Assembly: GCA_023380695.1 (NCBI GenBank)
Contig: JAMCRT010000030.1
Coordinates: 3,978 to 67,977 of the forward strand
Direction of reading: 5' to 3'
DNA length: 64,000 nt
DNA from: Patescibacteria group bacterium
GTDB lineage: Bacteria; Patescibacteriota; Dojkabacteria; JAKAPS01; JAJZLI01
In this document: piece after piece, positions 1 through 64,000 of the stretch
Layout of the letters: each line of letters begins with the position of its first letter
Numbering within the stretch: position 1 is the stretch's first letter
The notes under the pieces: generated by a model
What the model saw: the letters and a program-made list of their open reading frames with translations, nothing else
Told to the model about the DNA's origin: nothing
The model's database searches: none
Translations under genes and position numbers: made by a program

Positions 1-1016
1 ACATTAGAAAGTGCTTCATATTCTCTTTCTGGATCTATTATTATAATCTGTGTACCAAGCATTAATGATCTTAAAGCTTCCAATTTTACAAGATAACTTT
101 TCCCTGCACCTGATTTTGCAAAAATTACAGAATTTGCATTTTCCAGTTCAAATCTATCAAAAACAACTAAACTTTTATTTGCCTTATTTATACCATATAA
201 AACTCCTTTATCTGATGTAAGCTCAGAAGAAACAAATGGAAAAGTTGTGGCAATAGACGTTGTATCCATATTATGAGTGTAATATAGCTTATCGAAACAT
301 TCAGGAAGAGTACTCTGAAACCCTCCCTCCATCTGCAATGTTGTAGGTTTAATAATAAGAGACATAGCACCCAGAGTTGCTTCAAGATTTTTTGATATAT
401 CATTTAATTCCTCTATAGAATCTGCTTTAATTGTTATATATAGTGCAAAATGAAAATATCTTTCTGCACCTTTTGCCAAATCATCTTGAAGATTTTTTGC
501 ATCATCTAGAGCAACCTTCAAATTTGGATCTAATACTTTTCCAGAATCAATCATATTATTTGTAGTTGCTTCCATTTCAGCTATCTTTTTCCTTAACTGA
601 GAAAGTACTGCTACAGCAGATACAGGATAATAAAACATACTTATATCAATAGAATGTTCAAATGTAATAAGGGGAGATAGCCAATTTGGCACAACATATC
701 TTGGATATGCTAGAGCAAAATAAGTCTTGAAAAATTTCTCTCCTATTTTTATATATGAAAAATCAACTTCTATAGAAGGCGGTGCTATAAGATCTTTTAC
801 AGAATTTAAACCCTGTCTAAATGAAGTTAGCTCATCTTTATCTGTATTTATTGGTTGAGTATTTGCCTGTGCCTCAGATGCATTGGAAGGCCCAGTACTT
901 GCAGTGTTTTGATTCATATTAAGAATAACATTATCTTGAGAATTTACCTGCATATTTCCTTCTACAGCATTTGACGCTGAATTGTTTTTATTTGTATTTA
1001 AAAAAGGTAACTTCAT
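1..1016 (-). CDS. VirB4/TrbE-family type IV secretion ATPase, body of the protein. It is partial and continues beyond the window start.
   Basis: My translation of the minus strand from the ATG at 1016..1014 gives ...LIAPPSIEVDFSYIKIGEKFFKTYFALAYPRYVVPNWLSPL...FPFVSSELTSDKGVLYGINKANKSLVVFDRFELENANSVIFAKSGAGKSYLVKLEALRSL... This carries a Walker A motif (GAGKS) and the VirB4/TraE conserved blocks. The ORF runs off the window edge. The listed 188..403 ORF is an out-of-frame artefact inside it. Confidence 0.75.
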   Translation of the reverse strand, partial: MKLPFLNTNKNNSASNAVEGNMQVNSQDNVILNMNQNTASTGPSNASEAQANTQPINTDKDELTSFRQGLNSVKDLIAPPSIEVDFSYIKIGEKFFKTYFALAYPRYVVPNWLSPLITFEHSIDISMFYYPVSAVAVLSQLRKKIAEMEATTNNMIDSGKVLDPNLKVALDDAKNLQDDLAKGAERYFHFALYITIKADSIEELNDISKNLEATLGAMSLIIKPTTLQMEGGFQSTLPECFDKLYYTHNMDTTSIATTFPFVSSELTSDKGVLYGINKANKSLVVFDRFELENANSVIFAKSGAGKSYLVKLEALRSLMLGTQIIIIDPEREYEALSN

Positions 1017-1696
1017 GATTGAGATGATACTATTGGAGATACAAAATCTTCTAAATCACCACTAAGCTTTGCACTCATAGGATTATATGCACTATAGAAA
1101 AGTTTAACAAGGTCTGATGTCGTAAGTTGTTTTGAATGAATTCCCATACGTGCTATTTGTTTAATTATATGATCTCTTCTTGGATATAATCTTACCTTTG
1201 CCTGAGATATTAAATTGTCAACATTACTTATACCAGGTTCCTTTCCAAAAAATTGCTTTACAAATGATGGTCTTTTAGGATTCCATGCAAGATAAGGAAT
1301 AATTATATAGAAATGCTTATCCAGCACATTATTTTTTACAATTAAATCCTTTATAAATTTTCTATAAATATCTATTTGGTATTTAATTTTTGGAGATGGC
1401 TGCTTAGCCTTGTATTCATCAATATGCTTAAGATACCTTGATATATCAATACTCTCAGTTCTAATTAAAACCTGTACATAAAAATTTAGAGAATTTAGTA
1501 GCCCTGCAAATGCATAAATTTTAGATTCTTGTTCTACATTAGATAACAAATAAAAATTTACAGCAGAAGTCTCCATTACAATACAAACATTGCCATTTTT
1601 TAAAACTATTAAATCATCCTTAATGTCTACAATATCTAAATGTTCTTGAGTTGTAGCAACAATTGGAACTTTTTTTGGGTCAGATAGAAATGCCAT
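1013..1696 (-). CDS. VirB4-family N-terminal domain, encoded as a separate ORF that overlaps the ATPase body in an ATGA
   Basis: 227 aa: ...PIVATTQEHLDIVDIKDDLIVLKNGNVCIVMETSAVNFYLLSNVEQESKIYAFAGLLNSLNFYVQVLIRTESIDISRY... This matches the N-terminal domain pattern of Gram-positive-type VirB4 (TcpF/PrgJ/TraE-like). Its stop (TGA 1015..1013) overlaps the downstream ATG (1016..1014). Confidence 0.6.
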   Translation of the reverse strand: MAFLSDPKKVPIVATTQEHLDIVDIKDDLIVLKNGNVCIVMETSAVNFYLLSNVEQESKIYAFAGLLNSLNFYVQVLIRTESIDISRYLKHIDEYKAKQPSPKIKYQIDIYRKFIKDLIVKNNVLDKHFYIIIPYLAWNPKRPSFVKQFFGKEPGISNVDNLISQAKVRLYPRRDHIIKQIARMGIHSKQLTTSDLVKLFYSAYNPMSAKLSGDLEDFVSPIVSSQS

Positions 1697-1698
1697 AA

Positions 1699-3537
1699 TT
1701 AATTCTCCACAGGCACAAAAATTAATGGATTGATTTTACTCCCATCTAAATTCAATCCAACTGCATTAAAAGCAATTCCAGGATATGTAACCTCCACATT
1801 ATATTGCCCATTTGCAAGTGGAGTACGTAAATAAAATTGACCTAATTGATTTGTTTTTACTGCCCGTATTGGTTTTGATGACGTATCTTTAATTATAACA
1901 ATTGCATTCGTAAGTATTTTACTATCATGTGTCAATACAATACCAGATACAACATTTGGAGTATTAACAAAATCAGGTAAATGATTTATCAACTCTTGCT
2001 GATTTACCACAGGTGCTTCATCTTCCAAAGATTCTTTATTCTTGCCCAAATCCTCACTTTCCAATTCTTCTTTTAATCTTCTATTTTCATCCTCTAGCGC
2101 TTTTATCTTATCTAAAATAGTATTCAATTGATTTTGAGAGCCAGAATTAGATACTGAATCATTTACCGTTGATGTAGAATCTTGTACTACATTATCAGTA
2201 GGTACTGCATTTGGAGTAGACATGTTCACTGTATCACTAGAATTATTCTGCACATTACCTGTATTCGAAATATTTGAAGAAGAATTGCTATTTAGCAAAT
2301 TTTGCATATTATTATCCGTTCCTTCAACATTCGTATTAGTACTGTTATTGCTTACACTAGAATTTATGGGTATTGTATTAGATGTGGGCATATTCCCTGT
2401 ACTACTAGAAGCATCCTGTACATTGTTGGCATCTGAAATATTTTGAGAAGGATTGCTATTTAGTGAACCTTGTACATCATTATCTGTTCCTCCAATATTT
2501 GAACTAGTATTATCATTATTTATACTAGGATCTATTGAGGGCGCCTGATTTGGTATTACATCCCGAGTACTTGGATTTAAAGTATCATTAATGTCTATCT
2601 GTGATGTAGTTGTCATATTACTCCTGATAGAATTTTGTGTATTATTATCATTAGTTTGTGGTGTTGTTCCCAAATTTGATACATTTGAATTACTAGCATT
2701 ACTATATACATCATTGATGTCTATATTAGCACTTTGTACTGGAGTAGCTGATATATTATTCTCATCTATTGGATTTTGAAAAGCAGGATTTGGTCCTCCT
2801 GAATTTAAAAGACTGACATCTTCTGATTTTAAATTACTATTATTCTCATTTAATAACTGACTGTTTATATTAATATTTGCGCTTTCTGCTACATCATTTT
2901 TAGCAATATCTTCATTTGTATCATTTATATCAAATGGATTATATTCGGTATTAGTATTTTGGCTATCCATACCACCAATGTTCCTTGCTACACTTCCTTG
3001 ATTGTTTTGCACAGATACTGTATTTGGAATAGTACTTGGTGATATATTAGCACTCCTTATAGCACTATCAATATTTTGCATCATCAATTTTTCTCTGTCA
3101 TCCAATTGAGAAGAAGATTTAGTATTATCTGAGTTAGAAATTGTAAAATCTGCAGGAGACTGATATAAGAAATTTGATGCCTCCCTATTAACATATGATG
3201 GAGTATTCCTTCTAGATATTTTTAATATATCTGGAATATCTGTACTTTTATTAAATACCCTTTGTGTTGGATTTTTTATTGATACAATAAAGTTTGTAAG
3301 AAAAGTATCTGCAGGTCTCCCGTCAATCGGAACAAACGCAAGAAACATTGCAAGAAGTAAAAATATTACAGTGAGTATTATTGTAAGAGAAGTATTTACA
3401 TGAAAAACATAAAACATAAACCCTATAAACAATGGAACCGCAATATATGCAAATTGTTTTAAAGACATATCTCCTATTAGTTTGAATTCTACACTCATTA
3501 TATTTTGAGGAATTGCGTGTTCTTTAGTCCCTTCCAT
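1699..3537 (-). CDS. PrgI/VirB3-like two-TM N-terminus fused to a long Asn/Ser/Thr-rich low-complexity region, a coiled coil and a C-terminal prealbumin-like (carboxypeptidase-regulatory-like) domain
   Basis: N-terminus MSVEFKLIGDMSLKQFAYIAVPLFIGFMFYVF followed by a second TM helix, typical of PrgI-family T4SS proteins. About 350 aa of N/S/T/Q-rich sequence follows. Then a KALEDENRRLKEELE coiled coil. The C-terminus GQFYLRTPLANGQYNVEVTYPGIAFNAVGLNLDG looks like a CarbopepD_reg fold. It lies immediately upstream of the VirB4 ORFs on the same strand. Confidence 0.45.
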   Translation of the reverse strand: MEGTKEHAIPQNIMSVEFKLIGDMSLKQFAYIAVPLFIGFMFYVFHVNTSLTIILTVIFLLLAMFLAFVPIDGRPADTFLTNFIVSIKNPTQRVFNKSTDIPDILKISRRNTPSYVNREASNFLYQSPADFTISNSDNTKSSSQLDDREKLMMQNIDSAIRSANISPSTIPNTVSVQNNQGSVARNIGGMDSQNTNTEYNPFDINDTNEDIAKNDVAESANININSQLLNENNSNLKSEDVSLLNSGGPNPAFQNPIDENNISATPVQSANIDINDVYSNASNSNVSNLGTTPQTNDNNTQNSIRSNMTTTSQIDINDTLNPSTRDVIPNQAPSIDPSINNDNTSSNIGGTDNDVQGSLNSNPSQNISDANNVQDASSSTGNMPTSNTIPINSSVSNNSTNTNVEGTDNNMQNLLNSNSSSNISNTGNVQNNSSDTVNMSTPNAVPTDNVVQDSTSTVNDSVSNSGSQNQLNTILDKIKALEDENRRLKEELESEDLGKNKESLEDEAPVVNQQELINHLPDFVNTPNVVSGIVLTHDSKILTNAIVIIKDTSSKPIRAVKTNQLGQFYLRTPLANGQYNVEVTYPGIAFNAVGLNLDGSKINPLIFVPVEN

Positions 3538-3695
3538 ATATATAAAGATAGCATAAATTACATTCTATTAAAAGAAAGCAAAATAGATAAAAATATTGCT
3601 AGTTAGTAGATAAAATACGATAATATCAACATATATATAAATTTTATATATATGATTTATTGCAATATTAAATTCTTAAAAATATAATAGAAAAG

Positions 3696-4562
3696 ATGAA
3701 AATGCAAAAAATCACAAAGGCCGTTATTGCTATTGCAGGATATGGTACAAGATTTCTTCCTGCAACAAAAGTACAGCCAAAAGAAATGCTTTCTATAATT
3801 GATAAACCAGTAATCCAATATATTGTAGAAGAATTAATAGACTCAGGAATAAAAGATATAATAATGGTAACAAGGGGCCAATATACTCTAGAGAGTCATT
3901 TTGATAATAATATAGATTTAGAAGTTTTCTTAGAAAAAAATAATAAAACAGAAATATTAAAAGAATTAATACAGCTTCCTAAAAAAGCAAACTATATCTA
4001 TGTAAGACAAAAGAAACATCTTCCCTATGGAAATGGTACTCCACTATTAGTTGCAAAAAATCTTATTAAAGATGAAGAAAATTTTGTATATGTTTTTGGA
4101 GATGACCTTGTAAAATCAAAAACTCCAGGTACAGCACAACTAATAGATTATTCCTATAAAAATCCCTCTAAAATAATAATTGCAACTCAAAATGTTGCAA
4201 AATCAGATGTATCTAAATATGGAATAGTAAAACTTGGTAAAGATAATAAAACTGTAGAAAATATAATTGAAAAACCCAAAATCGAAGATGCTCCAACAAC
4301 TCTTGCAACATTTGGAAGATTTATATTAAATAAAGAGGTAATAACAGAATTATCAAAGAAAAAAATTGGGAAAGATAGAGAATTATGGCTAATGGACGCA
4401 ATATCCACACTTGCAAAACAAAATAAAGTAATATCGTTAAATATTGAAGGATTATGGCTTACAACGGGAGATCCTCTCAATTTTATAATAACAACACTTG
4501 AGTATGCAAAAGATAGAAAAGACTTATGGGAAGGTATAAAAAAATATATAAATGGTATATGA
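3696..4562 (+). CDS. galU: UTP-glucose-1-phosphate uridylyltransferase
   Basis: AVIAIAGYGTRFLPATKVQPKEMLSIIDKPVIQYIVEE is the classic GalU N-terminal nucleotidyltransferase motif. Confidence 0.9.
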   Translation: MKMQKITKAVIAIAGYGTRFLPATKVQPKEMLSIIDKPVIQYIVEELIDSGIKDIIMVTRGQYTLESHFDNNIDLEVFLEKNNKTEILKELIQLPKKANYIYVRQKKHLPYGNGTPLLVAKNLIKDEENFVYVFGDDLVKSKTPGTAQLIDYSYKNPSKIIIATQNVAKSDVSKYGIVKLGKDNKTVENIIEKPKIEDAPTTLATFGRFILNKEVITELSKKKIGKDRELWLMDAISTLAKQNKVISLNIEGLWLTTGDPLNFIITTLEYAKDRKDLWEGIKKYINGI

Positions 4563-5940
4563 TAGTACTATGGAAAATGAAAATATACCATCAGCATTTA
4601 CTGAAAATATAATAAATAACCAAAATATAGAAAAGAAAAGAAAAAGACTATATATCATTTTTATTGTTATATTTGCTCTAATAATAATAATTGGAGTTTT
4701 TGCATTTCTCTACATAGGAGGATACATAAAACAAAAAACAGTAGTCCCAAATAAACATATCACACTTACAATGTGGGGAATAAGACAACCTCAGAGTGTA
4801 TATCAAAGTGTAATTAATGAATATGAGAAAGCAAATCCAAATGTTACAATTCAATATACACAGATCCCAGACAAATATTATTTAAGCACACTTTTCAATA
4901 AAGTGCGCTCTGGAGTTGCAGTTCCAGATATTATTACAATAGGAAACACATATCTTCCTTTATTTCAAAACTATCTTACACCAGCTCCTCAAAACATTAT
5001 AAATTTCGAAACATTTAAAAAAGAATTTTACCCTACCGCAGTAAGTGATCTTACAAATAATAGACAAATTTATGGACTACCACTAGAATATGACGGCCTT
5101 GCATTAATGTATAATAAACAAGAACTTACAGCAGCAGGATTTAGTAGGCCTTCAGAAAATTTTAATACATTTGTATCACAGATACCAAAACTTGTAGTAA
5201 AAAATAAAAATGGACAAGTTACACAAGCTGCAATAGATATAGGAACAAATACATCAAATATCTATAATGCATCAAATATCTTAACATACCTAATGTTTCT
5301 ATCTGGAACACAAATGACAACATCACACAGTGTCACCTTCGCAAATTCAGCATCAGGAACAGATGCATTGAATGTATACAACAATATAGCAAAGATATCA
5401 GGATGGAATAGCATATTTCCTTCTGCTGTATATGCATTTGCCAAAGGAGATGTAGCTATGATATTTGCGCCATCTTGGCAGATACAAAATATTCTAAATA
5501 TAAATCCATCTCTGAGTCTGGGAGTAGAAGAACCTCCTCAAATACCAGGAAAATCTGTAAACCTATCTTTGTACTTTGCAAAAGCAGTTCCAAGGGGAGC
5601 ATTGCATCCAAATAGTGCATGGAAATTTCTTGTATATCTTTCATCTAAAAATTCACTTTTAATGCTTTTTAAAAATGAACTGTCTGCAGGAGAAAAGATG
5701 GGAGAGACATTCCCAAGAATAGATATGGCAAACCTTGCATTAAATTACCCATACATGCAGGCTTTTACAGGAATGGCTCCTACTTCAAAATCTTGGCACA
5801 TAGGAGATTATATAGCAGTATCAAATATTTTTGATCAAGTGATTGAAGGTAAAATTACTCTAGTCCAGGCTCAAAGTGAAGTACTCTCAATATTAGTAAA
5901 AATTGCAAATGGGACATATTCTATCCCTCCAGGAGAATAA
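4552..5940 (+). CDS. Membrane-anchored extracellular solute-binding protein-like (SBP family 1-like)
   Basis: N-terminal TM helix. Then LTMWGIRQP...NPNVTIQYTQIP...PDIITIGNTYLP and IYGLPLEYDGLALMYNKQELTAAGF resemble family-1 sugar SBPs. Confidence 0.5.
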   Translation: MVYDSTMENENIPSAFTENIINNQNIEKKRKRLYIIFIVIFALIIIIGVFAFLYIGGYIKQKTVVPNKHITLTMWGIRQPQSVYQSVINEYEKANPNVTIQYTQIPDKYYLSTLFNKVRSGVAVPDIITIGNTYLPLFQNYLTPAPQNIINFETFKKEFYPTAVSDLTNNRQIYGLPLEYDGLALMYNKQELTAAGFSRPSENFNTFVSQIPKLVVKNKNGQVTQAAIDIGTNTSNIYNASNILTYLMFLSGTQMTTSHSVTFANSASGTDALNVYNNIAKISGWNSIFPSAVYAFAKGDVAMIFAPSWQIQNILNINPSLSLGVEEPPQIPGKSVNLSLYFAKAVPRGALHPNSAWKFLVYLSSKNSLLMLFKNELSAGEKMGETFPRIDMANLALNYPYMQAFTGMAPTSKSWHIGDYIAVSNIFDQVIEGKITLVQAQSEVLSILVKIANGTYSIPPGE

Positions 5941-7612
5941 ATATATGGATATAAAGGAACTGTTAATAGAAAATAATTATCTTACACCACAACAATATGA
6001 AGCTTTAGAACAAAAAGCTAAACAAATTTCAAGCTCAATAGATGAACTTCTAATATCTCAAAATATAATAACAGAAGATCAATTAGGCGCTTTGATTGAA
6101 AAGAAATACTCTATTCCTTTTATCAATCTAAGTAATGTAGCAATAAATCCGGAAATAATAAAAATAATACCTGAAAAAACCTCCCTTACAAAAAAAATAG
6201 TAGCATTTGAAAAAACAGTATCTACTCTAAAAATTGGAATGGTAAACCCAAGAGATATAAATACAATAGAATTTATAAAGAAAGGTACAGGATATAATAT
6301 TGACCCATACTATATAACAGAAAAATCATTCTATGAAGCATTAAAATTTTATAAAACTTCAATAAAGGAAGAATTAAAAGATTTAATAGAAAAAACAACT
6401 AAAGATGTAAAAAATATTGGGGAGAATGACACAGAAGCACTGCCAATAATAAAAATAACAGACAAGATTTTTGAATATGCAAATACAATGGGAGCATCAG
6501 ATATACACATAGAACCTCAAGAAAAAGATGCAATAATTAGATACAGAATAGACGGTATATTACATGATCAAGCTACCCTTTCTACACATATATATCAGGC
6601 AGTAATTGCAAGAATAAAAATACTGGCAAATTTAAAAATTGATGAACATAGACTTCCTCAAGATGGAAGATTTAAAACAAAAATAAATGATCTTGATATA
6701 TCTTTTAGAGTCTCTATTATGCCTGTATATTATGGAGAAGTAGTGGTGGCAAGATTGCTTGAAAGTAGTGCCAAGGAATACTCTTTAGATGTCCTAGGTT
6801 TCACAGATAGAGATCTTAGTGTTGTATCAGACTCTATAAAGAAAACTGTTGGAATGATACTAGTTACAGGACCCACAGGCTCTGGAAAAAGTACAACTTT
6901 GTACACAATGCTATCTTTAGTCAATAATCCTGAAGTTAATATTGATACAATAGAAGATCCAATTGAATATAGCATGACAAGAATAAATCAAACTCAAATA
7001 GCTCCACAAATTGGACTTACATTTGCATCAGGTCTTAGAGCATTTCTAAGACAAGACCCTGATATTTTGATGGTAGGAGAAATACGAGACAATGAGACTG
7101 CAGATATTGCAGTAAATGCTGCAATGACAGGACATCTTGTATTATCAACATTACACACAAACAATGCAATTGGGGCAATACCAAGACTCCTAGATATGGG
7201 AGTAGAACCATTTCTTGTATCATCAACTCTAAACCTTATTATTGCGCAAAGGTTAGTTAGGAAACTTTGTAATTCATGTAAAGAAAAATATACTTTGGAT
7301 AAGAAATTACTGGCAGTACTAAAATCACAAATGACAAAAATGGGTATATCTATAAACTTTGATGTAAAAAACCTATTTAAAGCTAAAGGATGTCAGTACT
7401 GTTCAAATGGATATAAAGGAAGAATAGGAATATATGAGGTTATAGAGGTTGATGATATAATCAAGGGAATGATATCAAGAAATGAGAACATAAATGAAAT
7501 AGAAAAAATTGCAAAGAAAAATGGAATGACATTGATGATGGAAGATGGAATTAAAAAAGCAATGAATGGCATTACCTCAATTGAAGAAGTACTACGAGTT
7601 ACTAAAGAATAA
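5903..7612 (+). CDS. pilB: Type IV pilus assembly ATPase (GspE/PilB family)
   Basis: N-terminal GspII_E-like domain. Walker A motif GPTGSGKSTTLYTML. Conserved Asp/His boxes. C-terminal CxxC...CxxC tetracysteine. Confidence 0.9.
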   Translation: MQMGHILSLQENKYMDIKELLIENNYLTPQQYEALEQKAKQISSSIDELLISQNIITEDQLGALIEKKYSIPFINLSNVAINPEIIKIIPEKTSLTKKIVAFEKTVSTLKIGMVNPRDINTIEFIKKGTGYNIDPYYITEKSFYEALKFYKTSIKEELKDLIEKTTKDVKNIGENDTEALPIIKITDKIFEYANTMGASDIHIEPQEKDAIIRYRIDGILHDQATLSTHIYQAVIARIKILANLKIDEHRLPQDGRFKTKINDLDISFRVSIMPVYYGEVVVARLLESSAKEYSLDVLGFTDRDLSVVSDSIKKTVGMILVTGPTGSGKSTTLYTMLSLVNNPEVNIDTIEDPIEYSMTRINQTQIAPQIGLTFASGLRAFLRQDPDILMVGEIRDNETADIAVNAAMTGHLVLSTLHTNNAIGAIPRLLDMGVEPFLVSSTLNLIIAQRLVRKLCNSCKEKYTLDKKLLAVLKSQMTKMGISINFDVKNLFKAKGCQYCSNGYKGRIGIYEVIEVDDIIKGMISRNENINEIEKIAKKNGMTLMMEDGIKKAMNGITSIEEVLRVTKE

Positions 7613-8326
7613 ATGAAAGAAGAATTCAAACTATCAAATACAGATAGAATATTAATAGTATCGCCACATCCTGATGACGAAACTCTATGTGCAGGTGGAT
7701 TAATTCAAAGAATAGCAAACTCTAAAATACCAATAAAAATAATTTTCATGACAAACGGAGATAGATTCATATCAAGTTTTAAATTTGATACTCCTTTTAA
7801 AAGAATAAATACTGAAAATCTGCTTGATTTTGGAAAAAAAAGACAAAGAGAGGCAATTTCTGCACTAAATATTTTAGGAATAGATAAAAAAGATATCATC
7901 TTCTTATCATTGCCAGATAAAGCTATAAAAGGACTATATCTAAAAAATGAAATCAACTCACTTATAAATATATTAAATTCTTTCAATCCAACAAAAATAG
8001 TATATCCTACAGAAATTGACAGACACAAAGATCATAAATTTACATCTCTGATTGTAAAAAAATATCTTTCCCTAGAAAACCTAAATCCAGAGAAATATAC
8101 TTATCTTACACATCATAAATTATGGCCGATATTTCAAAATAAAAAAAATATATATCCCCCTAAAACTCTTTCAGGCAATACATGGGTAAATCTATATCTT
8201 TCAGAAAGTGAAAAACACATTAAAAGTGAGGCTCTCTCTCAATATAAAACACAAAAAAAATTAACATTTCCATTTTTTAAAGCATTTGAAAAAAACAATG
8301 AACTGTTTATAAAAGAGAAAGATTAA
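7613..8326 (+). CDS. PIG-L/LmbE-family N-acetylglucosaminyl deacetylase
   Basis: ILIVSPHPDDETLCAGG is the hallmark motif. Confidence 0.8.
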   Translation: MKEEFKLSNTDRILIVSPHPDDETLCAGGLIQRIANSKIPIKIIFMTNGDRFISSFKFDTPFKRINTENLLDFGKKRQREAISALNILGIDKKDIIFLSLPDKAIKGLYLKNEINSLINILNSFNPTKIVYPTEIDRHKDHKFTSLIVKKYLSLENLNPEKYTYLTHHKLWPIFQNKKNIYPPKTLSGNTWVNLYLSESEKHIKSEALSQYKTQKKLTFPFFKAFEKNNELFIKEKD

Positions 8327-8422
8327 ATTAATTAATATTATGTTAATATACTACCAACATTTTTCTTTGTTATTATTGTCATTTTAATTGTCTATAAATT
8401 CACACACTGTTTTATAATTTCA

Positions 8423-8638
8423 ATGTTATTTTTTAAATCATTGAATAAATTAAATAATTTAACGAATGACATTTTTTTATTACAAAGTATTGATGATCCA
8501 ATTGTTCCAGTAACAAATGCCCAAAAATATCACAAAGAATTATCTAATTCCAAAGTTATAATGTTCAAAGATAAAGGTCATTTTAATCAAAACACATTTC
8601 CTGAACTTGAAAGACTAATACGTAAACTATATGTGTAA
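8423..8638 (+). pseudogene. C-terminal fragment of an alpha/beta-hydrolase; the N-terminus is absent
   Basis: The 71 aa ORF ends ...IVPVTNAQKYHKELSNSKVIMFKDKGHFNQNTFPELERLIRKLYV, which is only the last beta-strand and helix of an alpha/beta hydrolase. There is no room upstream for the rest. The 3' end is duplicated again at 8866-8925. Confidence 0.5.
8578..8637. repeat. Direct repeat copy 1. It is the 3' end of the hydrolase fragment and is repeated at 8866-8925 with about 75% identity.
   Basis: ggtcattttaatcaaaacacatttcctgaacttgaaagactaata... compared with ggtcattttacgcaaactgcatttcctgaattcgaaaaactaata... Confidence 0.6.
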
Positions 8639-8865
8639 GTGAAATTAATTTCTGCGCTAAATATTTTAGTCACTTATTTTAAGATAAAATCAATTCCAAA
8701 ATTTATTGAACAAGCTAGAAAGCTTACAATATATTTATGTAAACATAATCACCAAGATTAGTTCCCGTAAATAGTGCTAAAAACAGGAATGAAGTCCCGT
8801 AATTAATACTAGAATCAGACGTATGATACCAAAATTAATACAAAGTTCAGTTCTAGAAAACATAA

Positions 8866-8925
8866 GGTCATTTTACGCAAACTGCATTTCCTGAATTCGA
8901 AAAACTAATATATAATAAATGCATG
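8866..8925. repeat. Direct repeat copy 2 (degenerate duplicate of the hydrolase 3' end)
   Basis: See copy 1. In frame it reads KVILRKLHFLNSKN*, a decayed copy. Confidence 0.6.
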
Positions 8926-9960
8926 CATATATACTTTTCTACGTTCATAACAGGGCTATCTGATATTATAGAGAAAGAATTAAAAGAAAAAATAGAAGAT
9001 GTATCAATTAAATTAATACAAGACACATTTATCATATATGAAACGAGTGTCCCAAAAGATAGAATTACATCTCTTCGTTTTTTTAATAATACATTTGTAC
9101 TTGTAAAAACATTCAAAACTATTGATACTAGTACAAAAGCAATTAATAAAATAATAAAAGAAACTATAAATGATCAAGAGTTTTTTCATCATTTAAACAA
9201 AAATATCCCAAAAAAGAAAAATAGTTTTCGTATTGTTATATCAGTAGATAATCAAATGGTTAGTCCTGATAAAAATGTTTTATATAAACTAGAAAATAAA
9301 ATTAGTGAAAAATTAAATATGCAGATTCATAGATCTCTACCTGATGTTGAACTCTGGTATTTTATAAGAAGAGAAGGTAATGCATACTTTGGAGTTAGAC
9401 TAACAACACACACTGAATATACAAAAATCCTTAATAAAGGAGAACTACACCCAGAACTTGCAAACATACTCTGTTATTTATCTGAGCCCTCAAAGACAGA
9501 TATATTTCTAGATCCTTTTGCAGGATCAGGCGCAATACCTATTGAGAGAGCTATAGCTTTTCCATATAACAAAATTATTGCAGGAGATTACAGCATACAT
9601 GTTATAAAAACCTTAAAAATTAAAACAAATAAAGTAAAAAAAATTATTGAAGTTAAAAAAGTAGATGCCTTAACTATGAGTAACTTTAAAGATAAAACTA
9701 TAAACAAAATTGTTACTGATCCACCATGGGGAATTAATATAGGAAAAGAACTTGATCTTGAATATTTTTACAGAACTATGCTTCAAGAATTTTATAGAAT
9801 TCTAAAAATAAATGGAATTATCGTTATATTGATAGGAAAGAAAGATATATTTGAAAATGTATTATTAGAATTTAGTAACCAATTACAACTTAAACAACAA
9901 TATAACATATTGGTTTCTGGGAAAAAGGCAGGCATATATAAATTACGAAAATATATATAA
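8923..9960 (+). CDS. THUMP-like / class I SAM-dependent methyltransferase (RlmL/Trm14-like RNA methyltransferase)
   Basis: FLDPFAGSGAIPIERA is a SAM motif I. TDPPWG is a catalytic motif IV. Confidence 0.7.
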   Translation: MHIYFSTFITGLSDIIEKELKEKIEDVSIKLIQDTFIIYETSVPKDRITSLRFFNNTFVLVKTFKTIDTSTKAINKIIKETINDQEFFHHLNKNIPKKKNSFRIVISVDNQMVSPDKNVLYKLENKISEKLNMQIHRSLPDVELWYFIRREGNAYFGVRLTTHTEYTKILNKGELHPELANILCYLSEPSKTDIFLDPFAGSGAIPIERAIAFPYNKIIAGDYSIHVIKTLKIKTNKVKKIIEVKKVDALTMSNFKDKTINKIVTDPPWGINIGKELDLEYFYRTMLQEFYRILKINGIIVILIGKKDIFENVLLEFSNQLQLKQQYNILVSGKKAGIYKLRKYI

Positions 9961-9995
9961 GTTGCTAATAAAATATTTCTTACTAATTATATCTT

Positions 9996-10367
9996 TTATG
10001 CACTACCTATATCAGATGTAGATGCAGGTATATCTATATAAACCTGTTTCCACCTACCCCAAGGAAAAACTGGAAATCCTCCCATTACTAATACTGGATT
10101 TCCAAACTTATCACGATGGCAAGCCAATGGGCCCCCCAAATTTCTATACATTCTATTCAACACTAATAATATACACAATAAAACTATACCAATAAACCAA
10201 CCCAGTCCCCATCCTACCAACATATCTAAGCCCCAAATAATAGGAAAAATGAGTATCCATAAGACAAATAATATTATAGCAAAGTAGCGCAATGTATGCA
10301 GTGAATATCGCGACGTACCTTTACGGGTTACATAACGAAGATCTATAGGTTTCTCATTCTTATTCAT
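9996..10367 (-). CDS. Small membrane protein, hypothetical
   Basis: Two hydrophobic helices, Trp/Gly-rich. I recognise no family. Confidence 0.35.
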   Translation of the reverse strand: MNKNEKPIDLRYVTRKGTSRYSLHTLRYFAIILFVLWILIFPIIWGLDMLVGWGLGWFIGIVLLCILLVLNRMYRNLGGPLACHRDKFGNPVLVMGGFPVFPWGRWKQVYIDIPASTSDIGSA

Positions 10368-10430
10368 ATAAAAATATTATTAACATAGACATTGAGCTTC
10401 GTCAATACTAATAATTATAAATCTATAATA

Positions 10431-11861
10431 TTAAAACATCAGAAGAAATAAGATATATGGAATAGTTAATATTTCATCTTTATAATCTAGAGCAAATTTT
10501 GTATCAATAATAATTCTCTTATCTATTTTAAGTTTCGAAGATAAACTACCAAAATTTCTTGAAAATCCTATATTACAAGAAGTAAGTCCATTTATTCCAT
10601 TTATAATAAAATCTATTTTTTTCTCTCTATCTCTGTAATATTCAATTGATGATCTATCAAATTTTTGAAGCAATGAAATAAGAACTATATTAGATATATA
10701 TTTTGAAAATAATACTGTGTCTGATAAAATTTCTTCTTCTCTAATTTTAAAAATACTATTTCTTATACCTATATCAATAAGAAAAATTTTAATGTTTGAA
10801 CTTTTATTGATATTCTCTCTGAATTTATTTATAGGAACAATAAGATTTGAATTGGTTAAAAGTTTTATATATCTTTCAAGAGTTTCTCTGTGCAAAGACA
10901 TCTCTTTTTTCAAAGAATTCAGGGAAATTTCATCTCCAAAATTTGAAGAAAGCTGAAAAAATAAATTTGAAAGCTGTGATGTATTTTTAATATCTTCTAA
11001 AATATATATATCTTGAAGTAGTACTTTTTCTATTTGGGTCTGATATAAATATTCATATTGTAATCCTCTCCCATGTATCTCCCAACCCTCTATAAATCCA
11101 CCTATCGTAAGATACTTATAAAATAGAGAAAACAATTCATCTTCAAATAAAGTCATATCTACCATAATATCTCTAAATTTTGAAAATACTTCTAGAAAAT
11201 TCATATTTTCAAAAGAAAAGTAAACTTCATGTATTGAAGATAATATTTTTAATATATTTTCTCTAAATGATGTACCTAAAAGATCATTTGAAAAAACATT
11301 AAACTCTACGAATTCATAAAATGAAAAAGGATATATTTTAAAATCTTTTATCCTCCCTGCTAAAGATTCCCTGCTTTTTGAAAGAATTGATGAAGATACA
11401 GAGCCTGATATTACAAACCTTATATTCATTCCCTTATCATAATATTTTTTCAAAAAAAGCTCCCATCCAGGAAATTTATGAATTTCATCTATAAAAAAGT
11501 ATATTTTTTCAGAACCAATCTTTTTCTTTAATATATACTTACTATATAAAGCAATAATATCATCAAAAACAGTATTTGGATCTCTAGATAATATATATGG
11601 ATCATCCATAGAAATATATAATATATTAGACGGAGAAATATCTGATTGTTTTGAAAGATCAAAAATAAGCTGTTTTAATATGGTAGTTTTACCTACTCTA
11701 CGAGGCCCAGTGATTGAAATTATCTGTTTTATACTATCTAAATTCTCTAAAATCGTAGAATACACATTTCTTCTAAAAACAGGAATGTCTAATAAATAAT
11801 CAATATTTTTAATATGTGGATTATAAAATTCTATTGTTTTAAGTAAGGTATAATCATCCAT
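10431..11861 (-). CDS. COG1373-type AAA+ ATPase (ATPase with DUF4143-like C-terminus)
   Basis: Walker A motif ITGPRRVGKTTILKQL. The length and architecture are typical of the archaeal/bacterial 'predicted ATPase (AAA+ superfamily)' family. Confidence 0.7.
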   Translation of the reverse strand: MDDYTLLKTIEFYNPHIKNIDYLLDIPVFRRNVYSTILENLDSIKQIISITGPRRVGKTTILKQLIFDLSKQSDISPSNILYISMDDPYILSRDPNTVFDDIIALYSKYILKKKIGSEKIYFFIDEIHKFPGWELFLKKYYDKGMNIRFVISGSVSSSILSKSRESLAGRIKDFKIYPFSFYEFVEFNVFSNDLLGTSFRENILKILSSIHEVYFSFENMNFLEVFSKFRDIMVDMTLFEDELFSLFYKYLTIGGFIEGWEIHGRGLQYEYLYQTQIEKVLLQDIYILEDIKNTSQLSNLFFQLSSNFGDEISLNSLKKEMSLHRETLERYIKLLTNSNLIVPINKFRENINKSSNIKIFLIDIGIRNSIFKIREEEILSDTVLFSKYISNIVLISLLQKFDRSSIEYYRDREKKIDFIINGINGLTSCNIGFSRNFGSLSSKLKIDKRIIIDTKFALDYKDEILTIPYILFLLMF

Positions 11862-12079
11862 TGAAATTAATATACACTAAACCATAAAAAATTGCAAACA
11901 ATATTTTCTGTAAGAATATAAAAGATTGTAGAATATATAAACATATAATAAGTTCTAGAAATTAGAGAAATATTGTTAGTAAAATAATAAATAGTGCCTT
12001 CCCCTCATAATTTTGCTCCAGTATATTGTTAAAAACTTAATTGAGTTTAAACTTTTCTTTGGTTTTTTCTCTAGTAAAA

Positions 12080-12230
12080 TGCTATTCAATTTCTCTGTCT
12101 ATTTCCCACTTCTTTTTCTCCAAGAACTTCTATAAGTGTTTCCTTGTTGTGGGCATTGAGATTGTTTTCAACTAGCATAATCTTCTTTTTGTACCTAGGT
12201 ATTCTGATAGTCCATTTTTCCACCTTTGGT
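12080..12230 (-). pseudogene. Possible degraded transposase fragment (IS630/Tc1-like)
   Basis: My minus-strand translation ...PKVEKWTIRIPRYKKKIMLVENNLNAHNKETLIEVLGEKE resembles the catalytic-region stretch (kkivlilDNaxxHxxkel) of IS630-family transposases. It is short and has no complete ORF. Confidence 0.2.
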
Positions 12231-12524
12231 TCAGTGGTATTGACAATGGCACATACATATAGTGCTATGAAACAATATTAATGATTATTGTATCATAGAC
12301 ATACTATTACGAATCAACATTTAAACGATTTAGTAAAAAATTGGTGGAACAACCCCTTACCAACCATATTTCAAAAACCTAAGTTTGACAGTGAGTCACA
12401 GAAGTTTCGTATAATAATTATAGACTACATTATGCGCTAAAAGGTAAAACTCTCTCAGAGACATAGAATGCTTATAGCTACAGTCTAAATAGTGTCAAAA
12501 TCTCTGACACTTACACATCCATCC

Positions 12525-13829
12525 TCATATTTTAGATATATCTCTTGGAGAGAATTCATTTAAAATCCAATTAAAAACAATTTTGATTTTTGAGCCTTTA
12601 CCAAAGATTTCCGATAGATAAAATAGTTTCCATATGACCCAAGCTATCTTTTTTGTAAAGAATTTATTTCCGATTTGAGCAACTGCATTTCTTTTCCCAA
12701 GAGATAAAAGTAATCCTTTTTGATGCAACTTAAATTCTAAAAGAGGATTCCCTTCAATAGAATTTAGTATATTTATAGCACAAATTTTTGATTGATCTGT
12801 GGCAGTTTGAGCAAGCATAGGTAGATTCATATTCTCAATGTCTGCAACATCTCCTATAGTAAAAATATTCTCTTTATCTTTTAGGTTAAGATATTTTGTT
12901 GTAAGATATCTTCCTGTATCAGATAAGGCATAACTTTTATCCATTTTTATAATATTGGGAGATACTCCTGCAGACCAAATAAGAATATCATAATTTAGAG
13001 ATTTTCCATCTTCTAGATAAACTGTATCTTTATCCACCCTTATAACGTGCGCATTAAATACAATATCTATAGGAATATTTTTACCAAAATTATCTAATAC
13101 ATATTTTTTTATCTTTTCAGGAAATCCTTTAAGAAAATCAGAAGATGAATTTAATATTTTAATATCTATGTTATGAAAATCTCTGTTAAGTTTTGTATAA
13201 AAGGGTAATAGCTCATCTATAAGTTGAGATACTTCTACCCCTACCTCTATTCCAGTGGGTCCCCCACCAACAATTAAAATATTAATATCACAAGCATCTT
13301 TAATCAATTCATCCTTTTCAAATAAATCTATTAAACTATTTTTTAAAAGTATTGAATCATCTAAAGTTTTAAAGGGAATAGAATATTTTTTTGCCCCATC
13401 AATATTCCTATAGTTTATACTAGCACCACTAGCAACTACTAAATAATCAAAATTAACAATTTTCTCTCCAACCTTTAATGTATTAGATTTTGAATCTATA
13501 TAATCTACTCTCCCCAATATAAATCCATCCATACAACATGTAATGTTTTCTCTCACTGGAGTTATAATATCTTCTGGAAAAAGAACTCCAGAGGATACTT
13601 CTGGTAAAAGTGGTGTAAAAAGAAAATAGTTTTTATCAGAAATAACAGTAAATGAAACTAATTTATTTTTATGCGTTAGTTTATGAAGATTTAAATATGT
13701 AAATATACCTCCAAACCCACCACCAACAATTATTACCTTTTTACTAACCATAAGTTCATTTAAATAAAGATTTATTAATATATTATGAAATGTTTCTTTT
13801 TTTATTGCAAATAACACACCCCCTTGCAA
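12525..13829 (-). CDS. ndh: Type II NADH:quinone oxidoreductase (NDH-2) family FAD-dependent oxidoreductase
   Basis: Two Rossmann dinucleotide motifs: KKVIIVGGGFGG and ILIVGGGPTGIEVGVEV. Confidence 0.75.
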   Translation of the reverse strand: MQGGVLFAIKKETFHNILINLYLNELMVSKKVIIVGGGFGGIFTYLNLHKLTHKNKLVSFTVISDKNYFLFTPLLPEVSSGVLFPEDIITPVRENITCCMDGFILGRVDYIDSKSNTLKVGEKIVNFDYLVVASGASINYRNIDGAKKYSIPFKTLDDSILLKNSLIDLFEKDELIKDACDINILIVGGGPTGIEVGVEVSQLIDELLPFYTKLNRDFHNIDIKILNSSSDFLKGFPEKIKKYVLDNFGKNIPIDIVFNAHVIRVDKDTVYLEDGKSLNYDILIWSAGVSPNIIKMDKSYALSDTGRYLTTKYLNLKDKENIFTIGDVADIENMNLPMLAQTATDQSKICAINILNSIEGNPLLEFKLHQKGLLLSLGKRNAVAQIGNKFFTKKIAWVIWKLFYLSEIFGKGSKIKIVFNWILNEFSPRDISKI

Positions 13830-13859
13830 TAATCTATAAGATATAGTATACTGTGTATT

Positions 13860-14918
13860 ATGGAACTAGAAACTGAGTCACAATCTAATATTGATAGCAA
13901 ATCTAGAGATAAAGCACTCAATTTATTTTTAGGTGAATTAGATAGAAGACTAATATATAATGCTCTTCATATTAATCATGCAGAAGAAGAGAAATATGCA
14001 GATGGTCAGTGGAGAGAATTCTCTGATGAAAACAGCATTGATACACTTCTTGAAAGTCTTGAAGGAAAGGGTACAAAATGGAGAATATCTGAAGATGATG
14101 AATCTCTATATAAAGGACCAAAAGGTTATGGTACTGGAAATCGCGAATATGGGTATGCATCAATAGGTAGGGAGGCTCTTGAAGAAGATTTTAAAAGAGG
14201 GTTTTCATATCACATATTATATTCAGATAAGCAAGATCCACTATGTTTTGTTAAAGTTAAAGAAAATGAAGCTATCCAAGTTAGAGTAAAAGGTGATGAT
14301 ATTGAGTTAGCAATGGATATTAGTGAAACATTAAAGAGATTCCTTCTTTCTTCTAGGCTTACAATGAATGAAACAGTACAAAGAAATTTAGTACATACCA
14401 TAACTCTTTCTGGAATTGCAAGAAAATTAGAAAATGGAGAATCTTTAACTAGAGATGAATTAGCCTTTATTTATGGAATTGATAAAAAACCAGCAACATT
14501 TGTTGCTATTAAGGAAACTAAGGCATATATAGGTAGAATAAAAAGACAAAGAAAAAGAAAAGGAATGGAAACAGAAGATTTAGCAACTATTTTTTCATGT
14601 GATGAACAGAATGTAGCACTTGGCAGAAATGAATTAGATGAAAATACAAATGTATTAGTTTTAGGTCCATATCATCAAATTGCAAAAAAAATTAGACTTA
14701 ACCCGAAGTTTTACCCAAATTTAAAAGCAGTTATTGGTAAAATAGAACTAGAAGGAGATAATACAAATAATATCTTATATCTCAATGGGGAATTTCATAG
14801 AAGATATGAGACAAAAAATAACATACCTCATATCAAAGGAATGGAGAAGATACAGTTACCTGAAGGTGAAACTTCAGTAATTTATCATCACGACATTCAC
14901 AATACACTCATTAAATAA
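13860..14918 (+). CDS. Hypothetical protein
   Basis: Long intact ORF. I recognise no family. Confidence 0.45.
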   Translation: MELETESQSNIDSKSRDKALNLFLGELDRRLIYNALHINHAEEEKYADGQWREFSDENSIDTLLESLEGKGTKWRISEDDESLYKGPKGYGTGNREYGYASIGREALEEDFKRGFSYHILYSDKQDPLCFVKVKENEAIQVRVKGDDIELAMDISETLKRFLLSSRLTMNETVQRNLVHTITLSGIARKLENGESLTRDELAFIYGIDKKPATFVAIKETKAYIGRIKRQRKRKGMETEDLATIFSCDEQNVALGRNELDENTNVLVLGPYHQIAKKIRLNPKFYPNLKAVIGKIELEGDNTNNILYLNGEFHRRYETKNNIPHIKGMEKIQLPEGETSVIYHHDIHNTLIK

Positions 14919-14986
14919 TATAGTGTATACCTCGTATATATATTTTCTATTGTTATTTTAAAATGTATATGATATAAAAAAATTTA

Positions 14987-15853
14987 ATGAATAATGATGA
15001 CTCAAATACAACACCTACAACAAATGACAGTAGCCCTATTATAGAAGAAAATACCTCTACTAACCAAAATAATACATTCAATGAAGAAATCCCAAGTTAT
15101 AATGATAATGTCCCTACTACACAAGAGGTACCAAATAATAATACGGAAACTGCACAAAATAATATTCCTCCATATGAGACACCAATAAATTCTCAGCCTG
15201 CTATGACAGAAAACAATGATATATATGCAACACAAAACAACATAAACAATATGGAAAATAATCAATATAATGCTACTAATCCATTTGTTACAAACAATAC
15301 AAATGTAGAAACAGAATCTCCTGAGTTAAAATGGAATTGGGGAGCTTTCATGTTTAACTGGATATACTTTATGTCATTTAAGACTTCTTTAGGCTTTGCT
15401 ATTTTTGCAATCATAATATTTGGTACCGTTATAATTGATCTTATATTAATGCTACTTATGCCTACAGGTCTCAAAGCTGTATCAATTATTGGAGAAATAC
15501 TTGTGTTACTTATGTTTTTAATACCTTTTATAATTTCAATATATTTTGGTATGAAAGGCTCGAAAATAGTATGGGACCACACAGAACACACATCAGTTAA
15601 AGAATTTAATGCATCTCAAAAAATACTCAATAGGTTTGGATTTATAACATTTATAGTTATGTTAATTTTAATAGTGTTATACTTTATTATAATAACAATT
15701 GTCATTCTTGCTGCATCACAATTCCTGCATGCATTTGCTAATAATCATGCACCAAGTACTTCTTATGGATCATTTAACACACAACAAACACCATCATATA
15801 TACCTTCACAAACAAGTCCTTCAAATAGTGGAGGGGCATTTACATATCCATAA
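14987..15853 (+). CDS. Membrane protein with an N/T/Q-rich N-terminus and a DUF2628-like WNWGAF motif
   Basis: WNWGAFMFNWIYFMSFK is followed by three TM helices. Confidence 0.45.
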   Translation: MNNDDSNTTPTTNDSSPIIEENTSTNQNNTFNEEIPSYNDNVPTTQEVPNNNTETAQNNIPPYETPINSQPAMTENNDIYATQNNINNMENNQYNATNPFVTNNTNVETESPELKWNWGAFMFNWIYFMSFKTSLGFAIFAIIIFGTVIIDLILMLLMPTGLKAVSIIGEILVLLMFLIPFIISIYFGMKGSKIVWDHTEHTSVKEFNASQKILNRFGFITFIVMLILIVLYFIIITIVILAASQFLHAFANNHAPSTSYGSFNTQQTPSYIPSQTSPSNSGGAFTYP

Positions 15854-15876
15854 TGCTTGATTAAACAATCCCTTCT

Positions 15877-17142
15877 TTGTATAGTTATAATATGGAAGAA
15901 TATTCATATACAGCTGTTTCAAAAGGATCTAGTGATAAAGGAACAATACAGGCAACTGATAAAGAAGAAGCATTAAAAAAATTGCATGACCTTGGATATA
16001 CAGTAACAGAATTAAAATCATCAGCATCAAAAGATAAAAACAATCTCAATAAAGCTAAAGTAAAAATAGTAGAAAAATTGCTCTTTTTTGATCATCTGGA
16101 AAAAATGATAAATGCAGGACTATCTCTTTCGGACACACTTGATGCCTTAGTAGATGATGCACAGACAAAAAATTTCAAAAAGATAATTATGGATTTGAAA
16201 TTTGAAATAGAGTCTGGAGATAAATTAAGTAGAGGTATGTCTAAATATCCCAAAATTTTTTCTTCAATTGAAACCAAAATGATAGATATAGGAGAAGTTA
16301 GTGGGTCTCTTGCAGAAAATGCAAAACTAATAAAAGATCAAGTTCAAAAAACATATGATTTAAGAAAAAAAGTGAAAAGTGCAATGATGTATCCTATTAT
16401 AATAGCATCAGTAATGCTTATTGTAGGTACAGGTCTAATAATATTTGTATATCCTCAACTTGCTACGATGTTTAAAAATTCAGGAGAAAAACTTCCACTT
16501 CCAACAGTTATAATGATCACAATATCAAATATTGTCACACATTATTGGTTTTTTACCATACTTTTTATAGTTGCCCTAGTTATAGTAATACGAATACTTT
16601 TAAGAAATCCCAAATTCAAGTATATGTGGAATAAAATATCTATACATATACCTATATTTGGAGAATTAATAAAAAAAATAAATGTAACAAATTTTTCAAG
16701 AACACTAGGAAACCTTATTAAAAGTGGGATCAAAATAAATGATGCAGTTAATATTACAAAAGATACTATTCCAAATGAAGCATATAAAAAAGTTATAGCT
16801 GAACTAGAAAATAATGTAGAAAGAGGAGACCCAGTTGAAGAAACATTAAAAAAATATCCTAAGTTATTTCCCCCTATATCAGTTCGTATGATAGCAATAG
16901 GAGATAAAACAGGAAATACTGCAGATATGCTTTTATCAGTTGCAGAATTTTATCAAACTCAAATAGATGATACTCTAGATAACCTTTCAACAATAATAGA
17001 ACCAATAATGCTTTTTGTAATGGGAGGCGGAGTTTTGTTAATTGCACTCTCAGTTATTGCCCCAATTTATCAAATGACAGGAAGTATCAATGCAAATACA
17101 GGATCTTCTTCGTCTAGTAGTTCAAGTACAAATGGACAATAA
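15877..17142 (+). CDS. pilC: Type IV pilus inner-membrane platform protein (GspF/PilC family)
   Basis: Two T2SSF repeats (...LSRGMSKYPKIFSSIETKMIDIGEVSGSLAENAKLI...). Three TM segments. Poly-Ser C-terminal tail. Confidence 0.9.
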   Translation: MYSYNMEEYSYTAVSKGSSDKGTIQATDKEEALKKLHDLGYTVTELKSSASKDKNNLNKAKVKIVEKLLFFDHLEKMINAGLSLSDTLDALVDDAQTKNFKKIIMDLKFEIESGDKLSRGMSKYPKIFSSIETKMIDIGEVSGSLAENAKLIKDQVQKTYDLRKKVKSAMMYPIIIASVMLIVGTGLIIFVYPQLATMFKNSGEKLPLPTVIMITISNIVTHYWFFTILFIVALVIVIRILLRNPKFKYMWNKISIHIPIFGELIKKINVTNFSRTLGNLIKSGIKINDAVNITKDTIPNEAYKKVIAELENNVERGDPVEETLKKYPKLFPPISVRMIAIGDKTGNTADMLLSVAEFYQTQIDDTLDNLSTIIEPIMLFVMGGGVLLIALSVIAPIYQMTGSINANTGSSSSSSSSTNGQ

Positions 17143-17581
17143 TAAAGGATTTACATTAATAGAAATATTAATAGTAATAGTAATTCTTGCAATAATATCA
17201 ACTACTGCAGTACTATCCTATATAACATTCCTTACAGACACAAATCTTCAAAGCTCAATTCAAACAATATCATCAATAGTAAAAACTGCACAAGATAATT
17301 CTATAAATTCATTTGATGGTATGCCAAACTGGGGAATATATTTCACAAAAAATAGTATTACTCTATTTGAAGGAGGATCATATAACAGTGATAATCCAAC
17401 CAATAAGATTTACACCCTACCTTCAGATATTGGAATCTCTAATATTACACCAACAACATCAAATCCAGTTGTATTTGATGGCCCAACAGGGAATCTTTCA
17501 ACGGGAGATATATCATTTGCACTTGGGAATATTATATCGCAAGATAATATGAATATAAATACAAATGGAGCAATATATTAA
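17132..17581 (+). CDS. Prepilin-type (type IV pilin / pseudopilin) protein
   Basis: MDNNKGFTLIEILIVIVILAII is a canonical class III signal peptide with G/FTLIE. The start is set at the internal Met rather than the ORF-track start at 17090. Confidence 0.8.
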   Translation: MDNNKGFTLIEILIVIVILAIISTTAVLSYITFLTDTNLQSSIQTISSIVKTAQDNSINSFDGMPNWGIYFTKNSITLFEGGSYNSDNPTNKIYTLPSDIGISNITPTTSNPVVFDGPTGNLSTGDISFALGNIISQDNMNINTNGAIY

Positions 17582-18062
17582 AAACAATAAAGGTCAAATA
17601 TTAATAGAGCTGATCATTGCAGTTGCAATAATTTCTATTATTTTATCTTCTACCCTAATTGCTACACACTCAATTCTGCAAAGTTCTACTGTATCAAAAC
17701 AAAAACTTGAAGCAAAATATTTATTACAACAACAAATAGAATCTATGTATGCAATAGTAAACTCCTCTTGGGCTAATCTTTTACCAGGTGAGTATCATGT
17801 ATACTATAACCCTACAAATAATCCGCCAACAGAAACTCAAGGATGGAAGTTAGGAGTAGATACAATGGCATATAATGAATATACAGAATATATAACAATA
17901 TCCAATGTTTACAGAGTTAACTCCAATCAAGTTACATCAAACAGTACTTACCCATATGATCCAAATACAAAAGAAGTAACAGCGACAGTGACATTTAAAT
18001 CTTTCGGAAATAATTATACATACAACGAGAGTATTTATTTTACTAATTGGCAACAATACTAA
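17565..18062 (+). CDS. Minor pilin-like protein
   Basis: NNKGQILIELIIAVAIISIIL is a prepilin-like N-terminus with Gln at +1 and Glu at +5. Confidence 0.6.
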   Translation: MEQYIKNNKGQILIELIIAVAIISIILSSTLIATHSILQSSTVSKQKLEAKYLLQQQIESMYAIVNSSWANLLPGEYHVYYNPTNNPPTETQGWKLGVDTMAYNEYTEYITISNVYRVNSNQVTSNSTYPYDPNTKEVTATVTFKSFGNNYTYNESIYFTNWQQY

Positions 18063-18559
18063 TGATAAATAATAAAGGGCAAACATTAATAGAGCTTATA
18101 ATCTACATATCTATATTATCTGTAGTTTTATTAATTGTTACTCTAATTTTGTTTAACTTAGTACAAACACAAAATATAATTATAACAACAGCAAATGCAA
18201 ATGACACAACCAGATATGTACTGCATGATATAACAGGATATATAGAAGATGGATATATGACAACAGAGCCTAATCCACAAAACGCAACATCTAGTATATT
18301 AACAGTACAAACAGACTCTTCAGGAGATAAAATAAGTTTTTACACAAAAAATGGAATTATCTATTCACAATATAATGATAGCACCCCTATTCAGTTATCC
18401 TCATCAAACATATATATTTATAATATGACATTTTATGAAGAGGCAACGTCAGGAACGTCACCAACAATTGAAATAAATCTATCTGAAACAAATACTCTAT
18501 CAACAGGAGTTAAAACAACTAAAACTTATGAAACTACTGCAACGCAAAGGAGACAATAA
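18047..18559 (+). CDS. Minor pilin-like protein
   Basis: NNKGQTLIELIIYISILSVVL. Confidence 0.6.
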   Translation: MATILMINNKGQTLIELIIYISILSVVLLIVTLILFNLVQTQNIIITTANANDTTRYVLHDITGYIEDGYMTTEPNPQNATSSILTVQTDSSGDKISFYTKNGIIYSQYNDSTPIQLSSSNIYIYNMTFYEEATSGTSPTIEINLSETNTLSTGVKTTKTYETTATQRRQ

Positions 18560-19931
18560 AGGGCAAACAGCATTAATTAGTGTACTGCTGATTAGTGCAA
18601 TATTAATAGTGGTCGTAGCAACCATAGGGTCTGTCGCTGTTAATGAATATAAGTTGTCTTCAAATGATATTTTAGCATCTCAAGTAAGATATCTTGCAGA
18701 ATCTGGAGTACAAAATGCTCTGCTTCAAATTGGAGAGAGTACTAGTTATACAGGAGGGACATTTTTATCAGATATAAACAATACTTTTAGCTCAAAAGAT
18801 ACAGTAACTGTTACTTATAATAATTCTCTAACCCCACCGCAGGCTACAATAGTATCAAGTGCTGATGCATATTATCCTAACACTTCTAATATTATTATTG
18901 AAAAAAATATACAAGTAGTAATTGCTCTTGCTCAAAATCCAGCAATTTACAACTTTGATACATTTGCAAATAACAATATCAACGCAGAATATTTTACACA
19001 GACAGGAGATATGCAGGCTAATAATCTATTATATCTTCAAAATGGATCTGTAACCGCAACAAATATCAATGCTGTTGGGAATGGAGGGGGAGATCTTAAT
19101 TACTTAGATCACATGACTATACAAAATAGTGGAGGAGTAATGAATTTAAATAGTAATTTCATATCTTGCCTTATCACAAATTCTACAATCAGCGGAACAC
19201 TCGGCTATGGGGAGAGTTTTTTTGGATTTCCTCTCTGTTTCCTCATAAATTCTACAACAGGTTCAGAAGAACAAATAACTCCAGCACCCCTTATAGCACT
19301 ACCAACTTTCAATTGGAGTCAATGGATAACATATGCACAAAATAATGGTACCTATTTCTCCAATGGGCAATCCTTCACCACTTATCTTCAAAATTATTCA
19401 ACAATATCAGGAGGAATTGATACAATATCACCTCCAAAAGGAGCCTACTATATTAATGCCAATGCCAATTCAGTAAAACTCTCATCTACTGATTCTGCAG
19501 GAAATCCGATAATTTATAACTTTACTGGTTCAAGCATAATAGTCAAAGGAGGTTTGAGTACTAGTGCTCCAATAACACAAACTAGTACATATCAAGACCC
19601 TGCTGACGGGAAATATCTTCCTGCAATAGTAACTGGAAAGCAGGGAATAAGTTTGAGGTTTTCAGAATCCTCAAGCCCTGCATCAGCTACAAATATTACT
19701 GGAGTTATTTATTCAGAAGGAAATATTAACCTTGTAGGATATGATGCAAATCAAATATCTATTACACTAACAGGAGCAATATGGTCAGGAAAATCAATAA
19801 ATATTAATAATGAAGATACACTCTATACAAATGTATCAACATCAATAAATTCAAGTGTAATAGATAATACGGAAGGATTTAACTTATCTCTAACTAAAAC
19901 TCAAATTTTATCCTGGAATGAAATTGACTAA
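18528..19931 (+). CDS. Large pilin-like protein (PilX/tip-associated-like) lacking Glu5
   Basis: DNKGQTALISVLLISAILIVVVATIG is a prepilin-like N-terminus, 467 aa, with a Gly/Asn/Thr-rich body. Confidence 0.45.
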   Translation: MKLLQRKGDNKGQTALISVLLISAILIVVVATIGSVAVNEYKLSSNDILASQVRYLAESGVQNALLQIGESTSYTGGTFLSDINNTFSSKDTVTVTYNNSLTPPQATIVSSADAYYPNTSNIIIEKNIQVVIALAQNPAIYNFDTFANNNINAEYFTQTGDMQANNLLYLQNGSVTATNINAVGNGGGDLNYLDHMTIQNSGGVMNLNSNFISCLITNSTISGTLGYGESFFGFPLCFLINSTTGSEEQITPAPLIALPTFNWSQWITYAQNNGTYFSNGQSFTTYLQNYSTISGGIDTISPPKGAYYINANANSVKLSSTDSAGNPIIYNFTGSSIIVKGGLSTSAPITQTSTYQDPADGKYLPAIVTGKQGISLRFSESSSPASATNITGVIYSEGNINLVGYDANQISITLTGAIWSGKSININNEDTLYTNVSTSINSSVIDNTEGFNLSLTKTQILSWNEID

Positions 19932-19974
19932 TATGTATTTTGTATTCTATCAAAAAAGTTTGTAATATAAAGAT

Positions 19975-21576
19975 ATGGAAAAACTCCTTAATAATATTGT
20001 ACGAAAAGAGAAGTTTATAGGTATAGATATTTCTGCAACTTCTGTAAAAATACTGCAATTTGAAAAAAATAAGAAAAATTATAAACTAATATCTTTAGGA
20101 GAGAAAGAAATACCAATTACGGCTTTTGTTGCAGGAGTTATAAGGCAAAAAGAAATAGTATCTCAAGGCATATTAGATCTTTTAAAGGTAGCGAATCCTT
20201 CAAAAATAAAAACTAAATTTGCTGTAGTATCTCTACCTGATGATCAAATATTTACACAACTAGTTAATATACCAAAGGTAGAATATTCTAAAATAAGAGA
20301 AACTTTATCTTATCAATTACCTTCTTTTATTCCAATGAAAGAAGATGAAATCTATTGGAGCTATGATATTTTAAATGAAACTAGCGATGAATATGAAATT
20401 ATTATTACTGCAGTAACAAAAGAATCTTCAGATTCATTCATAGATACATTATCTCTTGCAAACCTAACACCTCTTCTTTTTGAGCCTCGCTCAAAAAGTG
20501 CTCTACGATCAATCCTTGTAAAAAATGATGTGCAAAATGAATATATGCTTATTGATATTGGAAAAAGTATGACAACAGTTTCTATATCTAAAAAAGACTC
20601 AATACAATATTCTTCTTCTTTCTATTTTGGATTAAACCAAATAAAAAAAATTGTAGGAGAATATAAAAAGATAAATGATGCTGAAGTAGAAGATATCTTA
20701 CAAAAAGAAGGAATACCAAAAAAGGATGCAAAGCTAAAAGAATATCTAGATAAAATGTTTGAAACCCTTACAGGAGAAATCAAAAAAACAATTAACTTTT
20801 ATGGAGAGGATAAAATATCAAAAATATTCCTTTATGGTGACACATTGAATATAGAGGGTATAGAAGAATATATAACTCCTATTACAAAAATACATATAGA
20901 AAAAGCAAAACCTTCTCTACCAATATATCCAGTACTGCAATGGGAAAAACATGAAAAAATATCTCCATATATACCTGTAATTGGAATAGAGTTGATAAAT
21001 AAAGTAAAAAATAACACAACTATAAATTTATTACCTGCAAAAACTCAAAGAATTTCAATATTAAAATTCTTTGTAAAAGAATTTTTACAGCTTTTAAATA
21101 TTATACTGGTTAACTTATTTATACTCTCACTTCTTTTTTTATATTTATCTTTTCAAAATGAAATCACTGCCTCCAATCTAAGAAATGAAGTAACCTCATA
21201 TAATAGACAAATTAATAGCTCTAAATATAAAGGAATAGCAGGAACAATAAATAAACTTAACTCTGATTTAAATACAGTAAATACAACATACAAAAATCAT
21301 CTTGTATGGTCACCATATATTACCACTATAGCAAGTGTTACTCCTGCAGGAATGGCAATTACTAGAATGACAATAAAAAATGTTAATTCTACAACAAGTG
21401 CAACTCCTATATGGCAAGTAAAAATGTCAGGAGTAGCAATGTCGAGAGCTCAAATAATAAGTCTTTCAAAAACAATTGAAAGTTATAAGTATTTTTATAA
21501 TGTAACTATGCCTCTTTCAAACTTTCAAACTAATGCAAATGTACCTTTTATTTTAATGTTTGATATTAAGACATGA
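19975..21576 (+). CDS. pilMN: PilM-PilN fusion (actin-like ATPase domain plus a bitopic PilN-like C-terminus)
   Basis: N-terminus FIGIDISATSVKILQF is the PilM/FtsA-like fold. After about 350 aa comes NLLPAKTQRISILK followed by a TM helix, a PilN signature. Confidence 0.7.
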   Translation: MEKLLNNIVRKEKFIGIDISATSVKILQFEKNKKNYKLISLGEKEIPITAFVAGVIRQKEIVSQGILDLLKVANPSKIKTKFAVVSLPDDQIFTQLVNIPKVEYSKIRETLSYQLPSFIPMKEDEIYWSYDILNETSDEYEIIITAVTKESSDSFIDTLSLANLTPLLFEPRSKSALRSILVKNDVQNEYMLIDIGKSMTTVSISKKDSIQYSSSFYFGLNQIKKIVGEYKKINDAEVEDILQKEGIPKKDAKLKEYLDKMFETLTGEIKKTINFYGEDKISKIFLYGDTLNIEGIEEYITPITKIHIEKAKPSLPIYPVLQWEKHEKISPYIPVIGIELINKVKNNTTINLLPAKTQRISILKFFVKEFLQLLNIILVNLFILSLLFLYLSFQNEITASNLRNEVTSYNRQINSSKYKGIAGTINKLNSDLNTVNTTYKNHLVWSPYITTIASVTPAGMAITRMTIKNVNSTTSATPIWQVKMSGVAMSRAQIISLSKTIESYKYFYNVTMPLSNFQTNANVPFILMFDIKT

Positions 21577-22127
21577 ATATATCTAAAATTATAAAATATA
21601 AAGACTACCTAATATATGCAATTCTCCTTATTGCAATGATTTATTTTCTTTCATTTTCATATTCAAAATATTCTGTCTCTCAAAATCAAAAACAAAAATT
21701 AAAAAACTCAATAGTGATACTGCAAAATAAAGCAAACCAAGATGTATCAATGTATAAAGAAAAACAAACTTATCAAAAAAGTATTCTTTATATAAAAGAT
21801 ACACTTCCTACAAACATCTCTCTTATAAGTTGGGTAAGACAAGAAAATATTATGGCAAATCTTTCGGGAGTAAGGAATCAGATCACATTTGCAAATGCCC
21901 TGCTTTCAACAAATAATATAACTATAGTGGGATCAACAACAAAAACAACTCCTCAAATATTAGGAGTTACAATTGATTTACAAGGATCATTTAGCAATAT
22001 ATTGACATTTATAAAAATGGTTGAAAACTCATATTATTTTACAAATATAGAATCTATTGCAATAAGTAATCAAACAGGTGTAAATTATCTTAATGCGTCA
22101 ATATCTCTTAATCTATATGTACAATAA
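21573..22127 (+). CDS. PilO-like bitopic membrane protein
   Basis: N-terminal TM helix. Its position directly after pilMN and its size fit PilO. Confidence 0.4.
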   Translation: MNISKIIKYKDYLIYAILLIAMIYFLSFSYSKYSVSQNQKQKLKNSIVILQNKANQDVSMYKEKQTYQKSILYIKDTLPTNISLISWVRQENIMANLSGVRNQITFANALLSTNNITIVGSTTKTTPQILGVTIDLQGSFSNILTFIKMVENSYYFTNIESIAISNQTGVNYLNASISLNLYVQ

Positions 22128-22387
22128 TGAATAAAAAAAAGGTGAAATTTGACAATTATACAGTTGAAATAATTAGATATACGGTCATTATTATACTAAT
22201 AATCATAAATATATATGTTCTCTCTTCCATATTTAAAGGAACACAAAATACTACATTTATGGTACCTGCATCTCCACAAATTAATACCACAGAACTAAAA
22301 AGTCTGGAAAATATTGTCTCCCCAAAACTCATTTATGGAAATAATTCTGTAGTACCTGTAGTTAATGTCCCAAATATATTCCACTAA
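22127..22387 (+). CDS. Small bitopic membrane protein (possible PilP-like accessory protein)
   Basis: One TM helix. Overlapping-stop coupling to the pilO-like gene. Confidence 0.3.
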   Translation: MNKKKVKFDNYTVEIIRYTVIIILIIINIYVLSSIFKGTQNTTFMVPASPQINTTELKSLENIVSPKLIYGNNSVVPVVNVPNIFH

Positions 22388-23093
22388 AATTCCTCTCAAA
22401 AAATCTTTAGGGCAAAATTTTATTACAAATAAAAAATATATCCCTAATCTATTATCTCTGATAAACAAAGAAGACTTAGTAATAGAGATAGGTCCAGGGA
22501 GTGGAAATATAACAGAAGCACTTTATAAAAAAACAGAAGATCTTATACTTATTGAAAAAGATGAAAGATTTGAGAGATTATTAAAAGAAAAATTTCCAAA
22601 AGCAAAGATCTATATTCAAGATGTTCTAGATTTTGATTTGTCTTTAATCCACCAATATAAAGTTGTTGGTGCGCTTCCTTATTATATTTCAAAAGATATA
22701 ATATCCAAATTTTTAAAAGGAGAAAACAGAGCAGAGACTATTTCTGTAATATTACAAAAAGAAGTTGCAGCAAAATACACTAAATCAGGACAGCTTTTAT
22801 ATAACACTCTACTAATTTATGCAGACACAATCATTGCAGATGCAAAAATTGCAAAAGAAAATTTTTATCCTAGACCTAAAATAGATTCACAAATTATACA
22901 TATAAAGGATATTCACAAATACAATAAAGAAGATAAATCTCTTGAAACATTTATAAAATCTGGATACAAAAATCCTCGAAAAAAATTAAAAGCAAGTATA
23001 GAAGTTCCATATGATTTTAAAGACCTAAGAGCACATGAACTTTCTTTTGAAGATTGGACAAAGCTATTTAAATTAAAAAGTGAAAATAGATAA
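22365..23093 (+). CDS. rsmA: 16S rRNA (adenine1518/1519-N6)-dimethyltransferase
   Basis: LGQNFITNKKYIPNLL...LVIEIGPGSGNITEAL is the KsgA signature. Confidence 0.9.
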   Translation: MSQIYSTKIPLKKSLGQNFITNKKYIPNLLSLINKEDLVIEIGPGSGNITEALYKKTEDLILIEKDERFERLLKEKFPKAKIYIQDVLDFDLSLIHQYKVVGALPYYISKDIISKFLKGENRAETISVILQKEVAAKYTKSGQLLYNTLLIYADTIIADAKIAKENFYPRPKIDSQIIHIKDIHKYNKEDKSLETFIKSGYKNPRKKLKASIEVPYDFKDLRAHELSFEDWTKLFKLKSENR

Positions 23094-23426
23094 AAATCTC
23101 AAAATATTATATATATCTCTGGATAATTCGGAAAGAGATTGAAGACCTTAAAAACTTGGCAATATATTCGATATTTCATAATTCAATCTGGACAAGTACA
23201 TATGTTTGAAGAAAGCACTTTAATTTCAATAGGTCACCCTTCTATTAGAAAATCTTTTTACACCTTTCCCATATTAGAGAACTTACTAAACATCAGAAAT
23301 CAATAGATTCTGCTATATTTTGTAGATTATTGAAAGAGAACTAATTGATCAAGCCAAGAAGATTATCCTCTAAGATCTGGATGAAATAAAACCTTTTCAA
23401 ATTGTGCCAAAGAAAAATAATTTTAA

Positions 23427-23720
23427 TTAAAAAATTATTTTATTTGCAATTTCTTTTGCATGACCTTCTTTAGCTATTTTTATTTGTTTATCAAAATTCT
23501 GGGGTTTATTGTTTGCTTTTTTTATATATCCAAAAGCATCCTCTAATGATAAAGGAGAAGCTTTAATCTTTACATTACTATTTTCTGCAACAAAAATAAC
23601 TTTAGTTTGTGGAGTTACTCCTAACAGCTTTCTAATTTGTACTGGCAGAGTTACTTGTCCTCTTTGCTGTACTGTTGATATGAATTCCTTTTTATATTGT
23701 ATTTTTGATAGATTTTTCAT
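23427..23720 (-). CDS. AbrB/MazE/SpoVT-family DNA-binding protein (antitoxin-like)
   Basis: RGQVTLPVQIRKLLGVTPQTKV is the swapped-hairpin AbrB-type domain. Confidence 0.65.
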   Translation of the reverse strand: MKNLSKIQYKKEFISTVQQRGQVTLPVQIRKLLGVTPQTKVIFVAENSNVKIKASPLSLEDAFGYIKKANNKPQNFDKQIKIAKEGHAKEIANKIIF

Positions 23721-23930
23721 GATACTATATCGTAATTAATTGTCATCATTAGTATATACTTTAACATGTTTTTTGTCAACCATTATATTGTAATTTATTA
23801 TGTAATTGCAACATAAGTTTACATTTTGTAATTATAAAAGTGTTTAAATAAATTAAATGTATGTATGTTGTATAAATTCATACATCAAGGTATAATGAAA
23901 ATATACATCTTATATTAGTATATTGTTGTT

Positions 23931-24356
23931 ATGGAAACTAAGGAAATGAAGTTTGTTGATACAAATATGTTTTTAAGATATTTTATCAATGACGACCAAG
24001 TTAAATCTAAAAAGGTTAGAGAATTATTTATAAGAGTTAAGGAAAATAAAAAAACTCTTTTTACTTCAGAATCAGTTATAGGAGAGATAATCTATGTACT
24101 TTCTTCAAAAAACTTACCTTACAATGTTCCAAGAAAAATAATTACTGAATTAATATTAACAATAATTAGGCTGAAAAACATGAAATTGGACAATAAGGCA
24201 ACCATAATAAGGGCATTAGATATATACGCCAACAATCTTCTAGACTTTGAAGATGCTATAGCAGTTTCTGTGATGGAATCTAAGAAAATTACAAAAATAT
24301 ATTCATATGATAATGATTTTGAAAAATTTAAAAAAATTGAAAGGATTGAGCCCTAA
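23931..24356 (+). CDS. PIN-domain protein (VapC-like toxin)
   Basis: FVDTNMFLRYF...DFEDAIAVSVM...YSYDNDFEKF are the PIN acidic residues. Confidence 0.7.
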   Translation: METKEMKFVDTNMFLRYFINDDQVKSKKVRELFIRVKENKKTLFTSESVIGEIIYVLSSKNLPYNVPRKIITELILTIIRLKNMKLDNKATIIRALDIYANNLLDFEDAIAVSVMESKKITKIYSYDNDFEKFKKIERIEP

Positions 24357-24470
24357 TGTACTAATTAGATAAGCTAGGAAAGAGCTAAGAGCGTTAGGTA
24401 GAACTATTTAAAGTAAAATATAGATAAAACCCCTCAAAATAATATATAGTTAGATATTTTTTATTACACC

Positions 24471-25349
24471 TCAGACTTCTTTTATGGATACCTTTGTTGT
24501 TTTACTTATTATCTTTGCTTGGAAGTACATAAAGAGACTTTGTACTACCCAATAAATAGATAATGCAGCTGGAATTGGACCTATTATCCCCAATGATATG
24601 ATAACAAGGAACACAGGCATAAAATATAACATCTGTTTAGACATAATAGAACCTATTACTTCAGGATCCATACCTGCTGACTCTTTCTTGCCTTTCTTTC
24701 CCTCTTTAATTTCTAATTTTGTACTTTCTTCCGCTATTTTTTCTTTAGTTGAAGGAAGCATTGCTTTTGTCACAAGATATTGAGAATAGCCTACTAACAA
24801 TGACAATACTATATATGGTATAGCTACTAAAGTAAAAATGTGCATTTCACTTGCATCCTTACTAATGTTACCAATAAGGAAAAAATTTAAATTATAGTGA
24901 TATGAAGCGGGATACTTCAAAAATGGAATATACATAATCTTATTTATAAAAGATGCGCTGTGTCCTGAAATCATTAAAATAGCCTCATATATAGCCCAAA
25001 GAAATGGTAATTGCACTATCAGAGACAAACAACTCCCATATGGACTTACCCCCTCTTCTTTGAATAACTTCATTTGTTCTTCTCTTAATTTCATAAGATC
25101 AGATTTATATTTTTTCTGTATTTCTTTCAATTTAGGCTGAACTTTTTGCATTTTGATAGAAGAAAGTATCTGAGATTTCAAAGTAGGCCATAGTAATATT
25201 CTTATAAGAATAGTTAGTATTATTATAGAAACACCAAAATTATTCCCCGCAATTTTATAAAAAAGAATAAATAAATTTAAAATTGGATGAAAAAAAATTG
25301 TATTCCAAAAAAATTGTATGTAATGCCAAATACTTATAAAAAAATTCAT
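24471..25349 (-). CDS. yidC: Membrane protein insertase YidC/Oxa1 (short form)
   Basis: ...GVSIIILTILIRILLWPL...QKVQPKLKEIQKKYK...SPYGSCLSLIVQLPFLWAIY. It lies downstream of rnpA. Confidence 0.9.
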   Translation of the reverse strand: MNFFISIWHYIQFFWNTIFFHPILNLFILFYKIAGNNFGVSIIILTILIRILLWPTLKSQILSSIKMQKVQPKLKEIQKKYKSDLMKLREEQMKLFKEEGVSPYGSCLSLIVQLPFLWAIYEAILMISGHSASFINKIMYIPFLKYPASYHYNLNFFLIGNISKDASEMHIFTLVAIPYIVLSLLVGYSQYLVTKAMLPSTKEKIAEESTKLEIKEGKKGKKESAGMDPEVIGSIMSKQMLYFMPVFLVIISLGIIGPIPAALSIYWVVQSLFMYFQAKIISKTTKVSIKEV

Positions 25350-25687
25350 AATTTATCTACCTTTTTTAAAATATTTATTATATTTTCCTTTATATCCTCA
25401 AAAGTTATTTCCTTCCACTGATCTTTAAGATTATGATTTACGAGGAAAATAAAATCAAATCCTGTTTTTATTTCAGAAAGATTTTCTCTTATAACAAACC
25501 TAAATCTCCTTTTTACCTTATTTCTAAGATGAGCCTTTCCTAATTTTTTTCGTATAACAAACCCAAATCTTGAGTGTTTCAAACTATTCTCTTTGTAGAA
25601 AAGAATAAAATATGGATTTGATATTTTTTGTTTTCCTTTGTAAATATTATCAAATCCATGTCTCAATCTATTTTTAGATGGAAGCAT
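25346..25687 (-). CDS. rnpA: Ribonuclease P protein component
   Basis: LPSKNRLRHGFDNIYKGK...FGFVIRKKLGKAHLRNKVKRRFR. Between rpmH and yidC. Confidence 0.85.
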   Translation of the reverse strand: MLPSKNRLRHGFDNIYKGKQKISNPYFILFYKENSLKHSRFGFVIRKKLGKAHLRNKVKRRFRFVIRENLSEIKTGFDFIFLVNHNLKDQWKEITFEDIKENIINILKKVDKL

Positions 25688-25694
25688 GATAAAT

Positions 25695-25877
25695 TTATCT
25701 TATCTTATTTCTAGGTTTCTTTCCAATCTTTCTATATACATCAGAAACTGTTAAGTTATGCCTTCCCTTTGCTCTTCTTCTTTTTAGAATATTTTGACCA
25801 CCATTACTAGACATTCTAGATAAAAATCCTCTTTTCCTCAATGTCTTTAATTTTTTAGGTTGATAAGTTCTTTTCAT
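25695..25877 (-). CDS. rpmH: 50S ribosomal protein L34, with a basic C-terminal extension of about 15 aa
   Basis: [44 protein letters not shown]. Confidence 0.85.
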
Positions 25878-25944
25878 AACAGTAATAGATTATACATTAT
25901 ATAAAAAATTTGAGCAATACAATGTATGTGACCCATGCAACATA

Positions 25945-26157
25945 TTGACTTATAATCACTATGAATATATTATATATATAATGATGTACTGGGCAGGACA
26001 TTCACAACAGGTAATGTATAACACAACGCTATTTGGATGGTTATATCCTATAATAGTTGTATTTATATTGGTTATTGTCATTGTAGTTTTGATTCTACTT
26101 GCAATATATTTGTACATGAAAATAAACGAGATTTCTAATAATAAAAGCAAAAAATAA
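25945..26157 (+). CDS. Small hydrophobic protein, hypothetical
   Basis: 70 aa with one long TM helix. Weak. Confidence 0.2.
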   Translation: MTYNHYEYIIYIMMYWAGHSQQVMYNTTLFGWLYPIIVVFILVIVIVVLILLAIYLYMKINEISNNKSKK

Positions 26158-26158
26158 C

Positions 26159-26608
26159 ATGATATACATTTCATCAGATCACGCAGGATATAAGTTAAAG
26201 AGCGAAGCTATAGGATATCTCTCAGAAATTTCTGAAACCTTCGAAGACCTGGGGCCTTACAGTTTTGATAAAAAGGATAATTATCCATTATTTGCACAAA
26301 ATCTTTGTAAAAAAGTGCTTTCAAATAAAAATTCTTTAGGAATTCTTATTTGTGATACAGGTGAGGGGATGGTTATCTCTGCAAATAGATTTAAAGGAAT
26401 AAGAGCAACCCTGTGTTTAGATATATTTTTAACTGAAAGGTCAAAATTACATAATAATGCAAATGTTTTAGTACTTTCAGGTATCTATAATAAAGACAAT
26501 TACAAAGAAATTATTAGTACATTTATAAATACACCATTTTCAAACGAAGAAAGGCATAAAAAAAGAATAGATATGATTGATAAATATGATAATCCCAGCA
26601 ATTCTTGA
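26159..26608 (+). CDS. rpiB: Ribose-5-phosphate isomerase B
   Basis: MIYISSDHAGYKLK...LGILICDTGEGMVISANR is the RpiB/LacAB family. Confidence 0.9.
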   Translation: MIYISSDHAGYKLKSEAIGYLSEISETFEDLGPYSFDKKDNYPLFAQNLCKKVLSNKNSLGILICDTGEGMVISANRFKGIRATLCLDIFLTERSKLHNNANVLVLSGIYNKDNYKEIISTFINTPFSNEERHKKRIDMIDKYDNPSNS

Positions 26609-27209
26609 AAAAACAAAAGAAGACCTACTTTTAAGAATATCTCAGATAGAATCACTCACAGATATGGTACATATTGATATAATGGATGGGAGTATCACTG
26701 ATGAGAAAACCTTTCACCCATCACTAATAAAAAACATTAATATTCCATCAGAAATACATTTTATGTGCAATACACCTTCTTTATATATAAATGATATTAA
26801 TGGGGGATTAGTACAAAAAGTAATAATACAAAGAGAAATAGATAATTTTGAGAAAGAAATAAAAATATTTAAAGACCTATTCATAACATATGGATCTTTA
26901 GATATAGGTACACCAACAGATGATATTAAAGATTTTATAGATATCCTAGACGGAATAATGCTCATGAGCGTAAAATTTGGTAAAGCTGGACAAGAATTTA
27001 ACTCTACTGTTTTAGGTAAAATAGATAAAATAAAAAATTTTACAAATAATACAGAACTTGATGGGGGAATAACATTGGATAATGTTAAACTTTGCTATGA
27101 TAAAGGAATAAAGGATTTTGCAATAAGTAGTTCTATTTATAAATCAGAGAACATAAAAAAAACTATAGAAAATTTTAATAATGTATTATATGGGCAACTC
27201 AAGACATAA
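26577..27209 (+). CDS. rpe: Ribulose-phosphate 3-epimerase
   Basis: IIPAILEKTKEDL...VHIDIMDGSI... is the RPE TIM-barrel signature. Confidence 0.8.
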   Translation: MINMIIPAILEKTKEDLLLRISQIESLTDMVHIDIMDGSITDEKTFHPSLIKNINIPSEIHFMCNTPSLYINDINGGLVQKVIIQREIDNFEKEIKIFKDLFITYGSLDIGTPTDDIKDFIDILDGIMLMSVKFGKAGQEFNSTVLGKIDKIKNFTNNTELDGGITLDNVKLCYDKGIKDFAISSSIYKSENIKKTIENFNNVLYGQLKT

Positions 27210-27216
27210 AGATGTG
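27180..27216. repeat. Direct repeat A. It is the 3' end of rpe and is repeated at 28993-29028.
   Basis: aatgtattatatgggcaactcaagacataaagatgtg compared with aatgtattatatgggtaactcaggccctaaagagtg. About 31 of 37 positions match. Confidence 0.65.
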
Positions 27217-28992
27217 TAGTACACACACATATTGGACTTTAGGTGTGAATTTAAAATAAAATTTATAAAACTTTTAAAAAGATTATCATAAGAACTATCA
27301 AACAAGACTTTTTCAGCACTATTATTTAATTGGAAAAGACCCGGGCTACGACTACAGCCTGTACAATACTTAATCGTGTCAAAATCGTTTGTACCTATAC
27401 ATAATCGTTCCATGAAATACTTATGGTCTAGAAAACAATGTGTCAACAAAATTGTTATTCGTAATAACAGTAAACGTATTTTCAGGGTACAATGCATTAA
27501 ACTCATTAGGCAATTTGGCTTGCTTTTCCTTCCACTTAAACTCAAAAGCATTTACCTTCCCACTATACTCTTCAACAAGATCAATTTCTTTTTGGCTATA
27601 ACTACGCCAGAAAAAATAGTTTGGTTTATATTCTCCATATTCATTTGATTTTATTCTTTCAGTCACACAAAAGTTTTCCCACAATGCACCTACATCATTA
27701 CGTAAATCCAATTCATTAAAATTTCTAATAAGACTGTTGCGCAACCCAAGGTCTATGAAATATATTTTGCGTAGTTTTCCTACTTCGTTGCGCGGATTTC
27801 TTTTCAAGGCTGGAAGACGATAAATAACGAAAGTCTGCTCCAACAGAAAGATATATCTCTCAATAGTTTTGATATCTACCTCCAATAGGTTTGACAGTTC
27901 ACTAAGACTAACCTCATTTCCTAATTGTAGGGCCAAAGCTTGAAGCAGTTTGGTTAATAAAGGAGCCTTCTTGAGATTTTCATATTTCAATATGTCTTTA
28001 AATAAATAATTGGAACTTAGATCTGTAAGTGCATCAACGGCTTCACTGTCTGACATATTACATATCATTGGATATGAACCAAATATAAGCATCCTCTTCA
28101 TGACCTGATCTGTGACTAACCTGTCACCTTGAGTAATTTCTACAAATGAGAGTGGCTCTAAATGAAAAGTTCTTGATCTTCCAGTCAATGGCTCACTAAT
28201 TTTATTAGCAAGATCAAAACTAGAGCTCCCTGTCGCAATAATTTGCATTTCAGGATAATTTTCCACAAGAAGTTTTAAGGTGATCCCAATATTTTCTATT
28301 CTTTGAGCCTCATCAATTACCACAAGCTCGTAATCTCCTATAAAATTTTTTAATTCCATAGAACTTCTATTTGTCAGATTAGCGACCACACTTGGTTCAT
28401 CTCCATTCAAATATCGACCTTTTTTCGAAGATACCTCTAAAATTTTTTTGCTGAGAACAGTCTTTCCAACCTGGCGCGCACCATACAAAATGATAACTTT
28501 CCCTTTATAGAGATGCTTTTCAATATTATCTTGTAGCATTCGATGAAATATCATAACTAAATTATAGTAAATTGATAGACACAAGTCAACCAATTATATA
28601 TAAATTGGTAGACTTTATGTAAATAGTGCTTATTATTACTATCATCTCCTAAGTTTCTCTTAATTTAAGATATATGATATAGCAGTATTGGTTTAAGGGA
28701 TAAATTGGATATAATTTCTGGGCTGTCCAACTGGATACAATAAAAGGTGGCAAAATAATGTACTGGAGAATATATTATGTTAAAAGTAAGAACTATTAAA
28801 ACAGAGTTTTAGACAAAGCTCATAAAGAAAGCCATATTTTATATTATACTGGTAGGTGAATTAACAAACAGAAAATTTACTAAACGTCCGAAATTCCCAT
28901 ATTCTTATGTATTTTATAAATTGTTGAAAATTTACTAATTGGGCAAGTTAGGAAATATTAACCTAAATATATCAACCCTCTATAGACGACAC
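27217..28992. mobile_element. Inserted cassette of about 1.8 kb, flanked by 37-bp direct repeats, carrying a COG1373 AAA+ ATPase
   Basis: It sits between convergent rpe and zwf. The flanking repeats equal the rpe 3' end. Repeat copy B carries CAA>TAA, so it reads NVLYG*. Confidence 0.45.
27421..28593 (-). CDS. COG1373-type AAA+ ATPase (DUF4143-like), second paralog
   Basis: ILYGARQVGKTVLSKKIL is the Walker A motif. VVIDEAQRI is the Walker B motif. Confidence 0.7.
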   Translation of the reverse strand: MVDLCLSIYYNLVMIFHRMLQDNIEKHLYKGKVIILYGARQVGKTVLSKKILEVSSKKGRYLNGDEPSVVANLTNRSSMELKNFIGDYELVVIDEAQRIENIGITLKLLVENYPEMQIIATGSSSFDLANKISEPLTGRSRTFHLEPLSFVEITQGDRLVTDQVMKRMLIFGSYPMICNMSDSEAVDALTDLSSNYLFKDILKYENLKKAPLLTKLLQALALQLGNEVSLSELSNLLEVDIKTIERYIFLLEQTFVIYRLPALKRNPRNEVGKLRKIYFIDLGLRNSLIRNFNELDLRNDVGALWENFCVTERIKSNEYGEYKPNYFFWRSYSQKEIDLVEEYSGKVNAFEFKWKEKQAKLPNEFNALYPENTFTVITNNNFVDTLFSRP

Positions 28993-29028
28993 AATGTATT
29001 ATATGGGTAACTCAGGCCCTAAAGAGTG
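28993..29028. repeat. Direct repeat B (see 27180-27216). It overlaps the last codons of zwf on the opposite strand.
   Basis: Seen directly in the sequence. Confidence 0.65.
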
Positions 29029-30360
29029 TTTTTTATAAATTAAAGGTTTAATATTCTTAATTCTTTTTTCAAATCTATCTGTTATTTGCCATGCTGTTTC
29101 TATTTCATCTGTACTGGCAAAATTCATTTGTTTACCTTGAATACAATCAATTAGCAATTTTTCGTATTCACTTTTAAGCTCACCAAAATAATTAGTATAT
29201 AAATATTCCATTTTTATATTTGTAACTTTGTTTTCCTCCCCGGGAACTTTTCCCCCAAAATTAAGGTATATGCCTAACTCTGGCTGAATCATAAAATCTA
29301 AAATGTTTTGTGAAAAATCTCCACTGAATGATTCTTGTGGTATTTTTTTAAAATAAACCTTAATGTTAGTATCTTTATTTTTAAGATCCTTGCCAGATTT
29401 TATATATATTGGAACATTCCTCCATCTCTTACTTTTTAAAAACACTTTAGTAAATAAAAATGTTTCTCTAAGAGATGTTTTAGATACATTCTCTTCATCT
29501 GTATATCCTTCATATTGTCCTTTTATGAATTCTCCCAACCTAACTTTTTGCAAAATCTTGTTTTTCTCTCTTCTTATATGCTCATCATTCATAATTTTTG
29601 GCTTATTCATTGTAATAATGGAGAGCATTTGTAGTATATGGTTTTGAAAAACATCTATTAATACACCTGTTTCTTCATAAAATATCCCTCTTTTTTCAAT
29701 CCCAATATCTTCAAGTAAATTTATTTCTATCTTAGATATAAATTTATTATTCCAAATATTTTCAAAAACATTATTTACAAATCTAAATGCCAAAATATTT
29801 TGTATTGGCTCTTTTCCTAAATAATGATCAATCCTAAATATTTGAGTCTCTTTAAATAAAGAAAGGAGCAGCCTGTTAATTCTTTTTGTACTAGAAAGAT
29901 CATATCCAAAAGGTTTTTCAAGTATTATACGTGTAAATGTTTTGTGCTCTATACACTCTTTTTGCAGTCCTACCTTTCCAATACTAGATATAATCTCCTC
30001 ATATGATAGAGGAGGAACTGCAAGGTAAAATATCCTAGATCTACACCTAGATAAAAGATATTGAGAAAGAGAATTCATATCGTCAGTACTTGTAAAATCA
30101 CATTTTTTATAAATAATTTTTCCAAAAAATTCTTCTATTTTATCTTTGTTTTCTATAAAAGGAGTAAATGTTGAGAGAAATTCATCTCTTTCTATCTCTT
30201 TTCTTCCCAAGGCTATAATATTTATCTTATCTTTGTATTTAACATCCTTATATAAATTATAGAGAGCGGGAAAAAGCTTTCTGTGAGATAAATCTCCCGT
30301 TGAACCAAATATTATAAAGTCTAGCCCCTCATCAACTATTTTAGAACAAGGATTATTCAT
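28999..30360 (-). CDS. zwf: Glucose-6-phosphate 1-dehydrogenase
   Basis: IIFGSTGDLSHRKLFPALYNLY is the NADP-binding motif. RIDHYLGKE is the active-site motif. Confidence 0.9.
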   Translation of the reverse strand: MNNPCSKIVDEGLDFIIFGSTGDLSHRKLFPALYNLYKDVKYKDKINIIALGRKEIERDEFLSTFTPFIENKDKIEEFFGKIIYKKCDFTSTDDMNSLSQYLLSRCRSRIFYLAVPPLSYEEIISSIGKVGLQKECIEHKTFTRIILEKPFGYDLSSTKRINRLLLSLFKETQIFRIDHYLGKEPIQNILAFRFVNNVFENIWNNKFISKIEINLLEDIGIEKRGIFYEETGVLIDVFQNHILQMLSIITMNKPKIMNDEHIRREKNKILQKVRLGEFIKGQYEGYTDEENVSKTSLRETFLFTKVFLKSKRWRNVPIYIKSGKDLKNKDTNIKVYFKKIPQESFSGDFSQNILDFMIQPELGIYLNFGGKVPGEENKVTNIKMEYLYTNYFGELKSEYEKLLIDCIQGKQMNFASTDEIETAWQITDRFEKRIKNIKPLIYKKHSLGPELPI

Positions 30361-31636
30361 CTATTTTTTCTAATTTATATTTTAAATCTTTAAATTCCTC
30401 TTTTCCAAGTAATGCATACATATACTGCTTCCCTTTCTCAACTCCTGGCTGATTAAATGTGTCTACACCTAATAGAAATCCAAGGTATGATACAGACAAT
30501 TCAAAAAAATAAAATAATCCTCCAATATTTTCTTCATTTATTTTGTCTAGATATATGGTTCCGTTTGCTCTACTATTTTCCATTAAAGATATAGATGTAG
30601 ATTTTCTTTCAATATGAATAATATCATTAAAACTTTTCTTATATAGATAATCTGCCTCTTTAGTTAAAGTATCAATCTCTACTAATTCATCAAACTGAGA
30701 AACTTCAATAAAAGTGATGATTTTATCGTTTGGTCCATCATTATAAAGCTGAATTTGAGAGTGCTGATCAGTTGACCCAAGAGACGCTATTGGAGTAATT
30801 CCTATATTATTACCCTCTTTATCTTTTTTCCCTAGTGATTCTGCCCAAAGCTGTCTATACCAAAATCCAAAATTATGTAATTTAGCCGAATATGGCATAA
30901 CAACAGACATATTCTTCCCAAACTTTTTATAATTTATAAAATTAAGCTCTGCAAACATTAAAGGATCATTCTCTTTAGGCTCTCCATTTTCTGTTTTTTT
31001 ATCTATATCTTTTGCACCTTCTAAAAATTTATCTATATCAAGACCTAATACGTCAGCTGTCAAAAGCCCAATAACTGATAGGGCAGAGAATCTATCTCCT
31101 ACATCTTTTTTGCCTTCTATTATTTTTAAACTAAATTTTCTGCCTAAATTCAAAAGAGTACTGCCCTCTTCAGCTGTTGTTATTATAATATGATCTTTTA
31201 CTTTATCTTCTCCTAATTTATCTTTTATCTGAGAGACAATATATAAAAAATTTGAAATCACCTCTACAGTCTCTCCAGATTTTGATATAACATTAAAAAT
31301 ACAATCCTTTATATCTATGTTCTCAAAAAAATCTGAGATTTCCATAGGATCAGTATTGGCTCCAATAAATAAAACCTCAGTGTTACTTTTTGATTTAAAT
31401 GCTTCTGCAATCACTCTTGATCCAAGATCTGAGCCCCCAATACCAACAATCACATAATACTTAAATTTACTCCTAATAAACTCTCCCACTTTCTTTATCT
31501 TAGATGTATCATCAAAAATAAGATCTCTAAAGGTAAGACTCTCTTTTGAAAAATTTATCTGAAAAAAATCGTACTGTGAAGGAGAATTTTCTTTAATACT
31601 GGGATAAATCATGTATTTATAGTCGTATGTAATCAT
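30353..31636 (-). CDS. pgi: Glucose-6-phosphate isomerase (short bacterial/archaeal type)
   Basis: YYVIVGIGGSDLGSRVI is the PGI motif. It is translationally coupled to zwf. Confidence 0.8.
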   Translation of the reverse strand: MITYDYKYMIYPSIKENSPSQYDFFQINFSKESLTFRDLIFDDTSKIKKVGEFIRSKFKYYVIVGIGGSDLGSRVIAEAFKSKSNTEVLFIGANTDPMEISDFFENIDIKDCIFNVISKSGETVEVISNFLYIVSQIKDKLGEDKVKDHIIITTAEEGSTLLNLGRKFSLKIIEGKKDVGDRFSALSVIGLLTADVLGLDIDKFLEGAKDIDKKTENGEPKENDPLMFAELNFINYKKFGKNMSVVMPYSAKLHNFGFWYRQLWAESLGKKDKEGNNIGITPIASLGSTDQHSQIQLYNDGPNDKIITFIEVSQFDELVEIDTLTKEADYLYKKSFNDIIHIERKSTSISLMENSRANGTIYLDKINEENIGGLFYFFELSVSYLGFLLGVDTFNQPGVEKGKQYMYALLGKEEFKDLKYKLEKIDE

Positions 31637-31694
31637 TCTTTATATATATCCCAAATTTTTTAAATTTGCAAATTTTATAGATAGATTTAACTTA

Positions 31695-31722
31695 ATAATG
31701 TGATTGGCGAAATTCAGATAAG
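31695..31722. repeat. 28-nt motif, copy 1 (taatgtgattggcgaaattcagataagg)
   Basis: About 23 of 28 positions match the copy at 32975-33002. Confidence 0.55.
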
Positions 31723-31856
31723 GTTAACAAGACAATAAAAAAATGTTAATCATAATAATGAGAATGAATACGGGAAGTAGTCTTAGATATTTTCAAGTTC
31801 TGTGTACAACTGGCTGTAAATAAAATAACACAAATGGATTTAACCATTCATAATTA

Positions 31857-32282
31857 TTACATAAATGGATTTATAACATTAATTTCACTAAATTTTTTAA
31901 ATACTTTTTCATCAGCAGTATACACCGTGTTAACATTGTTTGTAATCATTGTAGCCACAAGATATGTATCAAAAATCTCTGCATTGTTTACCTTTTTCTG
32001 TTTTAGTAACAACAACAATAACCCTATTGTTTGAGAATTGGGGCTTATAACTGTGAAATTATCAGTGACACTGTATACTTTCAGAACCTTTAATGCATCT
32101 TCATGTATAACTGGATATTCTATACGCCTCTTGTCTGTAATTACGGAATATAATTCAAGAAGGTTTTGCTGTGCTATACAAATGTTGTCTTCCATTTCAT
32201 AAAGTGCTCGAGCTTTTTCATAAAAAGTAGAGTGCGTGTTATAGGCATAAACTAAGATATTTGTATCAAAAAGCACCCTCAT
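31857..32282 (-). CDS. vapC: PIN-domain toxin
   Basis: MRVLFDTNILVYAY... Confidence 0.75.
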   Translation of the reverse strand: MRVLFDTNILVYAYNTHSTFYEKARALYEMEDNICIAQQNLLELYSVITDKRRIEYPVIHEDALKVLKVYSVTDNFTVISPNSQTIGLLLLLLKQKKVNNAEIFDTYLVATMITNNVNTVYTADEKVFKKFSEINVINPFM

Positions 32283-32517
32283 AAATATCCTTTCGTTTTA
32301 ATGAACTTATTTTGCCAAGATTCTTACTTGGTAATATTATAGTTTTTTTTCTCTTTACCATTAAACTTTTTTGTTCTGCGCTATCCTTACTTAAAAAATA
32401 TTCCATCGCAATTCGTATAGAATTATTAAAAGACATCTTGGTTTCTCTTGCCAAACTCTTGTACTCGACTACAAGAACTTTAGGTATTCTAATTGTTGTT
32501 TTTATATTTTGATCCAT
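32266..32517 (-). CDS. vapB: Ribbon-helix-helix (CopG/VapB-like) antitoxin. Start taken at the internal Met MDQNIK.
   Basis: TIRIPKVLVVEYKSLARETKMSFNNSIRIAMEYFL is an RHH fold. It overlaps vapC by 17 nt. Confidence 0.6.
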   Translation of the reverse strand: MDQNIKTTIRIPKVLVVEYKSLARETKMSFNNSIRIAMEYFLSKDSAEQKSLMVKRKKTIILPSKNLGKISSLKRKDIYEGAF

Positions 32518-32688
32518 ATTAAATATACTAACACAAAGACACGGTGCCGTCAAGTTGATAACTGATGACGGAAATGAATTTTTATTACAAATACAATATA
32601 CATTGACACAATTAGACATGTATACCATATGGTCATGGATAGTATAACCCAAGATAACATAGTATATACACCAGAATAAGTATCTCAA

Positions 32689-32910
32689 ATGCTACAAGTG
32701 AGCACTAATACCATATATTCACTAATAAAGAAAGGTGATATTGTCGCTAAAAAATTTGGAAGTGTGTATAGAATTCTAAAAGGTTTCATTTTCTTTATTT
32801 TTAGTGGAATGGATTACGATATTTATTTAAAAGAAAGAGAGGATTATAAAAATATAGATAAAGTAGAGAGAGAACTATCTATGATTAGAAACTCTAGTAA
32901 AATTTCGTGA
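32689..32910 (+). CDS. Excisionase-family (HTH_17 / MerR-like) DNA-binding protein
   Basis: VSTNTIYSLIKKGDIVAKKFGSVYRI. Confidence 0.55.
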   Translation: MLQVSTNTIYSLIKKGDIVAKKFGSVYRILKGFIFFIFSGMDYDIYLKEREDYKNIDKVERELSMIRNSSKIS

Positions 32911-32974
32911 AAATTTAGATTCTGATGTTATCATTTCATCCTTTATTTCATCCACTGGTGCTTCATATTATCTA

Positions 32975-33013
32975 GTAATGTGACTGGCGAATTAGAAAAA
33001 GGCAGTCACATTA
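32975..33013. repeat. 28-nt motif, copy 2. It is embedded in a palindrome AATGTGACTG-N16-CAGTCACATT.
   Basis: taatgtgactggcgaattagaaaaaggcagtcacatta. Confidence 0.55.
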
Positions 33014-33144
33014 TTAACATTCTTTTCTATTAATATCTAATTCTCTTTAAATATAAACAAAATTATAGATTCTCTGCGTCTGAATTTTGACAAAATGTAT
33101 ATTTATTATATATAATCTGCTTTATTTTAAAATATATATAAAAT

Positions 33145-33852
33145 ATGCAAAATTTTGAAAATGGAACTTCTTTATATGTTATAGAGGATACAAAGATACC
33201 TTTACCATTCATAGATATTGAGTTAAATAATATTATCTCTAATAAAAATTATTCCCTAGAAATAAAAGAGTCTAGAATTGGGGACTTATTGGGCAAAGTT
33301 CTAGAACAAATAGGTAATGAAATTAATAATGACTTAACTGAAATAGATATAGATCCATTACTTCCTATAATACAAACAATGGACAAATTTCAAAAAGAAA
33401 CAGTAGGATTACAAAATGACAATATATATCTCTTTAATCTCTTAAAATCTCAGATAATAAAGGATTACTATGAAAAGAGTCTCCCGATATCTGGCAATTG
33501 GGAAGATCAATTTCAGGGCAAAGACGATCTAAGTATCAACTTAAATGAAGTCACAAATATGGTTGAGTCTTTTTTTGTATTCATAAAAGAGTTTACTGAT
33601 AAGTTAGATGTACACAAAGATAGAGAAGGGTATAAGTTTATTACAGCAGAAACTATTACTGTATTCTTAAAATTTTATCAAGTTACAAATCTTTGGGAAA
33701 TTTTTAAATCTCATAATTATTACGATAGAAATAACCTAAAATTACAAATTGTATGCCTTACTAAAGATATAGACTCTATTTTTAGAAAAAATTTTGGAAA
33801 ACCCACTGTATCTATTTTTAGAGCATTCCTAAAACAAAGAATTATGCAATAA
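33145..33852 (+). CDS. Hypothetical protein
   Basis: Intact 235 aa ORF with no recognisable family. Confidence 0.4.
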   Translation: MQNFENGTSLYVIEDTKIPLPFIDIELNNIISNKNYSLEIKESRIGDLLGKVLEQIGNEINNDLTEIDIDPLLPIIQTMDKFQKETVGLQNDNIYLFNLLKSQIIKDYYEKSLPISGNWEDQFQGKDDLSINLNEVTNMVESFFVFIKEFTDKLDVHKDREGYKFITAETITVFLKFYQVTNLWEIFKSHNYYDRNNLKLQIVCLTKDIDSIFRKNFGKPTVSIFRAFLKQRIMQ

Positions 33853-33855
33853 AAC

Positions 33856-34518
33856 CTATACTATAAATTCTTCTCCTGAATCTTTCCAATCTTCAAGAAA
33901 TTTTTCTAACCCAGCATCAGTTAATGGGTGATTATACATTTCTATTATAAATTGATACGGAGATGTAATTATATCTACACCCAACAATGCAGCTCTCATA
34001 ATGTGTTCTAGTGATCTTACAGATGCAAATAAGACTTGAGTTTAGGAATGCTCTAAAAATAGAATTTTAACTATATCCTCAACTACTGTCACCCCTTCCA
34101 TGCTAATATCATCTAACCTTCCAACAAATGGAGATACAAAATATGCTCCTGCATTTGCCGAAAGTACTGCCTGCATAGCAGAAAAAACTAATGTTACATT
34201 CACTCTAATACCTTGCTCTGTTAATATTTTACATGCTTTTATCCCATCTCTTGTACATGGAACCTTTACTACAACCCTTTCATCTAAAAGGGAGAGGGCT
34301 TTTCCTTGAGTAACCATTGTTTCTGCATCGGTTGCAATAACTTCAAGATTAATAATTTTATCTTTGGATAAAATTTCTCTTATCTCCTCTACTAACTGCT
34401 TAAAAGTCTTTCCTGTTTTGGATGCAAGAGTAGGGTTAGTGGTAATACCAGAAATTATACCAAGCTCTTCTAATTCTTGTATTTCTTTTGTGTCTGCACT
34501 ATCTAAAAATATCTTCAT
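33856..34518 (-). pseudogene. tal: Transaldolase (Fsa/TalC-type, about 220 aa) interrupted by a single in-frame TAA at 34042-34044
   Basis: N-terminus MKIFLDSADTKEIQELEELGIISGITTNP... Then ...VVEDIVKILFLEHS*TQVLFASVRSLEHIMRAALLGVDIITSPYQFIIEMYNHPLTDAGLEKFLEDWKDSGEEFIV*. The sequence after the stop remains in frame and is strongly transaldolase-like. Confidence 0.8.
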
Positions 34519-35459
34519 TTTTTATCCTCCTCTAAATTAATATTCATTTCATGTCCTCCAAAACCATTTCTCATTAAAGAAAGAAATCTTGAGGCATCAT
34601 CACTATTTCCAAGAGATGTAAGCCTTTCAAAATAAGCCATTGATATAGCACTAAAAGGAACCTTTTTCTCTACAGCTTCACTAACAGCCCAACTACCTTC
34701 ACCACTTTCATTTACAAAAGGCTCAATCTTTGATAAATCAGAATATTGAGAGATTTGCGTTTTCAATGTATCTATGAGAAAAGATTCTATAATACTTCCA
34801 TGTCCCCAAACATTTAATAAGCCCTCTAAATCTATACCGTTATATCGTCCATTTTTAACCAAATTTAAGCCTTCAGCTATGGATTGCATCATTCCATACT
34901 CAATTGCATTATGAATCATTTTTACGTAATGCCCTGAGCCACTTTCTCCTACATAAAAATATCCATCTTTCGTTGCCATATTTTCAAATATCCACTCTAT
35001 TTCTTTAAATTCGTCTCTGTCTCCACCAATCATTAAGCATGCACCATTTCTTGCACCCCTCATCCCTCCTGAAGTTCCACAATCAAAAAAATTTATACCC
35101 TTATCTTTTAAATCATTATATCTTTTTATAGAATCTTTATAGTAAGAATTTCCTCCATCTATAACTGTATCTCCTCTTCTTAAAAACTGTACTATCCCCT
35201 CATCTTTCCCATATAAAACTTCATCTACTGGAGATCCCTGAGGAACCATAATCCAAACTATCTTTTTTCTATCTTCAAATAATTCAAGAGTTTCTTTAAT
35301 ATTGTCCTTTACTTTTACCCCCTCTCTACTTGCATTCTCTCTATCATCTTTTCCCAGAGAAAAACCAAAAACATCTACTCCTTTATCTTTAAGATTTAAA
35401 GCTATATTAAATCCCATTTTTCCCAATCCAATTATTAGTATTTCTTTTTTATCATTCAT
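34515..35459 (-). CDS. gnd: 6-phosphogluconate dehydrogenase (decarboxylating), short NAD(P)-binding form
   Basis: ILIIGLGKMGFNIALNLKDKG...HYVKMIHNAIEYGMMQ. Confidence 0.8.
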   Translation of the reverse strand: MNDKKEILIIGLGKMGFNIALNLKDKGVDVFGFSLGKDDRENASREGVKVKDNIKETLELFEDRKKIVWIMVPQGSPVDEVLYGKDEGIVQFLRRGDTVIDGGNSYYKDSIKRYNDLKDKGINFFDCGTSGGMRGARNGACLMIGGDRDEFKEIEWIFENMATKDGYFYVGESGSGHYVKMIHNAIEYGMMQSIAEGLNLVKNGRYNGIDLEGLLNVWGHGSIIESFLIDTLKTQISQYSDLSKIEPFVNESGEGSWAVSEAVEKKVPFSAISMAYFERLTSLGNSDDASRFLSLMRNGFGGHEMNINLEEDKK

Positions 35460-35462
35460 CTG

Positions 35463-36083
35463 TTATTTGTTATCAATTAATACAGCTCTTAGGGGAGAGC
35501 CATCGGCATCTTTTAATTTTAAAGGAAGAGCTATAAAAAAATATCTTCCCTCTTTCACATCTTTTAAGTCTGCACCCTCAATTATATTTATTCCTCTATC
35601 AAATAAATATTTATGTTGAAAATCTTTTTCTCCCCTTTTTTTTACTGAAGGAGCATCAACACATATTAAAGATACCCCTATTTCATATATATATTTTATA
35701 GCACTTCTTGCAAGATAGATAAAGTTAGGATCAAATTTATCATACGCAATATCTGAATTTCTTGTTTTTAAAACCAATATTTTAGTATCTATACTATAAT
35801 TTTCTAAATCCTTTTTTTCTATGGCTCCTGCAACACTACTTAAATCTAACAAAATACATTCTCCCATTAAATCAATGATAGGAATTGAGGCAACATCTTT
35901 ACCCCCTTTTATAAAATGCATAGGGGAGTCTAGGTGTGTTCCGAAATGTGTTCCCATTGTAACCTCAGAAAGATTATACCCATCACTATCTATTTTTTTT
36001 ACTTTTTGCATTTTAAATTCAGGATTACCTGGGTATATTGCAGTTTTGGAATCTAACAATTTGGATATATCATATATCTTCAT
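35463..36083 (-). CDS. Cyclase-family protein (kynurenine formamidase-like)
   Basis: GTHFGTHLDSPMHF is the metal-binding motif. Confidence 0.75.
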   Translation of the reverse strand: MKIYDISKLLDSKTAIYPGNPEFKMQKVKKIDSDGYNLSEVTMGTHFGTHLDSPMHFIKGGKDVASIPIIDLMGECILLDLSSVAGAIEKKDLENYSIDTKILVLKTRNSDIAYDKFDPNFIYLARSAIKYIYEIGVSLICVDAPSVKKRGEKDFQHKYLFDRGINIIEGADLKDVKEGRYFFIALPLKLKDADGSPLRAVLIDNK

Positions 36084-36126
36084 ATATATATATTAATATA
36101 TATTACAATTTAAACAAAGTGCTTAT

Positions 36127-36553
36127 TTATGACTTACCAAAAAACATGTTTATCATACTATGAATTTCACTCTCAGTAGGTATATAAGGCCTTATATACC
36201 CATAATTTAAATACCAATCTTTAGAAAACCTATCTACAATTGCAGAGTCAGGCGAAGGCAGAGACTCTATCTTAAATGTTTTTTTTGACCATACTTTTTT
36301 TAAGAATATATACCTTTGCGCTATGTGGATAAGGATATTCAGAAGACTTAGCTAAACTATTATATAAATCTACCCTAAAAATAATTTTTCTTTTCTCTCT
36401 TGATTGTATAACAATAACTGAATTGGAATTCACGTCCGAAATAGACTTTTCCCCCTCATCTGCCATCGTAGATAGATTTTCAAATAAATCTTTTAATACT
36501 TCATTTGAAGGATAATTGTTTTCTTCTTGTCCTACATCTGTTTCAAGGTTCAT
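36127..36553 (-). pseudogene. Frameshifted paralog of the downstream hypothetical gene
   Basis: The 93 aa ORF (36272..36553) matches the N-terminus of the 145 aa neighbour. The C-terminal homology (...IESLPSPDSAIVDRFSKDWYLNYGYIRPYIPTESEIHSMINMFFGKS*) continues in another frame down to 36127. Confidence 0.5.
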
Positions 36554-36582
36554 TATACCATTTATTATAACATCTTTTAGAT

Positions 36583-37020
36583 TTATTTACTATCATCAAA
36601 AAATCTTTTTATCTTTTGAACCTCACTCTCGGTTGGTATATATGCTCTATATGATTCATTTAAATACCTGTCTTTATCAAAATCTTGTATTTCTTCTAGG
36701 GGTATGCCACTAAAGGAAATTCCTTCAACAGCTTCTATATTAAACTTTTTTCCTCCTACCCTTTTCTTAAGGAAATACATTCTTTCATTATGGGGCCTAC
36801 AATATTCACTGTCCTCAACTAAATTGCCATATTGCTGTATACTAAAAATGACATTTCTCTTTTTAACTGACTGAATAACAAAAGCTACATTTGTGTTCTC
36901 GGGCGACAGAAAACTCTTTTTTCTGTCTGGCATATTTGATAGTTTTTCAAATAAATTTTTTAATACCTCATTTGATGGATACTGGATTTCCTCTTGAGCT
37001 ATATTTATTTCTACTTTCAT
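36583..37020 (-). CDS. Hypothetical protein, intact tandem paralog
   Basis: QEEIQYPSNEVLKNLFEKLS... is shared with the upstream pseudogene. Confidence 0.5.
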   Translation of the reverse strand: MKVEINIAQEEIQYPSNEVLKNLFEKLSNMPDRKKSFLSPENTNVAFVIQSVKKRNVIFSIQQYGNLVEDSEYCRPHNERMYFLKKRVGGKKFNIEAVEGISFSGIPLEEIQDFDKDRYLNESYRAYIPTESEVQKIKRFFDDSK

Positions 37021-37349
37021 TATACACTTTATTATACACCTTTCAGAATAAATCTTCTATAGAATACCTTGCTCAACAGATTTAATCTCCTTTTAATAAA
37101 TTAAGTCTATGGTAATTTAAGTATTTACATTTAAATACATTTAATATAGTTTAATATATAATAATATTATGAAGAAAATAGACGAACAAGAAATATTGAA
37201 AAGTTTAGCTCTAGAAGGTGTACTTGTAGAACATAGTATTGGATTTCTAAGAGAGCTATCAGTTATTACAGAAGGTAAAGATGACGTATCTTTAAAGATA
37301 TTACCCTTAGAAAATCCATCTTACTGTGTAGATATAACTCCCCATTCTT

Positions 37350-39278
37350 TTAATCTTGAATAACCTCTCCTTCTTTTACGCTGTCATCTCCTTTATCATC
37401 TTTATCTGAACTATTATCTCCACTCCCTGTATCTTCTTCAGGAGGATTTTCATCGGTAGGCTGAGTTGAAGTATTTGCACTCATAGCTTCTCCCACTTCT
37501 TGCATTAAAGCCTCTAGTTCTCGCAGTGCTGCCTCTATTTTTTCTTTTTCCACATTTTCATCACCCAAAAGAGTTCTAAGCTCAGATATCTTGTCGTTTA
37601 GTGCTATTTTTTTATCTTCAGGAATTTTGTCCTTATTTTCATCCATGAAATTTTCAGCCCCAAAAATTACTGAATCTACTGTATTTTTCAATTCTATCAT
37701 TTCCTTCTTTTTAGAATCTTCAGCACTATGAGCTTCTGCGTCTTTTATGAGAGCATCCACTTCTTCGTCTGACAAAGATGTATTTGCAGTAATTGTTATA
37801 TGCTGACTCTTTCCTGTAGCCTTATCTTGTGCAGATACTTTTAATATCCCATTTGCATCAATATCAAATGTTACCTCTATTTGTGGAACACCTCTTCTTT
37901 GAGGAGCAATACCATCAAGTATAAACCTTCCTAATGTTTTGCTATCAGATGCCATTTCTCTTTCTCCTTGCAATATGTGAATTTCTACAGATGTTTGATT
38001 ATCTGCAGCTGTAGTAAATATTTGTTTTTTCTGTATAGGAATTGTTGAGTTTCTCTCTATTAGTTTTGTATTTATTCCACCTAATGTCTCAAGGCCTAAA
38101 GATAGTGGAGTAACATCAAGCAAAGTTACATCTCTTACATCTCCTGAAAGAACTCCTGCTTGAATTGCAGCACCTATTGCAACTACTTCATCTGGATTTA
38201 CACTTTTATTAGGCTCTTTTCCAAAAAATTCTTTTACCTTTTCCACAATAAGTGGTACTCTTGTCATTCCACCTACAAGAATTATTTCGTCTATATCTGA
38301 TGGCTTTTTCTTTGCATCTTCTAATGCTTTCTTAACAGGATCCATTGTTTTTACAACAAAATCACTAATAATGTTTTCAAATTGAGATCTTGTAATTGTG
38401 ACATTTAAATGTTTAGGCCCACTAGAATCTGCTGTTATGAAAGGAATGTTTATTTGAGATTGCAATGTTGATGAAAGCTCTATTTTTGCTTTCTCAGCAG
38501 CTTCTTTAAGCCTTTGCAAAGCTGCAGGGTCTTCTCTTAAATCAATATTGTTTGTTTTCTTAAATTCATCTGCAAGATAATTTATGAGTTTTTGGTCAAA
38601 GTCATCTCCGCCAAGATGAGTATCTCCGTTGGTAGAGATAACTTCAAAAATTCCATCTCCTAACTCTAGAATTGAAATATCAAAAGTTCCTCCCCCAAGA
38701 TCATATACAGCAATAGTTTTATCTCCCTTTTTATCAAATCCATATGCAAGTGCCGCAGCGGTTGGTTCATTTACTATTCTTTTTACATCTAGTCCTGCAA
38801 TTTTACCTGCATTTTTAGTTGCCTGTCTTTGAGAGTCATCAAAATATGCGGGAACTGTAATGACAGCTTCTGTTATTTTTTCACCTAAAAAACTTTCAGC
38901 ATCAGCTTTCAGTTTTGATAAAACCATAGCAGATATTGCCTCAGGTGCTAACCATTCTCCTCCAAAATCTATTTCTACTCCATTTGATTTGGATTCTCTG
39001 AGTTTAAATGGTAATAAAGTTATATCTCTTTGAACTTCAGGATCATTAAAACTTCTACCTATAAGTCTTTTTATAGAATAAAAGGTGTTTTGAGGGTTTA
39101 GTACCATTTGATTTTTCGCACTTACCCCTACTGCTCTAGCTTTATCTGGTAAAATAGCAACAACTGAAGGTGTTGTTCTTGCCCCTTCACTATTAGGAAT
39201 AATGGTAGGGGAGCCTCCCTCCATAAAAGCCATTGCTGAATTTGTTGTTCCTAAATCTATTCCTAAAATTTTTCCCAT
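37350..39278 (-). CDS. dnaK: Molecular chaperone DnaK (Hsp70)
   Basis: [18 protein letters not shown]...DLGGGTFD... Confidence 0.95.
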
Positions 39279-39296
39279 AATTATTAATAAACTAAA

Positions 39297-39821
39297 TTAA
39301 TTTTGATTCATTTTCCCTACAATAACTCTTGCAGGCCTTATAACTTTACCATTTTGTAAAAATCCCACTCTTACTATATCGATGATTTTACCATTTTTAT
39401 CCTCATCTGCAACAACTGTACCTACAACTTCATGTGAGTAAACAGAATAATCATCCCCAACCTTAACCTCTTGCTCTTCTATCCCTTGGTTTTTTATCAC
39501 ACCAATCCCTTTATCATATATAATGTTTATTCCATTTATTGCATCTTCCATCTTCATTCCTTCATTTGATATATGCTTAATATATAAATATATATCATCA
39601 ATTATATCTAAAAATTCCCTTAAAATAATACTCTCTTTAAAATCTGTAATGTTTTCTTTCTCTGTCTCCATTCTCCTCTTCAAATTCTGATAATCTGAAA
39701 GAGAAGATTTTAATTGATTTTCCAGTAAAAGATTCTTTTCTTGCAATTCTATTACTTCTTTATTTTTTACTTTTTTTGTAACTTTTTTTGTTTTATTTTT
39801 TTTATCTTCCATATTTACCAC
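39297..39821 (-). CDS. grpE: Nucleotide exchange factor GrpE
   Basis: Coiled-coil N-terminus and a C-terminal GFLQNGKVIRPARVIV beta-domain. Between hrcA and dnaK. Confidence 0.85.
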   Translation of the reverse strand: MVNMEDKKNKTKKVTKKVKNKEVIELQEKNLLLENQLKSSLSDYQNLKRRMETEKENITDFKESIILREFLDIIDDIYLYIKHISNEGMKMEDAINGINIIYDKGIGVIKNQGIEEQEVKVGDDYSVYSHEVVGTVVADEDKNGKIIDIVRVGFLQNGKVIRPARVIVGKMNQN

Positions 39822-40537
39822 CCTGATATAACTTCATTTAAAATTGTAGATACATATTTTAATGTAGGTATAACCTTTCCATATTTCATTCTTATTGGCC
39901 CAAATACACCAATATACCCTTGTTCTCCTTTATGTAGCCTAAACCCAGTAAAAACTAGCGCTCCATTTTCAAAACTGTTAAACCCACTTTCTTCTCCAAT
40001 AAGGATTTTTATATCTCCATCAACTTCCACTCCTTTAGAAAAAATGCTTTCCAGTAAAGAGTAATCTTCTATAACAGAAATTATATTTTTCAAAACTGAT
40101 ATTTCCTCAAACTCAGGAAAATCTAATAATTCTGAAATTCCTGCATAAAAAATTGAATCTCCAGAAATTGCAACAGACGTATAATTAAGAGAATTAGATA
40201 AAACCTCAACTGCTTCTTTTAAAAGTTTATCTCTATTAAATCTGTGAGCATATAAATTCCCTTTAATACCCATCTCTTCTTTATATGAGAATTCCTCTTC
40301 TGTTAAAAGGTTATCTATATAATATCTAACACCAACTGTTGTTGGCATTCTTCCTGAAGAAAAATGCTCTTTTTTTAAAAATCCTTGTTTTAAAAGATCT
40401 GCCATTTCATTCCTTATGGTTGCAGGAGACACATTTAATTCATTCTTATCTGCAATAGAAATAGACCCTACAGCATGAGCAGTTTTCATAAACTCTAAAA
40501 TTACTAATTCTAAAATTTTCTCCTGCCTTGGAGTCAT
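39815..40537 (-). CDS. hrcA: Heat-inducible transcription repressor HrcA
   Basis: MTPRQEKILELVILEFMKTAHAVGSISIA... is a winged-helix N-terminus. It is first in the hrcA-grpE-dnaK operon. Confidence 0.85.
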   Translation of the reverse strand: MTPRQEKILELVILEFMKTAHAVGSISIADKNELNVSPATIRNEMADLLKQGFLKKEHFSSGRMPTTVGVRYYIDNLLTEEEFSYKEEMGIKGNLYAHRFNRDKLLKEAVEVLSNSLNYTSVAISGDSIFYAGISELLDFPEFEEISVLKNIISVIEDYSLLESIFSKGVEVDGDIKILIGEESGFNSFENGALVFTGFRLHKGEQGYIGVFGPIRMKYGKVIPTLKYVSTILNEVISGW

Positions 40538-40540
40538 ATT

Positions 40541-40568
40541 GCTAGCAGAATATAAATTAATCTGCTAA
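40541..40568 (-). promoter_or_regulatory. Degenerate CIRCE-like inverted repeat (TTAGCAGAT-N9-TTCTGCTAG) immediately upstream of hrcA
   Basis: It shares TTAGCA...TGCTA(A/G) with the CIRCE consensus TTAGCACTC-N9-GAGTGCTAA. It sits a few nt upstream of the hrcA ATG. Confidence 0.45.
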
Positions 40569-40623
40569 AATAGTATCAGATTTTAGTATGGCTTGTCAAG
40601 AGAATTTGTCATATAATTAGAGA

Positions 40624-41223
40624 ATGAAAAAGTTACTGCCTGAAATTATAATTTTAATTGCAATAATAGTTATTATTACTGCAACAGAACCTTTACTAGT
40701 AAAACATTTCTTTAATTTTAAAGCAAATAAAGGATCTTCCTCTCTTACAGTTATAACAAAAAGTGTAGGAAAGGTTTATTTATCTCAAAAATATTATGGT
40801 CAAACTCCTATAACTATAAAAAATATATCCTCAGGTGTCCATAATCTTAAAATCACTTTCCCAAATTCAAACAATTTTTATTCTACATTTGAACAAAGCA
40901 TTCCCTTTGAGAGAGGAAACACTACTGTTGTAAAATGGTCTGAAGGACCATCATATACTTTCTCTAGTGGAGCAATATATTATTTTAAGAGAAATTTTCA
41001 AAATAACGCTGGATTAGATATTAATATCAACGCAAAATCAGAAATATTTATAAATGGAAAATTTGTAAAGACTTCTAAGTCTCTTAGTGAAGTGCTTCCT
41101 AGTGGTTCATATAACATAACTATGCTATCTCCAGGATTTACAAAAAAAACAATTGAAGTAAATTTGAAAAATGGATATAACATATATACAAATGTAAAAC
41201 TTTTTGAAATACCTATAAAATGA
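40624..41223 (+). CDS. Membrane-anchored PEGA-domain protein
   Basis: N-terminal TM helix. Two PEGA-like beta repeats (...GKVYLSQKYYGQTPITIKNISSGVHNLKITFPNS..., ...INGKFVKTSKSLSEVLPSGSYNITMLSPGF...). Confidence 0.5.
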   Translation: MKKLLPEIIILIAIIVIITATEPLLVKHFFNFKANKGSSSLTVITKSVGKVYLSQKYYGQTPITIKNISSGVHNLKITFPNSNNFYSTFEQSIPFERGNTTVVKWSEGPSYTFSSGAIYYFKRNFQNNAGLDININAKSEIFINGKFVKTSKSLSEVLPSGSYNITMLSPGFTKKTIEVNLKNGYNIYTNVKLFEIPIK

Positions 41224-43292
41224 ATAATACTATACAGTACAGTAAAAATAACCCGTTAACCTTAATTTTTTATGGTGGAAATTTCCTTGGTGTTGGAATT
41301 GCAGAAACCATTTTAAGGGAAGACGGGAATGTTTTGATAATTGATGATTTTTCTAGAAAGAACTCCTATTTTTTTAAAAAAATAAAAGAATTTAAAAATA
41401 AAAATTTCAAAGGAGAAATAAAATCTATAGATTTAAAATTTGCAAAAGACATAGAGCAAAATATTCCTAATGTAGACTTTTGCCTATTTATTGGAAATTT
41501 TAATGTAAAAACTTCTGATGAATATACAATTCTAAGATCATTAGAAAATTTCTTCAATATCACAAAAAAATATAATGCAAAATTCTTGGTTATAGCTAAT
41601 ATAAATGAAGGGGTAGACACAAGATTTTCAGAAATAAAAAAACATATAAAAAGTTCTTCTCTAAAAGAAATAACTGACAACAAGGGAGCTCTTATAGAAA
41701 TTGCAGATGTATATGGTGAAGATATGGACGATTTTATAGTAAACCCAATAAATGAAATTCTTCAAAGTGTTAAAGAGAAAAAAATCATTGATATAGAAAA
41801 TCTTTCTGAATTTCATTACTACCTTTACATTGATGACGCAATAAATGGGATAATTAAGGTGCTATTCTCTCAAAAAGAAGGTGAGTATACTCTTTCAAAT
41901 AAAGAGGATATATCCAATATATCTCTTGCTTTTAGAATATCTGACATATTAAAAATTAATGTAAAAAATTCTCAAATTAAACCAATGCAAAAGGAAGATA
42001 GAATAAAAACTATTTCATCTAATGTTGAAGATTGGGAAACCCAGACATCTTTTGAGGAGGGGCTTAAAAGCACAGTACTTCATAAAATGGCAGGGGAAAT
42101 ATCTAATGTATATAATATCAATAAAGGATTTTCTTTTGAAAATAAAAAGGAAATACCAGAAAAACACATATTTAAAAAAAATAATACGCTAGATATTAAA
42201 AATTTTGACAATATTAAAAATAAGTACTTGAAAAATGAATATATCAATAAAACTATACTTACCCCTGAAAGAAAAAAAGAAATATTGAAAAGGAAAATAA
42301 AGAAAAAAACCTTAAAGTATTCCCTTATCATTATATTATATATTGCAATAATAGCTCCATTTATACTCTCTTTTATAGAATATATACAGTTGAATAGTAA
42401 CTTAAAAAATGAAGTAGTGCAAATAAAAAATATTAATAGCCTGCAAAGCATTAATCCTTTAAATAAAAGAATATCTACAGAAATCAGTACACTCAATGAA
42501 TACATAAATCTTGGATATTTCATATTATCTCCATTATCAAAATATAGCCCAACAAAAAACATTCTTTTGTCATCAGAAAGCTTTAATAATGCTATGTATT
42601 TTACAAATTATAATAAAAACTTACTCAAATCTTTTTATTTTTCTAGCTTTTCAAATTCAAAAAAAACTGTTTTACAAAAAATAAATATGGGGTACCTTAC
42701 ATCTAGCGGAAAAATACAGATAAGTTCTGCAAATTTAGATCTTAATAATAAATCAATCCTTCCCTCTATTAAAAACACAATTGCAAATAATATAAGCTCA
42801 ATAGAAAATATGAACTTGAGAATATTAAATTCCTTAAATATAACATATCAAATGTTTTCAGGAAAAAAATATTATACATTAATATATCTTAATACAAATA
42901 ACACATCTTCAGTTTCAGGAAATATAGAAAAGTATACCCTTGTTGCGCTGTATAATGGAACCATAGACAATATTATCTCCTCTCCAAATGCAGGAGATTT
43001 GAATCAAATACAGAGTAATACAAATATTCCTCAAACCTCTGAAAATATTTCATCTAGAGTAGATAGTGCATTCAAAATTACAAATACAGGAATAATATAT
43101 ATAACTAAAAATGCTCAAACATCTTTTGAAAAAATACTAGGAAAATCACCTACAATAAAAAATTATAGTGCAGCAAATATAAGTGCAAAATCTAAAATAT
43201 TTGATCTTTTATATAATAAGTATTTTGGAAAAGATGTTATAATATATATTACTGACCCAAAATTTCAAAATATAAATACACTAATCTACTAA
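41220..43292 (+). CDS. Hypothetical fusion: N-terminal Rossmann-like NAD(P)-binding (epimerase-like) domain plus a membrane-anchored Asn-rich C-terminal region
   Basis: LIFYGGNFLGVGIAETIL is a GxxGxxG motif. A TM helix lies around residue 360. Confidence 0.35.
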   Translation: MNNTIQYSKNNPLTLIFYGGNFLGVGIAETILREDGNVLIIDDFSRKNSYFFKKIKEFKNKNFKGEIKSIDLKFAKDIEQNIPNVDFCLFIGNFNVKTSDEYTILRSLENFFNITKKYNAKFLVIANINEGVDTRFSEIKKHIKSSSLKEITDNKGALIEIADVYGEDMDDFIVNPINEILQSVKEKKIIDIENLSEFHYYLYIDDAINGIIKVLFSQKEGEYTLSNKEDISNISLAFRISDILKINVKNSQIKPMQKEDRIKTISSNVEDWETQTSFEEGLKSTVLHKMAGEISNVYNINKGFSFENKKEIPEKHIFKKNNTLDIKNFDNIKNKYLKNEYINKTILTPERKKEILKRKIKKKTLKYSLIIILYIAIIAPFILSFIEYIQLNSNLKNEVVQIKNINSLQSINPLNKRISTEISTLNEYINLGYFILSPLSKYSPTKNILLSSESFNNAMYFTNYNKNLLKSFYFSSFSNSKKTVLQKINMGYLTSSGKIQISSANLDLNNKSILPSIKNTIANNISSIENMNLRILNSLNITYQMFSGKKYYTLIYLNTNNTSSVSGNIEKYTLVALYNGTIDNIISSPNAGDLNQIQSNTNIPQTSENISSRVDSAFKITNTGIIYITKNAQTSFEKILGKSPTIKNYSAANISAKSKIFDLLYNKYFGKDVIIYITDPKFQNINTLIY

Positions 43293-43293
43293 T

Positions 43294-43752
43294 ATGAGCT
43301 CTACTAATAAAAATTATATAGATGAAATTTCTTTATTTTCAAAAAATGAATTTAGAGGAAAAGATGTTTTTTCAAAATTTAAAAACTATACAGATGAAAA
43401 CAACAAAGTATTACAATTGAGATCTTTTTACAAGTCTCCTACTATAATATTTTTAGCATTTACAACATTTATTGTATTAATTATAGATTTAATTTTATTT
43501 TTTAAGTATTGTATAAATTTATCATCTAAATTAAATATTCCTATATATAATCACTCTAACGTAGTTTTTACAAATTTTTCTATATTAGAGATATTAATTA
43601 TTTTAATAATCTTGTCTGCCGTCTCTTTTTATCTATCATTTAAAACTTATGTTAATATACTATATGTTTCCTTATTCATATTAACTTTTAATGTCTTTAT
43701 TAATATGATATTTTTAATTACTTTTTATAAATTTTTACAAATAACAATATGA
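43294..43752 (+). CDS. Hypothetical polytopic membrane protein
   Basis: Three or four hydrophobic helices. Confidence 0.3.
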   Translation: MSSTNKNYIDEISLFSKNEFRGKDVFSKFKNYTDENNKVLQLRSFYKSPTIIFLAFTTFIVLIIDLILFFKYCINLSSKLNIPIYNHSNVVFTNFSILEILIILIILSAVSFYLSFKTYVNILYVSLFILTFNVFINMIFLITFYKFLQITI

Positions 43753-44846
43753 TTATATTCTCTCATCTTGGAAAATATCTTGAGCTATTTCCTTTATTTA
43801 TAATATCGTTTATTACTACACTAATTATTACACCTCTCATTGGTATAATATCTAAAAGATTTAAGATTTATGACAACCCTCCTACTCTGAGAAATGATCC
43901 TACCGCAAAAAGAAGAATCCATAATGTAAAAAAATTAAGACTAGGGGGAATAGCTATAATTATTCCTTTTGTTATTTTAACTCTTTTAAATCTTCCTCTT
44001 ACAAAAAACCTTATTATTTTTATAATATGTATATTAATACTTTTAACTGTAGGTATTATTGATGATATATTTGATATACCTGCAAAATACCAATTATTGT
44101 TTCAAATAATAGTAGGCCTTATTACTGTACTTTCTGGTATTGATATAAACTATATATCAAAACCTCTTGGGGGAATATTCTTTTTCAATCAATTTCCAGT
44201 AAATATATTTGGAAATACAGTATATCTCTTATCTGCATTTATTACTTTTATTTGGATACTCTTTATAATTAATGCCATAAAATGGATGGCAGGAACAGAT
44301 GGTCTTGCTGAGGGTAACGTATCTATTGCTGCAATTATCATTGCACTTCTTTCTATAAGATTCTTTACACATGATACAGCTGTAATGGGGTTCATATTTT
44401 CAGGATTAATGCTTGGCTTTCTCTTTTATAATTTTTATCCATCTAAAATATTCTCTGGTTCATCAGGAAAAAGTGTTTACGGATATATAATTGCAATTCT
44501 TGCTATATATTCAGGAGCAAAACTTGCATCAACTATAATTGTTTTATCTATCCCCATAATAGATGCAATATATGTTATCTATAAAAGAATAAGGGAAGAA
44601 AAGCCAAAAAGTATTTCTGCCCTTATCAAAATTAATGACAAAAGACATCTTCATTATAAATTATTAGGGCTTGGATATAATCAAAGGCAGGTAGCATTAA
44701 TTGAATATATTTTTACTATAATAATAGGGATAGTAGCTCTAATTGTGACAGGATTTCATAAAGCTATAATACTCGCAGTCATTCTTCTTATAATAATGCT
44801 ATTTATTTTTACAGTAAATAAAAAAAGTAAAGTTAAAAACATATAA
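43749..44846 (+). CDS. MraY/WecA-family glycosyltransferase 4 (polyprenyl-phosphate N-acetylhexosamine-1-phosphate transferase)
   Basis: About 10 TM helices. VGIIDDIFDIPAKYQLLFQI is the DDxxD motif of the family. Confidence 0.75.
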   Translation: MIIFSHLGKYLELFPLFIISFITTLIITPLIGIISKRFKIYDNPPTLRNDPTAKRRIHNVKKLRLGGIAIIIPFVILTLLNLPLTKNLIIFIICILILLTVGIIDDIFDIPAKYQLLFQIIVGLITVLSGIDINYISKPLGGIFFFNQFPVNIFGNTVYLLSAFITFIWILFIINAIKWMAGTDGLAEGNVSIAAIIIALLSIRFFTHDTAVMGFIFSGLMLGFLFYNFYPSKIFSGSSGKSVYGYIIAILAIYSGAKLASTIIVLSIPIIDAIYVIYKRIREEKPKSISALIKINDKRHLHYKLLGLGYNQRQVALIEYIFTIIIGIVALIVTGFHKAIILAVILLIIMLFIFTVNKKSKVKNI

Positions 44847-44885
44847 CTTTAATGAAAATTTAATATAGTATGATATAATTTAGTA

Positions 44886-45245
44886 ATGATAAAAAACAAA
44901 GAAGAGATAACAGAATATTTATCTTCAATTCCACCTTATTGTGAAAAATGTGGAACAATGTATAACAAAGATAAGGTTGAAGTTATTGATAAAAATCAAA
45001 ATATGACAATTATTTACATAATGTGTGAAAATTGTAAAACAAAAAATGTCTTCTATGTAGTAAAACCTATGAACTTTGTTAGTAGGGCAAATTTAATAGT
45101 AGACCTTGATATGGAAGAAATAAAAAAATTTGCAGGATCAAGAAAAATAGACTCTAATGATATATTAAATGTCTTTGATCTTTTATCCACTAAGAAAGCT
45201 AAAAACTCAAAGGATTTTTTAAAAATTATTAATAGTAATGTTTAA
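44886..45245 (+). CDS. Zinc-ribbon hypothetical protein
   Basis: CEKCG...CENCK pair. Confidence 0.35.
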   Translation: MIKNKEEITEYLSSIPPYCEKCGTMYNKDKVEVIDKNQNMTIIYIMCENCKTKNVFYVVKPMNFVSRANLIVDLDMEEIKKFAGSRKIDSNDILNVFDLLSTKKAKNSKDFLKIINSNV

Positions 45246-45504
45246 AAAAATATCTGTAAATAAAATATCCTTAATACAAAATGAAATAGAAATAAAAAAA
45301 ATATTAAACAGATATTTTTTAAAACACCTTAAAGAAGATTTTGATGAATTTATTATATTTAAAAATTTTAGTAATAACACCTTAAGCCTTATAATTAAAG
45401 AACCAACACTTGCTCAATATATAAATCTTGATAAAAAAAATATATTAAATATTCTTAATAAAAAATTTGAAATTTCTGATATAAAAATTAAAGTTGGAAA
45501 TTAA
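45238..45504 (+). CDS. DUF721 (DciA-like) small protein. Tentative.
   Basis: Its size and C-terminal pattern (...LSLIIKEPTLAQYINLDKKNILNILNKKF...IKIKVG) fit DUF721. It sits next to dnaN. Confidence 0.25.
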   Translation: MFKKISVNKISLIQNEIEIKKILNRYFLKHLKEDFDEFIIFKNFSNNTLSLIIKEPTLAQYINLDKKNILNILNKKFEISDIKIKVGN

Positions 45505-46638
45505 TTATCTCTCATATAATGGCATTATTAAATATGTATAATTACCAAGGTTTTTATCTATAATTTTAGATACTTTTCTAGATTCTGAACTGTTTAATTC
45601 AATTGAAATTTTTTCACCATCGCTGTGGTTTAAAAAATCCATTATATAATTTGCATTAAAATTAACACTTATATCTTTACCTTCAATTTTTGTTTTTATA
45701 GATGAATTTAGATCTCCAACTTCTTTTAATCCAGAATTAAATTCTACTTTATTTTCAATTGAATTAAACAGTTCAGAATCTATAGATATTTCTTTAAATT
45801 TAAAAGGTGTTGAAAGTTTTAAAATATTTTTTAAGTCCTCCCTTTTAATTTCAAATGATGTTGAATAGAATTCTGGAAATATTTTTTTGTAATCTGGATA
45901 TTTTCCTTGTATAATTCTTGATATAAATTTTATATTTTCTATTTCAAAAAGTATTTGATTTCCAGAAATCATATATATATACATAGATACATTATCTTCA
46001 AAATTTTTAGTTTTTATAATATCTGAAATATTATCAAGAGCTTCTTTTGAAATAACTAGATTGTCTATAGAAGATTTTATATCTTCGCTTTCTATTGATA
46101 TACTGGCTAATCTAAAACCATTAATTCCAATAAAGTTTATATTTTTTTCGTCAAATTCCATTAAAACACCTGTTAAAATAGGTCTTGCTTTATCTTTGGA
46201 TGTTGCAAAAGATACTTTATCTATAGCAAAAGATAAAGCATTTGGATTTATTTTTATAAAATAATCTGTATCCTTGTCTCTATCAGGAATATCTGGATAT
46301 TCATCTGTTGGAATTGTATTTAAACTAATTTCATTTTTTTTGTCTTTTATATAAAGAGTGTTGTCTTGTAATAATATATTTATAATACTAGATTTTAAAT
46401 TTGCTATTATTTCGTAGAAATTTTTTAAATTTATTGTGCATTCACCTTTTTCTATAACCTCTATACCTACAATAGTAATTGCACTCTGTTCTAAATTTGT
46501 ACTTTTAATTACTAGTTTTTTCCCATCCACTAAAAGTAGTGCATTATTTAAAATAGGAATAGATGTTCTAACAGGAACTGTTTTTATATTTAAACTTAAA
46601 GCCTCAAGTAAGTTTTCTCTTTTTATTCTAATATTCAT
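45505..46638 (-). CDS. dnaN: DNA polymerase III beta sliding clamp
   Basis: MNIRIKRENLLEALSLNIKTVPVRTSIPILNNALLLV. Three-domain length. Downstream of dnaA. Confidence 0.9.
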   Translation of the reverse strand: MNIRIKRENLLEALSLNIKTVPVRTSIPILNNALLLVDGKKLVIKSTNLEQSAITIVGIEVIEKGECTINLKNFYEIIANLKSSIINILLQDNTLYIKDKKNEISLNTIPTDEYPDIPDRDKDTDYFIKINPNALSFAIDKVSFATSKDKARPILTGVLMEFDEKNINFIGINGFRLASISIESEDIKSSIDNLVISKEALDNISDIIKTKNFEDNVSMYIYMISGNQILFEIENIKFISRIIQGKYPDYKKIFPEFYSTSFEIKREDLKNILKLSTPFKFKEISIDSELFNSIENKVEFNSGLKEVGDLNSSIKTKIEGKDISVNFNANYIMDFLNHSDGEKISIELNSSESRKVSKIIDKNLGNYTYLIMPLYER

Positions 46639-46917
46639 AATATATTATATATGTAAGTATTATTATGTATTGTTTATAACTCAAAAATTTCTATATATTT
46701 ATTATAGTTACACTTCTAATCTATGTGCAATACATGTTCATAATATAAATTTATCAAAAATACTACAAACAATTAATAATTTAAAATTAATACATTAATT
46801 TAACTTTAAATACAATGTGTATAAAATTAAATTTTTGTGTATTTAATTTTATAACAATAATTGTATTAATTAAAATTATACTACTTCAAAGATATTTATA
46901 AACAATTTATAAACACC
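46639..46917. promoter_or_regulatory. AT-rich dnaA-dnaN intergenic region. Candidate DNA-unwinding element and second oriC half.
   Basis: About 88% A+T. Degenerate box TGTGTATAA at 46816-46824. Tandem ATTTATAAACA x2 at 46893-46915. Confidence 0.4.
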
Positions 46918-48252
46918 CTATTGTAAAGAACTTCGTATTTCATAAATTTGATTTTTTAGAGCATAATCATCATTTATCATTTTTTCTATTTTATCTACTG
47001 CATACATTACTGTTGTATGATCTTTTCTTTTTAAAAGACTTGCTACATCTGTATAGGGAAGATTTAAATCTACTCTTAAAAGATACATAGCTACCTGTCT
47101 TGGCATAACCACTTTATTTGTTCTTCTTTCTCCCCTTATTTCTTTTATTGATATACCAAATTTTTCACATATTGTATTTATAACATCTTGGGGTTTTATT
47201 CTTTTTATAGTTTTTTTTATCTGTATTCCTAAAATATCTTGTATTTCACTAAATCCCAGTTTTTTTTGTAAAGAATTTTGTATTGCTTCTATTTTTGTTA
47301 AAATTCCTTCAAGTTCTCTTACATTGGATCCAAAATTCTCAGATATAAAATTTATTATATCTTTATCAAATGTTATGTTTTTTTCTTCACATTTTTTATT
47401 TAAAATTGCAGTTTTTAGTTCTATATCTGGAACTCCAATGTCAGCAACCATTCCACCTTCAAATCTAGATACTAATCTTTCTTCTAAATTTTCTATATCT
47501 CTTGGGTGTCTGTCTGAGGCTAATATTATTTGCTTATTTGCTTGATGAAGAGAATTAAATGTGTGGAAAAACTCTTCTTGAGTTCCTTTTTTACCAGATA
47601 TAAATTGTATATCATCAATTATTAAAACATCTTTATCTCTGTATTTTTTCCTAAATTTATCTGAAGAACCATTCTTAATAGACTCTATTAGTTCTCCTAG
47701 AAATGTCTCTGAAGATAAATAAACTACAGAATAACCCTTATTCTTATCTTCTATGGCATTTCCTATGGCTTGTAGTAAGTGGGTTTTTCCAAGACCAACA
47801 CCTCCAAATATAAAGAGAGGGTTGTATATCATTCCAGGTTTCTCAACTACTGCAATAGAAGCTGCATGTGCAAGTCTGTTTGAGGAACCGACAACAAAAT
47901 TAGAGAATAGGTATTTTTTATTTAGATTTGAGGTTTGTTTTTTATCTGTATTGTCTGTTTCTTTTGTATATTCAAATATTGGAGATATGTCATCATCTTC
48001 TAGTTTTTGTATAATTGAAAAATTGATATCAATGGGTTCTCCTGAGGCATCTTGAAGTGCATTTCTTACAGTATTTAAATAGTTGTTTTGAATATAGTCT
48101 ACTATAAATGAATTCTGACATTCTATATTTGCAACCCCATCTTTAATTTCTTTTAAATTTAATTTTGAAAACCAAACTTTAAAACTCTTTTCAGGAACCT
48201 TCAGTTGTATTTTGTCAGTTGCTATTTTCCAAACAGAGTTGATGTTGTCCAT
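46918..48252 (-). CDS. dnaA: Chromosomal replication initiator DnaA
   Basis: LFIFGGVGLGKTHLLQAIGN is the Walker A motif. The C-terminal HTH block ...DHTTVMYAVDKIE is present. Confidence 0.95.
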   Translation of the reverse strand: MDNINSVWKIATDKIQLKVPEKSFKVWFSKLNLKEIKDGVANIECQNSFIVDYIQNNYLNTVRNALQDASGEPIDINFSIIQKLEDDDISPIFEYTKETDNTDKKQTSNLNKKYLFSNFVVGSSNRLAHAASIAVVEKPGMIYNPLFIFGGVGLGKTHLLQAIGNAIEDKNKGYSVVYLSSETFLGELIESIKNGSSDKFRKKYRDKDVLIIDDIQFISGKKGTQEEFFHTFNSLHQANKQIILASDRHPRDIENLEERLVSRFEGGMVADIGVPDIELKTAILNKKCEEKNITFDKDIINFISENFGSNVRELEGILTKIEAIQNSLQKKLGFSEIQDILGIQIKKTIKRIKPQDVINTICEKFGISIKEIRGERRTNKVVMPRQVAMYLLRVDLNLPYTDVASLLKRKDHTTVMYAVDKIEKMINDDYALKNQIYEIRSSLQ

Positions 48253-48324
48253 AAATGAAGTAAATCAAAATTATTAATATTAAAAATTTTTTGGGACAAT
48301 TTAGTGATTTTTATAATAACAAAT

Positions 48325-48333
48325 TGTGGATAA
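48325..48333. promoter_or_regulatory. Perfect DnaA box (TGTGGATAA = reverse complement of TTATCCACA) in the dnaA upstream region
   Basis: Exact 9-mer in ...aacaaattgtggataactttt..., about 70 bp upstream of the dnaA start. Confidence 0.6.
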
Positions 48334-48456
48334 CTTTTCAATTATTTGATTAAATGTCGTATAATAACAATATATTTTGTATGGCATCTTTATTAAGTGA
48401 ATAAGCACAACCTAGAGTGCAATTATTCAATTAACTGGAGAGATGTCCCCGATTTA

Positions 48457-49101
48457 TTATAAAATGGCATTAACACTATCTGAAGAGTCTTCAAGCTTAG
48501 CTTCATCTATAACTTTATTTAAGTGAGTTTTTGTCATAGTTTTTAATTTTTTTGAAGGTATTTTCTCTACCCAGTTGAACAACCCGTTATAATCAAAATT
48601 TGATGGCAATGTTAACTCAACCAATGAAACATGGCGAGACCCAAGAACCGAGAGCAGATAAATTGTGTCGAATAGTGCTTTTTCCTTTGTTGCTAAACGT
48701 ACTCCATTTGTTTCAATAAATCCTCCATAGAGTTCTTTTGTAATATGATAAATGTGGAAAGTACCTAATGCAGTAGGTATTTTTTGAGCACGATCTAAAG
48801 ATATAACATGGATTTCTTTGGGAATTTGTTCAATCATATCATGCCTTGATAAGGCTGTCCAAAAAGATCCATAGGCACTATATGGAGCGGTAAGATATGG
48901 GGCAACAATAAGTGGATCCCTTATTGTGCTAATTGCCCACAATCCCCTTTTTATTTTTGTAACAACTCCAGAGTCTACTAGGGTTAACATAGTCTGGGAT
49001 GCAGCTGGTAGGGTTTTTTTTAAAACTAAAGCTACCTCAGTAGTTGTGACTATCGGTTTTTTAACTTGCGCTAGACGACCCAACGACATTATAGAATTCA
49101 T
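48457..49101 (-). CDS. AbiEi-like antitoxin/transcriptional regulator (COG5340-type winged-HTH N-terminus)
   Basis: KKPIVTTTEVALVLKKTLPAASQTMLTLVDSGVVTKIKRGLWAI is the AbiEi_4-type N-terminal domain. TAATG overlap with the upstream gene. Confidence 0.65.
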   Translation of the reverse strand: MNSIMSLGRLAQVKKPIVTTTEVALVLKKTLPAASQTMLTLVDSGVVTKIKRGLWAISTIRDPLIVAPYLTAPYSAYGSFWTALSRHDMIEQIPKEIHVISLDRAQKIPTALGTFHIYHITKELYGGFIETNGVRLATKEKALFDTIYLLSVLGSRHVSLVELTLPSNFDYNGLFNWVEKIPSKKLKTMTKTHLNKVIDEAKLEDSSDSVNAIL

Positions 49102-49919
49102 TATTTATCCTCCTTTTGGATTTTGATCTTTTTAATTTTATTAAATTTGTTTGAATTCTTATTTTTATGTATATTATTCATACGATTTATGACAAATTCA
49201 TGCATCCTTTCCCATGACTTTATAGAGTCATATGTTATTCTAAAATCATCTTTTAAAAAAGGGATTACCTGTTCTTTGAAATCTTCATAAGTTAGATTCT
49301 CTACTCTTGATAAGGCCTCTAATATATCTTTCTGTTTTAATATAGTGAGGTGACTTTCTGTTTTTCTGAATAATATCTCTAAATCAAAAATGTCTCTAGC
49401 CTTTGTTTCATTTCTTCTTGCTAGTGCCATAATTTTTTGGTCAATCATTGCATCTAAATTATATCTTTGCAGTAAGTATGGAGTAATGCCATATTGCCCA
49501 ACAATGCTTTCGGGAATATCTATTGTATCAAAACCATAGTCACTATGACGACCAGAAAATTCTATTTTAGTTCTAATTTCAACATCAGAGTTAGTTAAAA
49601 CTAATCCTAATTTCCAGCGATGAGTAGTTGTAGTCTGTTTTGGTTTACTAATATTTACAATGGAAATATTAGCACTATTAAGAGTACTAATAAGTACATT
49701 ACTAACTAAAACCTGACCAACAATTTTTTCTAGCTTTAATCCTTCATCTTTGATTAAATCTAGCTCAATGTCATTAGAATACCTAGGACTATTAAAATAA
49801 TACCTAAGATTAGCACCACCTTTAAGTACGTAATTTTTTGGATTATACTTATAAACCAAAACCGATAAAAATGTTAAATGGAACCGTTCTATAATTTGTG
49901 GTTTTGACGTTTCATTCAT
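49101..49919 (-). CDS. AbiEii/AbiGii-family nucleotidyltransferase toxin (DUF1814)
   Basis: YVLKGGANLRYYFNSPRYSNDIELDL is the PF08843 signature (KGGTaL...RfSeDlD). Confidence 0.7.
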   Translation of the reverse strand: MNETSKPQIIERFHLTFLSVLVYKYNPKNYVLKGGANLRYYFNSPRYSNDIELDLIKDEGLKLEKIVGQVLVSNVLISTLNSANISIVNISKPKQTTTTHRWKLGLVLTNSDVEIRTKIEFSGRHSDYGFDTIDIPESIVGQYGITPYLLQRYNLDAMIDQKIMALARRNETKARDIFDLEILFRKTESHLTILKQKDILEALSRVENLTYEDFKEQVIPFLKDDFRITYDSIKSWERMHEFVINRMNNIHKNKNSNKFNKIKKIKIQKEDK

Positions 49920-50001
49920 AATATATAACTGTACTATAAATTAAATTATAATGCAACTATATGTATCGTCAATACGGACTGAAATATGTTACAATTGATT
50001 A

Positions 50002-50559
50002 ATGAAAAACGAAGGAAGATCTTCTATAAAAATACTTTTAATTGCTGTTATAGTAATAGTTATTCTTGCGTTAATTGTGTTTTTAAATATTCAAACAGGA
50101 AGAAAGGCTTATAACGTAATAAATCCTGGTGGTAGGATTAATGATGCAAATAACCGGTCAAGGGTATCTAATATTAAGGCAATATTTGATGCTCTACAGA
50201 TGTATTATTCCAATAATGGTACATACCCTGCAGGTTTAAATAAACTTCCATCTCCCCTTATAACAAATGCCCCATATGGTTATTCTGTTACTGGATCTAC
50301 AATTGGCGTACCTAATTGTGTTTCAGGTTCAGGAACAATACCTAATGCTACAGTTACAGTTTCTTCGTCTTGCACAAAGCTTACAGCAGGCTCTGTGATA
50401 TATAAAGAACTCTCCAAATATATAAGTGTTATTCCAACGGGGAATTACTATTTAGTTGAAAATAGTACAGGAAACAAAGTTGTAGTATTTGCAACTGGAA
50501 TGAGGCAAGGAATAACATCCGATACTGAAGGTTATCCAGTAGCCTGGTATTATAACTAA
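50002..50559 (+). CDS. Pilin paralog with a corrupted prepilin motif (MKNEGRSSIKILL instead of G/FTLIE). Mosaic of the two downstream pilins.
   Basis: The N-terminal 100 nt are most like the 50643 gene. The C-terminal ~280 nt are ~88% identical to the 51242 gene. Confidence 0.55.
   Translation: MKNEGRSSIKILLIAVIVIVILALIVFLNIQTGRKAYNVINPGGRINDANNRSRVSNIKAIFDALQMYYSNNGTYPAGLNKLPSPLITNAPYGYSVTGSTIGVPNCVSGSGTIPNATVTVSSSCTKLTAGSVIYKELSKYISVIPTGNYYLVENSTGNKVVVFATGMRQGITSDTEGYPVAWYYN
50278..50559. repeat. Repeat of about 282 bp shared with 51497-51778 (pilin C-terminal coding segment)
   Basis: Near-identical runs such as ggttattctgttac(t/c)ggatctacaattgg(c/a)gtacctaattgtgtttcaggttcaggaacaatacctaatgctacagttacagtttcttc. 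Confidence 0.8.
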
Positions 50560-50642
50560 ATATATCTAACACAAAATGTTTCTGTAACAATGTTTTTATA
50601 GAACACTTTTACTTCTTTTATTTATTTGCTATAAATTAATTA

Positions 50643-51167
50643 ATGAAAAATGAAGGTTTCACTCTTATAGAAATACTTTTAGTTATAGTTATAATAGCAA
50701 TACTTGCATTAGTTGTGTTTTTAAATATTCAACCACAAGGAAGGATATATGATGCTACAGATAGTACAAATATAAAAGAGATTAAATCTGTTTTATCTGC
50801 AGTTGAGATGTACACGGTTGATAATAAAGGTAATCCTCCTTCATCTATTCCGTTTATTCCCTCTCCTTTCATTACAAACAATAAAAATTCTTCAGGTTTA
50901 GGTTCTGGGTTTAATATTACAAATAATTCTACAGGAATTCCTAACTGTACTCAGGCAGGGGCTAACACAAACACATGCTTACCAATAACTAATGCTTTAT
51001 TTGACTCTCAGATAAAGAAATATTTATCTGCTATGCCTTCTGGGCAATTTTATATTGCAAGAAGTTCTGGTGGTTCACAAATTGTTGTGTTTTCATCAAG
51101 TATGAAAAAAGGAATAACAATTGATAGTAAAGGGTTTGGAGTAGGATTTGATATTTACAGATTTTAA
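50643..51167 (+). CDS. Type IV pilin (class III signal peptide MKNEGFTLIEILLVIVIIAILA)
   Basis: Canonical G/FTLIE motif. Confidence 0.8.
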   Translation: MKNEGFTLIEILLVIVIIAILALVVFLNIQPQGRIYDATDSTNIKEIKSVLSAVEMYTVDNKGNPPSSIPFIPSPFITNNKNSSGLGSGFNITNNSTGIPNCTQAGANTNTCLPITNALFDSQIKKYLSAMPSGQFYIARSSGGSQIVVFSSSMKKGITIDSKGFGVGFDIYRF

Positions 51168-51241
51168 ATATAAAAGAGTTGTTTGACAAAACTGTAAGGT
51201 TATTCTAAATTTAATATAATAAAAAGGAGGTGAGCTAGAAA

Positions 51242-51778
51242 ATGAAAAAAATAAATAACAAGGGTTTCACCTTAATAGAAATTCTTATAGTAATTGTTAT
51301 AATAGCTATACTTGCATTAGTTGTATTTGTTGCAATAAATCCTGTAGGTAGGATTCATGATGCAAACAACTCATCAAGAGTATCTAACATTAAATCAATA
51401 TTTAATGCTGTGCAGATGTATACTTCTGATAATCAAGGATCATATCCAGGTGGGTTGTCTCAACTTTCATCTCCACTTATAACAAGTGCTGCATATGGTT
51501 ATTCTGTTACCGGATCTACAATTGGAGTACCTAATTGTGTTTCAGGTTCAGGAACAATACCTAATGCTACAGTTACAGTTTCTTCATCTTGTGTACAACT
51601 TACATCAGGATCTACAATATATACAGAACTATCTAAATACGTAAGCTCTCTTCCAACAGGGAATTACTATTTAGCTGAAAATAGTGCAGGAAACAAAGTT
51701 GTAGTATTTGCAACTGGAATGCAACAAGGAGTAACATCCGATACTGCAGGTTATCCAGTAGCTTGGGATTATAACTAA
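51242..51778 (+). CDS. Type IV pilin, likely the major pilin
   Basis: MKKINNKGFTLIEILIVIVIIAILA. Strong Shine-Dalgarno (aaaaggaggtga) 8 nt upstream. Followed by a GC-stem terminator. Confidence 0.85.
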   Translation: MKKINNKGFTLIEILIVIVIIAILALVVFVAINPVGRIHDANNSSRVSNIKSIFNAVQMYTSDNQGSYPGGLSQLSSPLITSAAYGYSVTGSTIGVPNCVSGSGTIPNATVTVSSSCVQLTSGSTIYTELSKYVSSLPTGNYYLAENSAGNKVVVFATGMQQGVTSDTAGYPVAWDYN

Positions 51779-51791
51779 GCATATTTAAAGT

Positions 51792-51820
51792 AGAGGGGGT
51801 TGACCCCTCTCTTTATTTGT
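51792..51820 (+). terminator. Rho-independent terminator after the major pilin gene
   Basis: AGAGGGG-gttga-CCCCTCT perfect 7-bp GC-rich stem followed by CTTTATTTGT. Confidence 0.7.
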
Positions 51821-51834
51821 ATATAATATAAAAT

Positions 51835-52155
51835 ATGTCTAAATTAAAAATAGATTCACAAAATTTCGAAAACGAAGTAATAAATTCAGAAATTCCAGTT
51901 ATGGTTGATTTTTGGGCAGATTGGTGTATGCCATGTCATATGTTAGATCCTGTAATAGAGGAAATAGCAAATGAATTTGAAGGTAAAATAAAAGTAGGGG
52001 GACTAAATGTTGATGAAAATGGAGATTTATCTTCAAAATATTCAATCATGAGTATTCCTGCCGTTTTATTTTTCAAAGACGGAAAAGAAGTTTCTCGCCT
52101 TATTGGTGTTAGAGGAAAGGAAGATTTTACAGCAGAAATAGATAAAATTACTTAA
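51835..52155 (+). CDS. trx: Thioredoxin (non-canonical WCMPC active site)
   Basis: VDFWADWCMPCHMLDPVIEEIANEF. Confidence 0.8.
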   Translation: MSKLKIDSQNFENEVINSEIPVMVDFWADWCMPCHMLDPVIEEIANEFEGKIKVGGLNVDENGDLSSKYSIMSIPAVLFFKDGKEVSRLIGVRGKEDFTAEIDKIT

Positions 52156-52158
52156 ATT

Positions 52159-52812
52159 GTGAATTTAAATATATTTACTTTATATCCAGACTATTTTATA
52201 TCTCCTTTTAACTTTGGAATTCTTAAAAAAGCTTTATCAGAAAAGTTGGTAAATATAAACGTAATAAACTTGAGAGAGTTTGCCTATGATAAAAGGGGGT
52301 CTGTTGATGATACTCCTTATGGAGGGGGAGCAGGAATGGTTTTAAGGGTAGATGTTTTACATAGAGCTCTTGAAAGTGTTAAATCGAAAAATGGGTTTTC
52401 TATTATGCTGTCTCCCGCAGGGAAAAGATATAATCAAAAAATTGCAAGGAAACTTTCAGTGAAAAAAGAAATAAATATTTTTTCAGGGAGGTTTGAGGGT
52501 TTTGATGAAAGATTTCTAAATTTTGTTGATATGGAATTATCTTTAGGAGACTTTGTTCTATCAGGAGGAGAGAGTGCTTCCCTTGTTGTTATAGATTCAG
52601 TTGTTCGTCTTATTCCTGGAGTTTTGGGAAATGAGAAATCTTTAGATACAGAATCTTTTTCTTTGGGAGGTTTATTAGAATATCCGCAATATACAAAACC
52701 AAAAGATTTTATGGGATTTGGTGTTCCAGAGGTACTTTTAAGTGGAGATCATAAGAAAATAGATATATGGAGAAAAGAGAAGAGCCTACAAAAAACCAAA
52801 AAGAGAGTTTAA
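52159..52812 (+). CDS. trmD: tRNA (guanine37-N1)-methyltransferase
   Basis: MNLNIFTLYPDYF...DDTPYGGGAGMVLRVDVL. Confidence 0.9.
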   Translation: MNLNIFTLYPDYFISPFNFGILKKALSEKLVNINVINLREFAYDKRGSVDDTPYGGGAGMVLRVDVLHRALESVKSKNGFSIMLSPAGKRYNQKIARKLSVKKEINIFSGRFEGFDERFLNFVDMELSLGDFVLSGGESASLVVIDSVVRLIPGVLGNEKSLDTESFSLGGLLEYPQYTKPKDFMGFGVPEVLLSGDHKKIDIWRKEKSLQKTKKRV

Positions 52813-53028
52813 AGATATATGGCTATTGATAGTTTGTATTGATTGATATATATTTAAAATATGATAAAAAGATTTATATATTTTGTTTATTTAAAACTTC
52901 AGTTAAAGTTTCTAAAATTTAAAGTTTTGAAAAAAAGACTTGGGGCATATAAAGAGGATGCAGTATCTTTAATCGAGAGTAATTCCCACTCAGATTTAAG
53001 AGCTAAAAGCTCTATAAGTATAAAAAAT

Positions 53029-54438
53029 ATGTTCTATATTCTTATTGTATTTTTTGCTCTAACTACAGGGGTTGTTTTTGCAAGCTCAGGGAGTTCAAAT
53101 TTAAATCAATGTGCTCCAGTTAACGGGTCAGGATTGTCTGTTTGGAATTCTTGTGGTTTTACCCCGTCAATTTTTCAATCAATGTCAATTTCAATACTTG
53201 GAAACTATACTCAATATCAAAATTTACTAGGTTGTGGAAGTAATCAAAAGTGTGTTAATTCATTTCATTACACAGGAGGATATGGGGCACTAGGAGATAC
53301 AACAGCACTTATGGGGTATATGTATACAGAGCATCCTGCATCAGGTGTTGGGTATTTTGCATACCTAGGACAAAAAGCAGGCTTTATAAACAATACCTAT
53401 GCTGCGGGTACTTCTCAGGTTACTTCAGAGCCTGTATATGGATTTTCTTTTCTTTCCCCAATAGAACATCTTTGGGCATTTTCTAGAGATATAGCATACT
53501 TACTTCTAGTTATAGTTATTATTGCAACAGGTCTTCTTATTATTATTGGGGGGAAAGTAGGGCAGTCTCAAATTCCAATAACGTTTATGAGTGCACTTCC
53601 AAATATTGTTGCAGCAGTAATATTGATAGAATTTAGTTATGCACTAGGGGGTTTTATGATAGATATAATGAATATTTTACTAGTACTTATTTTTAATATA
53701 TTTAGCTCGGGACTTCAGCATCTTGGGAACACAGGTTTTCCTTCTGCATTTAGTAGTAATTCATATATTTTTCATGTATTTGGAAGCTTACCTGGCGCCA
53801 TTAGTGGTGGATTACAGTCAGCAAGATTAAATAAACTTGTTACGAGTGGAGGCTTGTTAGGGGGACTGTTAAACTCATTAGGTAATCTTGCTTCGAACAA
53901 GACATTTTCTGGGATTATAGCTTTTTTAATAGCTATAATCCTATTATTTACAGCCTTAAAAATATTTATTTTACTTATGAAATCTTACTTGCAACTGTTA
54001 TTCTTGCCGATAGCTGCACCTTTTATGTTTCTTTTTGGGGCATTTCCAGGACAGGGAAAAATGATAGGTAAGTTTTTTATGGGTATGGCTAAAGCAGTTT
54101 TAACATTTGTTATTGTATATGTTGTGTTTCTTTTAATTTACTATTTACAACATGGAAACAATGGAAGTCCTTTGTCATTTGGAAATGGAGCAAATGTACC
54201 TTTGTTAGGATTTTCATATTTTACAAGTAATGGAGGAACAGAGGTGGTTTCTGTATTTATCTCTATTGCTTTGTTTGTCTGGATTCCAAAGATTGTAGCT
54301 GATATGACAAAGGCATTTGGATATGATCTTGGTGCATATGGTACAGAACTTAAAAAGGGATTTTCAGACCCATACTCAAGGCTTACTAATTGGTATAAAA
54401 GAGGGAGAGGTTCTCTGTCTTCCAGAGGTAATGCCTGA
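53029..54438 (+). CDS. VirB6/TrbL-like polytopic membrane protein (signal peptide, Cys-containing extracytoplasmic domain, 5 or more TM helices). Tentative.
   Basis: Start chosen at MFYILIVFFALTTGVVFASS (the track ORF begins at 52861). About 140 aa extracytoplasmic domain with 5 Cys. Then multiple Gly-rich TM helices. The architecture and context resemble VirB6/ConG. Confidence 0.35.
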   Translation: MFYILIVFFALTTGVVFASSGSSNLNQCAPVNGSGLSVWNSCGFTPSIFQSMSISILGNYTQYQNLLGCGSNQKCVNSFHYTGGYGALGDTTALMGYMYTEHPASGVGYFAYLGQKAGFINNTYAAGTSQVTSEPVYGFSFLSPIEHLWAFSRDIAYLLLVIVIIATGLLIIIGGKVGQSQIPITFMSALPNIVAAVILIEFSYALGGFMIDIMNILLVLIFNIFSSGLQHLGNTGFPSAFSSNSYIFHVFGSLPGAISGGLQSARLNKLVTSGGLLGGLLNSLGNLASNKTFSGIIAFLIAIILLFTALKIFILLMKSYLQLLFLPIAAPFMFLFGAFPGQGKMIGKFFMGMAKAVLTFVIVYVVFLLIYYLQHGNNGSPLSFGNGANVPLLGFSYFTSNGGTEVVSVFISIALFVWIPKIVADMTKAFGYDLGAYGTELKKGFSDPYSRLTNWYKRGRGSLSSRGNA

Positions 54439-54452
54439 TTGTATATTTTATT

Positions 54453-55109
54453 ATGAATCTTAGAGCATATTATTATCAAAAATATGGAAATGAATTTGAT
54501 GTATTTGCCCATTTTATAAATACAAATGGACTAGAAAGTGACTTTTTGGAGCTGTTTGAAGTATCAAGAGATTATTTGAAAGATAGCCTAGATTTTGTTT
54601 TGTATGATTATTTTTTTTCAGCAATAGATTTTTTTTATTCAAATAGTTCTGATATAAAATATGATTTTCTTTTCTTTAAAAAAATAATAGATGAGAAGTT
54701 TATTGAGTTTTGTATGTCAGATGAAGGGAAAGAGATAATTGATGAGACACATCTATATTTTGGAGGGAAGAGTATAGATATATTCGATGTTATTTATAAT
54801 AGTAGAGAACATTTTGAAAATTCCGATTATCCTTCTGTTGTTACAAATCTAGAATATTTCAAATTTCTAGATAAATATTCAGATATAAAATATATAAAGG
54901 AGGTAAAAATTCTATCAATGCTTAGAACATTTATTGACAATGGGGGTTTTGGTGGAGAATTTTTCTCTCCATTTAGCAAAGATATGCAAAAATATACAGA
55001 CATTATTATAAATGGAGATTTTAGAGAAATGGATCAAAGAGTTTTCAGAAGTAATATTGAAGAATTTAGAGGAATTTTAGAAATAGAAGATATAGGGGTA
55101 TATGAATAA
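54453..55109 (+). CDS. Hypothetical acidic cytoplasmic protein
   Basis: No TM helices. Rich in D/E/F/Y. Confidence 0.35.
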   Translation: MNLRAYYYQKYGNEFDVFAHFINTNGLESDFLELFEVSRDYLKDSLDFVLYDYFFSAIDFFYSNSSDIKYDFLFFKKIIDEKFIEFCMSDEGKEIIDETHLYFGGKSIDIFDVIYNSREHFENSDYPSVVTNLEYFKFLDKYSDIKYIKEVKILSMLRTFIDNGGFGGEFFSPFSKDMQKYTDIIINGDFREMDQRVFRSNIEEFRGILEIEDIGVYE

Positions 55110-57835
55110 TGGATATAAATACTGCGGTTAGCACATATTGTGACCAATACTATACAAAAGAAGCTCTTTTTAGACTTTTGCGTACTAATAAAATAGATCC
55201 TGGTAATATAACAATTTCTGATGACGAGTTAAATATACTAGTCTCTACAGATCAATATGCAAGATTTGTTACACTGCAAATTGCAGAAAATCTTAAAGCA
55301 AGATTTACTGCAAATAAAAGTACTGTATATAGACAGAGATATCTTAACAATGAGGCAGATTTGCTTTCTAAGGCTATAGCCCCATTTATTGCATCAAGCT
55401 ATATTCCAGATGAAAGAAGGGAAGGTAGAGTAACTGGCATTAACGGCGTACATACAAATCTTAGGGCAAGAGGAAAGATGCTGGAGACTGCAATTGACTA
55501 TTGCCTTACAGTGTATCATGAACATGGGTATATGCCTCAATTAGATCAAACTTTGAAGCCTGTAGGAGCTATTCTTCCATCTGGATTTTCTAGAACCGGG
55601 AGTATTGATATAAGAGGGGGGAACGTTGACTCTGTTTCTTTACAAGATTTGCATTCTGTAATAAAGGAAGTCGCATGGAATGCTGGAATAAGGGCTGGAG
55701 TAAAAAGTCTTACAAAAAAACAAAAAATAGCAAGATTACAGTCTAAGTATGGAATATCTTCTGATGAGGCAGAAAGAATTTATGAAAAATTTTTGGAAGA
55801 GTTTAGTTATATAAATATACTTCAAAAAGATAATGGGAAAAGTTATGAGAGACCTTTACTTGAAAGACACGGAATCTACCCAAGACTATATCTTTGGCAA
55901 TATATATTAAATGATACTAGGGCAAAAAGAAAGGGGTCTCTGTTAGATATTCCACATACATGGAGAATGGCAGCAAAAATAGGGTTTACTTCTGCTATAT
56001 CCTCTGGTCGTTGGGGAAATGTGAGAGACGCAAGTGCATATAGAGACACAATTTTTGGAAAGATTTTCGAACACAAAAAAATTGAATATATGGGAGCTGT
56101 GATGAGTTTTGTTGCCAAAGAAGAGGAAAGAACTCTTCCACTAGTTGTAAGTAGAGAGCGTAAAAGAGCTCTTAAAGGAAGAAGGTTGTGGGGTGCTGAT
56201 AAAACTAACCCATATTTATATTCCGACTATATTGACTCTCAAGTTTTCATTAAAGCAAATAGTAAAAAGATTTCTGATAGATTAGAAGAAACGGTGTCTG
56301 AGAGAAATTCTGTATTAAAATGGTTTCAGAAAACAAAAAATGCAAAAGCAATAAAGGCATATAAAAAGCCTCCTAGTAAGAAAAGTAAAAAAAGAAGAGG
56401 ATTAAATTTTTTAGATTTAATTTTGGCTGTTCCTGCATTAGTTATAGATGCAATAACTTTTCTTGCTACAGATGCTGCTTTAGCTGGAGTAAGTGTTTTA
56501 GGCAAATTAGGAATTGTTAGTGAAGATAGTTTTTTAAGAACTATTTTTTCAGGAAATATGGAAGGAGGATTGTGGGATAAAATTCTTCTTTCATGGGATG
56601 GAATGAAATTTACATTTTCTGGGCTTAAATTTGTATTAAAAGATTCAATTGTGGGGGCAATACCTGGGGCTATAGTGGCAGTTCTTTCAGGGAGTCCATT
56701 GCTTGGTGGAATTGTATCTTTTACAATGTTTGCTCCAAAATTCTTTGGAGACTTTACACAAATGTTTGCAATGTCAGGGCCTGCAGGTGATATAGTTACA
56801 AAAATTGTAGAGGATTTTGGAGAAAAAAGTCTTTCAGGTGGAGAGATTTTGGTAAAATCACTTGGTTCTGGGGTATATATTGGGGCCCCTTTATTTATAC
56901 TGTCTGCACTTTTTGGCCTTCCTATAGGAACTGCAGCTCTTATTACTGTGGGGGTTGTTGGGGTAAGGGCAGCAGATCTTGCTATCTTTGAGAAAGTTTT
57001 AAGTCCAAGATTTATCGACGCAGGTGCCATAGATGCATCTACCGCTCAGGAGGTTTTATTTAAATCAAAATATCTTCTTAATTTTGGTACTCCTAGTCTT
57101 GGACTAGTAATTGCAGGTGCCGTGACAGGGAATATACCTTTATTAATTTTAGGTGGTGCAGGGTTTACAACATCTGCAGTTTCAGATTTCTTTAGAAATT
57201 CTTTGTTTGACAGTATGTCTATTAAAAGTGGGACAGATTTAGTTTCTTCTATACATGGAGTTACAACATTTACGTTGGGTCCAGCAATAATAGGTGGAGC
57301 CATAGGCGGTCCAGTGGGAGCAGTAATAGGAGGAGCTATAGGAGGGGTTACTGGTATTAGCTTTACTCTATTAAAGCATACGGTTTCAGATATAGCTATA
57401 GATCCAAGAATGCGGGTATTTGCAGAAGATGAGAGCAAAATGATAGAGGCTCAAAGAAAACTTATTTCATTTAATAGAAATTCTTTTACTACTGATGCCG
57501 AGAGAGGTATTTTAAGAAACTTTGATCCACGAACAGGAGTAGACGGGAATATTGACAGTTTATTGAGAAGTAAAGGATATGATTTTAAAATACAGGATTT
57601 GAGAGATTGGGGATTAAATGATGCTGATATTGAAAGGTTGTTTAGAGGTAGGGCTACTTTCTCAGGGACAGTTATAGGGGTGAAAAATTTTAACTTTGAA
57701 CTGAAATCATTAAAGGAGAATGTAGAAGCAGTAAGGGGAGAATTTTTAAGGGATTTTGTTAATGAAGATAAACTTGCAACGGATTTGGGAAAGGGAACTT
57801 CAGCTACAGCTCCCATATATTCAATTTTTTTGTAA
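55109..57835 (+). CDS. Large (908 aa) protein: soluble N-terminal domain of about 420 aa followed by a glycine-zipper-rich multi-TM region
   Basis: Residues 420-720 are full of GxxxG/AxxxG arrays (e.g. GGAIGGPVGAVIGGAIGGVTG). I recognise no catalytic motif. Confidence 0.45.
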   Translation: MDINTAVSTYCDQYYTKEALFRLLRTNKIDPGNITISDDELNILVSTDQYARFVTLQIAENLKARFTANKSTVYRQRYLNNEADLLSKAIAPFIASSYIPDERREGRVTGINGVHTNLRARGKMLETAIDYCLTVYHEHGYMPQLDQTLKPVGAILPSGFSRTGSIDIRGGNVDSVSLQDLHSVIKEVAWNAGIRAGVKSLTKKQKIARLQSKYGISSDEAERIYEKFLEEFSYINILQKDNGKSYERPLLERHGIYPRLYLWQYILNDTRAKRKGSLLDIPHTWRMAAKIGFTSAISSGRWGNVRDASAYRDTIFGKIFEHKKIEYMGAVMSFVAKEEERTLPLVVSRERKRALKGRRLWGADKTNPYLYSDYIDSQVFIKANSKKISDRLEETVSERNSVLKWFQKTKNAKAIKAYKKPPSKKSKKRRGLNFLDLILAVPALVIDAITFLATDAALAGVSVLGKLGIVSEDSFLRTIFSGNMEGGLWDKILLSWDGMKFTFSGLKFVLKDSIVGAIPGAIVAVLSGSPLLGGIVSFTMFAPKFFGDFTQMFAMSGPAGDIVTKIVEDFGEKSLSGGEILVKSLGSGVYIGAPLFILSALFGLPIGTAALITVGVVGVRAADLAIFEKVLSPRFIDAGAIDASTAQEVLFKSKYLLNFGTPSLGLVIAGAVTGNIPLLILGGAGFTTSAVSDFFRNSLFDSMSIKSGTDLVSSIHGVTTFTLGPAIIGGAIGGPVGAVIGGAIGGVTGISFTLLKHTVSDIAIDPRMRVFAEDESKMIEAQRKLISFNRNSFTTDAERGILRNFDPRTGVDGNIDSLLRSKGYDFKIQDLRDWGLNDADIERLFRGRATFSGTVIGVKNFNFELKSLKENVEAVRGEFLRDFVNEDKLATDLGKGTSATAPIYSIFL

Positions 57836-57865
57836 AGAGAAATTCCAGGATACAGAGACTTAAAG

Positions 57866-59548
57866 TTGGGTGATGCAGGAAATGTAAACGAACTAAGGAA
57901 TATAGATTTATCAAAATATTTTGAAGGGTCTAAGTTTGAATTGAATTTAAAATTTTTAGAGCATCTAACTTTAAGTGATATTGCCAGTGAAGAGGGATTA
58001 GTCGCAAAATTAGCGGATTTGAGGAATGTGGATCCAGGGAGATTAGTTGATATACAAAACTTTTTTACAGAGAGAGGGCTAGAGGGCGGAATAGATTTCA
58101 CTAACAATGCTAGGATTGCAAGAGCTCTTGGCAATGTAAATATAGCAGAGCTTTCAAAGGAAGGGATTTTGAATGATTTAGTAATAAAGTCTGGAGATTT
58201 AACGGGTAGCATAGAGGAGCTAACAGGGTTTGATATAAGGGCTGCAGGTCTTAGTGCAAAAGTTTTGCAAGGAGCTCCTTGGTCAATATCAAAAATTCCT
58301 GCATTAATGAGATCTGATATAAAGCTTCCTATACCTGGAATGACACACGCAACATTTGCAGATATATCTCCAGCTATGAACTCAGGATTTATTGCTGGAA
58401 TTGGGTTAAGTCTTGTTGGTGTATCTCCCGTGATTGCGGTGGCTACAGGTGTGGGAGTTATGGGTGCAAGACTGGTTCTTTCTAGTATTTATAGGAGTCC
58501 AGAGACTAGTTTGCCGATAGGTGCTATTGGAGAAGGAGGCAAAGCATTACTAGAGGCTTTTTCTCACAGTATTAACGTAGGAATGGTTACTTTTGTAGTT
58601 GCAGATCTTTTACTTCATAGTATTCCTGTTGCTGGAATGGTAGCCGCTGGTGTAACTGCAGGATATACAGCATTAAGATTTATATTGAAAGGTAAAGGTT
58701 GGTTTAAAGATGGGGGCGGAATTATTAAGGGTATAGGGGCTGCAAAGGCGGACTTTCTTGGAAAATTAGGTGTTCCAGATTGGGCAATTAAAATTTTTTC
58801 ATTAAAAGGTGCATTTGATGTTGGTATGGTAATACAGCTTGATGACTCTTTGATGAATCCTGCCAAATTTATATCTACACTTGGAACATTCACACTTCCT
58901 GCCATTATAAGTTCATGGGGTACGTTAATTTTTGGGTTTGCAGGAGCATACGGTTTAGCGGCGCTTATACTTGGAGCAGGATTCGGGCTTGCAACGGCCG
59001 GTTTGGGGTTAGGGATACTGGTGGTAGGATATGGAATAGATTGGTTAGTAAAAGGTATTACAGGATTTGATATTGGTCATTGGATTTTAGGTTGGATAAA
59101 AACAGGAATATCTGATGTGTTTTCATGGTTTGGAAATCATGCTATGGCTCCAATCTCTTGGGGTTTTGATATCCTAATTACTATGATGCTTTTAATCTTT
59201 AGGACAGATTTTGATATAGATGAGTTTGTGCGTACAATTGTAACTACCGTTGTTATTGTTGCTATATTTATGAATATTTTTGGAGGGGGTGCTGCTTCAG
59301 GAGGTACAAATAGCAATACTTCAAATATTGCAACAAACAATCATACAAAGTCTGGAACTGTTGGGTTTCTAGTGTCCCCATATTCTGGAAAAATTGTAAA
59401 TATAGAACAAAATAGCAAGATTTTGGCAGATACTGTATATATAAAGAATTCAGAAGGAGAAGTAAGTGTTCATAATATATATAACCCATATTTGTATATT
59501 GGTGAACATATAACTAAAGGTTCATTTATTGGGAATACTGTAAAATGA
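57866..59548 (+). CDS. Glycine-zipper membrane protein (560 aa) with a C-terminal half-M23/lipoyl-like beta domain
   Basis: FGFAGAYGLAALILGAGFGLATAGLGLGILVVGYG. C-terminus YSGKIVNIEQNSKILADTVYIKNSEGEVSVHNIYNPYLYIGEHITKGSFIGNTVK. Confidence 0.45.
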   Translation: MGDAGNVNELRNIDLSKYFEGSKFELNLKFLEHLTLSDIASEEGLVAKLADLRNVDPGRLVDIQNFFTERGLEGGIDFTNNARIARALGNVNIAELSKEGILNDLVIKSGDLTGSIEELTGFDIRAAGLSAKVLQGAPWSISKIPALMRSDIKLPIPGMTHATFADISPAMNSGFIAGIGLSLVGVSPVIAVATGVGVMGARLVLSSIYRSPETSLPIGAIGEGGKALLEAFSHSINVGMVTFVVADLLLHSIPVAGMVAAGVTAGYTALRFILKGKGWFKDGGGIIKGIGAAKADFLGKLGVPDWAIKIFSLKGAFDVGMVIQLDDSLMNPAKFISTLGTFTLPAIISSWGTLIFGFAGAYGLAALILGAGFGLATAGLGLGILVVGYGIDWLVKGITGFDIGHWILGWIKTGISDVFSWFGNHAMAPISWGFDILITMMLLIFRTDFDIDEFVRTIVTTVVIVAIFMNIFGGGAASGGTNSNTSNIATNNHTKSGTVGFLVSPYSGKIVNIEQNSKILADTVYIKNSEGEVSVHNIYNPYLYIGEHITKGSFIGNTVK

Positions 59549-60417
59549 AAGTAATAAAAATTGTTATACCAATAATTGTATTTATAGCATTAATATATTT
59601 ATATGTTTTGAGTATGAATTCTCATAGTAATCTACATATAAAGATAAAAAGTAAAAAGTCTCATATCAATAGTTCCAGAAATATTCCTAAAGTCTCTTTT
59701 CAGTCAAATAAATTCAGATTTTTAAAAAATAATTTCAAGTTTGGGTTTAATCCTCAAAATAACAGTTATTATGTAAATAAAGTAAATTTAAATCCATATT
59801 CTGTTGCTATAAATTTAGGTTTTTCAAAAGCTCCAACAACTATAAATGGTAGTAATAGTTTGGTGTGGACAAATAGTAAGGGACATTTAGTTTATTCAAA
59901 TAATACATACTTTGAAATTTTAAATAAAGGATCTTCTTCTAATATTCAAAATTATAAATCTCAACTGATAAAAAAAGTGTTTAATATGGGAAATATCTCT
60001 TCTGTGGATTCTGAGAATATTGTAGGTAATACATATGTATATAAAATATATCCTACTATAGATAGTCAATATATATATACCAACAATTTTCACAGATTTT
60101 ATGAAAGTATAATTCTTTATTCAAATAAATCATTAAAAAGTTTTTCTATATTACCCATAGATTTGAAAACACAAAAAGGATATTTGAATAAAATTACTTT
60201 AAGCTATATTAATATGAATAACTATCCTTTATATATAGGGAATTTAAATAGTGGAACTATTTCAGGAATAAATATAGGTAAGGTTAGAAATATCTTTTAT
60301 TATGATCTTTCATCAAATAATATAATTCCTGCATATATGATTTATGGAAATGTTGTTATAATAAATAATGGAGATATGAGATATGAGAGTTTTATACCAA
60401 AAATTAAGTACAATTAG
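59545..60417 (+). CDS. Secreted/bitopic hypothetical protein (possible VirB8-like scaffold). Speculative.
   Basis: N-terminal TM/signal sequence MKVIKIVIPIIVFIALIYLYVL. Tyr/Asn-rich beta-type sequence. Confidence 0.35.
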   Translation: MKVIKIVIPIIVFIALIYLYVLSMNSHSNLHIKIKSKKSHINSSRNIPKVSFQSNKFRFLKNNFKFGFNPQNNSYYVNKVNLNPYSVAINLGFSKAPTTINGSNSLVWTNSKGHLVYSNNTYFEILNKGSSSNIQNYKSQLIKKVFNMGNISSVDSENIVGNTYVYKIYPTIDSQYIYTNNFHRFYESIILYSNKSLKSFSILPIDLKTQKGYLNKITLSYINMNNYPLYIGNLNSGTISGINIGKVRNIFYYDLSSNNIIPAYMIYGNVVIINNGDMRYESFIPKIKYN

Positions 60418-62830
60418 TCTCATTTTAGGCACAATATTTTGCATTATGCTTTTTGTTAATGTATCAAATGTACATGCTGCATCATGTGCTAGTTATACGG
60501 GGAATGCTCCACAACATATGGCAGTATCTTGTAACGGTAATCTGTTAACAGGGAAAATAGTTCTTAATAATATTGCAAAGAATAAATTGTCTGCCTCAGG
60601 AATTGGAACTGTAAATGTTAGTATTCCAAATATTCCTTTATTTAAATATTTTGACTCTGTTTCTTCTTTAGGTGTTAAAAGTAATCCTACCAATTTTGGT
60701 ATTCCATATCAAACATATGGATATTTAATGGAGAAATTAAACTATAATCCAAATATTAACTATAATGTCTCTTCTAATCTAAATGGTGTAGGGGCATTAA
60801 ATATTCCATATTCTTGTGGTGCCAGTAATGGGGTTACATGTTCTGTTATGTCTATAAATGGAAATGGTAATTATGGATATTTTAGTGTTCCGTATATTGG
60901 AAAAGCCGCAGACTTGTTTACGCTGGGAAATATATTTTCATTAAGTTCTCCCTATAAAATAAATACAATCTCACTGCCCAATAACTCTATTATAACGAGC
61001 ACTCCAAATTCTTTAATAGGAAAATGTTCAGGGAGTTCTAATGGTTGTGTGAGTGGAAAGAAACCTTTAGACTATAAATTAACAACAGGATATGGGAATC
61101 CTTATACTCTTCAAGGAGCAACAATTAATAAACAAATATCAATTTTAGGTACGATTGGCACATTTTTTAGCAATTTATGGGGTAGCGTAACTTCTGTTTT
61201 GACTGGATTAGCTTCTGCTATTGGCCTTGGGTCTAACCCCCCTCCGCCTCCTTTAACAAAGAATTTTCCATTAAGCTCAAGCAGTGGGTTTTGTCCTCAG
61301 TATATATCTCAACTAAATAATACTGCGCCTATTTCTAATACTGGCCAAAATGCATGTACACAAGGATCTCCTGCATTTCAAGTACAGGCATCATTTTCCT
61401 GTGTACCACAATATAATACATATATAAAAGATCAAAAAATTATGAATACTGACCAACAAAGTGTAAATCAAGAGACAGTAGTTGTGAATGGTTTAGTAAA
61501 TCGAGTAAATACATTAACTCAATATATGAATTCTCCCAATACTAGTTTTCAGTCTGCGCTTGGTACTGGACTGGAATTAAATTCTTTGCAAACTCAATTA
61601 TCTGCAGCCGAGAATACATTGAATACGGATAATAGTGCTTTGTCTGTTGCAATTGCAAATTTAAATATTGCTAATACAAATTTGCATAATTGTCTTTCAA
61701 CCCTACAGACATATGAGACTAGTGGTGCACCATTTTCTTTCCAATCAGATCTTTATTTACAAGGAATAAATAGAATTTTAGCAGACTTTTGGTATATGGA
61801 GGCTATAATGAATGGAGGCCCTCCTATTGGACATACTAACACTCATTCTTGGAAAAATGATGTAAATTCAAAAACATTTTTTCTCAAGAAAAATATTAAT
61901 AGAACAAATCTATATAAAGGAATAGGAATCTCAGTTCCAGTTAATATAACAATTAAAACTTACAGCGCTGAAAATGCTGCTAGTATTACCACTGGGGCTA
62001 CTAGTGCTACATACTATTTCCCATGGCTAGGAGATGCTATACAAATTGCTCAAAATCTTGCAACACATCATTTTCAGCCATATTACGCAAATAATACAAC
62101 ATCTTCCTCTCCAACTTACCCTACCTTAGCTCCTGGTGAATATTATATTAAAGATCCATCAAAGCATCCAGACCCTTTATTGTTATACCTTATTTGCACA
62201 GGATCTTTATCTCCAAATGATCCGGTGGTAAGGAATGCTTTAGGTTCATATAGTGTTTCAAAATTCTTTTCATCTGGGGCATGTAATGGTTCTCCTTCTG
62301 TAAGTACTACATCAGTACCTGCAGGAGGAACACCTACTAGCAATGGATCATACAATAATCCTTTAAGAAAAATATCTAAACTGAACCCTGAAAGAATTGA
62401 TCAAGGAGTTGATTATTCTGGGACAGGGCCAATATATGCCTTAGGTCCAGGAACAATAGTATATGTACATGCACCAAGTAACAGTGGTTGGGGACCAAAC
62501 AATATCTTTATAAACGAAAAATTGTCTGCAGGATCTGCAAAGGGACAATATGTATATGTGGCTGAATGTATAAATCCTACAGTATCTGTTGGGCAATCGG
62601 TAACATCTTCTACAGTTATAGGATATATGACAAATTGTGGTTCAGGCATTGAAACTGGTTGGGCAACAGGTCCCAATGATCTAGCTGCAGCACATAGTGT
62701 TTTTAACGGAAGTAATTCTACAGCTTTTGGTCTAAATTATAGTGAATTATTAGCTTCACTTGGGGCACCTCCGGGAAACCTTAATCTCCCTTTATTAGGG
62801 ACTCTTCCGTCTAATTGGCCCAATTGGTAA
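60383..62830 (+). CDS. Secreted 815 aa protein with a C-terminal degenerate M23 (LytM-like) domain
   Basis: Signal peptide ...FVNVSNVHAASC. C-terminus RIDQGVDYSGTGPIYALGPGTIVYVHAPSNSGWGPNNIFINEKL...QYVYVAECINPTVSVGQSVTSSTVIGYMTNCGSGIETGW follows the M23 topology, but HxxxD is DQGVD and the HxH motif is absent. Confidence 0.5.
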   Translation: MRVLYQKLSTISLILGTIFCIMLFVNVSNVHAASCASYTGNAPQHMAVSCNGNLLTGKIVLNNIAKNKLSASGIGTVNVSIPNIPLFKYFDSVSSLGVKSNPTNFGIPYQTYGYLMEKLNYNPNINYNVSSNLNGVGALNIPYSCGASNGVTCSVMSINGNGNYGYFSVPYIGKAADLFTLGNIFSLSSPYKINTISLPNNSIITSTPNSLIGKCSGSSNGCVSGKKPLDYKLTTGYGNPYTLQGATINKQISILGTIGTFFSNLWGSVTSVLTGLASAIGLGSNPPPPPLTKNFPLSSSSGFCPQYISQLNNTAPISNTGQNACTQGSPAFQVQASFSCVPQYNTYIKDQKIMNTDQQSVNQETVVVNGLVNRVNTLTQYMNSPNTSFQSALGTGLELNSLQTQLSAAENTLNTDNSALSVAIANLNIANTNLHNCLSTLQTYETSGAPFSFQSDLYLQGINRILADFWYMEAIMNGGPPIGHTNTHSWKNDVNSKTFFLKKNINRTNLYKGIGISVPVNITIKTYSAENAASITTGATSATYYFPWLGDAIQIAQNLATHHFQPYYANNTTSSSPTYPTLAPGEYYIKDPSKHPDPLLLYLICTGSLSPNDPVVRNALGSYSVSKFFSSGACNGSPSVSTTSVPAGGTPTSNGSYNNPLRKISKLNPERIDQGVDYSGTGPIYALGPGTIVYVHAPSNSGWGPNNIFINEKLSAGSAKGQYVYVAECINPTVSVGQSVTSSTVIGYMTNCGSGIETGWATGPNDLAAAHSVFNGSNSTAFGLNYSELLASLGAPPGNLNLPLLGTLPSNWPNW

Positions 62831-62875
62831 CAATATGTTCTTGCAAAAGAATTTTAATATATATAGTATATTTAT

Positions 62876-63274
62876 ATGAACTTAACAGAACTTCATACTA
62901 TAATAAAAAAGTATTATCCTTGGGGATTATTAATAATTCTTTTTATACTGATTATTATATTTATAATGTCCCCATCTACTCCTGAGATCAATAAAAATAT
63001 TCCAAAAAGCCTAGAAGTAGTAAATCAAAGTAAATTTAGTGCGAAAGCAATAAATTATAATGGGCCAAATTTCGACATACATTATGTTCCAACTTATCCT
63101 AGTAACGGAAAGTTGAGTGCAGGGAAACTATATGTGGATATAAAGGTAGATGCTTTTTTAAATTCTCCTAATTTAAAAAAAGAGGAATCAATTCTTTTGA
63201 ATAAAGCAAAGAGATATTTATCAAAAAATGGAATAAATCCAAATGAGAAAAGTATAGTGTATACATTTAATTAA
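62876..63274 (+). CDS. Small membrane-anchored/secreted hypothetical protein
   Basis: N-terminal TM helix. Confidence 0.3.
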   Translation: MNLTELHTIIKKYYPWGLLIILFILIIIFIMSPSTPEINKNIPKSLEVVNQSKFSAKAINYNGPNFDIHYVPTYPSNGKLSAGKLYVDIKVDAFLNSPNLKKEESILLNKAKRYLSKNGINPNEKSIVYTFN

Positions 63275-63399
63275 TGGGAATATATGATTAAGTGGAAATG
63301 ATAGGATAGATATAGAGTGGCTAGATATTTATTAATAAGGAAAAGAAATGTCAGAAGCTATAAAATATAGAAATATACCTTATAAATAAAAATACAAAA

Positions 63400-64000
63400 A
63401 TGGAAAATAAATGGAATAAGAATATATTAAAAAAGAAAAATTTACTAGTTTTAATAGCTATAGGCATATCTACCACATTTATTATCTTTTCGGTAAAAGT
63501 ATCGTTTGCGAAAGAAGTGCCTCCATGGTTAAGAGGCTATCCGTTAAATTTATATGTGCAAAGCATAGTTAATGGTAGTGGAAGCGGAGGGGTTGGCGTA
63601 ATTACAGGAAATGGGGGAACGGGGGCTCCTCCAAGTTCATGCAATAAGGCATTATTTACAAATGGAGGTAATTGTCATTTGTCTAAGGGGTTACTAACTT
63701 TATATGGAAAAGTTGGAAGTTTAATGAAGATACCTCCAGCTTTTCTTGCGGCTGAAAAACATCAGGAATCTGGGGCCAATTGTCTTTTTAATGAAACAAA
63801 TAGTGGAAACACTACAGCAAATGCAATTTCTCTTATGTCTATTATTGATCATAGCCTTAATTATCACTCTACTGGGCCATATCAATTTGAGCCTGCTACG
63901 TGGAGTGGATATGCTACTCAGACATGGAGTATTATAAAACAAAATTTTCCATATGCTATATCTGCTGGAGAGAGTCAGAATATTTTATTAGATTCTATGA
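63400..64000 (+). CDS. Lytic transglycosylase (SLT-domain, VirB1-like), partial. Runs off the window end.
   Basis: My translation from the ATG at 63400: MENKWNKNILKKKNLLVLIAIGISTTFIIFSVKVSFA... is a signal peptide. Then ...MKIPPAFLAAEKHQESGAN...GPYQFEPATWSGYA carries the catalytic E-S motif and the GLMQ-equivalent block of SLT domains. Confidence 0.55.
   Translation, partial: MENKWNKNILKKKNLLVLIAIGISTTFIIFSVKVSFAKEVPPWLRGYPLNLYVQSIVNGSGSGGVGVITGNGGTGAPPSSCNKALFTNGGNCHLSKGLLTLYGKVGSLMKIPPAFLAAEKHQESGANCLFNETNSGNTTANAISLMSIIDHSLNYHSTGPYQFEPATWSGYATQTWSIIKQNFPYAISAGESQNILLDSM

Follow-up and report, generated by a model that had tools for sequence, protein, structure and literature searches.

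A conserved two-gene VirB4 and a long PrgI/VirB3-like protein in a probable chromosomal type IV secretion locus of a Patescibacteria group bacterium

Three genes of one orientation, prgI/virB3-like, trsD-like and virB4 in that order, lie at the left end of the window, by which we mean the whole 64,000-nt stretch of contig JAMCRT010000030.1 that was analysed. With a rough probability of 85%, this triad is the inner-membrane ATPase module of a chromosomal type IV secretion system of the Patescibacteria type (monoderm, MPF-FATA-like), in which the TrsD-like protein and the 670-aa protein are two parts of VirB4. The split between these two parts is real, ancient and conserved. The long PrgI/VirB3-like protein beside it is also real and conserved: a pair of membrane helices is followed by a variable, disordered linker, a further helix and a transthyretin-like beta-sandwich. 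No description of this protein seems to exist, while the split itself is already known, having been published as TrsD plus VirB4 in Patescibacteria (PMC12102498). The positions of the features are listed in Table 1. The ORFs for the 612-aa protein, the 227-aa protein and the edge-cut ATPase, all on the minus strand, lie where a preliminary description of this DNA had placed them. The virB4 frame is open from the ATG at 1016 for 338 codons and is cut by the left window edge. Extension to the left, as that description had proposed, was achieved with a longer contig (L001), identical to the window where the two overlap, which carried the complete 670-aa ATPase and a second cluster.

Table 1. Features of the prgI/virB3-like, trsD-like and virB4 locus (window positions)
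Feature	Position	Strand	Basis
prgI/virB3-like gene with long C-terminal extension, 612 aa	3537..1699	minus	Pfam PrgI and CarboxypepD_reg
PrgI/VirB3 module, aa 1-110	3208..3537	minus	Pfam PF12666
Two-helix membrane hairpin, aa 29-72	about 3322..3453	minus	hydropathy, K/R counts
Low-complexity linker, aa 111-455	2173..3207	minus	composition, self-BLAST
Predicted long alpha-helix, aa 465-494, possibly coiled coil	2056..2145	minus	AF2 model
Transthyretin-like / CarboxypepD_reg-like beta-sandwich, aa 531-607	1717..1947	minus	AF2, Foldseek, family profile
GGAG Shine-Dalgarno-like motif in the last prgI-like codons	1705..1708	minus	consensus match only; putative function
trsD-like gene, 227 aa, soluble protein	1696..1013	minus	NCBIfam VirB4_plasma and TrsD/TraD
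ATGA stop/start overlap of trsD-like gene and virB4 body	1013..1016	minus	read from sequence
virB4 ATPase body, 5' part (aa 1-338 of 670)	1016..1	minus	translation, NCBIfam CD1110-family VirB4

Judged by its profile matches, the 670-aa protein makes up the remainder of VirB4, comprising the remaining N-terminal domain and the RecA-like motor. It starts with an MKLPFL motif and a leader of about 55 N/Q/S-rich residues, in agreement with the earlier placing of the junction at a Q/N/S-rich linker, and goes on to the remaining portion of the VirB4 N-terminal domain and a Walker A motif (GAGKS, aa 303-307). The ATPase matched Pfam P-loop_TraG (E 5.5e-26). The product of positions 1..1016, for which matches to VirB4 models had been anticipated, aligned in its window-cut form with positions 172-460 of the NCBIfam CD1110-family VirB4 model (E 4e-48), and the full protein from L001 reached 382.1 bits against the same family (NF045971, cut-off 325; positions 172-733 of 752). 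Its residues 52-626 fell on positions 292-893 of VirB4_plasma, colinear with the match of the TrsD-like protein, and it shared 28% identity over 625 aa with TrsE of pGO1 (E 4e-45). The ATPase alone has no full VirB4 N-terminal domain, its match beginning at position 172 of 752 in the CD1110 model and 292 of 894 in VirB4_plasma; the 227-aa gene upstream provides what is absent.

This 227-aa protein is, by sequence and profile comparison, the start of a canonical VirB4, some 170-230 residues in length, set off as a protein of its own. It matched the N-terminal part of VirB4 only, with aa 16-133 aligned to positions 104-233 of 894 in VirB4_plasma (E 2e-8). The match to NCBIfam TrsD/TraD (NF041427) reached 22.5 bits (E 8e-5) where the cut-off is 200, placing the protein as a distant relative outside the narrow staphylococcal TrsD/TraD family. 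When compared with pGO1 TrsD by hhalign, the family profile aligned over 180 columns (columns 13-207 on residues 31-217 of 227) with a probability of 95% and an E-value of 2.9e-8. All of the 14 best PDB matches found by Foldseek for the AF2 model were R388 TrwK/VirB4, a result that is specific yet weak (E 2e-3, TM about 0.35); the TrsD-family profile gave no sequence-level match in the PDB, where the link to VirB4 comes from the fold search only. Local Pfam models matched neither the 227-aa protein nor its relatives, most of which carry PF26593 "TraC-like" in precomputed tables. The search returned 665 homologues, with lengths of 208-306 aa among the 120 matches listed. The locus thus contains a soluble protein of the ~200-230 aa class, homologous to the VirB4 N-terminus, between a virB3-like and a virB4-like gene.

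Two joined forms bear on the relation between the parts. A rare natural TrsD-VirB4 fusion (P0194) aligned as one stretch with positions 3-735 of 752 of the CD1110 VirB4 model, and once both window proteins were joined in silico, VirB4_plasma scored 280 bits instead of 259. The N-terminally extended TrsD homologues P0239 and P0250 were considered as candidates for a fused PrgI hairpin and rejected, their extensions being only low-complexity. If the TrsD-like protein were instead an independent factor (a regulator, assembly chaperone or substrate adaptor) sharing only ancestry with the VirB4 N-terminus, this would be in keeping with pGO1 TrsD having no assigned function and with TrsD of Gracilibacteria often being encoded away from virB4 (PMC12102498), as well as with the many homologues whose long additional tails end in an LPPIAEI-like motif. 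We regard such a role as improbable, since the gene tightly adjoins or overlaps the ATPase gene in nearly all loci, the ATPase is without exactly the portion that TrsD supplies, and P0194 aligns as a single VirB4.

At the junction, the TGA stop of the 227-aa ORF (1015..1013) and the ATG of the ATPase (1016..1014) share letters as ATGA, and the two ORFs are in different frames, as had been described from direct reading of the sequence. That description left three options: a genuine split gene with translational coupling, a programmed or accidental frameshift, or a sequencing error. An indel introduced during sequencing or assembly, or a frameshift that had recently turned a single-ORF VirB4 into a pseudogene, could produce differing frames and a 4-nt overlap at a low-complexity stretch, a place of common indel errors. 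However, the junction was 100% identical to the window in three other assemblies (ENA ERZ27237490, Logan SRR25885122 and Logan ERR3200799). In a set of 81 loci, consisting of one per species and that of this genome, the TrsD-like and ATPase parts lay in separate stop-to-stop ORFs without exception (81/81), and the proposed alignment of VirB4 homologues placed the split at a homologous point in all 80 related loci. The ATPase body was also absent from 149 of the 150 best cluster representatives, and the second cluster of this genome was split alike, again with an ATGA overlap. These results reduce the indel reading to a negligible chance.

Programmed ribosomal frameshifting that yields a fused full-length VirB4 is equally improbable. 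The overlap of the ORFs and the -1 position of the ATPase frame relative to the TrsD-like frame would suit it, but the slippery heptamer is absent from TCTCAATCATGAAG and the frame relation varies among loci. In 8 of 80 loci both ORFs shared a frame and were parted by a stop codon, and among the 80 loci with an assignable start (L001 of this genome included) there were 13 junctions of the TAATG type, 9 ATGA overlaps and 31 spacers of 0-12 nt, many of them 1-12 nt long. The ATPase has its own start, with a conserved MxLPF/MGLFDF-like motif across relatives and GGAGG frequently just upstream across related loci; no Shine-Dalgarno-like motif precedes the ATPase start of the window. The first option was thus the right one as far as the split is concerned, the translational coupling being a probable feature of the layout, and the identical assemblies and related loci exclude the other two. 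The split is not an oddity; it is the published TrsD plus VirB4 arrangement typical of Patescibacteria (PMC12102498). According to that survey, TrsD is remotely homologous to the N-terminal portion of VirB4, no other type IV secretion component is as abundant in Patescibacteria, and 1,664 copies adjoin virB4 (PMC12102498, Quinonero-Coronel et al. 2025). To this our analysis adds firmer documentation through the conserved split point, the variable frames and the natural fusion.

The 612-aa protein is deposited in GenBank as an identical sequence (MCL4392969.1, 'PrgI family protein'). Its residues 9-94 matched Pfam PrgI PF12666 (model positions 2-90 of 91; 31.3 bits, cut-off 27), and the PrgI module gave a weak match to pGO1 TrsC (E 8e-4). 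The hydrophobic block at aa 29-72 is interrupted by HVNTS, and no hydrophobic segment follows it. Fusion of the PrgI-like two-TM module to a large low-complexity region, as the preliminary description put it, was borne out by a 345-aa linker rich in N (21%), S (16%), T (9%) and D (8%), compared with 7% N, 8% S and 6% T in the other proteins of the window. The linker is net acidic and without cysteine; self-BLAST detected no internal repeats in it, and no tandem repeats were found in the DNA. In homologues it measured 76-593 aa and its composition was lineage-dependent, being P-, K- and E-rich (up to 26% P) in many relatives.

A prealbumin (transthyretin-like) fold had been proposed for the C-terminal domain and was recovered by AF2, Foldseek and the family profile. 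Residues 530-589 scored 30.0 bits against CarboxypepD_reg, just under the cut-off of 32.3. In the AF2 model, residues 11-40 of a segment starting at aa 455 formed the helix, and pLDDT was 93-98 across the beta-sandwich. The best Foldseek matches were the C-terminal domains of carboxypeptidases N and D, CnaB2, EbpB and SdrD, and the C-terminal family profile matched the SdrD B domain (E 5.5e-12) and carboxypeptidase M (E 1e-6), so that profile and fold both indicate a CarboxypepD_reg / transthyretin-like beta-sandwich. The C-terminal 144 aa alone, for reasons of the word index, retrieved no homologues; the full-length query did. The combination of PrgI and beta-sandwich was present in 45 of the 81 loci, and homologues with both modules were 259-785 aa long. 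The long extension is not mentioned in the survey PMC12102498 or in recent reviews.

A cytoplasmic location is predicted for the extension from the number of helices (two), the charge bias and homology. Canonical VirB3 is small, with short cytoplasmic ends and both termini in the cytoplasm (PMC12857230). Since the protein has exactly two helices with K/R-rich flanks (means 2.7 and 4.6) about a very short loop, and since the termini of VirB3 proteins are cytoplasmic (PMC12857230), both of its termini should lie inside. An extracytoplasmic extension, forming a wall-spanning stalk that shows a CnaB/transthyretin-like domain as a stand-in for VirB10 or an adhesin, would fit the mostly extracellular nature of the closest folds (carboxypeptidase C-terminal domains, SdrD B domains, the pilins EbpB and BcpA) and the P/K/E-rich linkers of many relatives, which recall TonB and VirB10 spacers; we hold it to be unlikely. 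Against it stand, besides the helix count and charges, the need for cytoplasmic VirB3 termini in VirB3-VirB4 fusions (PMC12857230, PMC12624023) and the order of the Mycoplasma fusion model (positions 15-95, then 104-233). Moreover, TrsD homologues and the ATPase, which contain no membrane helix, carry similar low-complexity tails, so this composition is no surface marker here and the "surface-type region" of the preliminary description is doubtful. Tentatively, and at somewhat below even odds, we suggest that across a large part of Patescibacteria VirB3/PrgI has gained this conserved extra module, absent from described type IV secretion systems, and that the module may combine with the disordered tails of TrsD and the VirB4 N-terminus into a flexible cytoplasmic platform recruiting substrates or partner proteins, in a machine on which the epibiotic lifestyle depends.

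The triad lies on the chromosome, some 45 kb from dnaA; dnaA and dnaN lie at 45.5-48.3 kb of the window and the cumulative GC-skew minimum at 48-50 kb. Flanking genes are housekeeping genes unrelated to the triad. A second, more complete VirB3/TrsD/VirB4 set lies 6.7 kb from the triad, left of the window, and a VirB2-like pilin gene was found in the neighbouring cluster. No VirB6, VirB8, VirB1 or coupling-protein genes adjoin the triad, and the genes called in L001 (20.7 kb) included no relaxase or VirD4 family; these genes and the flanks did not show the relaxase, coupling protein and mobile context of a conjugative element near VirB4. Neither tRNA genes nor Rfam families were found within the window, and a promoter scan did no better than shuffled sequence. 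A block at the right of the window (52.8-63.3 kb) had been taken as further evidence for type IV secretion. It encodes polytopic and single-pass membrane proteins with a weak M23 peptidase match only, and because no type IV secretion family in Pfam or NCBIfam matched it, its link to the triad is not established.

These data suggest how the module may work. The three genes are probably co-transcribed, because they are tightly packed (2 nt between the prgI-like and trsD-like genes) and no terminator-like site lies between them. Their translation may be coupled through the GGAG 8 nt upstream of the trsD-like ATG and through termination-reinitiation at the ATGA, as the layout and analogy with R388 and pCF10 suggest, which would keep the three proteins at roughly equal levels. 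By the same analogy, binding of TrsD to the ATPase body would restore a VirB4-like protomer, which the two-helix hairpin of PrgI could dock to the cytoplasmic membrane face, as VirB3 does for VirB4 in R388, and the assembled hexamer would drive pilus or channel function. The spacer, helix and beta-sandwich of PrgI would then extend into the cytoplasm and, on their flexible tether, serve as an adaptor for a putative partner.

Few systems have been shown to be indispensable for the growth of Patescibacteria on their hosts, and type IV secretion is among them. The TrsD gene is essential in Southlakia epibionticum (PMC12102498), as are type IV secretion components according to Wang et al. 2023 as cited in that survey. 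The useful lead here is the VirB3 homologue, with a tether and a conserved beta-sandwich in over half of the related loci. If the beta-sandwich binds substrate, partner ATPase or cell wall, it would offer a handle on what the Patescibacteria machine transports; if the topology is reversed, the extra module would be a wall-spanning stalk.

The locus resembles the system of the Patescibacteria (CPR) survey in the joint, chromosomal occurrence of PrgI/VirB3, TrsD and VirB4 near dnaA, in having no relaxase nearby and in the VirB2-like pilin gene of the neighbouring cluster, and differs in that the triad stands alone among unrelated genes with the fuller second cluster apart from it. The trsC-trsD-trsE genes of the Staphylococcus aureus plasmids pGO1/pSK41 have the same order, and homology to pGO1 was detected in all three proteins (TrsD hhalign 95%, TrsE E 4e-45, TrsC E 8e-4). 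This layout, together with the CD1110 and Mycoplasma ICE families as best VirB4 models for the ATPase, upholds the earlier assignment to a Gram-positive (monoderm) type. TrsC, TrsD and TrsE of pGO1 are 135, 227 and 672 aa long, compared with 612, 227 and 670 aa here. In contrast to our locus, pGO1 is a conjugative plasmid of the MPF-FATA pGO1 subclass with relaxase, coupling protein and other trs genes, its TrsC is without the extension, and a gap of 14 nt separates trsD from trsE where the genes overlap here. Single-chain VirB4 proteins (R388 TrwK, pCF10 PrgJ, CD1110 family) share the domain order of VirB3 hairpin, VirB4 N-terminal part and ATPase, and the fold of the 227-aa protein is nearest to TrwK. 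The same order occurs in the VirB3-VirB4 fusions of Campylobacter plasmids. All three modules are fused in the Mycoplasma ICE Mbov_0397 family and the last two (VirB4 N-terminal part and ATPase) in most systems, whereas here they are three separate polypeptides. PrgI of pCF10 (117 aa) and VirB3 of A. tumefaciens (108 aa) resemble the 612-aa protein in the N-terminal motif, the two-helix hairpin and the position of the gene just upstream of the VirB4 module (PMC12857230). The protein described here lies outside the small size of such proteins (~100-135 aa, with short cytoplasmic ends), being five times longer and adding the 345-aa disordered linker, the helix and the beta-sandwich.

The three genes at 1-3537 of the window are adjacent and co-oriented, and the ORFs and ATGA overlap reported for this region in the preliminary description were all reproduced at the same positions. 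In the ATGA, the stop codon of the 227-aa ORF overlaps the start codon of the ATPase ORF, the two being read in different frames. A GGAG is found 8 nt before the trsD-like start, and a scan detected no terminator-like site between the three genes. The G+C content of the window is about 29%.

Positions of the three adjacent genes and the source of each product
Feature	Position	Strand	Product or source
prgI/virB3-like ORF, 612 aa	3537..1699	minus	GenBank MCL4392969.1 "PrgI family protein", identical product
trsD-like ORF, 227 aa	1696..1013	minus	GenBank MCL4392968.1 "hypothetical protein", identical product
VirB4 ATPase ORF	ATG at 1016, open through left edge, 338 codons	minus	translation

The junction had originally been read as a genuine split of VirB4, a frameshift or a sequencing error. 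Contigs of three further assemblies, ENA ERZ27237490, Logan SRR25885122 and Logan ERR3200799, also encode exactly this 227-aa protein and match the window at 100% identity, 141 nt spanning the junction included. When one genome per species was scanned, relatives were encoded at 435 loci; the best 80 of these were examined, and all 80 belong to Patescibacteria lineages, for example Dojkabacteria and WWE3. The N-terminal and ATPase parts were separate stop-to-stop ORFs in every locus examined. Junction classes were counted over 80 loci with an assignable start, among them L001, the longer contig locus (20.7 kb) of the present genome. A 1-nt overlap of the TAATG type was present in 13 loci, ATGA in 9 and a spacer of 0-12 nt in 31, while the remainder had longer overlaps or spacers with an ambiguous start. 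Both genes shared a frame with a stop codon between them in 8 of the 80. GGAGG was often present shortly before the ATPase start, and the N-terminus of the ATPase homologues carried a conserved short motif (MKLPFL, MGLFDFL, MALPFF and others), after which came about 40-100 aa of low-complexity leader. No slippery sequence was found at the trsD-like/virB4 junction. The identical assemblies, the split in every locus, the varying frames, the separate ATPase start motif and the lack of a slippery sequence therefore rule out that the junction arose by sequencing error or recent pseudogene formation, or that it is a programmed frameshift, and only the genuine split stands. The separate ORFs, the junction types and the start motif found across loci also show homology of the split point between species.

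In the 894-position Mycoplasma ICE VirB4 model, the match of the 227-aa protein was confined to positions 104-233 (E 2e-8); its match to the TrsD/TraD family (E 8e-5) scored well under the cut-off of that family's model. The downstream ATPase, which is 670 aa in L001, covered positions 292 to 893 of the same Mycoplasma ICE VirB4 model and 172 to 733 of 752 in the CD1110 VirB4 model (382 bits; model cut-off 325). These complementary match ranges indicate that the 227-aa protein and the ATPase are colinear pieces of one VirB4. When the two window proteins were joined in silico, the VirB4_plasma score rose from 259 to 280 bits. A family profile aligned with TrsD of the Staphylococcus aureus plasmid pGO1 at 95% probability over 180 columns. 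The 14 best PDB matches of the AF2 model of the 227-aa protein (pLDDT 74) were all chains of R388 TrwK/VirB4, at weak values (E 2e-3, TM about 0.35).

An exhaustive profile search with the TrsD-like family yielded 3,398 cluster representatives, and among the best 150 of these only P0194, a metagenomic protein of 787 aa, also contained the ATPase body. P0194 is a natural in-frame fusion of a TrsD-like protein to a VirB4 body through a short linker, and it matched the CD1110 VirB4 model in one continuous stretch (positions 3-735). Because this natural fusion aligned to the VirB4 model as a single stretch, the TrsD-like protein plus the ATPase body would together correspond to VirB4, by the Rosetta-stone argument.

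Many of the TrsD homologues among representatives P0186-P0267 reached 300-715 aa through long Q/P/S/T/N-rich C-terminal tails, and many of these tails ended in the conserved short motif LPPIAEI(K/E/T). The TrsD-like protein of the window has no such tail; instead, its ATPase opens with MKLPFL and a 55-aa low-complexity leader. Two related genomes (L033:6968-10591 and L049:6773-10570) had an insertion of about 580 aa in the VirB4 body, exactly inside Walker A (GxxGK|S). The end of the insertion, FVHN|SYLVKLEAL, has a C-terminal HN resembling that of inteins, with Ser+1 next; the insertion appears to be an intein sitting within the VirB4 P-loop of these Patescibacteria.

In the 612-aa protein, residues 9-94 matched Pfam PrgI over the gathering score, with two hydrophobic helices at residues 29-72 separated by HVNTS. 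Residues 111-455 are N/S/T/D-rich, acidic and repeat-free, and they are followed by a long helix (aa 465-494) and a beta-sandwich (aa 531-607) modelled at pLDDT 93-98. The best structural matches of the beta-sandwich were the transthyretin-like C-terminal domains of carboxypeptidases N and D, CnaB2, EbpB and SdrD, and the family profile matched the SdrD B domain with an E value of 5.5e-12, in agreement with the prealbumin fold first proposed for this domain. The PrgI module and the beta-sandwich occurred within one ORF (259-785 aa) in 45 of 81 loci, and the same pairing (PF12666 with PF13620) was present in precomputed Pfam tables. Across these 45 loci the linker varied from 76 to 593 aa and its composition tracked lineage, being N/S-rich in close low-G+C relatives and P/E/K/Q-rich elsewhere. 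The joint occurrence of both modules and the variable linker indicate conserved ends and a freely evolving spacer in the middle. In four related genomes (L008, L059, L066 and L077) the PrgI module and the C-terminal beta-sandwich lay in two adjacent ORFs, which reflects a true split or else an indel error within the low-complexity linker.

The N/S/T-rich region had been taken for a surface feature, which would place the extension outside the cell as a stalk. In favour of this placement, most of the folds closest to the beta-sandwich belong to extracellular domains, and the P-rich linkers are reminiscent of TonB and VirB10. However, hydropathy analysis showed no third membrane helix in any PrgI homologue. 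On average, the tail ahead of the hairpin has 2.7 K/R and the 30 residues that follow the hairpin have 4.6, with a very short loop between, so that the positive-inside rule predicts both ends to be cytoplasmic. VirB3 proteins are described as having a pair of membrane helices flanked on each side by a short cytoplasmic end (PMC12857230, PMC12624023), and VirB3-VirB4 fusions require the same topology. Membrane helices are missing from the TrsD homologues and the ATPase, although both carry long Q/N/S/P/T-rich tails, in TrsD often with an LPPIAEI-like end; low complexity is thus no evidence of surface exposure in this system. The surface placement is therefore probably wrong, and we consider the PrgI extension to be cytoplasmic with a probability of roughly 70%.

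The window contains dnaN (45505-46638) and dnaA (46918-48252), both on the minus strand, and the cumulative GC-skew minimum is at 48-50 kb; the three genes thus lie on the chromosome at about 45 kb from the origin and point in the direction of replication. The chromosomal replication origin probably lies inside the window. An AbiEii-type toxin gene was located at 49101-49919. The genes flanking these three are unrelated to them: one side has an NTP-transferase, a solute-binding protein and a PilB-like ATPase, the other a Kelch-repeat protein. The PilB-like ATPase (5903-7612; MshEN and T2SSE in a precomputed table) is of the type IV pilus, as are two proteins with prepilin-type N-methylation motifs near the origin (50643-51778).

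A second cluster of the same genome (L001:17348-20684) was found 6.7 kb past the left edge of the window. It encodes an 80-aa TrbC/VirB2-like pilin, a 314-aa protein, a 100-aa VirB3-like protein, a 169-aa TrsD-like protein and another VirB4, the last three with the same three-way split and again an ATGA junction. The right-hand block (52.8-63.3 kb), which had been cited together with the genes at 1-3537 as a sign of a T4SS-like machine, encodes membrane proteins and gave no match to type IV secretion families. Its seven plus-strand ORFs (52861-63274) lacked a confident family match. Three of them encode polytopic membrane proteins of 525, 908 and 560 aa; another three (290, 815 and 132 aa) have one hydrophobic segment each, at the N-terminus, and the 815-aa protein weakly matched M23 peptidase. 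The seventh, of 218 aa, has no hydrophobic segment.

The products of the prgI/virB3-like, trsD-like and virB4 genes are all homologous to a VirB3-VirB4 inner-membrane module. From what is known of overlapping genes, their translation would be coupled, giving matched amounts of the three proteins. By analogy with the R388 structure, TrsD would complement the truncated ATPase and rebuild the VirB4 N-terminal domain, and the PrgI hairpin would tether the TrsD-ATPase complex to the membrane. The hexamer may then supply energy to the pilus or channel of a machine that interacts with the host and is not conjugative, and we would guess that the beta-sandwich on its flexible tether could serve as an adaptor for some partner.

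Quinonero-Coronel et al. (2025) described TrsD as remotely homologous to the VirB4 N-terminal portion and as the type IV secretion component that Patescibacteria encode most often, with 2,272 homologues, 1,664 of them adjoining virB4; the same paper notes that trsD is essential in Southlakia epibionticum (PMC12102498). In that survey PrgI/VirB3 homologues were widespread, VirB3-VirB4 fusions were absent, and the clusters were often close to dnaA and mostly without a relaxase (PMC12102498). The "split VirB4" is therefore the known, published TrsD plus VirB4 arrangement of Patescibacteria, to which the present analysis adds only the junction detail and the rare fusion. No mention of the VirB3/PrgI C-terminal extension was found in the 2025 survey, in recent reviews or by full-text search pairing PrgI with this beta-sandwich domain, and this conserved extension seems to be the only element that is undescribed. 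The type IV secretion genes are of the monoderm (Gram-positive) type, as originally suggested, with matches to the CD1110 and Mycoplasma VirB4 models. The same arrangement is found in pGO1-type plasmids: pGO1 has the trsC-trsD-trsE layout with near-equal sizes (135, 227 and 672 aa, respectively), and its TrsE shares 28% identity with the ATPase along 625 aa.

What the first reader, a model, noticed from the sequence alone, without database searches (positions are those of the whole stretch)
27180..29028. A COG1373 AAA+ ATPase cassette inserted between convergent rpe and zwf, flanked by 37-bp direct repeats of the rpe 3' end
The last 30 nt of rpe plus 7 nt downstream recur 1.8 kb away, abutting the zwf stop, in a decayed copy (CAA>TAA gives NVLYG*). 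The segment between the repeats carries only an oppositely oriented AAA+ ATPase of the DUF4143 type, plus about 400 bp of non-coding DNA. This looks like site-specific insertion with target duplication into a pentose-phosphate operon. The ATPase family is a frequent cargo or defence-island gene, and a second paralog (10431-11861) lies next to a transposase-like remnant.
Basis: seen in the sequence. Interest (0 to 1): 0.65.

Follow-up and report, generated by a model that had tools for sequence, protein, structure and literature searches.

The report
Transposon-delivered ATPase gene splitting two overlapping genes
A horizontally acquired ATPase-nuclease gene (a candidate phage-defence gene) was inserted into the 24-base overlap of two sugar-metabolism genes in a tiny Patescibacteria genome. 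A 38-base duplication of the target, probably made by an IS1634-type insertion sequence, let both genes keep their ends.

Summary
Window 27180-27217 and 28993-29029 are direct repeats (33 of 38 positions identical, one 1-nt indel; no shuffle reaches the score). They bracket a 1.78-kb insert between convergent rpe and zwf.

The insertion reading is confirmed. A relative (L010, zwf 72% identical) has rpe and zwf overlapping by exactly 24 nt with no insert. The cassette (promoter, AAA_14/DUF4143 ATPase, 43 nt) is 89.7% identical in DNA to a copy at a different site (dnaN 3' end) of another Patescibacteria genome, whose housekeeping genes are only 64-70% identical.

After duplication, each copy kept only one gene's reading frame.

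The roughly 400 bp of "non-coding" DNA holds a near-consensus promoter and a 236-bp internally deleted IS1634-family element. Intact copies of that IS in sister genomes carry perfect target duplications of 77-140 bp. A second insert in the same window (PIN toxin plus IS relic, between ksgA and yidC) has a ~50-bp duplication.

Best explanation: IS1634-family delivery with a long target duplication, not integrase-type site-specific insertion.

Still unexplained: bare ATPase cassettes in other lineages also carry 39-209-bp flanking repeats with no IS trace.

The ATPase matches PADLOC candidate PDC-S01; its defence function is untested.

The parts
26159..26608 (+). rpiB (ribose-5-phosphate isomerase B), upstream of rpe
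   Evidence: Pfam LacAB_rpiB, E=3.5e-42.
26586..27209 (+). rpe (ribulose-phosphate 3-epimerase), intact. Its last 30 nt form most of repeat copy 1.
   Evidence: Pfam Ribul_P_3_epim, E=1.3e-24. Translation ends NVLYGQLKT*. Aligns with the rpe of L009 and L010.
27180..27217 (.). Direct repeat copy 1 (38 nt). The rpe frame is intact. The zwf frame has decayed (SLCLELPI*: the invariant Gly-Pro is lost, and a 1-nt indel lies upstream).
   Evidence: Positions 27186-27209 correspond to the 24-nt rpe/zwf overlap seen in the empty site of L010.
27218..27343 (.). Left part of the insert, non-coding. Possibly a remnant of a second IS copy: an IR-like site with its tip at 27343, and 24 nt resembling the mini-IS transposase N-terminus region. 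This is weak.
   Evidence: PWM hit of 14.0 at 27343(-), which is within the random range (~14.4). 27289-27312 vs 28787-28810 is 83% identical (D7, p~0.02). No other homology was found.
27344..27359 (-). Weak terminator-like hairpin downstream of the ATPase.
27378..28625 (-). Cassette core shared with the copy at the dnaN site of another genome: 71 nt of promoter region, the ATPase ORF and 43 nt downstream.
   Evidence: blastn gives 89.7% over 1250 nt to L011 5930-7173, while the syntenic housekeeping DNA is 64-70% identical. 4-fold sites are 76.6% identical, against 53-60% in housekeeping genes. GC is 0.33-0.35 against 0.26-0.28 in the flanks.
27421..28554 (-). AAA_14 + DUF4143 ATPase (377 aa): an AAA+ domain, a winged helix and a C-terminal PD-(D/E)XK-type motif. 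It matches PADLOC candidate PDC-S01.
   Evidence: Pfam matches. PADLOC PDLC04789, E=5.5e-143, profile positions 1-373 of 375. Walker A, Walker B, D325 and E338-x-K340 are conserved. AF2 model with pLDDT 90. Foldseek hits are to ORC/Cdc6-type AAA+ proteins.
28561..28589 (-). Sigma-70-type promoter TTGACT-17-TATAAT (11 of 12), 7 nt upstream of the ATG.
   Evidence: It is conserved in all cassette copies: nucleotide homology always begins 52-71 nt upstream of the ATG.
28560..28613 (-). Two 21-22-nt direct repeats (GTCTAYCAATTTA..TATAATT) 33 nt apart. One overlaps the -10 element. This is an operator-like arrangement; function is inferred only.
   Evidence: Read from the sequence. The same pair occurs in L011 (D4).
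28717..28952 (+). Internally deleted IS1634-family element (236 bp). It keeps both terminal inverted repeats, the first ~9 transposase codons (MLKVRTIKT) and the 3' end of the transposase gene.
   Evidence: The IR PWM ranks its two ends 1st and 2nd in the window (20.2 and 17.5 bits). 28859-28915 is 79% identical to L012 3897-3841. Alignment to the intact IS. The intact transposase matches NCBIfam NF033559 IS1634, E=1e-91. The relic has no target duplication of its own.
28953..28992 (.). 40-bp spacer between the IS end and repeat copy 2. Origin unexplained.
   Evidence: It is not a decayed extension of the repeat: 75% of shuffles score as high.
28993..29029 (.). Direct repeat copy 2 (37 nt). 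The zwf frame is intact (SLGPELPI*). The rpe frame is broken by CAA>TAA. It keeps the ancestral GGCCC also seen in L010.
28999..30360 (-). zwf (glucose-6-phosphate dehydrogenase), short C-terminal form ending 5 residues after the invariant Gly-Pro.
   Evidence: Pfam G6PD_N and G6PD_C. Alignment with L008 and L009, which are about 17 residues longer. The same short form occurs in P0002/L010.
30353..31636 (-). pgi (phosphoglucose isomerase), upstream of zwf in the same operon.
   Evidence: Pfam PGI. The same order is seen in L009.
23064..24448 (.). Second insertion of the same style, between convergent ksgA (22365-23093) and yidC (24471-25349). A ~50-bp direct repeat (23064-23113 / 24404-24448) includes the ksgA 3' end. 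It flanks a 1290-bp insert holding an IS1634 relic (23114-~23360), a MazE/AbrB-like ORF (23427-23720, -) and a PIN toxin (23931-24356, +).
   Evidence: Repeat score 45, 0/300 shuffles. Sequences. The blocks matching ksgA and yidC are adjacent genes in L009. IS relic. Pfam.
45241..45510 (.). Junction of a small ORF and the dnaN 3' end, unoccupied here. In L011-L017 the 92%-identical ATPase cassette sits at this junction.
10431..11861 (-). Distant paralog (23% identical) with the same AAA_14 + DUF4143 architecture. It has no flanking repeat.

Best explanation
A 1.78-kb piece of foreign DNA was inserted into the 24-nt overlap of the 3' ends of convergent rpe and zwf. It carries a self-contained gene cassette (its own near-consensus promoter plus an AAA+/PD-(D/E)XK ATPase of the PADLOC candidate family PDC-S01) and IS1634-family insertion-sequence DNA.

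The insertion duplicated 38 bp of target: the overlap plus 6 and 8 nt on either side. Each gene therefore kept a complete 3' end. The two copies then specialised. The copy next to rpe lost the zwf reading (Gly-Pro became Cys-Leu, plus a frameshift upstream). The copy next to zwf lost the rpe reading (Gln codon became a stop).

The duplication was most likely made by an IS1634-family transposase. That family is known for long target duplications of variable length. The ATPase arrived either as cargo between two IS copies (a composite unit), or by recombination into an IS already resident at the site. The IS parts later decayed by internal deletion.

Shown: the repeat, the empty site, the recent horizontal origin of the cassette, the IS relic, and long target duplications by live copies of this IS.

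Inferred: that the transposase made this particular duplication, the order of events, and the ATPase's function (an ATP-dependent DNA-binding nuclease, possibly defensive).
For: Repeat.

Empty site: in L010, zwf (631-1995) and rpe (1972-2175) overlap by 24 nt. L009 has pgi-zwf><rpe-rpiB with a 6-nt overlap.

Polarity of decay: L010 and copy 2 share GGCCC, which encodes the Gly-Pro invariant in zwf. Copy 1 has AAGACA at that position.

Foreign origin: 89.7% nt identity to L011 against 64-70% for syntenic genes. 4-fold sites are 76.6% identical against 53-60%. GC is elevated. The same cassette lies at the dnaN site in L011-L017, and the window's own dnaN site is empty.

IS relic in the insert. 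It has no duplication of its own, while the whole insert does.

IS family: NF033559, 308 bits against a cut-off of 100.

Live copies make long duplications flush with their ends: 126 bp perfect in L012 compared with L011; 78, 77, ~140 and 104 bp at L053, L055, L057 and L063.

Literature: IS1634 and IS1549 give direct repeats of 8-514 bp (PMC2266710).

A second insert in this window, with an IS relic and a different cargo (PIN), has a ~50-bp repeat. The dnaN-site ATPase insert carries an IS relic and a 54-56-bp repeat.

The IS end-motif CCTGAGTT lies inside the duplicated target here and in the L063 duplication.
Against: - The IS relic is not flush with the repeat: 40 unexplained bp lie between them.
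- No inverted IS end is detectable at the other boundary (27218). The proposed left IS remnant is within random score range.
- 38 bp is shorter than the 77-140 bp seen for fresh copies of this IS.
- Bare ATPase cassettes in other lineages have 39-, 41- and 209-bp flanking repeats with no IS1634 trace in the DNA held (L027, L023, L045). The repeat therefore does not strictly need an IS inside the insert.
- IS relics might accumulate next to accessory genes simply because those are the few safe landing sites in a compact genome.
Confidence: 0.6

Rival explanations
1. The cassette moves by itself. The encoded AAA+ ATPase with its PD-(D/E)XK nuclease domain, or another cassette-intrinsic feature, cuts the target with a long stagger and inserts the ~1.25-kb unit. 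The IS relic is an unrelated later insertion.
For: Bare cassettes of 1247, 1272 and 1344 bp are flanked directly by 39-, 41- and 209-bp repeats in L027, L023 and L045, with no IS sequence. The cassette's 5' end lies 79-85 nt upstream of the ATG in three independent cases. Among 52 long ORFs tested, 4 of the 5 with flanking repeats are these ATPases. The nuclease motif D325/E338-x-K340 is conserved. Structural neighbours include the transposition ATPases MuB and TnsC.
Against: Long repeats also flank non-ATPase cargo: a PIN module in the window and a YafQ toxin-antitoxin module in L056. The insert ends are not conserved and have no terminal repeats. The extra DNA carried differs between copies: 6 vs 160 bp at the 3' side in L011 and the window. 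Only about 6 of 26 loci show repeats, and none of 4 plasmid copies do. The Foldseek similarity covers only the generic AAA+ fold. The control compared against core genes, not against other recently gained genes.
Confidence: 0.1
2. IS-independent illegitimate recombination. A foreign DNA fragment, for example taken up from a co-resident Patescibacteria species, was joined into a staggered break, and repair synthesis produced the duplication. Only events that duplicated the whole overlap survived, because any other insertion would have truncated rpe or zwf.
For: The insert ends are variable and lack defined termini. Donor-like and recipient lineages occur in the same sample, ERZ27237490. The duplication covers the overlap almost exactly (24 nt plus 6 and 8 nt), as selection would demand. 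All three insertions in this lineage lie at tight convergent 3' junctions.
Against: It does not explain why IS1634 relics lie in all three inserts of this lineage. It does not explain why an IS end-motif lies inside the duplicated target. In L023 the repeat is intergenic, so selection cannot account for it there. No end-joining machinery was looked for or is known here.
Confidence: 0.2
3. Integrase-type site-specific recombination. The repeats would be attL and attR sharing an identity segment with an attP on a circular cassette.
For: The repeats are direct, of att-like length, and lie at gene 3' ends. One relative (L023) sits downstream of a tRNA gene.
Against: No integrase or recombinase lies in or near the insert. 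The same cassette has unrelated repeat sequences at each site. The repeat sequence is present once in the empty site as ordinary coding DNA. No attC-like or other RNA/structure family was hit.
Confidence: 0.03
4. No insertion: an old, fixed gene order with a chance repeat.
For: All contigs carrying the identical zwf also carry the ATPase.
Against: Those contigs are one strain. L010 and L009 lack the insert. The repeat is far beyond chance. The cassette is far younger than the host genes.
Confidence: 0.01

Closest known systems
IS1634 / IS1549 (IS1634 family) insertion sequences with long, variable-length target duplications
   Same: The relic in the insert is homologous to an IS whose transposase passes the NCBIfam IS1634 model. 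Live copies in sister genomes have flush, perfect duplications of 77-140 bp. This matches the 8-514 bp reported for IS1634 and IS1549 (PMC2266710).
   Different: Here the duplication brackets a larger unit (IS remnant plus a passenger gene), not the IS itself. The IS end is 40 bp from the repeat. The host is a Patescibacteria (CPR) genome, whereas the classic cases are Mycoplasma and Mycobacterium.
Composite transposons and passenger-carrying IS derivatives (transporter IS, mobile insertion cassettes, ISEcp1-style capture of adjacent DNA). This comparison rests on my own knowledge of the field, not on a tool result.
   Same: A non-transposase gene lies with IS end sequences inside one target duplication. 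A second example has different cargo (PIN).
   Different: Only one IS copy is clearly recognisable. The second end is not demonstrable. The IS parts are already degraded.
PDC-S01, a PADLOC 'phage defence candidate' (AAA_14 + DUF4143; COG1373)
   Same: Full-length match to PDLC04789. The ATPase plus PD-(D/E)XK architecture agrees with the description in PMC12988326 and PMC3424549.
   Different: Defence activity is unvalidated for the family and was not tested here. This copy is a solitary gene among housekeeping genes, not in a defence island.
ORC/Cdc6-type and 'archaeal ATPase' AAA+ proteins (e.g. PDB 2fna SSO1545, 2qby)
   Same: These are the best structural matches of the predicted model over the AAA+ domain, lid and winged helix.
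   Different: Sequence identity is 11-18%. Those proteins lack the C-terminal D...ExK nuclease-type module. There is no sequence-level PDB relative.

Membership tests
PADLOC PDC-S01 (candidate defence ATPase) | Match to a PDC-S01 profile HMM over the full length | tested here: met
   PDLC04789, E=5.5e-143, 474 bits, profile positions 1-373 of 375.
PADLOC PDC-S01 (candidate defence ATPase) | Protection against phage | not testable with these tools
   The family is described as experimentally unvalidated (PMC12988326).
Pfam AAA_14 + DUF4143 (COG1373) | Both domains above gathering score, in that order | tested here: met
   AAA_14 scores 93.8 bits (cut-off 27) and DUF4143 scores 133.9 bits (cut-off 28.1).
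PD-(D/E)XK nuclease superfamily (C-terminal module) | Conserved D ... (D/E)xK catalytic motif on an alpha-beta-beta-beta-alpha-beta core | tested here: met
   D325 is invariant. E338 and K340 are at least 90% conserved in 30-34 homologs. Predicted elements H288-306, E312-317, E323-330, E333-339, H350-355 and E360-364 fit the core. DUF4143 is listed in this superfamily (PMC3424549).
PD-(D/E)XK nuclease superfamily (C-terminal module) | Structural match to a solved nuclease of the superfamily | tested here: inconclusive
   The whole-chain Foldseek search is dominated by AAA+ hits. No nuclease appears among the top 50. The C-terminal domain was not searched on its own.
IS1634 family insertion sequence (the relic at 28717-28952) | Transposase matching the IS1634 family model | tested here: met
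   The intact homologous IS (L012 3815-5308) matches NF033559 at E=1e-91, 308 bits against a cut-off of 100. The window copy keeps only ~9 N-terminal codons and 57 nt of the 3' end.
IS1634 family insertion sequence (the relic at 28717-28952) | Terminal inverted repeats of the element | tested here: met
   A PWM built from IRs of other loci ranks 28952(-) and 28717(+) first and second in the window, at 20.2 and 17.5 bits against a random top score of ~14.4.
IS1634 family insertion sequence (the relic at 28717-28952) | Target duplication flanking the element | tested here: not met
   No repeat flanks the 236-bp relic itself. The 38-bp repeat flanks the whole 1.78-kb insert. Intact copies elsewhere do have flush duplications.
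Composite transposon (IS-cargo-IS) | Two IS copies bracketing the cargo, with outer ends next to the target duplication | tested here: inconclusive
   The right copy is clear but lies 40 bp from the repeat. The left copy (27218-27343) rests on a PWM hit within random range and a 24-nt match with p~0.02. No outer inverted repeat is present at 27218.
Integrase-mediated genomic islet | Tyrosine or serine recombinase gene and a constant att core | tested here: not met
   There is no such gene in the insert. The repeats differ at every site.

The most novel reading that the evidence does not exclude
PDC-S01 cassettes (promoter plus AAA+/PD-(D/E)XK gene, about 1.25 kb) would be autonomous single-gene mobile elements. 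Their own product would cut the target with a stagger of about 40 bp or more and produce the long flanking duplications seen at bare cassettes in several phyla. One of the most abundant 'defence candidates' in prokaryotes would then be, at least partly, a selfish transposable gene.
Probability: 0.08. Interest if true: 0.85.

Novelty: new member of a known kind. Interest (0 to 1): 0.5.

Why it matters
It is an unusually clean natural record of how a very compact genome gains an accessory gene. The DNA landed inside a 24-nt overlap of two essential-pathway genes. A long target duplication rescued both gene ends, and the two copies then each lost the frame they no longer needed.

It extends IS1634-type long target duplications to Patescibacteria and links them to the spread of toxin and PDC-S01 cargo.

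It also raises a testable question about PDC-S01, reported as the fourth most common 'defence' locus in prokaryotes and still unvalidated. How do its solitary cassettes move, and why are about a quarter of those examined here flanked by long duplications of 38-209 bp?

Tried and rejected
- Extending the repeat leftwards to meet the IS end (28954-28992 vs rpe coding): not significant.
- A relic of the longer zwf C-terminus in 27210-27420: none. The 75/121-aa ORF at 27186-27551(-) has no family and only shares the repeat-encoded LELPI*, so it is probably spurious.
- ncRNA in the insert: no Rfam match at E<=1.
- Phage carriage: no relative in the viral contigs.
- Terminal inverted repeats at the ends of seven repeat-flanked inserts: none convincing.
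- General preference of the IS for targets resembling its own ends: not supported. Only the window repeat, and partly L063, score. The empty site in L010 is not IR-like, at 5.0 bits.
- Plasmid-borne homologs as extra test cases: 4 tested, no flanking repeats.
- Sequence search of solved structures: nothing.
- A transposase remnant beside the paralog at 10431-11861: not verified.
- Flanking repeat for the toxin/HTH island at 31637-34041: marginal and not at the boundaries, so treated as chance.
Full report
**What is at the locus**

The window is a ~27% GC Patescibacteria (CPR) genome. The same strain is present in GCA_021843725.1 and in several ENA and Logan assemblies. The gene order is:

- rpiB (26159-26608, +)
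- rpe (26586-27209, +)
- a minus-strand AAA_14 + DUF4143 ATPase (27421-28554, ATG start)
- zwf (28999-30360, -)
- pgi (30353-31636, -)

The reported repeat is real.

- The repeat finder gives 29/33 identity.
- Gapped alignment gives 27180-27217 vs 28993-29029, with 33 of 38 columns identical and one 1-nt indel. No shuffle reaches its score.
- Its 22-nt core occurs nowhere else in 64 kb.

Copy 1 is the end of rpe. Copy 2 contains the stop and the last codons of zwf.

**It is an insertion, and the empty site exists**

The closest non-identical zwf (P0002, 72% identical) lies on contig L010. There, zwf (631-1995) and a convergent rpe (1972-2175) overlap by exactly 24 nt and nothing lies between them. 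The equivalent 24 nt in the window are 27186-27209, inside copy 1.

A more distant relative (L009, zwf 54-55% identical) has pgi-zwf converging on rpe-rpiB with a 6-nt overlap. The duplicated 38 bp is therefore the ancestral overlap plus 6 and 8 nt on either side.

The two copies have since specialised.

- Copy 2 keeps GGCCC, as in L010. This encodes the Gly-Pro that is invariant in zwf. It carries CAA>TAA in the rpe frame.
- Copy 1 keeps the rpe frame, now ending KT* instead of RP*. In the zwf frame it reads Cys-Leu instead of Gly-Pro, and it has a 1-nt indel just upstream.

**The cassette is foreign and recently moved**

The ATPase has homologs at 92% amino-acid identity in another Patescibacteria lineage (L011-L017). 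There it sits at a different place, between a small ORF and the 3' end of dnaN. The window's own dnaN junction is unoccupied.

| Comparison, window vs L011 | Cassette | Syntenic housekeeping genes |
|---|---|---|
| DNA identity | 89.7% (window 27378-28625 vs L011 5930-7173) | 64-70% |
| Identity at 4-fold degenerate sites | 76.6% | 53-60% |
| GC content | 0.33-0.35 | 0.26-0.28 (flanks) |

The shared segment runs from 71 nt upstream of the ATG to 43 nt past the stop. More distant homologs (72-78% amino-acid identity) are solitary genes in unrelated housekeeping contexts. Their nucleotide homology always starts 52-71 nt upstream of the ATG, so the promoter travels with the gene.

**What the 'non-coding' DNA is**

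- Just upstream of the ATG lies TTGACT-17-TATAAT. It is overlapped by two 21-22-nt direct repeats spaced 33 nt apart, which are also present in L011.
- No Rfam family matches the insert.
- Positions 28717-28952 are an internally deleted insertion sequence. It keeps both terminal inverted repeats, the first transposase codons and the 3' end of the transposase gene. All of these align to a 1617-bp IS in L012.
- A PWM built from inverted repeats of other loci ranks the two ends of this relic first and second in the window.
- The intact transposase is an IS1634-family member (NF033559, E=1e-91).

**This IS makes long target duplications**

- L012 differs from L011 by this IS, which is flanked by a perfect 126-bp duplication.
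- A 72%-related transposase (P0244) is encoded by 100%-identical IS copies at five or more sites in related genomes. These carry flush, perfect duplications of 78, 77 and ~140 bp. A further relative has 104 bp.
- The literature reports repeats of 8-514 bp for IS1634 and IS1549, with no known mechanism (PMC2266710).

Three further observations tie the window's repeat to this IS.

1. The mini-IS has no duplication of its own, whereas the whole insert does.
2. A second insert in the same window lies between ksgA and yidC, which are adjacent in L009. It carries another IS1634 relic plus a MazE-like ORF and a PIN toxin. It is flanked by a ~50-bp repeat that includes the ksgA 3' end.
3. The dnaN-site ATPase insert holds an IS relic and a 54-56-bp flanking repeat.

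The 38-bp repeat itself also contains an IS-end-like sequence, CCTGAGTTACCCATATAA. It ranks 3rd and 4th in the window by the PWM. The empty site in L010 does not resemble it.

**Mechanism proposed**

IS1634-family transposition delivered the cassette and produced the 38-bp duplication. Either a composite IS-cargo unit transposed, or an IS inserted first and the cassette then recombined in through IS homology. The IS parts subsequently decayed.

Weak points:

- A 40-bp unexplained spacer lies between the IS end and the repeat.
- No recognisable outer IS end is present at 27218. The putative left remnant (27218-27343) is statistically marginal.

**An unexplained generalisation**

I tested the flanks of about 26 loci carrying relatives of this ATPase. 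Significant direct repeats bracket the gene in six lineages:

| Locus | Flanking repeat | Insert | What the repeat duplicates |
|---|---|---|---|
| Window | 38 bp | ATPase cassette + IS relic | rpe/zwf 3' overlap |
| L012 lineage | ~55 bp | ATPase cassette + IS relic | DNA abutting the dnaN stop |
| L023 | 41 bp | bare 1272-bp cassette | intergenic DNA after a tRNA terminator |
| L027 | 39 bp | bare 1247-bp cassette | 5' end of a methyltransferase gene |
| L042 | 111 bp | hicAB + ATPase | 3' end of tatD |
| L045 | 209 bp | bare 1344-bp cassette | 3' end of a PaaD-like gene |

Among 52 long ORFs tested as controls, four of the five with such repeats were these ATPases. The bare cassettes show no IS1634 trace in the DNA held. 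This keeps open a cassette-intrinsic mechanism.

Against that idea:

- Non-ATPase cargo (PIN in the window, a YafQ module in L056) has the same kind of repeat.
- Insert ends are not conserved.
- Four plasmid copies have no repeats.

**The protein**

The match to PADLOC PDC-S01 is full-length. Walker A, Walker B and a C-terminal D325...E338-x-K340 motif are conserved. This fits the PD-(D/E)XK assignment of DUF4143 (PMC3424549).

A confident AF2 model (pLDDT 90) shows an AAA+ domain, a helical lid, a winged helix and an alpha/beta C-terminal module. Foldseek finds ORC/Cdc6-type AAA+ proteins, RuvB, MuB and TnsC. There is no sequence-level PDB relative.

PDC-S01 is reported as very abundant but experimentally unvalidated (PMC12988326). 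The inferred function is an ATP-dependent, DNA-binding nuclease, possibly defensive and possibly autoregulated through the promoter repeats.

**Verdict**

The insertion-with-target-duplication reading is confirmed by an empty site. 'Site-specific' should be replaced by IS1634-type transposition with a long target duplication.

This is a new member of known kinds (IS-borne cargo; a PDC-S01 gene). It has an instructive twist, the rescue and later specialisation of an overlapped pair of gene ends. It also leaves an open lead on how PDC-S01 cassettes spread.

Noticed in passing
window 23064-24448: A second insertion lies between convergent housekeeping genes (ksgA and yidC, which are adjacent in L009). 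A ~50-bp direct repeat that includes the ksgA 3' end flanks an IS1634 relic, a MazE/AbrB-like ORF and a PIN toxin. The copy next to yidC is a decayed ksgA end (LFKVKYR*).
   Followed up: yes
window 27184-27203 and 28997-29016: The duplicated target itself resembles the IS terminal inverted repeat (CCTGAGTTACCCATATAA vs CCTGAGTTGTCCAATTAG). It ranks 3rd and 4th of all window positions by the PWM. The empty site in L010 is not IR-like. The IS tip motif CCTGAGTT also occurs inside the 104-bp duplication in L063. Whether this reflects target choice is unexplained.
   Followed up: partly
L023 4878-4918/6191-6231; L027 2880-2918/4166-4204; L042 2103-2213/4141-4253; L045 1251-1459/2804-3013: Relatives of the ATPase in other lineages are bracketed by direct repeats of 41, 39, 111 and 209 bp. 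These duplicate ends of neighbouring genes or intergenic DNA. Three of the inserts are bare ~1.25-1.34-kb cassettes with no IS sequence.
   Followed up: partly
L053, L055, L057, L063, L012: An active IS1634-family element (~1.6 kb, with 100%-identical copies at five or more sites) occurs in related Patescibacteria MAGs. Its target duplications are flush and perfect, at 78, 77, ~140, 104 and 126 bp.
   Followed up: yes
L056 3140-6021 and L012 3661-7228: In two genomes a fresh IS copy, with its own 80- or 126-bp duplication, has landed inside the left copy of an older long repeat that flanks a cargo insert (a YafQ module in L056, the ATPase in L012). The shared geometry suggests a preferred landing zone at old insert boundaries.
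   Followed up: partly
L054 vs L057: The same IS has an identical 3.4-kb right flank (a Fic-domain gene and a 608-aa gene) but different left flanks in two genomes. L054's right flank carries L057's left duplication. This looks like IS-mediated rearrangement or co-mobilised cargo.
   Followed up: no
window 28560-28613 (-): Two 21-22-nt direct repeats (GTCTAYCAATTTA..TATAATT) lie 33 nt apart around the ATPase promoter, one over the -10 element. They are conserved in L011. Other family members have different repeats or palindromes at the same place. They may be operator sites.
   Followed up: partly
window 28999-29060; L010 1930-1995; L008/L009 zwf 3' ends: zwf in the window and in L010 ends 5 residues after the invariant Gly-Pro. 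That is about 17 residues shorter than in L008 and L009. Their rpe is 6-7 residues longer than in L009. The 24-nt overlap therefore arose in their common ancestor, before the insertion.
   Followed up: partly
window 31637-34041: tal and pgi are adjacent in L009. Here they are separated by a 2.4-kb island holding a PIN toxin, a 140-aa ORF, an HTH_17 ORF and a 235-aa ORF of no known family. No convincing flanking repeat was found.
   Followed up: partly
window 27186-27413 (-): A 75-aa ORF called as a gene in the public MAG annotations is built from the cassette's 3' flank plus repeat copy 1. It has no family match and is probably not a gene.
   Followed up: partly
window 10431-11861 and 11862-12524: A paralogous AAA_14/DUF4143 ATPase (476 aa, 23% identical; also PDC-S01 by PADLOC) has no flanking repeat. 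It is followed by 660 bp without a convincing ORF.
   Followed up: partly
L013 1034-2230 and 306-706: One strain variant of the dnaN-site locus carries a second, divergent DUF4143 ATPase (398 aa) upstream of the first. Another IS1634 fragment and an inverted repeat lie beside it. The site is a small mosaic of IS pieces and ATPases.
   Followed up: no

Follow-up and report, generated by a model that had tools for sequence, protein, structure and literature searches.

The transaldolase gene and its in-frame stop codon

The stretch of DNA analyzed here, 64,000 nt in length and referred to below as the window, comes from a bacterium of the candidate phyla radiation that is related to Dojkabacteria and has a G+C content of about 29%. 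The window contains a pentose-phosphate gene cluster in which the gene for a transaldolase (tal) is interrupted by an in-frame TAA codon (Table 1). The start of tal overlaps the stop codon of gnd (ATGA), the gene for the short form of 6-phosphogluconate dehydrogenase. As gnd itself and the neighboring pgi, zwf, rpe and rpiB do not differ from their counterparts in reference contigs, the earlier characterization of zwf, gnd, rpe and rpiB as intact is upheld. Translation of tal yields 158 residues, the TAA, and then another 61 in-frame residues up to the natural stop codon. The assignment of the product to the Fsa/TalC type, made in the preliminary description of this locus together with the recognition of the single in-frame TAA, is confirmed by comparison with the PF00923 (TAL_FSA) profile, which the N-terminal part matches with a score of 146.9 bits (E = 1e-42) and the C-terminal part with a score of 26.9 bits (E = 3.7e-6), the cutoff for this fragment alone being 27. 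The rejoined sequence belongs to PF00923 and is 97% identical to an intact 220-aa protein (P0001), the closest one in the databases. The lysine that forms the Schiff base, K85 in the VVKVP motif, is present in the window, as are the ASxR and HPLTD motifs (A165, S166, R168, H197, L199 and T200), and all these residues occupy invariant columns in the alignment of homologs.

The translated sequence is identical to P0001 except for residues 153-159, where LFLEHS followed by the stop takes the place of YRNYNYK; thus, in addition to the TAA at codon 159, residues 153-158 are replaced. The YxNYxYK motif is present in relatives down to 65% identity. The residue lost to the stop had been given as Tyr or Lys; Lys is indeed found in most relatives, whereas Tyr occupies the preceding position. 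Downstream of the TAA, the DNA is 100% identical to that of intact relatives, so that the conservation of the in-frame codons after the stop claimed previously is real, although there are 61 of these codons rather than 54. Truncation would deprive the product of the final two barrel strands, the phosphate-binding ASxR motif and the C-terminal helix, so that the patched tal allele is most probably dead.

Several additional features of this neighborhood can be mentioned. The block of about 2 kb found between tal and pgi-zwf (31857-33852) contains a PIN toxin gene preceded by a small ORF, an excisionase-like HTH_17 ORF of 73 aa and the 235-aa ORF listed in Table 1, and resembles a small island inserted in the pentose-phosphate gene cluster. 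A perfect 22-nt palindrome, GGTATATAAGGCCTTATATACC, at 36179-36200 is intergenic, upstream of the cyclase-gnd-tal string, and may serve as an operator or as the stem of a terminator. The Logan contigs L021 (SRR10276728) and L022 (SRR10244963), which come from different runs, stop inside tal at 34126 and 34103, that is, 41-64 nt before the block substitution described below, which may reflect low coverage or a local assembly problem.

Table 1. Features of the window involved in the three block substitutions (patches).
Feature	Coordinates	Strand	Description
Fsa/TalC-type transaldolase gene (tal)	34518..33856	minus	220 codons, broken at codon 159
In-frame TAA	34044..34042	minus	T is the final altered base of patch 1; AA is shared with wild-type AAA (Lys159)
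Patch 1	34044..34062	minus	19 nt CTATTTTTAGAGCATTCCT (gene strand) in place of wild-type TATAGAAACTATAATTATA; 15 mismatches, equal length
Donor arm of patch 1	33811..33833	plus	23 nt TCTATTTTTAGAGCATTCCTAAA; 3' end of the convergent 235-aa ORF; unchanged in all assemblies
Convergent 235-aa ORF	33145..33852	plus	No match in Pfam; holds the donor; kept beside tal in all related contigs
dnaN (beta sliding clamp)	45505..46638	minus	Patch 3 causes K286I, I287D, I289E, Q290L, T291F
Donor arm of patch 3	45579..45608	plus	Within dnaN
Patch 3	45766..45782	plus	17 nt AAACAGTTCAGAATCTA in place of TGTCTGTATTGATATTT; 11 mismatches, equal length
Gene for 1479-aa protein of unknown function	55109..59548	plus	In the window, split into pieces of 908 and 560 aa
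Donor arm of patch 2	56073..56100	plus	1.7 kb upstream, in the same gene
Patch 2	57811..57833	plus	23 nt TCCCATATATTCAATTTTTTTGT in place of AGAGAGTTCTAGAACTTTTCTAG; 13 mismatches, equal length

A block substitution copied from a nearby sequence

When tal is aligned with its counterparts in six independent assemblies that encode P0001, 353 of the 372 aligned bases match the window, and the remaining 19 nt form a single block, denoted patch 1. Seven other assemblies of the same clone have AAA (Lys) at the position of the TAA codon, and the wild-type state is also seen in distant homologs. The sequence of patch 1 exactly matches the reverse complement of positions 33812-33830, located approximately 210 nt downstream of the TAA. 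Together with the flanking matches (T on one side and AAA on the other), it produces a perfect 23-nt inverted repeat (33811-33833 and 34041-34063), the arms of which are separated by a 207-nt segment; at the donor-side junction, 7 of the 12 further positions beyond the core microhomology match as well. This comparison shows the TAA to be the end of a short DNA patch synthesized on the wrong template. A pair of compensating frameshifts was also considered as the source of the seven odd codons and was rejected: neither of the shifted frames yields YRNYNYK, and the block is as long as its wild-type counterpart.

Two more patches in the same window

Two other block substitutions were found in the window, one in the gene for a large protein of unknown function and the other in dnaN. 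Patch 2 copies positions 56073-56095, with the resulting repeat arm spanning 57806-57833 (28 nt), and turns a GAA codon into TAA at 57833-57835; the affected gene is intact in the contigs L010 and L011, from ERZ27237490 and SRR25885123, respectively. Patch 3 copies positions 45579-45595 and lengthens a 13-nt inverted repeat that exists in the wild type (45753-45765) to a 30-nt perfect arm (45753-45782). Among 119 homologs of DnaN, position 287, which is Asp in the patched protein, is occupied by V, I or L in 116 and never by a charged residue, and position 289, now Glu, by L, F, I, M or V in 118, again never by a charged residue. This pattern of hydrophobicity is what one would expect of residues on the buried side of a beta strand of an essential protein. 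The score of the C-terminal domain of DnaN with the respective Pfam profile drops from 45.9 to 41.6 bits with patch 3. There is no sign of purifying selection on the patches: two of the three make stop codons and the third one places Asp and Glu in DnaN.

As a separate observation, dnaA and dnaN (45505-48456) lie at the minimum of the cumulative GC skew, which makes this the probable replication origin region; the rpmH-rnpA-yidC genes are located at 24471-25900, 20 kb from dnaA-dnaN.

The features of the three patches are closely similar. In each case, 17-23 nt are replaced base for base and in register, with nothing deleted, and the donor is always located to the left of the patch, at a distance of 208, 1706 and 145 nt for patches 1, 2 and 3, respectively. 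The microhomology that was already in place on the donor side amounts to 3, 5 and 13 nt, in the same order, and the homology at the far (right-hand) junction to 1, 0 and 0 nt. The exact inverted repeats formed by the three patches, of 30, 28 and 23 nt, are longer than all others in the window, the next longest being 18 nt; none of 40 Markov-simulated windows with the same dinucleotide statistics contained an exact inverted repeat of at least 19 nt within 2 kb. Each of these outlier repeats coincides with a block substitution that is private with respect to the public contigs. All three patches, then, have an exact reverse complement nearby, are absent from the ancestral state, which was taken from at least 2 and up to 7 independent assemblies depending on the site, and form a repeat above the background.

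Comparison with other assemblies

Public contigs from several runs and assemblies tile the window from 431 to 64000, and at each position the window was compared with the best-matching contig. Over these 63.5 kb, there is not a single private single-base difference, the patches being the only differences. The wild-type allele was found in 7 independent samples at the site of patch 1, in at least 2 at the site of patch 2 and in 3 at the site of patch 3. The patches themselves were sought in several ways. An exact search of genome and metagenome contig collections with the variant junction produced no match; an allele-neutral flank pattern in the genome contigs and a pattern with the block masked by N in the metagenome contigs were equally unmatched, which implies that these collections do not contain this species at the level of exact match. 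Similarly, the truncated Tal, the variant DnaN and the 908-aa fragment had no match in the contig index. In NCBI nr, a protein from Patescibacteria group bacterium that is encoded on a single 69,469-nt contig (P0245) is 100% identical to the variant DnaN of the window; accordingly, the patches are part of a deposited record rather than a peculiarity of the window. This patched DnaN is annotated in NCBI nr as an ordinary protein.

Template switching as the likely mechanism

At the sequence level, the patches are the recognizable signature of template switching, that is, an inverted templated copy, primed by microhomology, followed by an in-register return. In the four-point model, the 3' end of the growing strand would leave its template, prime on a nearby strand of the same polarity, copy about 20 nt and return. 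Viewed on the plus strand, a 3' end growing from left to right would pair with a same-polarity strand behind it, for which both the nascent strand itself and the other parental one are candidates. The homologies of 13 nt and 5 nt that pre-exist in the wild type cannot be coincidental and point to a 3' end that annealed and primed synthesis. After about 20 nt, the 3' end would anneal again to its own template, with the register held by the upstream part that remained paired, and this would explain why the patches are equal in length to the sequences they replaced. The weak step of this scheme would be the extension from a poorly matched end.

Template switches that conform to the four-point model commonly leave a new perfect inverted repeat (PMC7954356), and the same signature, including the new perfect repeat, characterizes quasipalindrome-associated mutations in bacteria (PMC7202029). 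The present patches resemble these short-range template switches (the four-point model of Loytynoja and Goldman; the quasipalindrome mutations of Ripley and Lovett) in that a cluster of mutations is explained by one nearby reverse-complement copy, an inverted repeat is created or perfected, and there is microhomology at the switch point; patch 3, in particular, is a textbook conversion of a quasipalindrome to a perfect palindrome. Unlike in those cases, however, there are three events in 64 kb without any point changes, one of the donors is 1.7 kb away, and the return homology is only 0-1 nt. The class of events, namely, template-switch patches, is already known, and what is unusual is the density, with three patches in 64 kb.

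Origin of the patches

Which of the explanations initially put forward for the TAA, namely, a very recent nonsense mutation, a sequencing error, and stop-codon read-through or recoding, are compatible with these findings? That the change is recent, or else an error, still holds, and so does the otherwise undecayed state of the gene, with no other private change in the rest of tal and in the 63.5 kb around it. By contrast, the proposed mechanism, a single-nucleotide change, fails. To be sure, only one base distinguishes the TAA from the wild-type AAA, and the downstream frame is intact, as expected of a one-base mutation, a base-call error or programmed read-through. Nevertheless, the actual difference is a 19-nt block with 15 mismatches in which the six codons before the stop also differ: 14 mismatches precede the TAA within the adjacent 18 nt, and all of them are explained by one inverted copy. 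Recoding is further contradicted by the status of TAA as the main terminator in the window, where it terminates 38 of the 56 ORFs of at least 150 aa, by the presence of Lys (AAA) at this site in the relatives, the seven assemblies of the clone included, which leaves no conserved stop, and by the fact that the sole additional unexpected in-frame TAA of the window, at 57833-57835, was created by patch 2. The resemblance to nonsense pseudogenes and recoded genes is limited to the in-frame TAA in an otherwise conserved gene; here, unlike in those systems, a 19-nt templated block accompanies the stop, decay is not seen elsewhere, and the relatives lack the stop. A scan of the 64-kb window for tRNA genes and for Rfam elements detected neither. 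We regard a one-base change or recoding as scarcely credible.

A perfect 23-nt inverted repeat flanking a 207-nt segment that holds the 3' end of tal, with a small HTH_17 gene 0.9 kb away, also brings to mind an invertible segment, that is, an inverton or phase switch controlling tal. None of the other assemblies of the clone, however, contains the repeat, the segment is seen only in the wild-type orientation, there is no recombinase gene nearby, and the two other repeats of the same origin are inside dnaN and the gene for the 1479-aa protein; the probability of such a switch appears to be negligible. A software artifact, whereby assembly, read correction or polishing wrote a reverse complement into the consensus, deserves a little more attention but is still improbable. 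For an assembler, a k-mer and its reverse complement are one object, and equal-length, in-register replacements limited to one record are what such an error might look like. The junction homologies of 0-13 nt, however, are far below any assembly k, and with 0-1 nt at the right-hand junctions, no graph path or alignment could join the sequences; furthermore, we know of no tool with an in-register reverse-complement error mode. Deliberate or blind overwriting of the sequence was considered and rejected as well: the wild type already contains 13 nt and 5 nt of the new repeats, and the dnaN patch is found in NCBI nr.

This leaves template switching, either in a test tube or in a cell, and our preference, by a modest degree, is for the former: the patches probably arose outside the living population, as a record-specific event in vitro, during whole-genome amplification or a similar step. 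Among the chimeras generated by multiple displacement amplification (MDA) with the phi29 polymerase, 85% are inverted, mostly with less than 10 kb between the joined sequences, and of the inverted chimeras within 10 kb, 93.5% show priming complementarity of at least 2 bp, up to 21 bp, with about one chimera junction per 22 kb (PMC1855051, Lasken and Stockwell 2007). The density of patches in the window is one event per 21 kb. The similarity to MDA chimeras thus extends to the inverted orientation, the donor within 10 kb on the same molecule, priming at a complementarity of 3-13 nt and the frequency of about one per 20 kb; the difference is that the published chimeras consist of a single junction with an intervening deletion, whereas each patch has two junctions, with an in-register return after 17-23 nt. 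The DNA behind this record was probably amplified; a weak hint in this direction is that the NCBI names of this record are without the 'MAG:' prefix that neighboring entries carry. Against an origin in vitro, a proofreading polymerase should trim a mismatched 3' end, a patch that won the consensus must have come from an early event or from low coverage, and the identical signature is also produced in vivo at replication forks.

Genuine template-switch mutations at the replication fork, of the quasipalindrome type, either by intra-strand fold-back or across the fork, in which case tal would be a real, very recent pseudogene in that lineage, are possible but, in our assessment, rather unlikely. 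The signature is the classical one, patch 3 perfects a 13-nt quasipalindrome to a 30-nt repeat, and re-annealing of the nascent strand to its own template would naturally bring it back in register. Patescibacteria, moreover, have reduced sets of repair genes. Among the patterns of the four-point model, those that generate inverted repeats accommodate all three patches (PMC7954356). Conversely, a spectrum of three complex events without a single point difference in 63.5 kb is far from any that has been reported for spontaneous mutation, none of the three patches is present in any other assembly, and mutation in a living cell would have put two acidic residues at positions of the essential DnaN that are consistently hydrophobic (116 and 118 of the 119 homologs). 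In addition, the patches share left-to-right polarity and yet flank the probable origin (the GC-skew minimum and dnaA), so that, by this reasoning, neither the leading nor the lagging strand alone can account for all three. An elaborate variant of this scenario, a burst in one lineage of an uncultured Patescibacteria species in which the alteration of a buried strand of the sliding clamp by patch 3 turned DnaN into a template-switch mutator that yielded the other patches, including the knockout of tal, seems to us highly improbable.

Implications

If, as we suspect, the patches originated in vitro, the real transaldolase of this organism would be intact, as it is in every other assembly of the clone, the link to the pentose-phosphate pathway would not be lost in the population, and nothing would be recoded. 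The apparent loss of transaldolase in this bacterium of the candidate phyla radiation is accordingly unfit for use in metabolic reconstruction: with the tal allele of the population intact, no claim can be made that the non-oxidative pentose-phosphate link was lost. By the same token, an in-frame stop in a conserved gene should not be taken as evidence of recoding until the neighboring codons are compared with those of close relatives. The three patches in 64 kb are best read as a quality problem of one deposited genome. Evidently, a deposited genome can hold in-register inverted patches that go unnoticed through assembly and annotation, in this case, with one of them in an essential gene, and such patches can be detected at little cost by scanning for perfect inverted repeats that are private. 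Should the patches have arisen in vivo after all, they would represent an unusually dense natural example of template-switch mutagenesis.

Other features of the window

Positions 43753-45456 form a strain-variable stretch, with a Glycos_transf_4 gene and small ORFs, that resembles a recombined or fast-evolving surface-glycan locus. In this stretch, contig L010 shows about 180 differences from the window, including indels that total about 22 nt near 44903-44933, and it is identical to the window in 45783-64000 apart from patch 2. Farther along, at 50002-51778, there are three tandem genes for prepilin-like proteins (N_methyl), with 84% identity between two segments of about 455 nt and with exact direct repeats of 59 nt (50308/51527) and 35 nt (50468/51687); position 50337 is the exact end point of two short-read contigs that come from different runs. 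Finally, two genes for AAA_14/DUF4143 ATPases (10431-11861 and 27421-28593), together with several PIN-domain and AbiEii genes, make up a toxin- or defense-like set that is dense for a small genome.

Follow-up and report, generated by a model that had tools for sequence, protein, structure and literature searches.

A toxin-first AbiE-family gene pair beside dnaA in a Patescibacteria genome, carried on a lineage-specific segment

We found that a two-gene module beside dnaA in the window, the whole 64-kb stretch of DNA analyzed here, is very probably a horizontally acquired AbiE-family toxin-antitoxin or abortive-infection module, for which we infer toxicity and phage defense. Its toxin-first gene order is normal for its subfamily, in which that order is fixed, and its adjacency to dnaA is lineage-specific. 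The position next to dnaA and oriC looks incidental, an accident of insertion. The genes concerned are the following.

46918..48252, minus strand: dnaA (Bac_DnaA E 1.3e-68), neighbor of the pair and running in the same direction
48457..49101, minus strand: abiEi, 214 aa, predicted two-domain antitoxin and winged-HTH regulator
49101..49919, minus strand: abiEii, 272 aa, predicted DUF1814 nucleotidyltransferase toxin

The earlier note on this DNA had identified the pair as DUF1814/AbiEii and AbiEi proteins, and both HMMs and predicted folds confirmed this. The 272-aa protein matched Pfam PF08843 AbiEii above the cut-off (E 2.4e-15, 57.6 bits; cut-off 22.5) as well as the PADLOC AbiEii model (E 7.8e-20), and the best Foldseek matches of its AlphaFold model (pLDDT 91) were JHP933 (4O8S, 1.2e-8) and MenT3/TglT (2.7e-8). 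Profile and fold thus both place it among the DUF1814 nucleotidyltransferases of polymerase-beta fold. The other Pfam family that had been named, AbiEi_4, stayed below threshold for the 214-aa protein (E 0.076, 13.6 bits; threshold 25), as did NCBIfam TAA_AbiEi (E 2e-8, 34 bits; cut-off 150). The best PADLOC model reached E 9.8e-23 over residues 13-195, and by fold the top PDB match of the AlphaFold model (pLDDT 92) was the S. agalactiae AbiEi antitoxin 6Y8Q (E 5e-6; full-length Foldseek match, probability 1.0). Only the fold search recovered 6Y8Q; when AbiEi was compared with PDB sequences, as a single sequence or as a profile, nothing meaningful emerged. PADLOC and fold together identify a two-domain AbiEi (COG5340) with an N-terminal winged HTH and a C-terminal neutralizing domain.

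abiEii and abiEi lie next to each other on one strand as a bicistronic operon of the kind known from AbiE and DUF1814-COG5340 systems. The abiEii stop TAA (49103-49101) and the abiEi ATG (49101-49099) share one base, so the junction reads TAATG, as had been claimed from the sequence. A GGAGG Shine-Dalgarno lies 7 nt 5' of the abiEi ATG and abiEii is without one; abiEi is translationally coupled to abiEii through TAATG. The pair had also been said to end about 200 bp from dnaA, and the spacer (48253-48456) measures 204 bp.

We assessed gene order across 85 homologous loci, comprising 80 from GTDB and five close Patescibacteria loci, among which L013-L016 are copies of one cassette. AbiEi lies directly 3' of AbiEii in 84 of the 85 (79/80 in GTDB), and the remaining locus is truncated where its contig stops. 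No more than a few tens of bases separate AbiEii from the start of the AbiEi homologue 3' of it on the same strand, and RefSeq-annotated examples have the same toxin-first order. The downstream antitoxin is often labelled 'hypothetical protein' in public annotation. The best-known arrangement of AbiE puts the antitoxin first (Dy et al. 2014, PMC3985639), in agreement with the earlier note, and the window pair does not have the regulator/antitoxin gene before the nucleotidyltransferase gene as described there. However, the reversed order is no oddity of this locus, as had been suggested: it is invariant in the subfamily, and earlier work (bioRxiv 10.64898/2026.01.19.700257, section 12) had reported it for RlegTA and SdenTA, which combine a DUF1814 toxin with a COG5340-type antitoxin, as well as for SanaTA, where the antitoxin resembles COG5340 only distantly. 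These three pairs were validated by shotgun cloning (Sberro et al. 2013) and, compared by description, resemble the window pair in having a DUF1814 nucleotidyltransferase toxin first and an AbiEi-like antitoxin downstream. RlegA (205 aa) is also close in size to the window AbiEi (214 aa), and for these pairs neutralization is predicted via a conserved antitoxin loop and a Ser/Thr phospho-acceptor (section 12). The three come from Proteobacteria, whereas the window pair is in Patescibacteria, and no Rhizobium or Shewanella records were among the matches in the plasmid collection.

The homologues are patchily distributed across phyla at about 40-45% identity, in Actinomycetota, a Saccharibacteria genome, Limnocylindria (Chloroflexota) and a Myxococcales MAG, with Actinomycetota as the nearest wider relatives of the window pair. 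Only 6 homologues were found in the plasmid collection and none in the phage collection. Another Patescibacteria genome carries the closest homologous cassette (72% and 79% amino acid identity), there flanked by thrS and infC, and dnaA was absent from the flanks of all 85 homologous loci.

Similar to the pair in the window, AbiE of Lactococcus lactis and Streptococcus agalactiae (PMC3985639) combines the same two families, motifs I-IV, a two-domain antitoxin and an overlapping two-gene operon. Its gene order is opposite, the window AbiEi is only 14-16% identical by structural alignment and misses the AbiEi_4 and TAA_AbiEi cut-offs, and the window pair differs further in that the second catalytic Asp is Glu and its promoter has no evident paired inverted repeats. 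MenAT of Mycobacterium tuberculosis (MenT3/TglT Rv1045, MenA3/TakA Rv1044) has the DUF1814 fold in common (Foldseek E ~3e-8, TM 0.42-0.47), and MenT3 shares with the window AbiEii a Ser-x-Asp-x-Asp/Glu active-site strand with Ser at the phospho-acceptor position. In MenAT3, however, the antitoxin gene is first, and MenT toxins are larger (~290 aa) and 14-16% identical to the window protein. The closest solved structure is JHP933 of Helicobacter pylori (PDB 4O8S / 4OK0; profile E 1e-8, fold E 1.2e-8, TM 0.54-0.62), although it is only about 21% identical to the window AbiEii.

We then compared the oriC flanks with those of relatives, which were found via DnaA homologues from a protein search; scanning GTDB for exact DnaA peptides yielded none. 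The features of the inserted DNA and its border are given below.

48313..48341, minus strand: ancestral dnaA promoter-like block TTGAAA-17-TATTAT with a perfect DnaA box in its spacer, outside the abiE insertion
48342..50572: lineage-specific segment of 2,231 bp, standing where the sister lineage L098 has 97 bp, defined by blastn breakpoints and synteny
48490..49956, minus strand: cassette core by blastn, with 79% and 74% nucleotide identity to the toxin-first pairs L013 and L017, two other Patescibacteria loci
50002..50559, plus strand: extra pilin-like gene, 185 aa, private to the window lineage

Five related lineages, with DnaA proteins 94, 86, 83, 61 and 61% identical, have the same synteny (giant gene-trmD-trx-pilin-pilin divergent from dnaA-dnaN) without the abiE pair. 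Their pilin-dnaA spacer is only about 120-200 bp, or about 930 bp in L102, and no AbiE remnants were detected in the relatives, including the L102 spacer (tblastn E > 0.4). The blastn breakpoints fall at window positions 48341 and 50573; homology with relatives begins exactly at 48341, and the private segment stops exactly at the -35 of the conserved dnaA promoter. Besides abiEii-abiEi and 115 bp of novel spacer, the segment includes a chimeric pilin gene. That 185-aa gene joins a 5' end derived from the 174-aa pilin gene to a 3' end derived from the 178-aa one, and the prepilin motif G|FTLIE is replaced by G-RSSIK. The insertion bears no integrase, transposase or target-site duplication. In sample ERZ27237466 (L007/L012) the contig breaks between abiEi and dnaA; this was considered as an 'empty-site' variant and rejected because the break, at ~48418-48422, lies inside the lineage-specific spacer and not at the homology junction 48341.

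The pair is therefore missing from the same site in every relative examined, and is accessory rather than conserved. The chance that it is a conserved housekeeping pair of the clade, non-toxic and merely AbiE-like, is close to nil. The earlier note had named this as the reading that would overturn its own, and no point in its favor was found; the five lineages that lack the pair at the syntenic site and the patchy cross-phylum distribution both argue against it.

The DnaA box TTATCCACA at 48325-48333 (minus strand) is one of only two perfect copies in the 64 kb, with box-like matches overall at chance level (22 found vs 25.6 expected). The earlier note had placed this box in a region shared by dnaA and the pair; the box is present, but it belongs to the ancestral dnaA promoter block outside the inserted DNA. 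Even in relatives whose DnaA is only 61% identical, the -35 and box (TTGAAAAGTTATCCACAAT) stay near-invariant, while the -10-like hexamer varies. The cumulative GC-skew minimum at ~49-51 kb indicates that the locus is origin-proximal. DnaA boxes with at most two mismatches number 6 in the dnaA-dnaN spacer and 2 upstream of dnaA, and since clustering is weak everywhere, oriC is not pinned to either spacer. Rfam gave no matches in the window or in L102.

49945..49972, minus strand: putative abiE promoter TTGACG-16-TATAAT, a consensus match only (11/12)

This candidate is the best sigma-70-like match in 46.5-50.7 kb, where promoter-like sites overall are at chance level. Cassette homology begins at 49956, and the -10 together with ~37 bp before the abiEii ATG is conserved with the two closest cassettes (TTGCATTATA..TTAATT block), giving a conserved block of 30-40 bp upstream of abiEii. 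No convincing inverted-repeat operator and no clear repeat pair was found in the 82-bp abiE promoter region; the short inverted and direct repeats in 48200-50100 are many but weak, as is typical of AT-rich DNA. No copy of the conserved block occurs in the dnaA upstream region 48253-48456.

These observations bear on whether the module is coupled to replication initiation, with AbiEi regulating dnaA or abiE read-through tying DnaA supply to the toxin-antitoxin state. The operon is co-directional with dnaA, ends 204 bp away and is inserted precisely up to the dnaA -35. No terminator-like site was found between abiEi and dnaA or anywhere in 46.5-50.7 kb, which is weak evidence at 29% GC, so some transcriptional read-through into dnaA may occur. 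We nevertheless regard such coupling as very unlikely: the conserved promoter and DnaA-box block was left intact, all relatives manage without the module, the abiEii-upstream block has no copy before dnaA, and homologous cassettes are never beside dnaA elsewhere.

The accidental placement also has to be weighed against selfish stabilization, in which the pair would act as an addiction module retaining an origin-proximal island that includes the extra pilin gene. AbiE systems stabilize plasmids and ICEs (PMC3985639, PMC11062541), the pair was co-inserted with the lineage-specific chimeric pilin gene, and the origin region of other relatives also accepts accessory DNA. Examples there are an AAA_14/DUF4143 gene and a DDE transposase, both lying downstream of dnaN. 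However, the segment is only 2.2 kb without mobility genes, apart from the pair it carries just a pilin paralogue in which the prepilin cleavage motif has been lost, and a D52E change in the toxin (see below) speaks against strong addiction; we consider this explanation improbable. Neither a regulatory link nor origin stabilization, the two ideas first raised for the dnaA/oriC adjacency, was borne out by a pair absent from relatives, with cassettes found elsewhere, the box outside the insertion and no copy of the upstream block.

For the preferred reading, an AbiE module captured by chance at this site, a mechanism can be proposed by analogy with S. agalactiae AbiE and M. tuberculosis MenAT. 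AbiEii would act as a polymerase-beta-fold nucleotidyltransferase that adds nucleotides to tRNA acceptor ends, blocking translation and arresting growth. AbiEi would bind it through a conserved loop (IEQIP, residues 90-94), which is invariant in the subfamily alignment, and would drive auto-phosphorylation of AbiEii on the Ser two residues before the first catalytic Asp (S48), switching the toxin off. At the sequence level, S48 and the IEQIP loop provide the Ser/Thr phospho-acceptor and antitoxin loop of AbiE and MenAT systems (type VII-like). S48 matches by spacing, and not by residue-level structural superposition, the phospho-acceptors T65 of AbiEii and S78 of MenT3 (bioRxiv 10.64898/2026.01.19.700257, section 5; PDB entry titles); the loop is likewise equated with D85-E86-I87 by position and not by such superposition. 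AbiEi is probably also the repressor of the operon, acting through its N-terminal winged HTH on the promoter upstream of abiEii. With the toxin gene first, translation would supply the antitoxin excess, given the strong GGAGG and coupled TAATG of abiEi and the lack of a Shine-Dalgarno at abiEii. Insertion took place in the window lineage only, into a short pilin-dnaA spacer just upstream of an intact dnaA promoter. Toxicity, target, phosphorylation-based neutralization, autoregulation and phage defense are all thus predicted from these analogues.

The active site of the toxin carries one unusual change. Motifs I-IV, the nucleotidyltransferase motifs by which AbiE toxins are recognized (Dy et al. 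2014, PMC3985639), are G34 G35; R46, S48, D50, E52; K162..R169; and R175 D176..D179. The whole set hG[G/S]...R..DhD, K..R, +DxxD is present except that the second motif-II Asp is Glu52. Across 121 homologues G34, G35, R46, S48, E120, K162, R169, R175, D176 and D179 are invariant and D50 is kept in 119, while residue 52 is Asp in 120 and Glu solely in the window protein. Glu52 is not a sequencing error, since 10 contigs from independent samples encode the identical protein.

S. agalactiae AbiEii loses its toxicity through the conservative changes D67E and D69E (Dy et al. 2014, PMC3985639), and in light of D69E the D52E toxin may be attenuated. The module would then be a harmless remnant or a regulator only, with its toxin disarmed or weakened. 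A mild excess of lineage-specific changes (27 vs 14; chi-square 4.1) is consistent with this. General decay of the toxin gene was rejected, however, with deviations at conserved columns (5) not above those in the two closest homologues (6 each). Both frames are intact, all other motif residues are kept, and the antitoxin is fully conserved, as expected with a still-dangerous toxin. The polymerase-beta superfamily pattern of Aravind and Koonin (hG[GS]x9-13Dh[DE]h) reportedly tolerates Asp or Glu at this position. On balance, attenuation is a possibility that we hold tentatively and think somewhat unlikely. Domestication, in which D52E disarmed the toxin and the AbiEi-repressed promoter or AbiEi itself modulates dnaA transcription, appears extremely improbable; if true, replication initiation in a minimal-genome symbiont would respond to the toxin-antitoxin or phage-stress state.

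The locus itself has little value beyond annotation. It shows that toxin-first AbiE pairs are a large and coherent subfamily that circulates in reduced Patescibacteria genomes. Proximity to dnaA and oriC alone is no proof of a replication link, a question that comparison with sister lineages settles quickly. The natural catalytic Asp-to-Glu change provides a modest case, open to experiment, in which capture by the chromosome may have been followed by attenuation of the toxin.

The AbiE-type pair lies in low-GC DNA (about 29%), with the following genes around it (window coordinates):

49919..49101, minus strand: abiEii, a 272-aa ORF
49101..48457, minus strand: abiEi, a 214-aa ORF
48252..46918, minus strand: dnaA, next after abiEi
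46638..45505, minus strand: dnaN, next after dnaA
50002-50559, plus strand: a chimeric pilin-like gene of 185 aa, private to the window lineage

It was noted that abiEii and abiEi overlap by one base, the stop and start reading TAATG, and that GGAGG stands 7 nt before the abiEi ATG. The 204-bp spacer between abiEi and dnaA contains a perfect DnaA box (TTATCCACA, 48325-48333), and the minimum of the cumulative GC skew falls at about 49-51 kb. The earlier note had described the ORFs, the overlap and the box in this spacer accurately. An 88-aa gene convergent with dnaN (45238-45504, plus strand) may encode DciA, a helicase-loader-related protein, beside dnaA-dnaN, because its orthologue in a relative (L099) gives a weak Pfam DciA match (PF05258).

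The AbiEii/AbiEi assignment, made before any database search, held. The Pfam check proposed with it succeeded for the 272-aa protein (PF08843 AbiEii, E 2.4e-15) and missed the AbiEi_4 threshold for the 214-aa protein (E 0.076), which also fell below the NCBIfam TAA_AbiEi cut-off (34 bits vs 150). PADLOC AbiEi models matched the latter almost end to end (E 9.8e-23), and several PADLOC AbiEii models matched the former (best 7.8e-20). AlphaFold models made from family alignments were confident (pLDDT 92 for the antitoxin, 91 for the toxin). The sole significant PDB matches of the antitoxin model were to the S. agalactiae AbiEi antitoxin 6Y8Q (E 5e-6, probability 1.0), while the toxin fold matched JHP933 (E 1.2e-8) and M. 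tuberculosis MenT3/TglT (about 3e-8), with JHP933 also reached by the toxin family profile in sequence (1e-8). From these family-model and fold matches, the two proteins are therefore an AbiEii/AbiEi pair.

The gene order is reversed relative to the description of Dy et al. 2014, because the regulator gene is stated there to come ahead of the nucleotidyltransferase gene in AbiE-type pairs (PMC3985639). This part of the earlier claim stands; the order is general among homologues, and no local oddity. A GTDB scan with the family alignment returned 80 loci of AbiEii homologues, mostly in Solirubrobacterales, Acidimicrobiales and other Actinomycetota, together with one Saccharibacteria genome, one Limnocylindria (Chloroflexota) MAG and one Myxococcales MAG. 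An AbiEi homologue (35-50% identical to the window's) follows a few tens of bases downstream on the same strand in 79 of these, and the lone exception is ended by a contig boundary. Five close Patescibacteria loci (L013-L017, two distinct cassettes) are also toxin-first, as are RefSeq-annotated examples, in which the antitoxin is labeled 'hypothetical protein'. Toxin-first DUF1814 pairs with the antitoxin downstream were already known as RlegTA, SdenTA and SanaTA, all three discovered by shotgun cloning (PMC3827094).

A mechanism was drawn, by homology only, from Dy et al. 2014, the MenT work (PMC7450476) and a 2026 AbiE preprint (bioRxiv 10.64898/2026.01.19.700257). By analogy, AbiEii would modify tRNA acceptor ends and stop translation, and AbiEi would bind it through a conserved loop and induce auto-phosphorylation of a Ser/Thr two residues ahead of the first catalytic Asp. 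In the window AbiEii, the predicted phospho-acceptor position holds a serine, S48, invariant in the subfamily (strand R46-Y-S48-N-D50-I-E52). The most conserved antitoxin stretch is IEQIP (residues 90-94), which the AlphaFold model places in a loop that follows a predicted helix (80-86) and precedes a strand (96-101). By position only, it would correspond to the essential D85-E86-I87 loop of S. agalactiae AbiEi, which lies at about the same place. Upstream of abiEii stands a candidate abiE promoter, the best sigma-70-like site of the region (TTGACG-16-TATAAT); its -10 and the 30 bp after it are kept in the two closest cassettes, and no convincing inverted-repeat operator was found upstream of abiEii. 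With the toxin gene first, antitoxin excess would have to arise at translation, which agrees with abiEi having a strong Shine-Dalgarno and a coupled start and abiEii having no Shine-Dalgarno.

We found that residue 52, the second metal-binding Asp position of motif II, is Asp in 120 of 121 family members and Glu in the window protein only. Sequencing error was ruled out because 10 contigs, from independent samples, all encode this same protein without any difference. As Glu52 is unique in the family and the equivalent conservative change D69E abolished toxicity in Dy et al. 2014 (PMC3985639), the toxin may be attenuated, although this is less likely than not. General decay of abiEii was rejected (5 deviations at conserved columns vs 6 in each of the two closest homologues); a mild excess of lineage-specific changes was seen (27 vs 14). 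A second window-specific deviation, Asp68 to Gly (49716-49718), falls in an alignment column where at least 90% of family members agree.

The genomic contexts of DnaA homologues were compared across five related lineages (DnaA identity 94% in L098, 86% in L102, 83% in L099-L101, 61% in L105/L106 and 61% in L107/L108); L098 comes from a sample that also yielded one copy of the window organism. All five retain the synteny around dnaA, in which a giant gene, a 220-aa gene, a 520-aa gene, trmD, trx and two pilin genes diverge from dnaA-dnaN and the small DciA-like gene. None carries the AbiE pair in this neighborhood, and tblastn found no AbiE remnant. Against L098 (blastn, 91% nucleotide identity), breakpoints at 48341 and 50573 enclose 2,231 bp of the window in place of 97 bp, comprising abiEii-abiEi, 115 bp of novel spacer and the chimeric third pilin gene. 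That gene is similar to the 174-aa pilin gene over its 5' 120 bp and to the 178-aa pilin gene over its 3' 450 bp (84% nucleotide identity). With G-RSSIK in place of the prepilin-peptidase motif G|FTLIE, its product may not be processed as a pilin. In another Patescibacteria genome, the closest AbiE cassette is flanked by thrS and infC (amino-acid identity 72% and 79%; nucleotide identity 79% over 49956..48490), and no dnaA homologue flanks any of 85 homologous loci, so the position next to dnaA is a one-off insertion.

Similarity to the relatives picks up again precisely at the -35 of a promoter-like site (TTGAAA-17-TATTAT) whose spacer holds the DnaA box, and TTGAAAAGTTATCCACAAT forms a block that hardly varies even where DnaA is only 61% identical. 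The box therefore belongs to an ancestral dnaA promoter, presumably autoregulated, and is not 'shared' by the AbiE pair, as had been proposed. A functional link of the pair to replication was also suggested at that time; only two points favor it, that abiE is co-oriented with dnaA and that no terminator-like hairpin was found between abiEi and dnaA. Such a link is very improbable given that the ancestral promoter block is intact, the pair is missing from all relatives examined, homologous cassettes elsewhere are never near dnaA, and the conserved block ahead of abiEii does not recur upstream of dnaA. DnaA-box clustering was too weak to place oriC in either spacer.

The pilin-dnaA intergenic site is variable in several lineages, since in L102, too, the pilin gene is separated from the conserved dnaA promoter block by some 840 bp of additional DNA (5421-6262), which contains no ORF longer than 64 aa, gave no Rfam match and does not resemble the window insertion. 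Another accessory insertion in the clade's origin region is an AAA_14/DUF4143 ATPase gene just downstream of dnaN, accompanied in L108 by a DDE_Tnp_1 transposase (inserted stretches L107 8875-10008 and L108 8875-12194). Directly past the abiEi stop of the thrS-infC cassette, a short tandem or palindromic array (L013 11449-11510; unit GGATCCAAGGATCT, repeated about three times) was noted that the window lacks. The assembly of sample ERZ27237466 is interrupted between abiEi and dnaA (about 48418-48422), where two contigs (L007 end, L012 start) overlap by only 5 bp (TTGCA); this break is flanked by the two arms of a 12-nt inverted repeat (48393-48404 / 48423-48434) and does not coincide with the insertion junction. 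A giant Pfam-less gene (55109-59548, plus strand) is split by an in-frame TAA (57833-57835) into 908-aa and 560-aa ORFs, whereas contig L001 (99.6% identical) has it intact (1479 aa) with GAA at that codon. The residues just ahead of the stop differ as well (APIYSIFL vs AESSRTFLE), and either a nonsense mutation in this strain or a local difference in assembly could explain the split.

The earlier observation is confirmed, and its interpretation is supported in part. The pair belongs to the toxin-first subfamily of AbiE-family modules; a single Patescibacteria lineage acquired it, and its place upstream of the dnaA promoter looks accidental. Its only mildly unusual feature is the unique Asp-to-Glu catalytic substitution.
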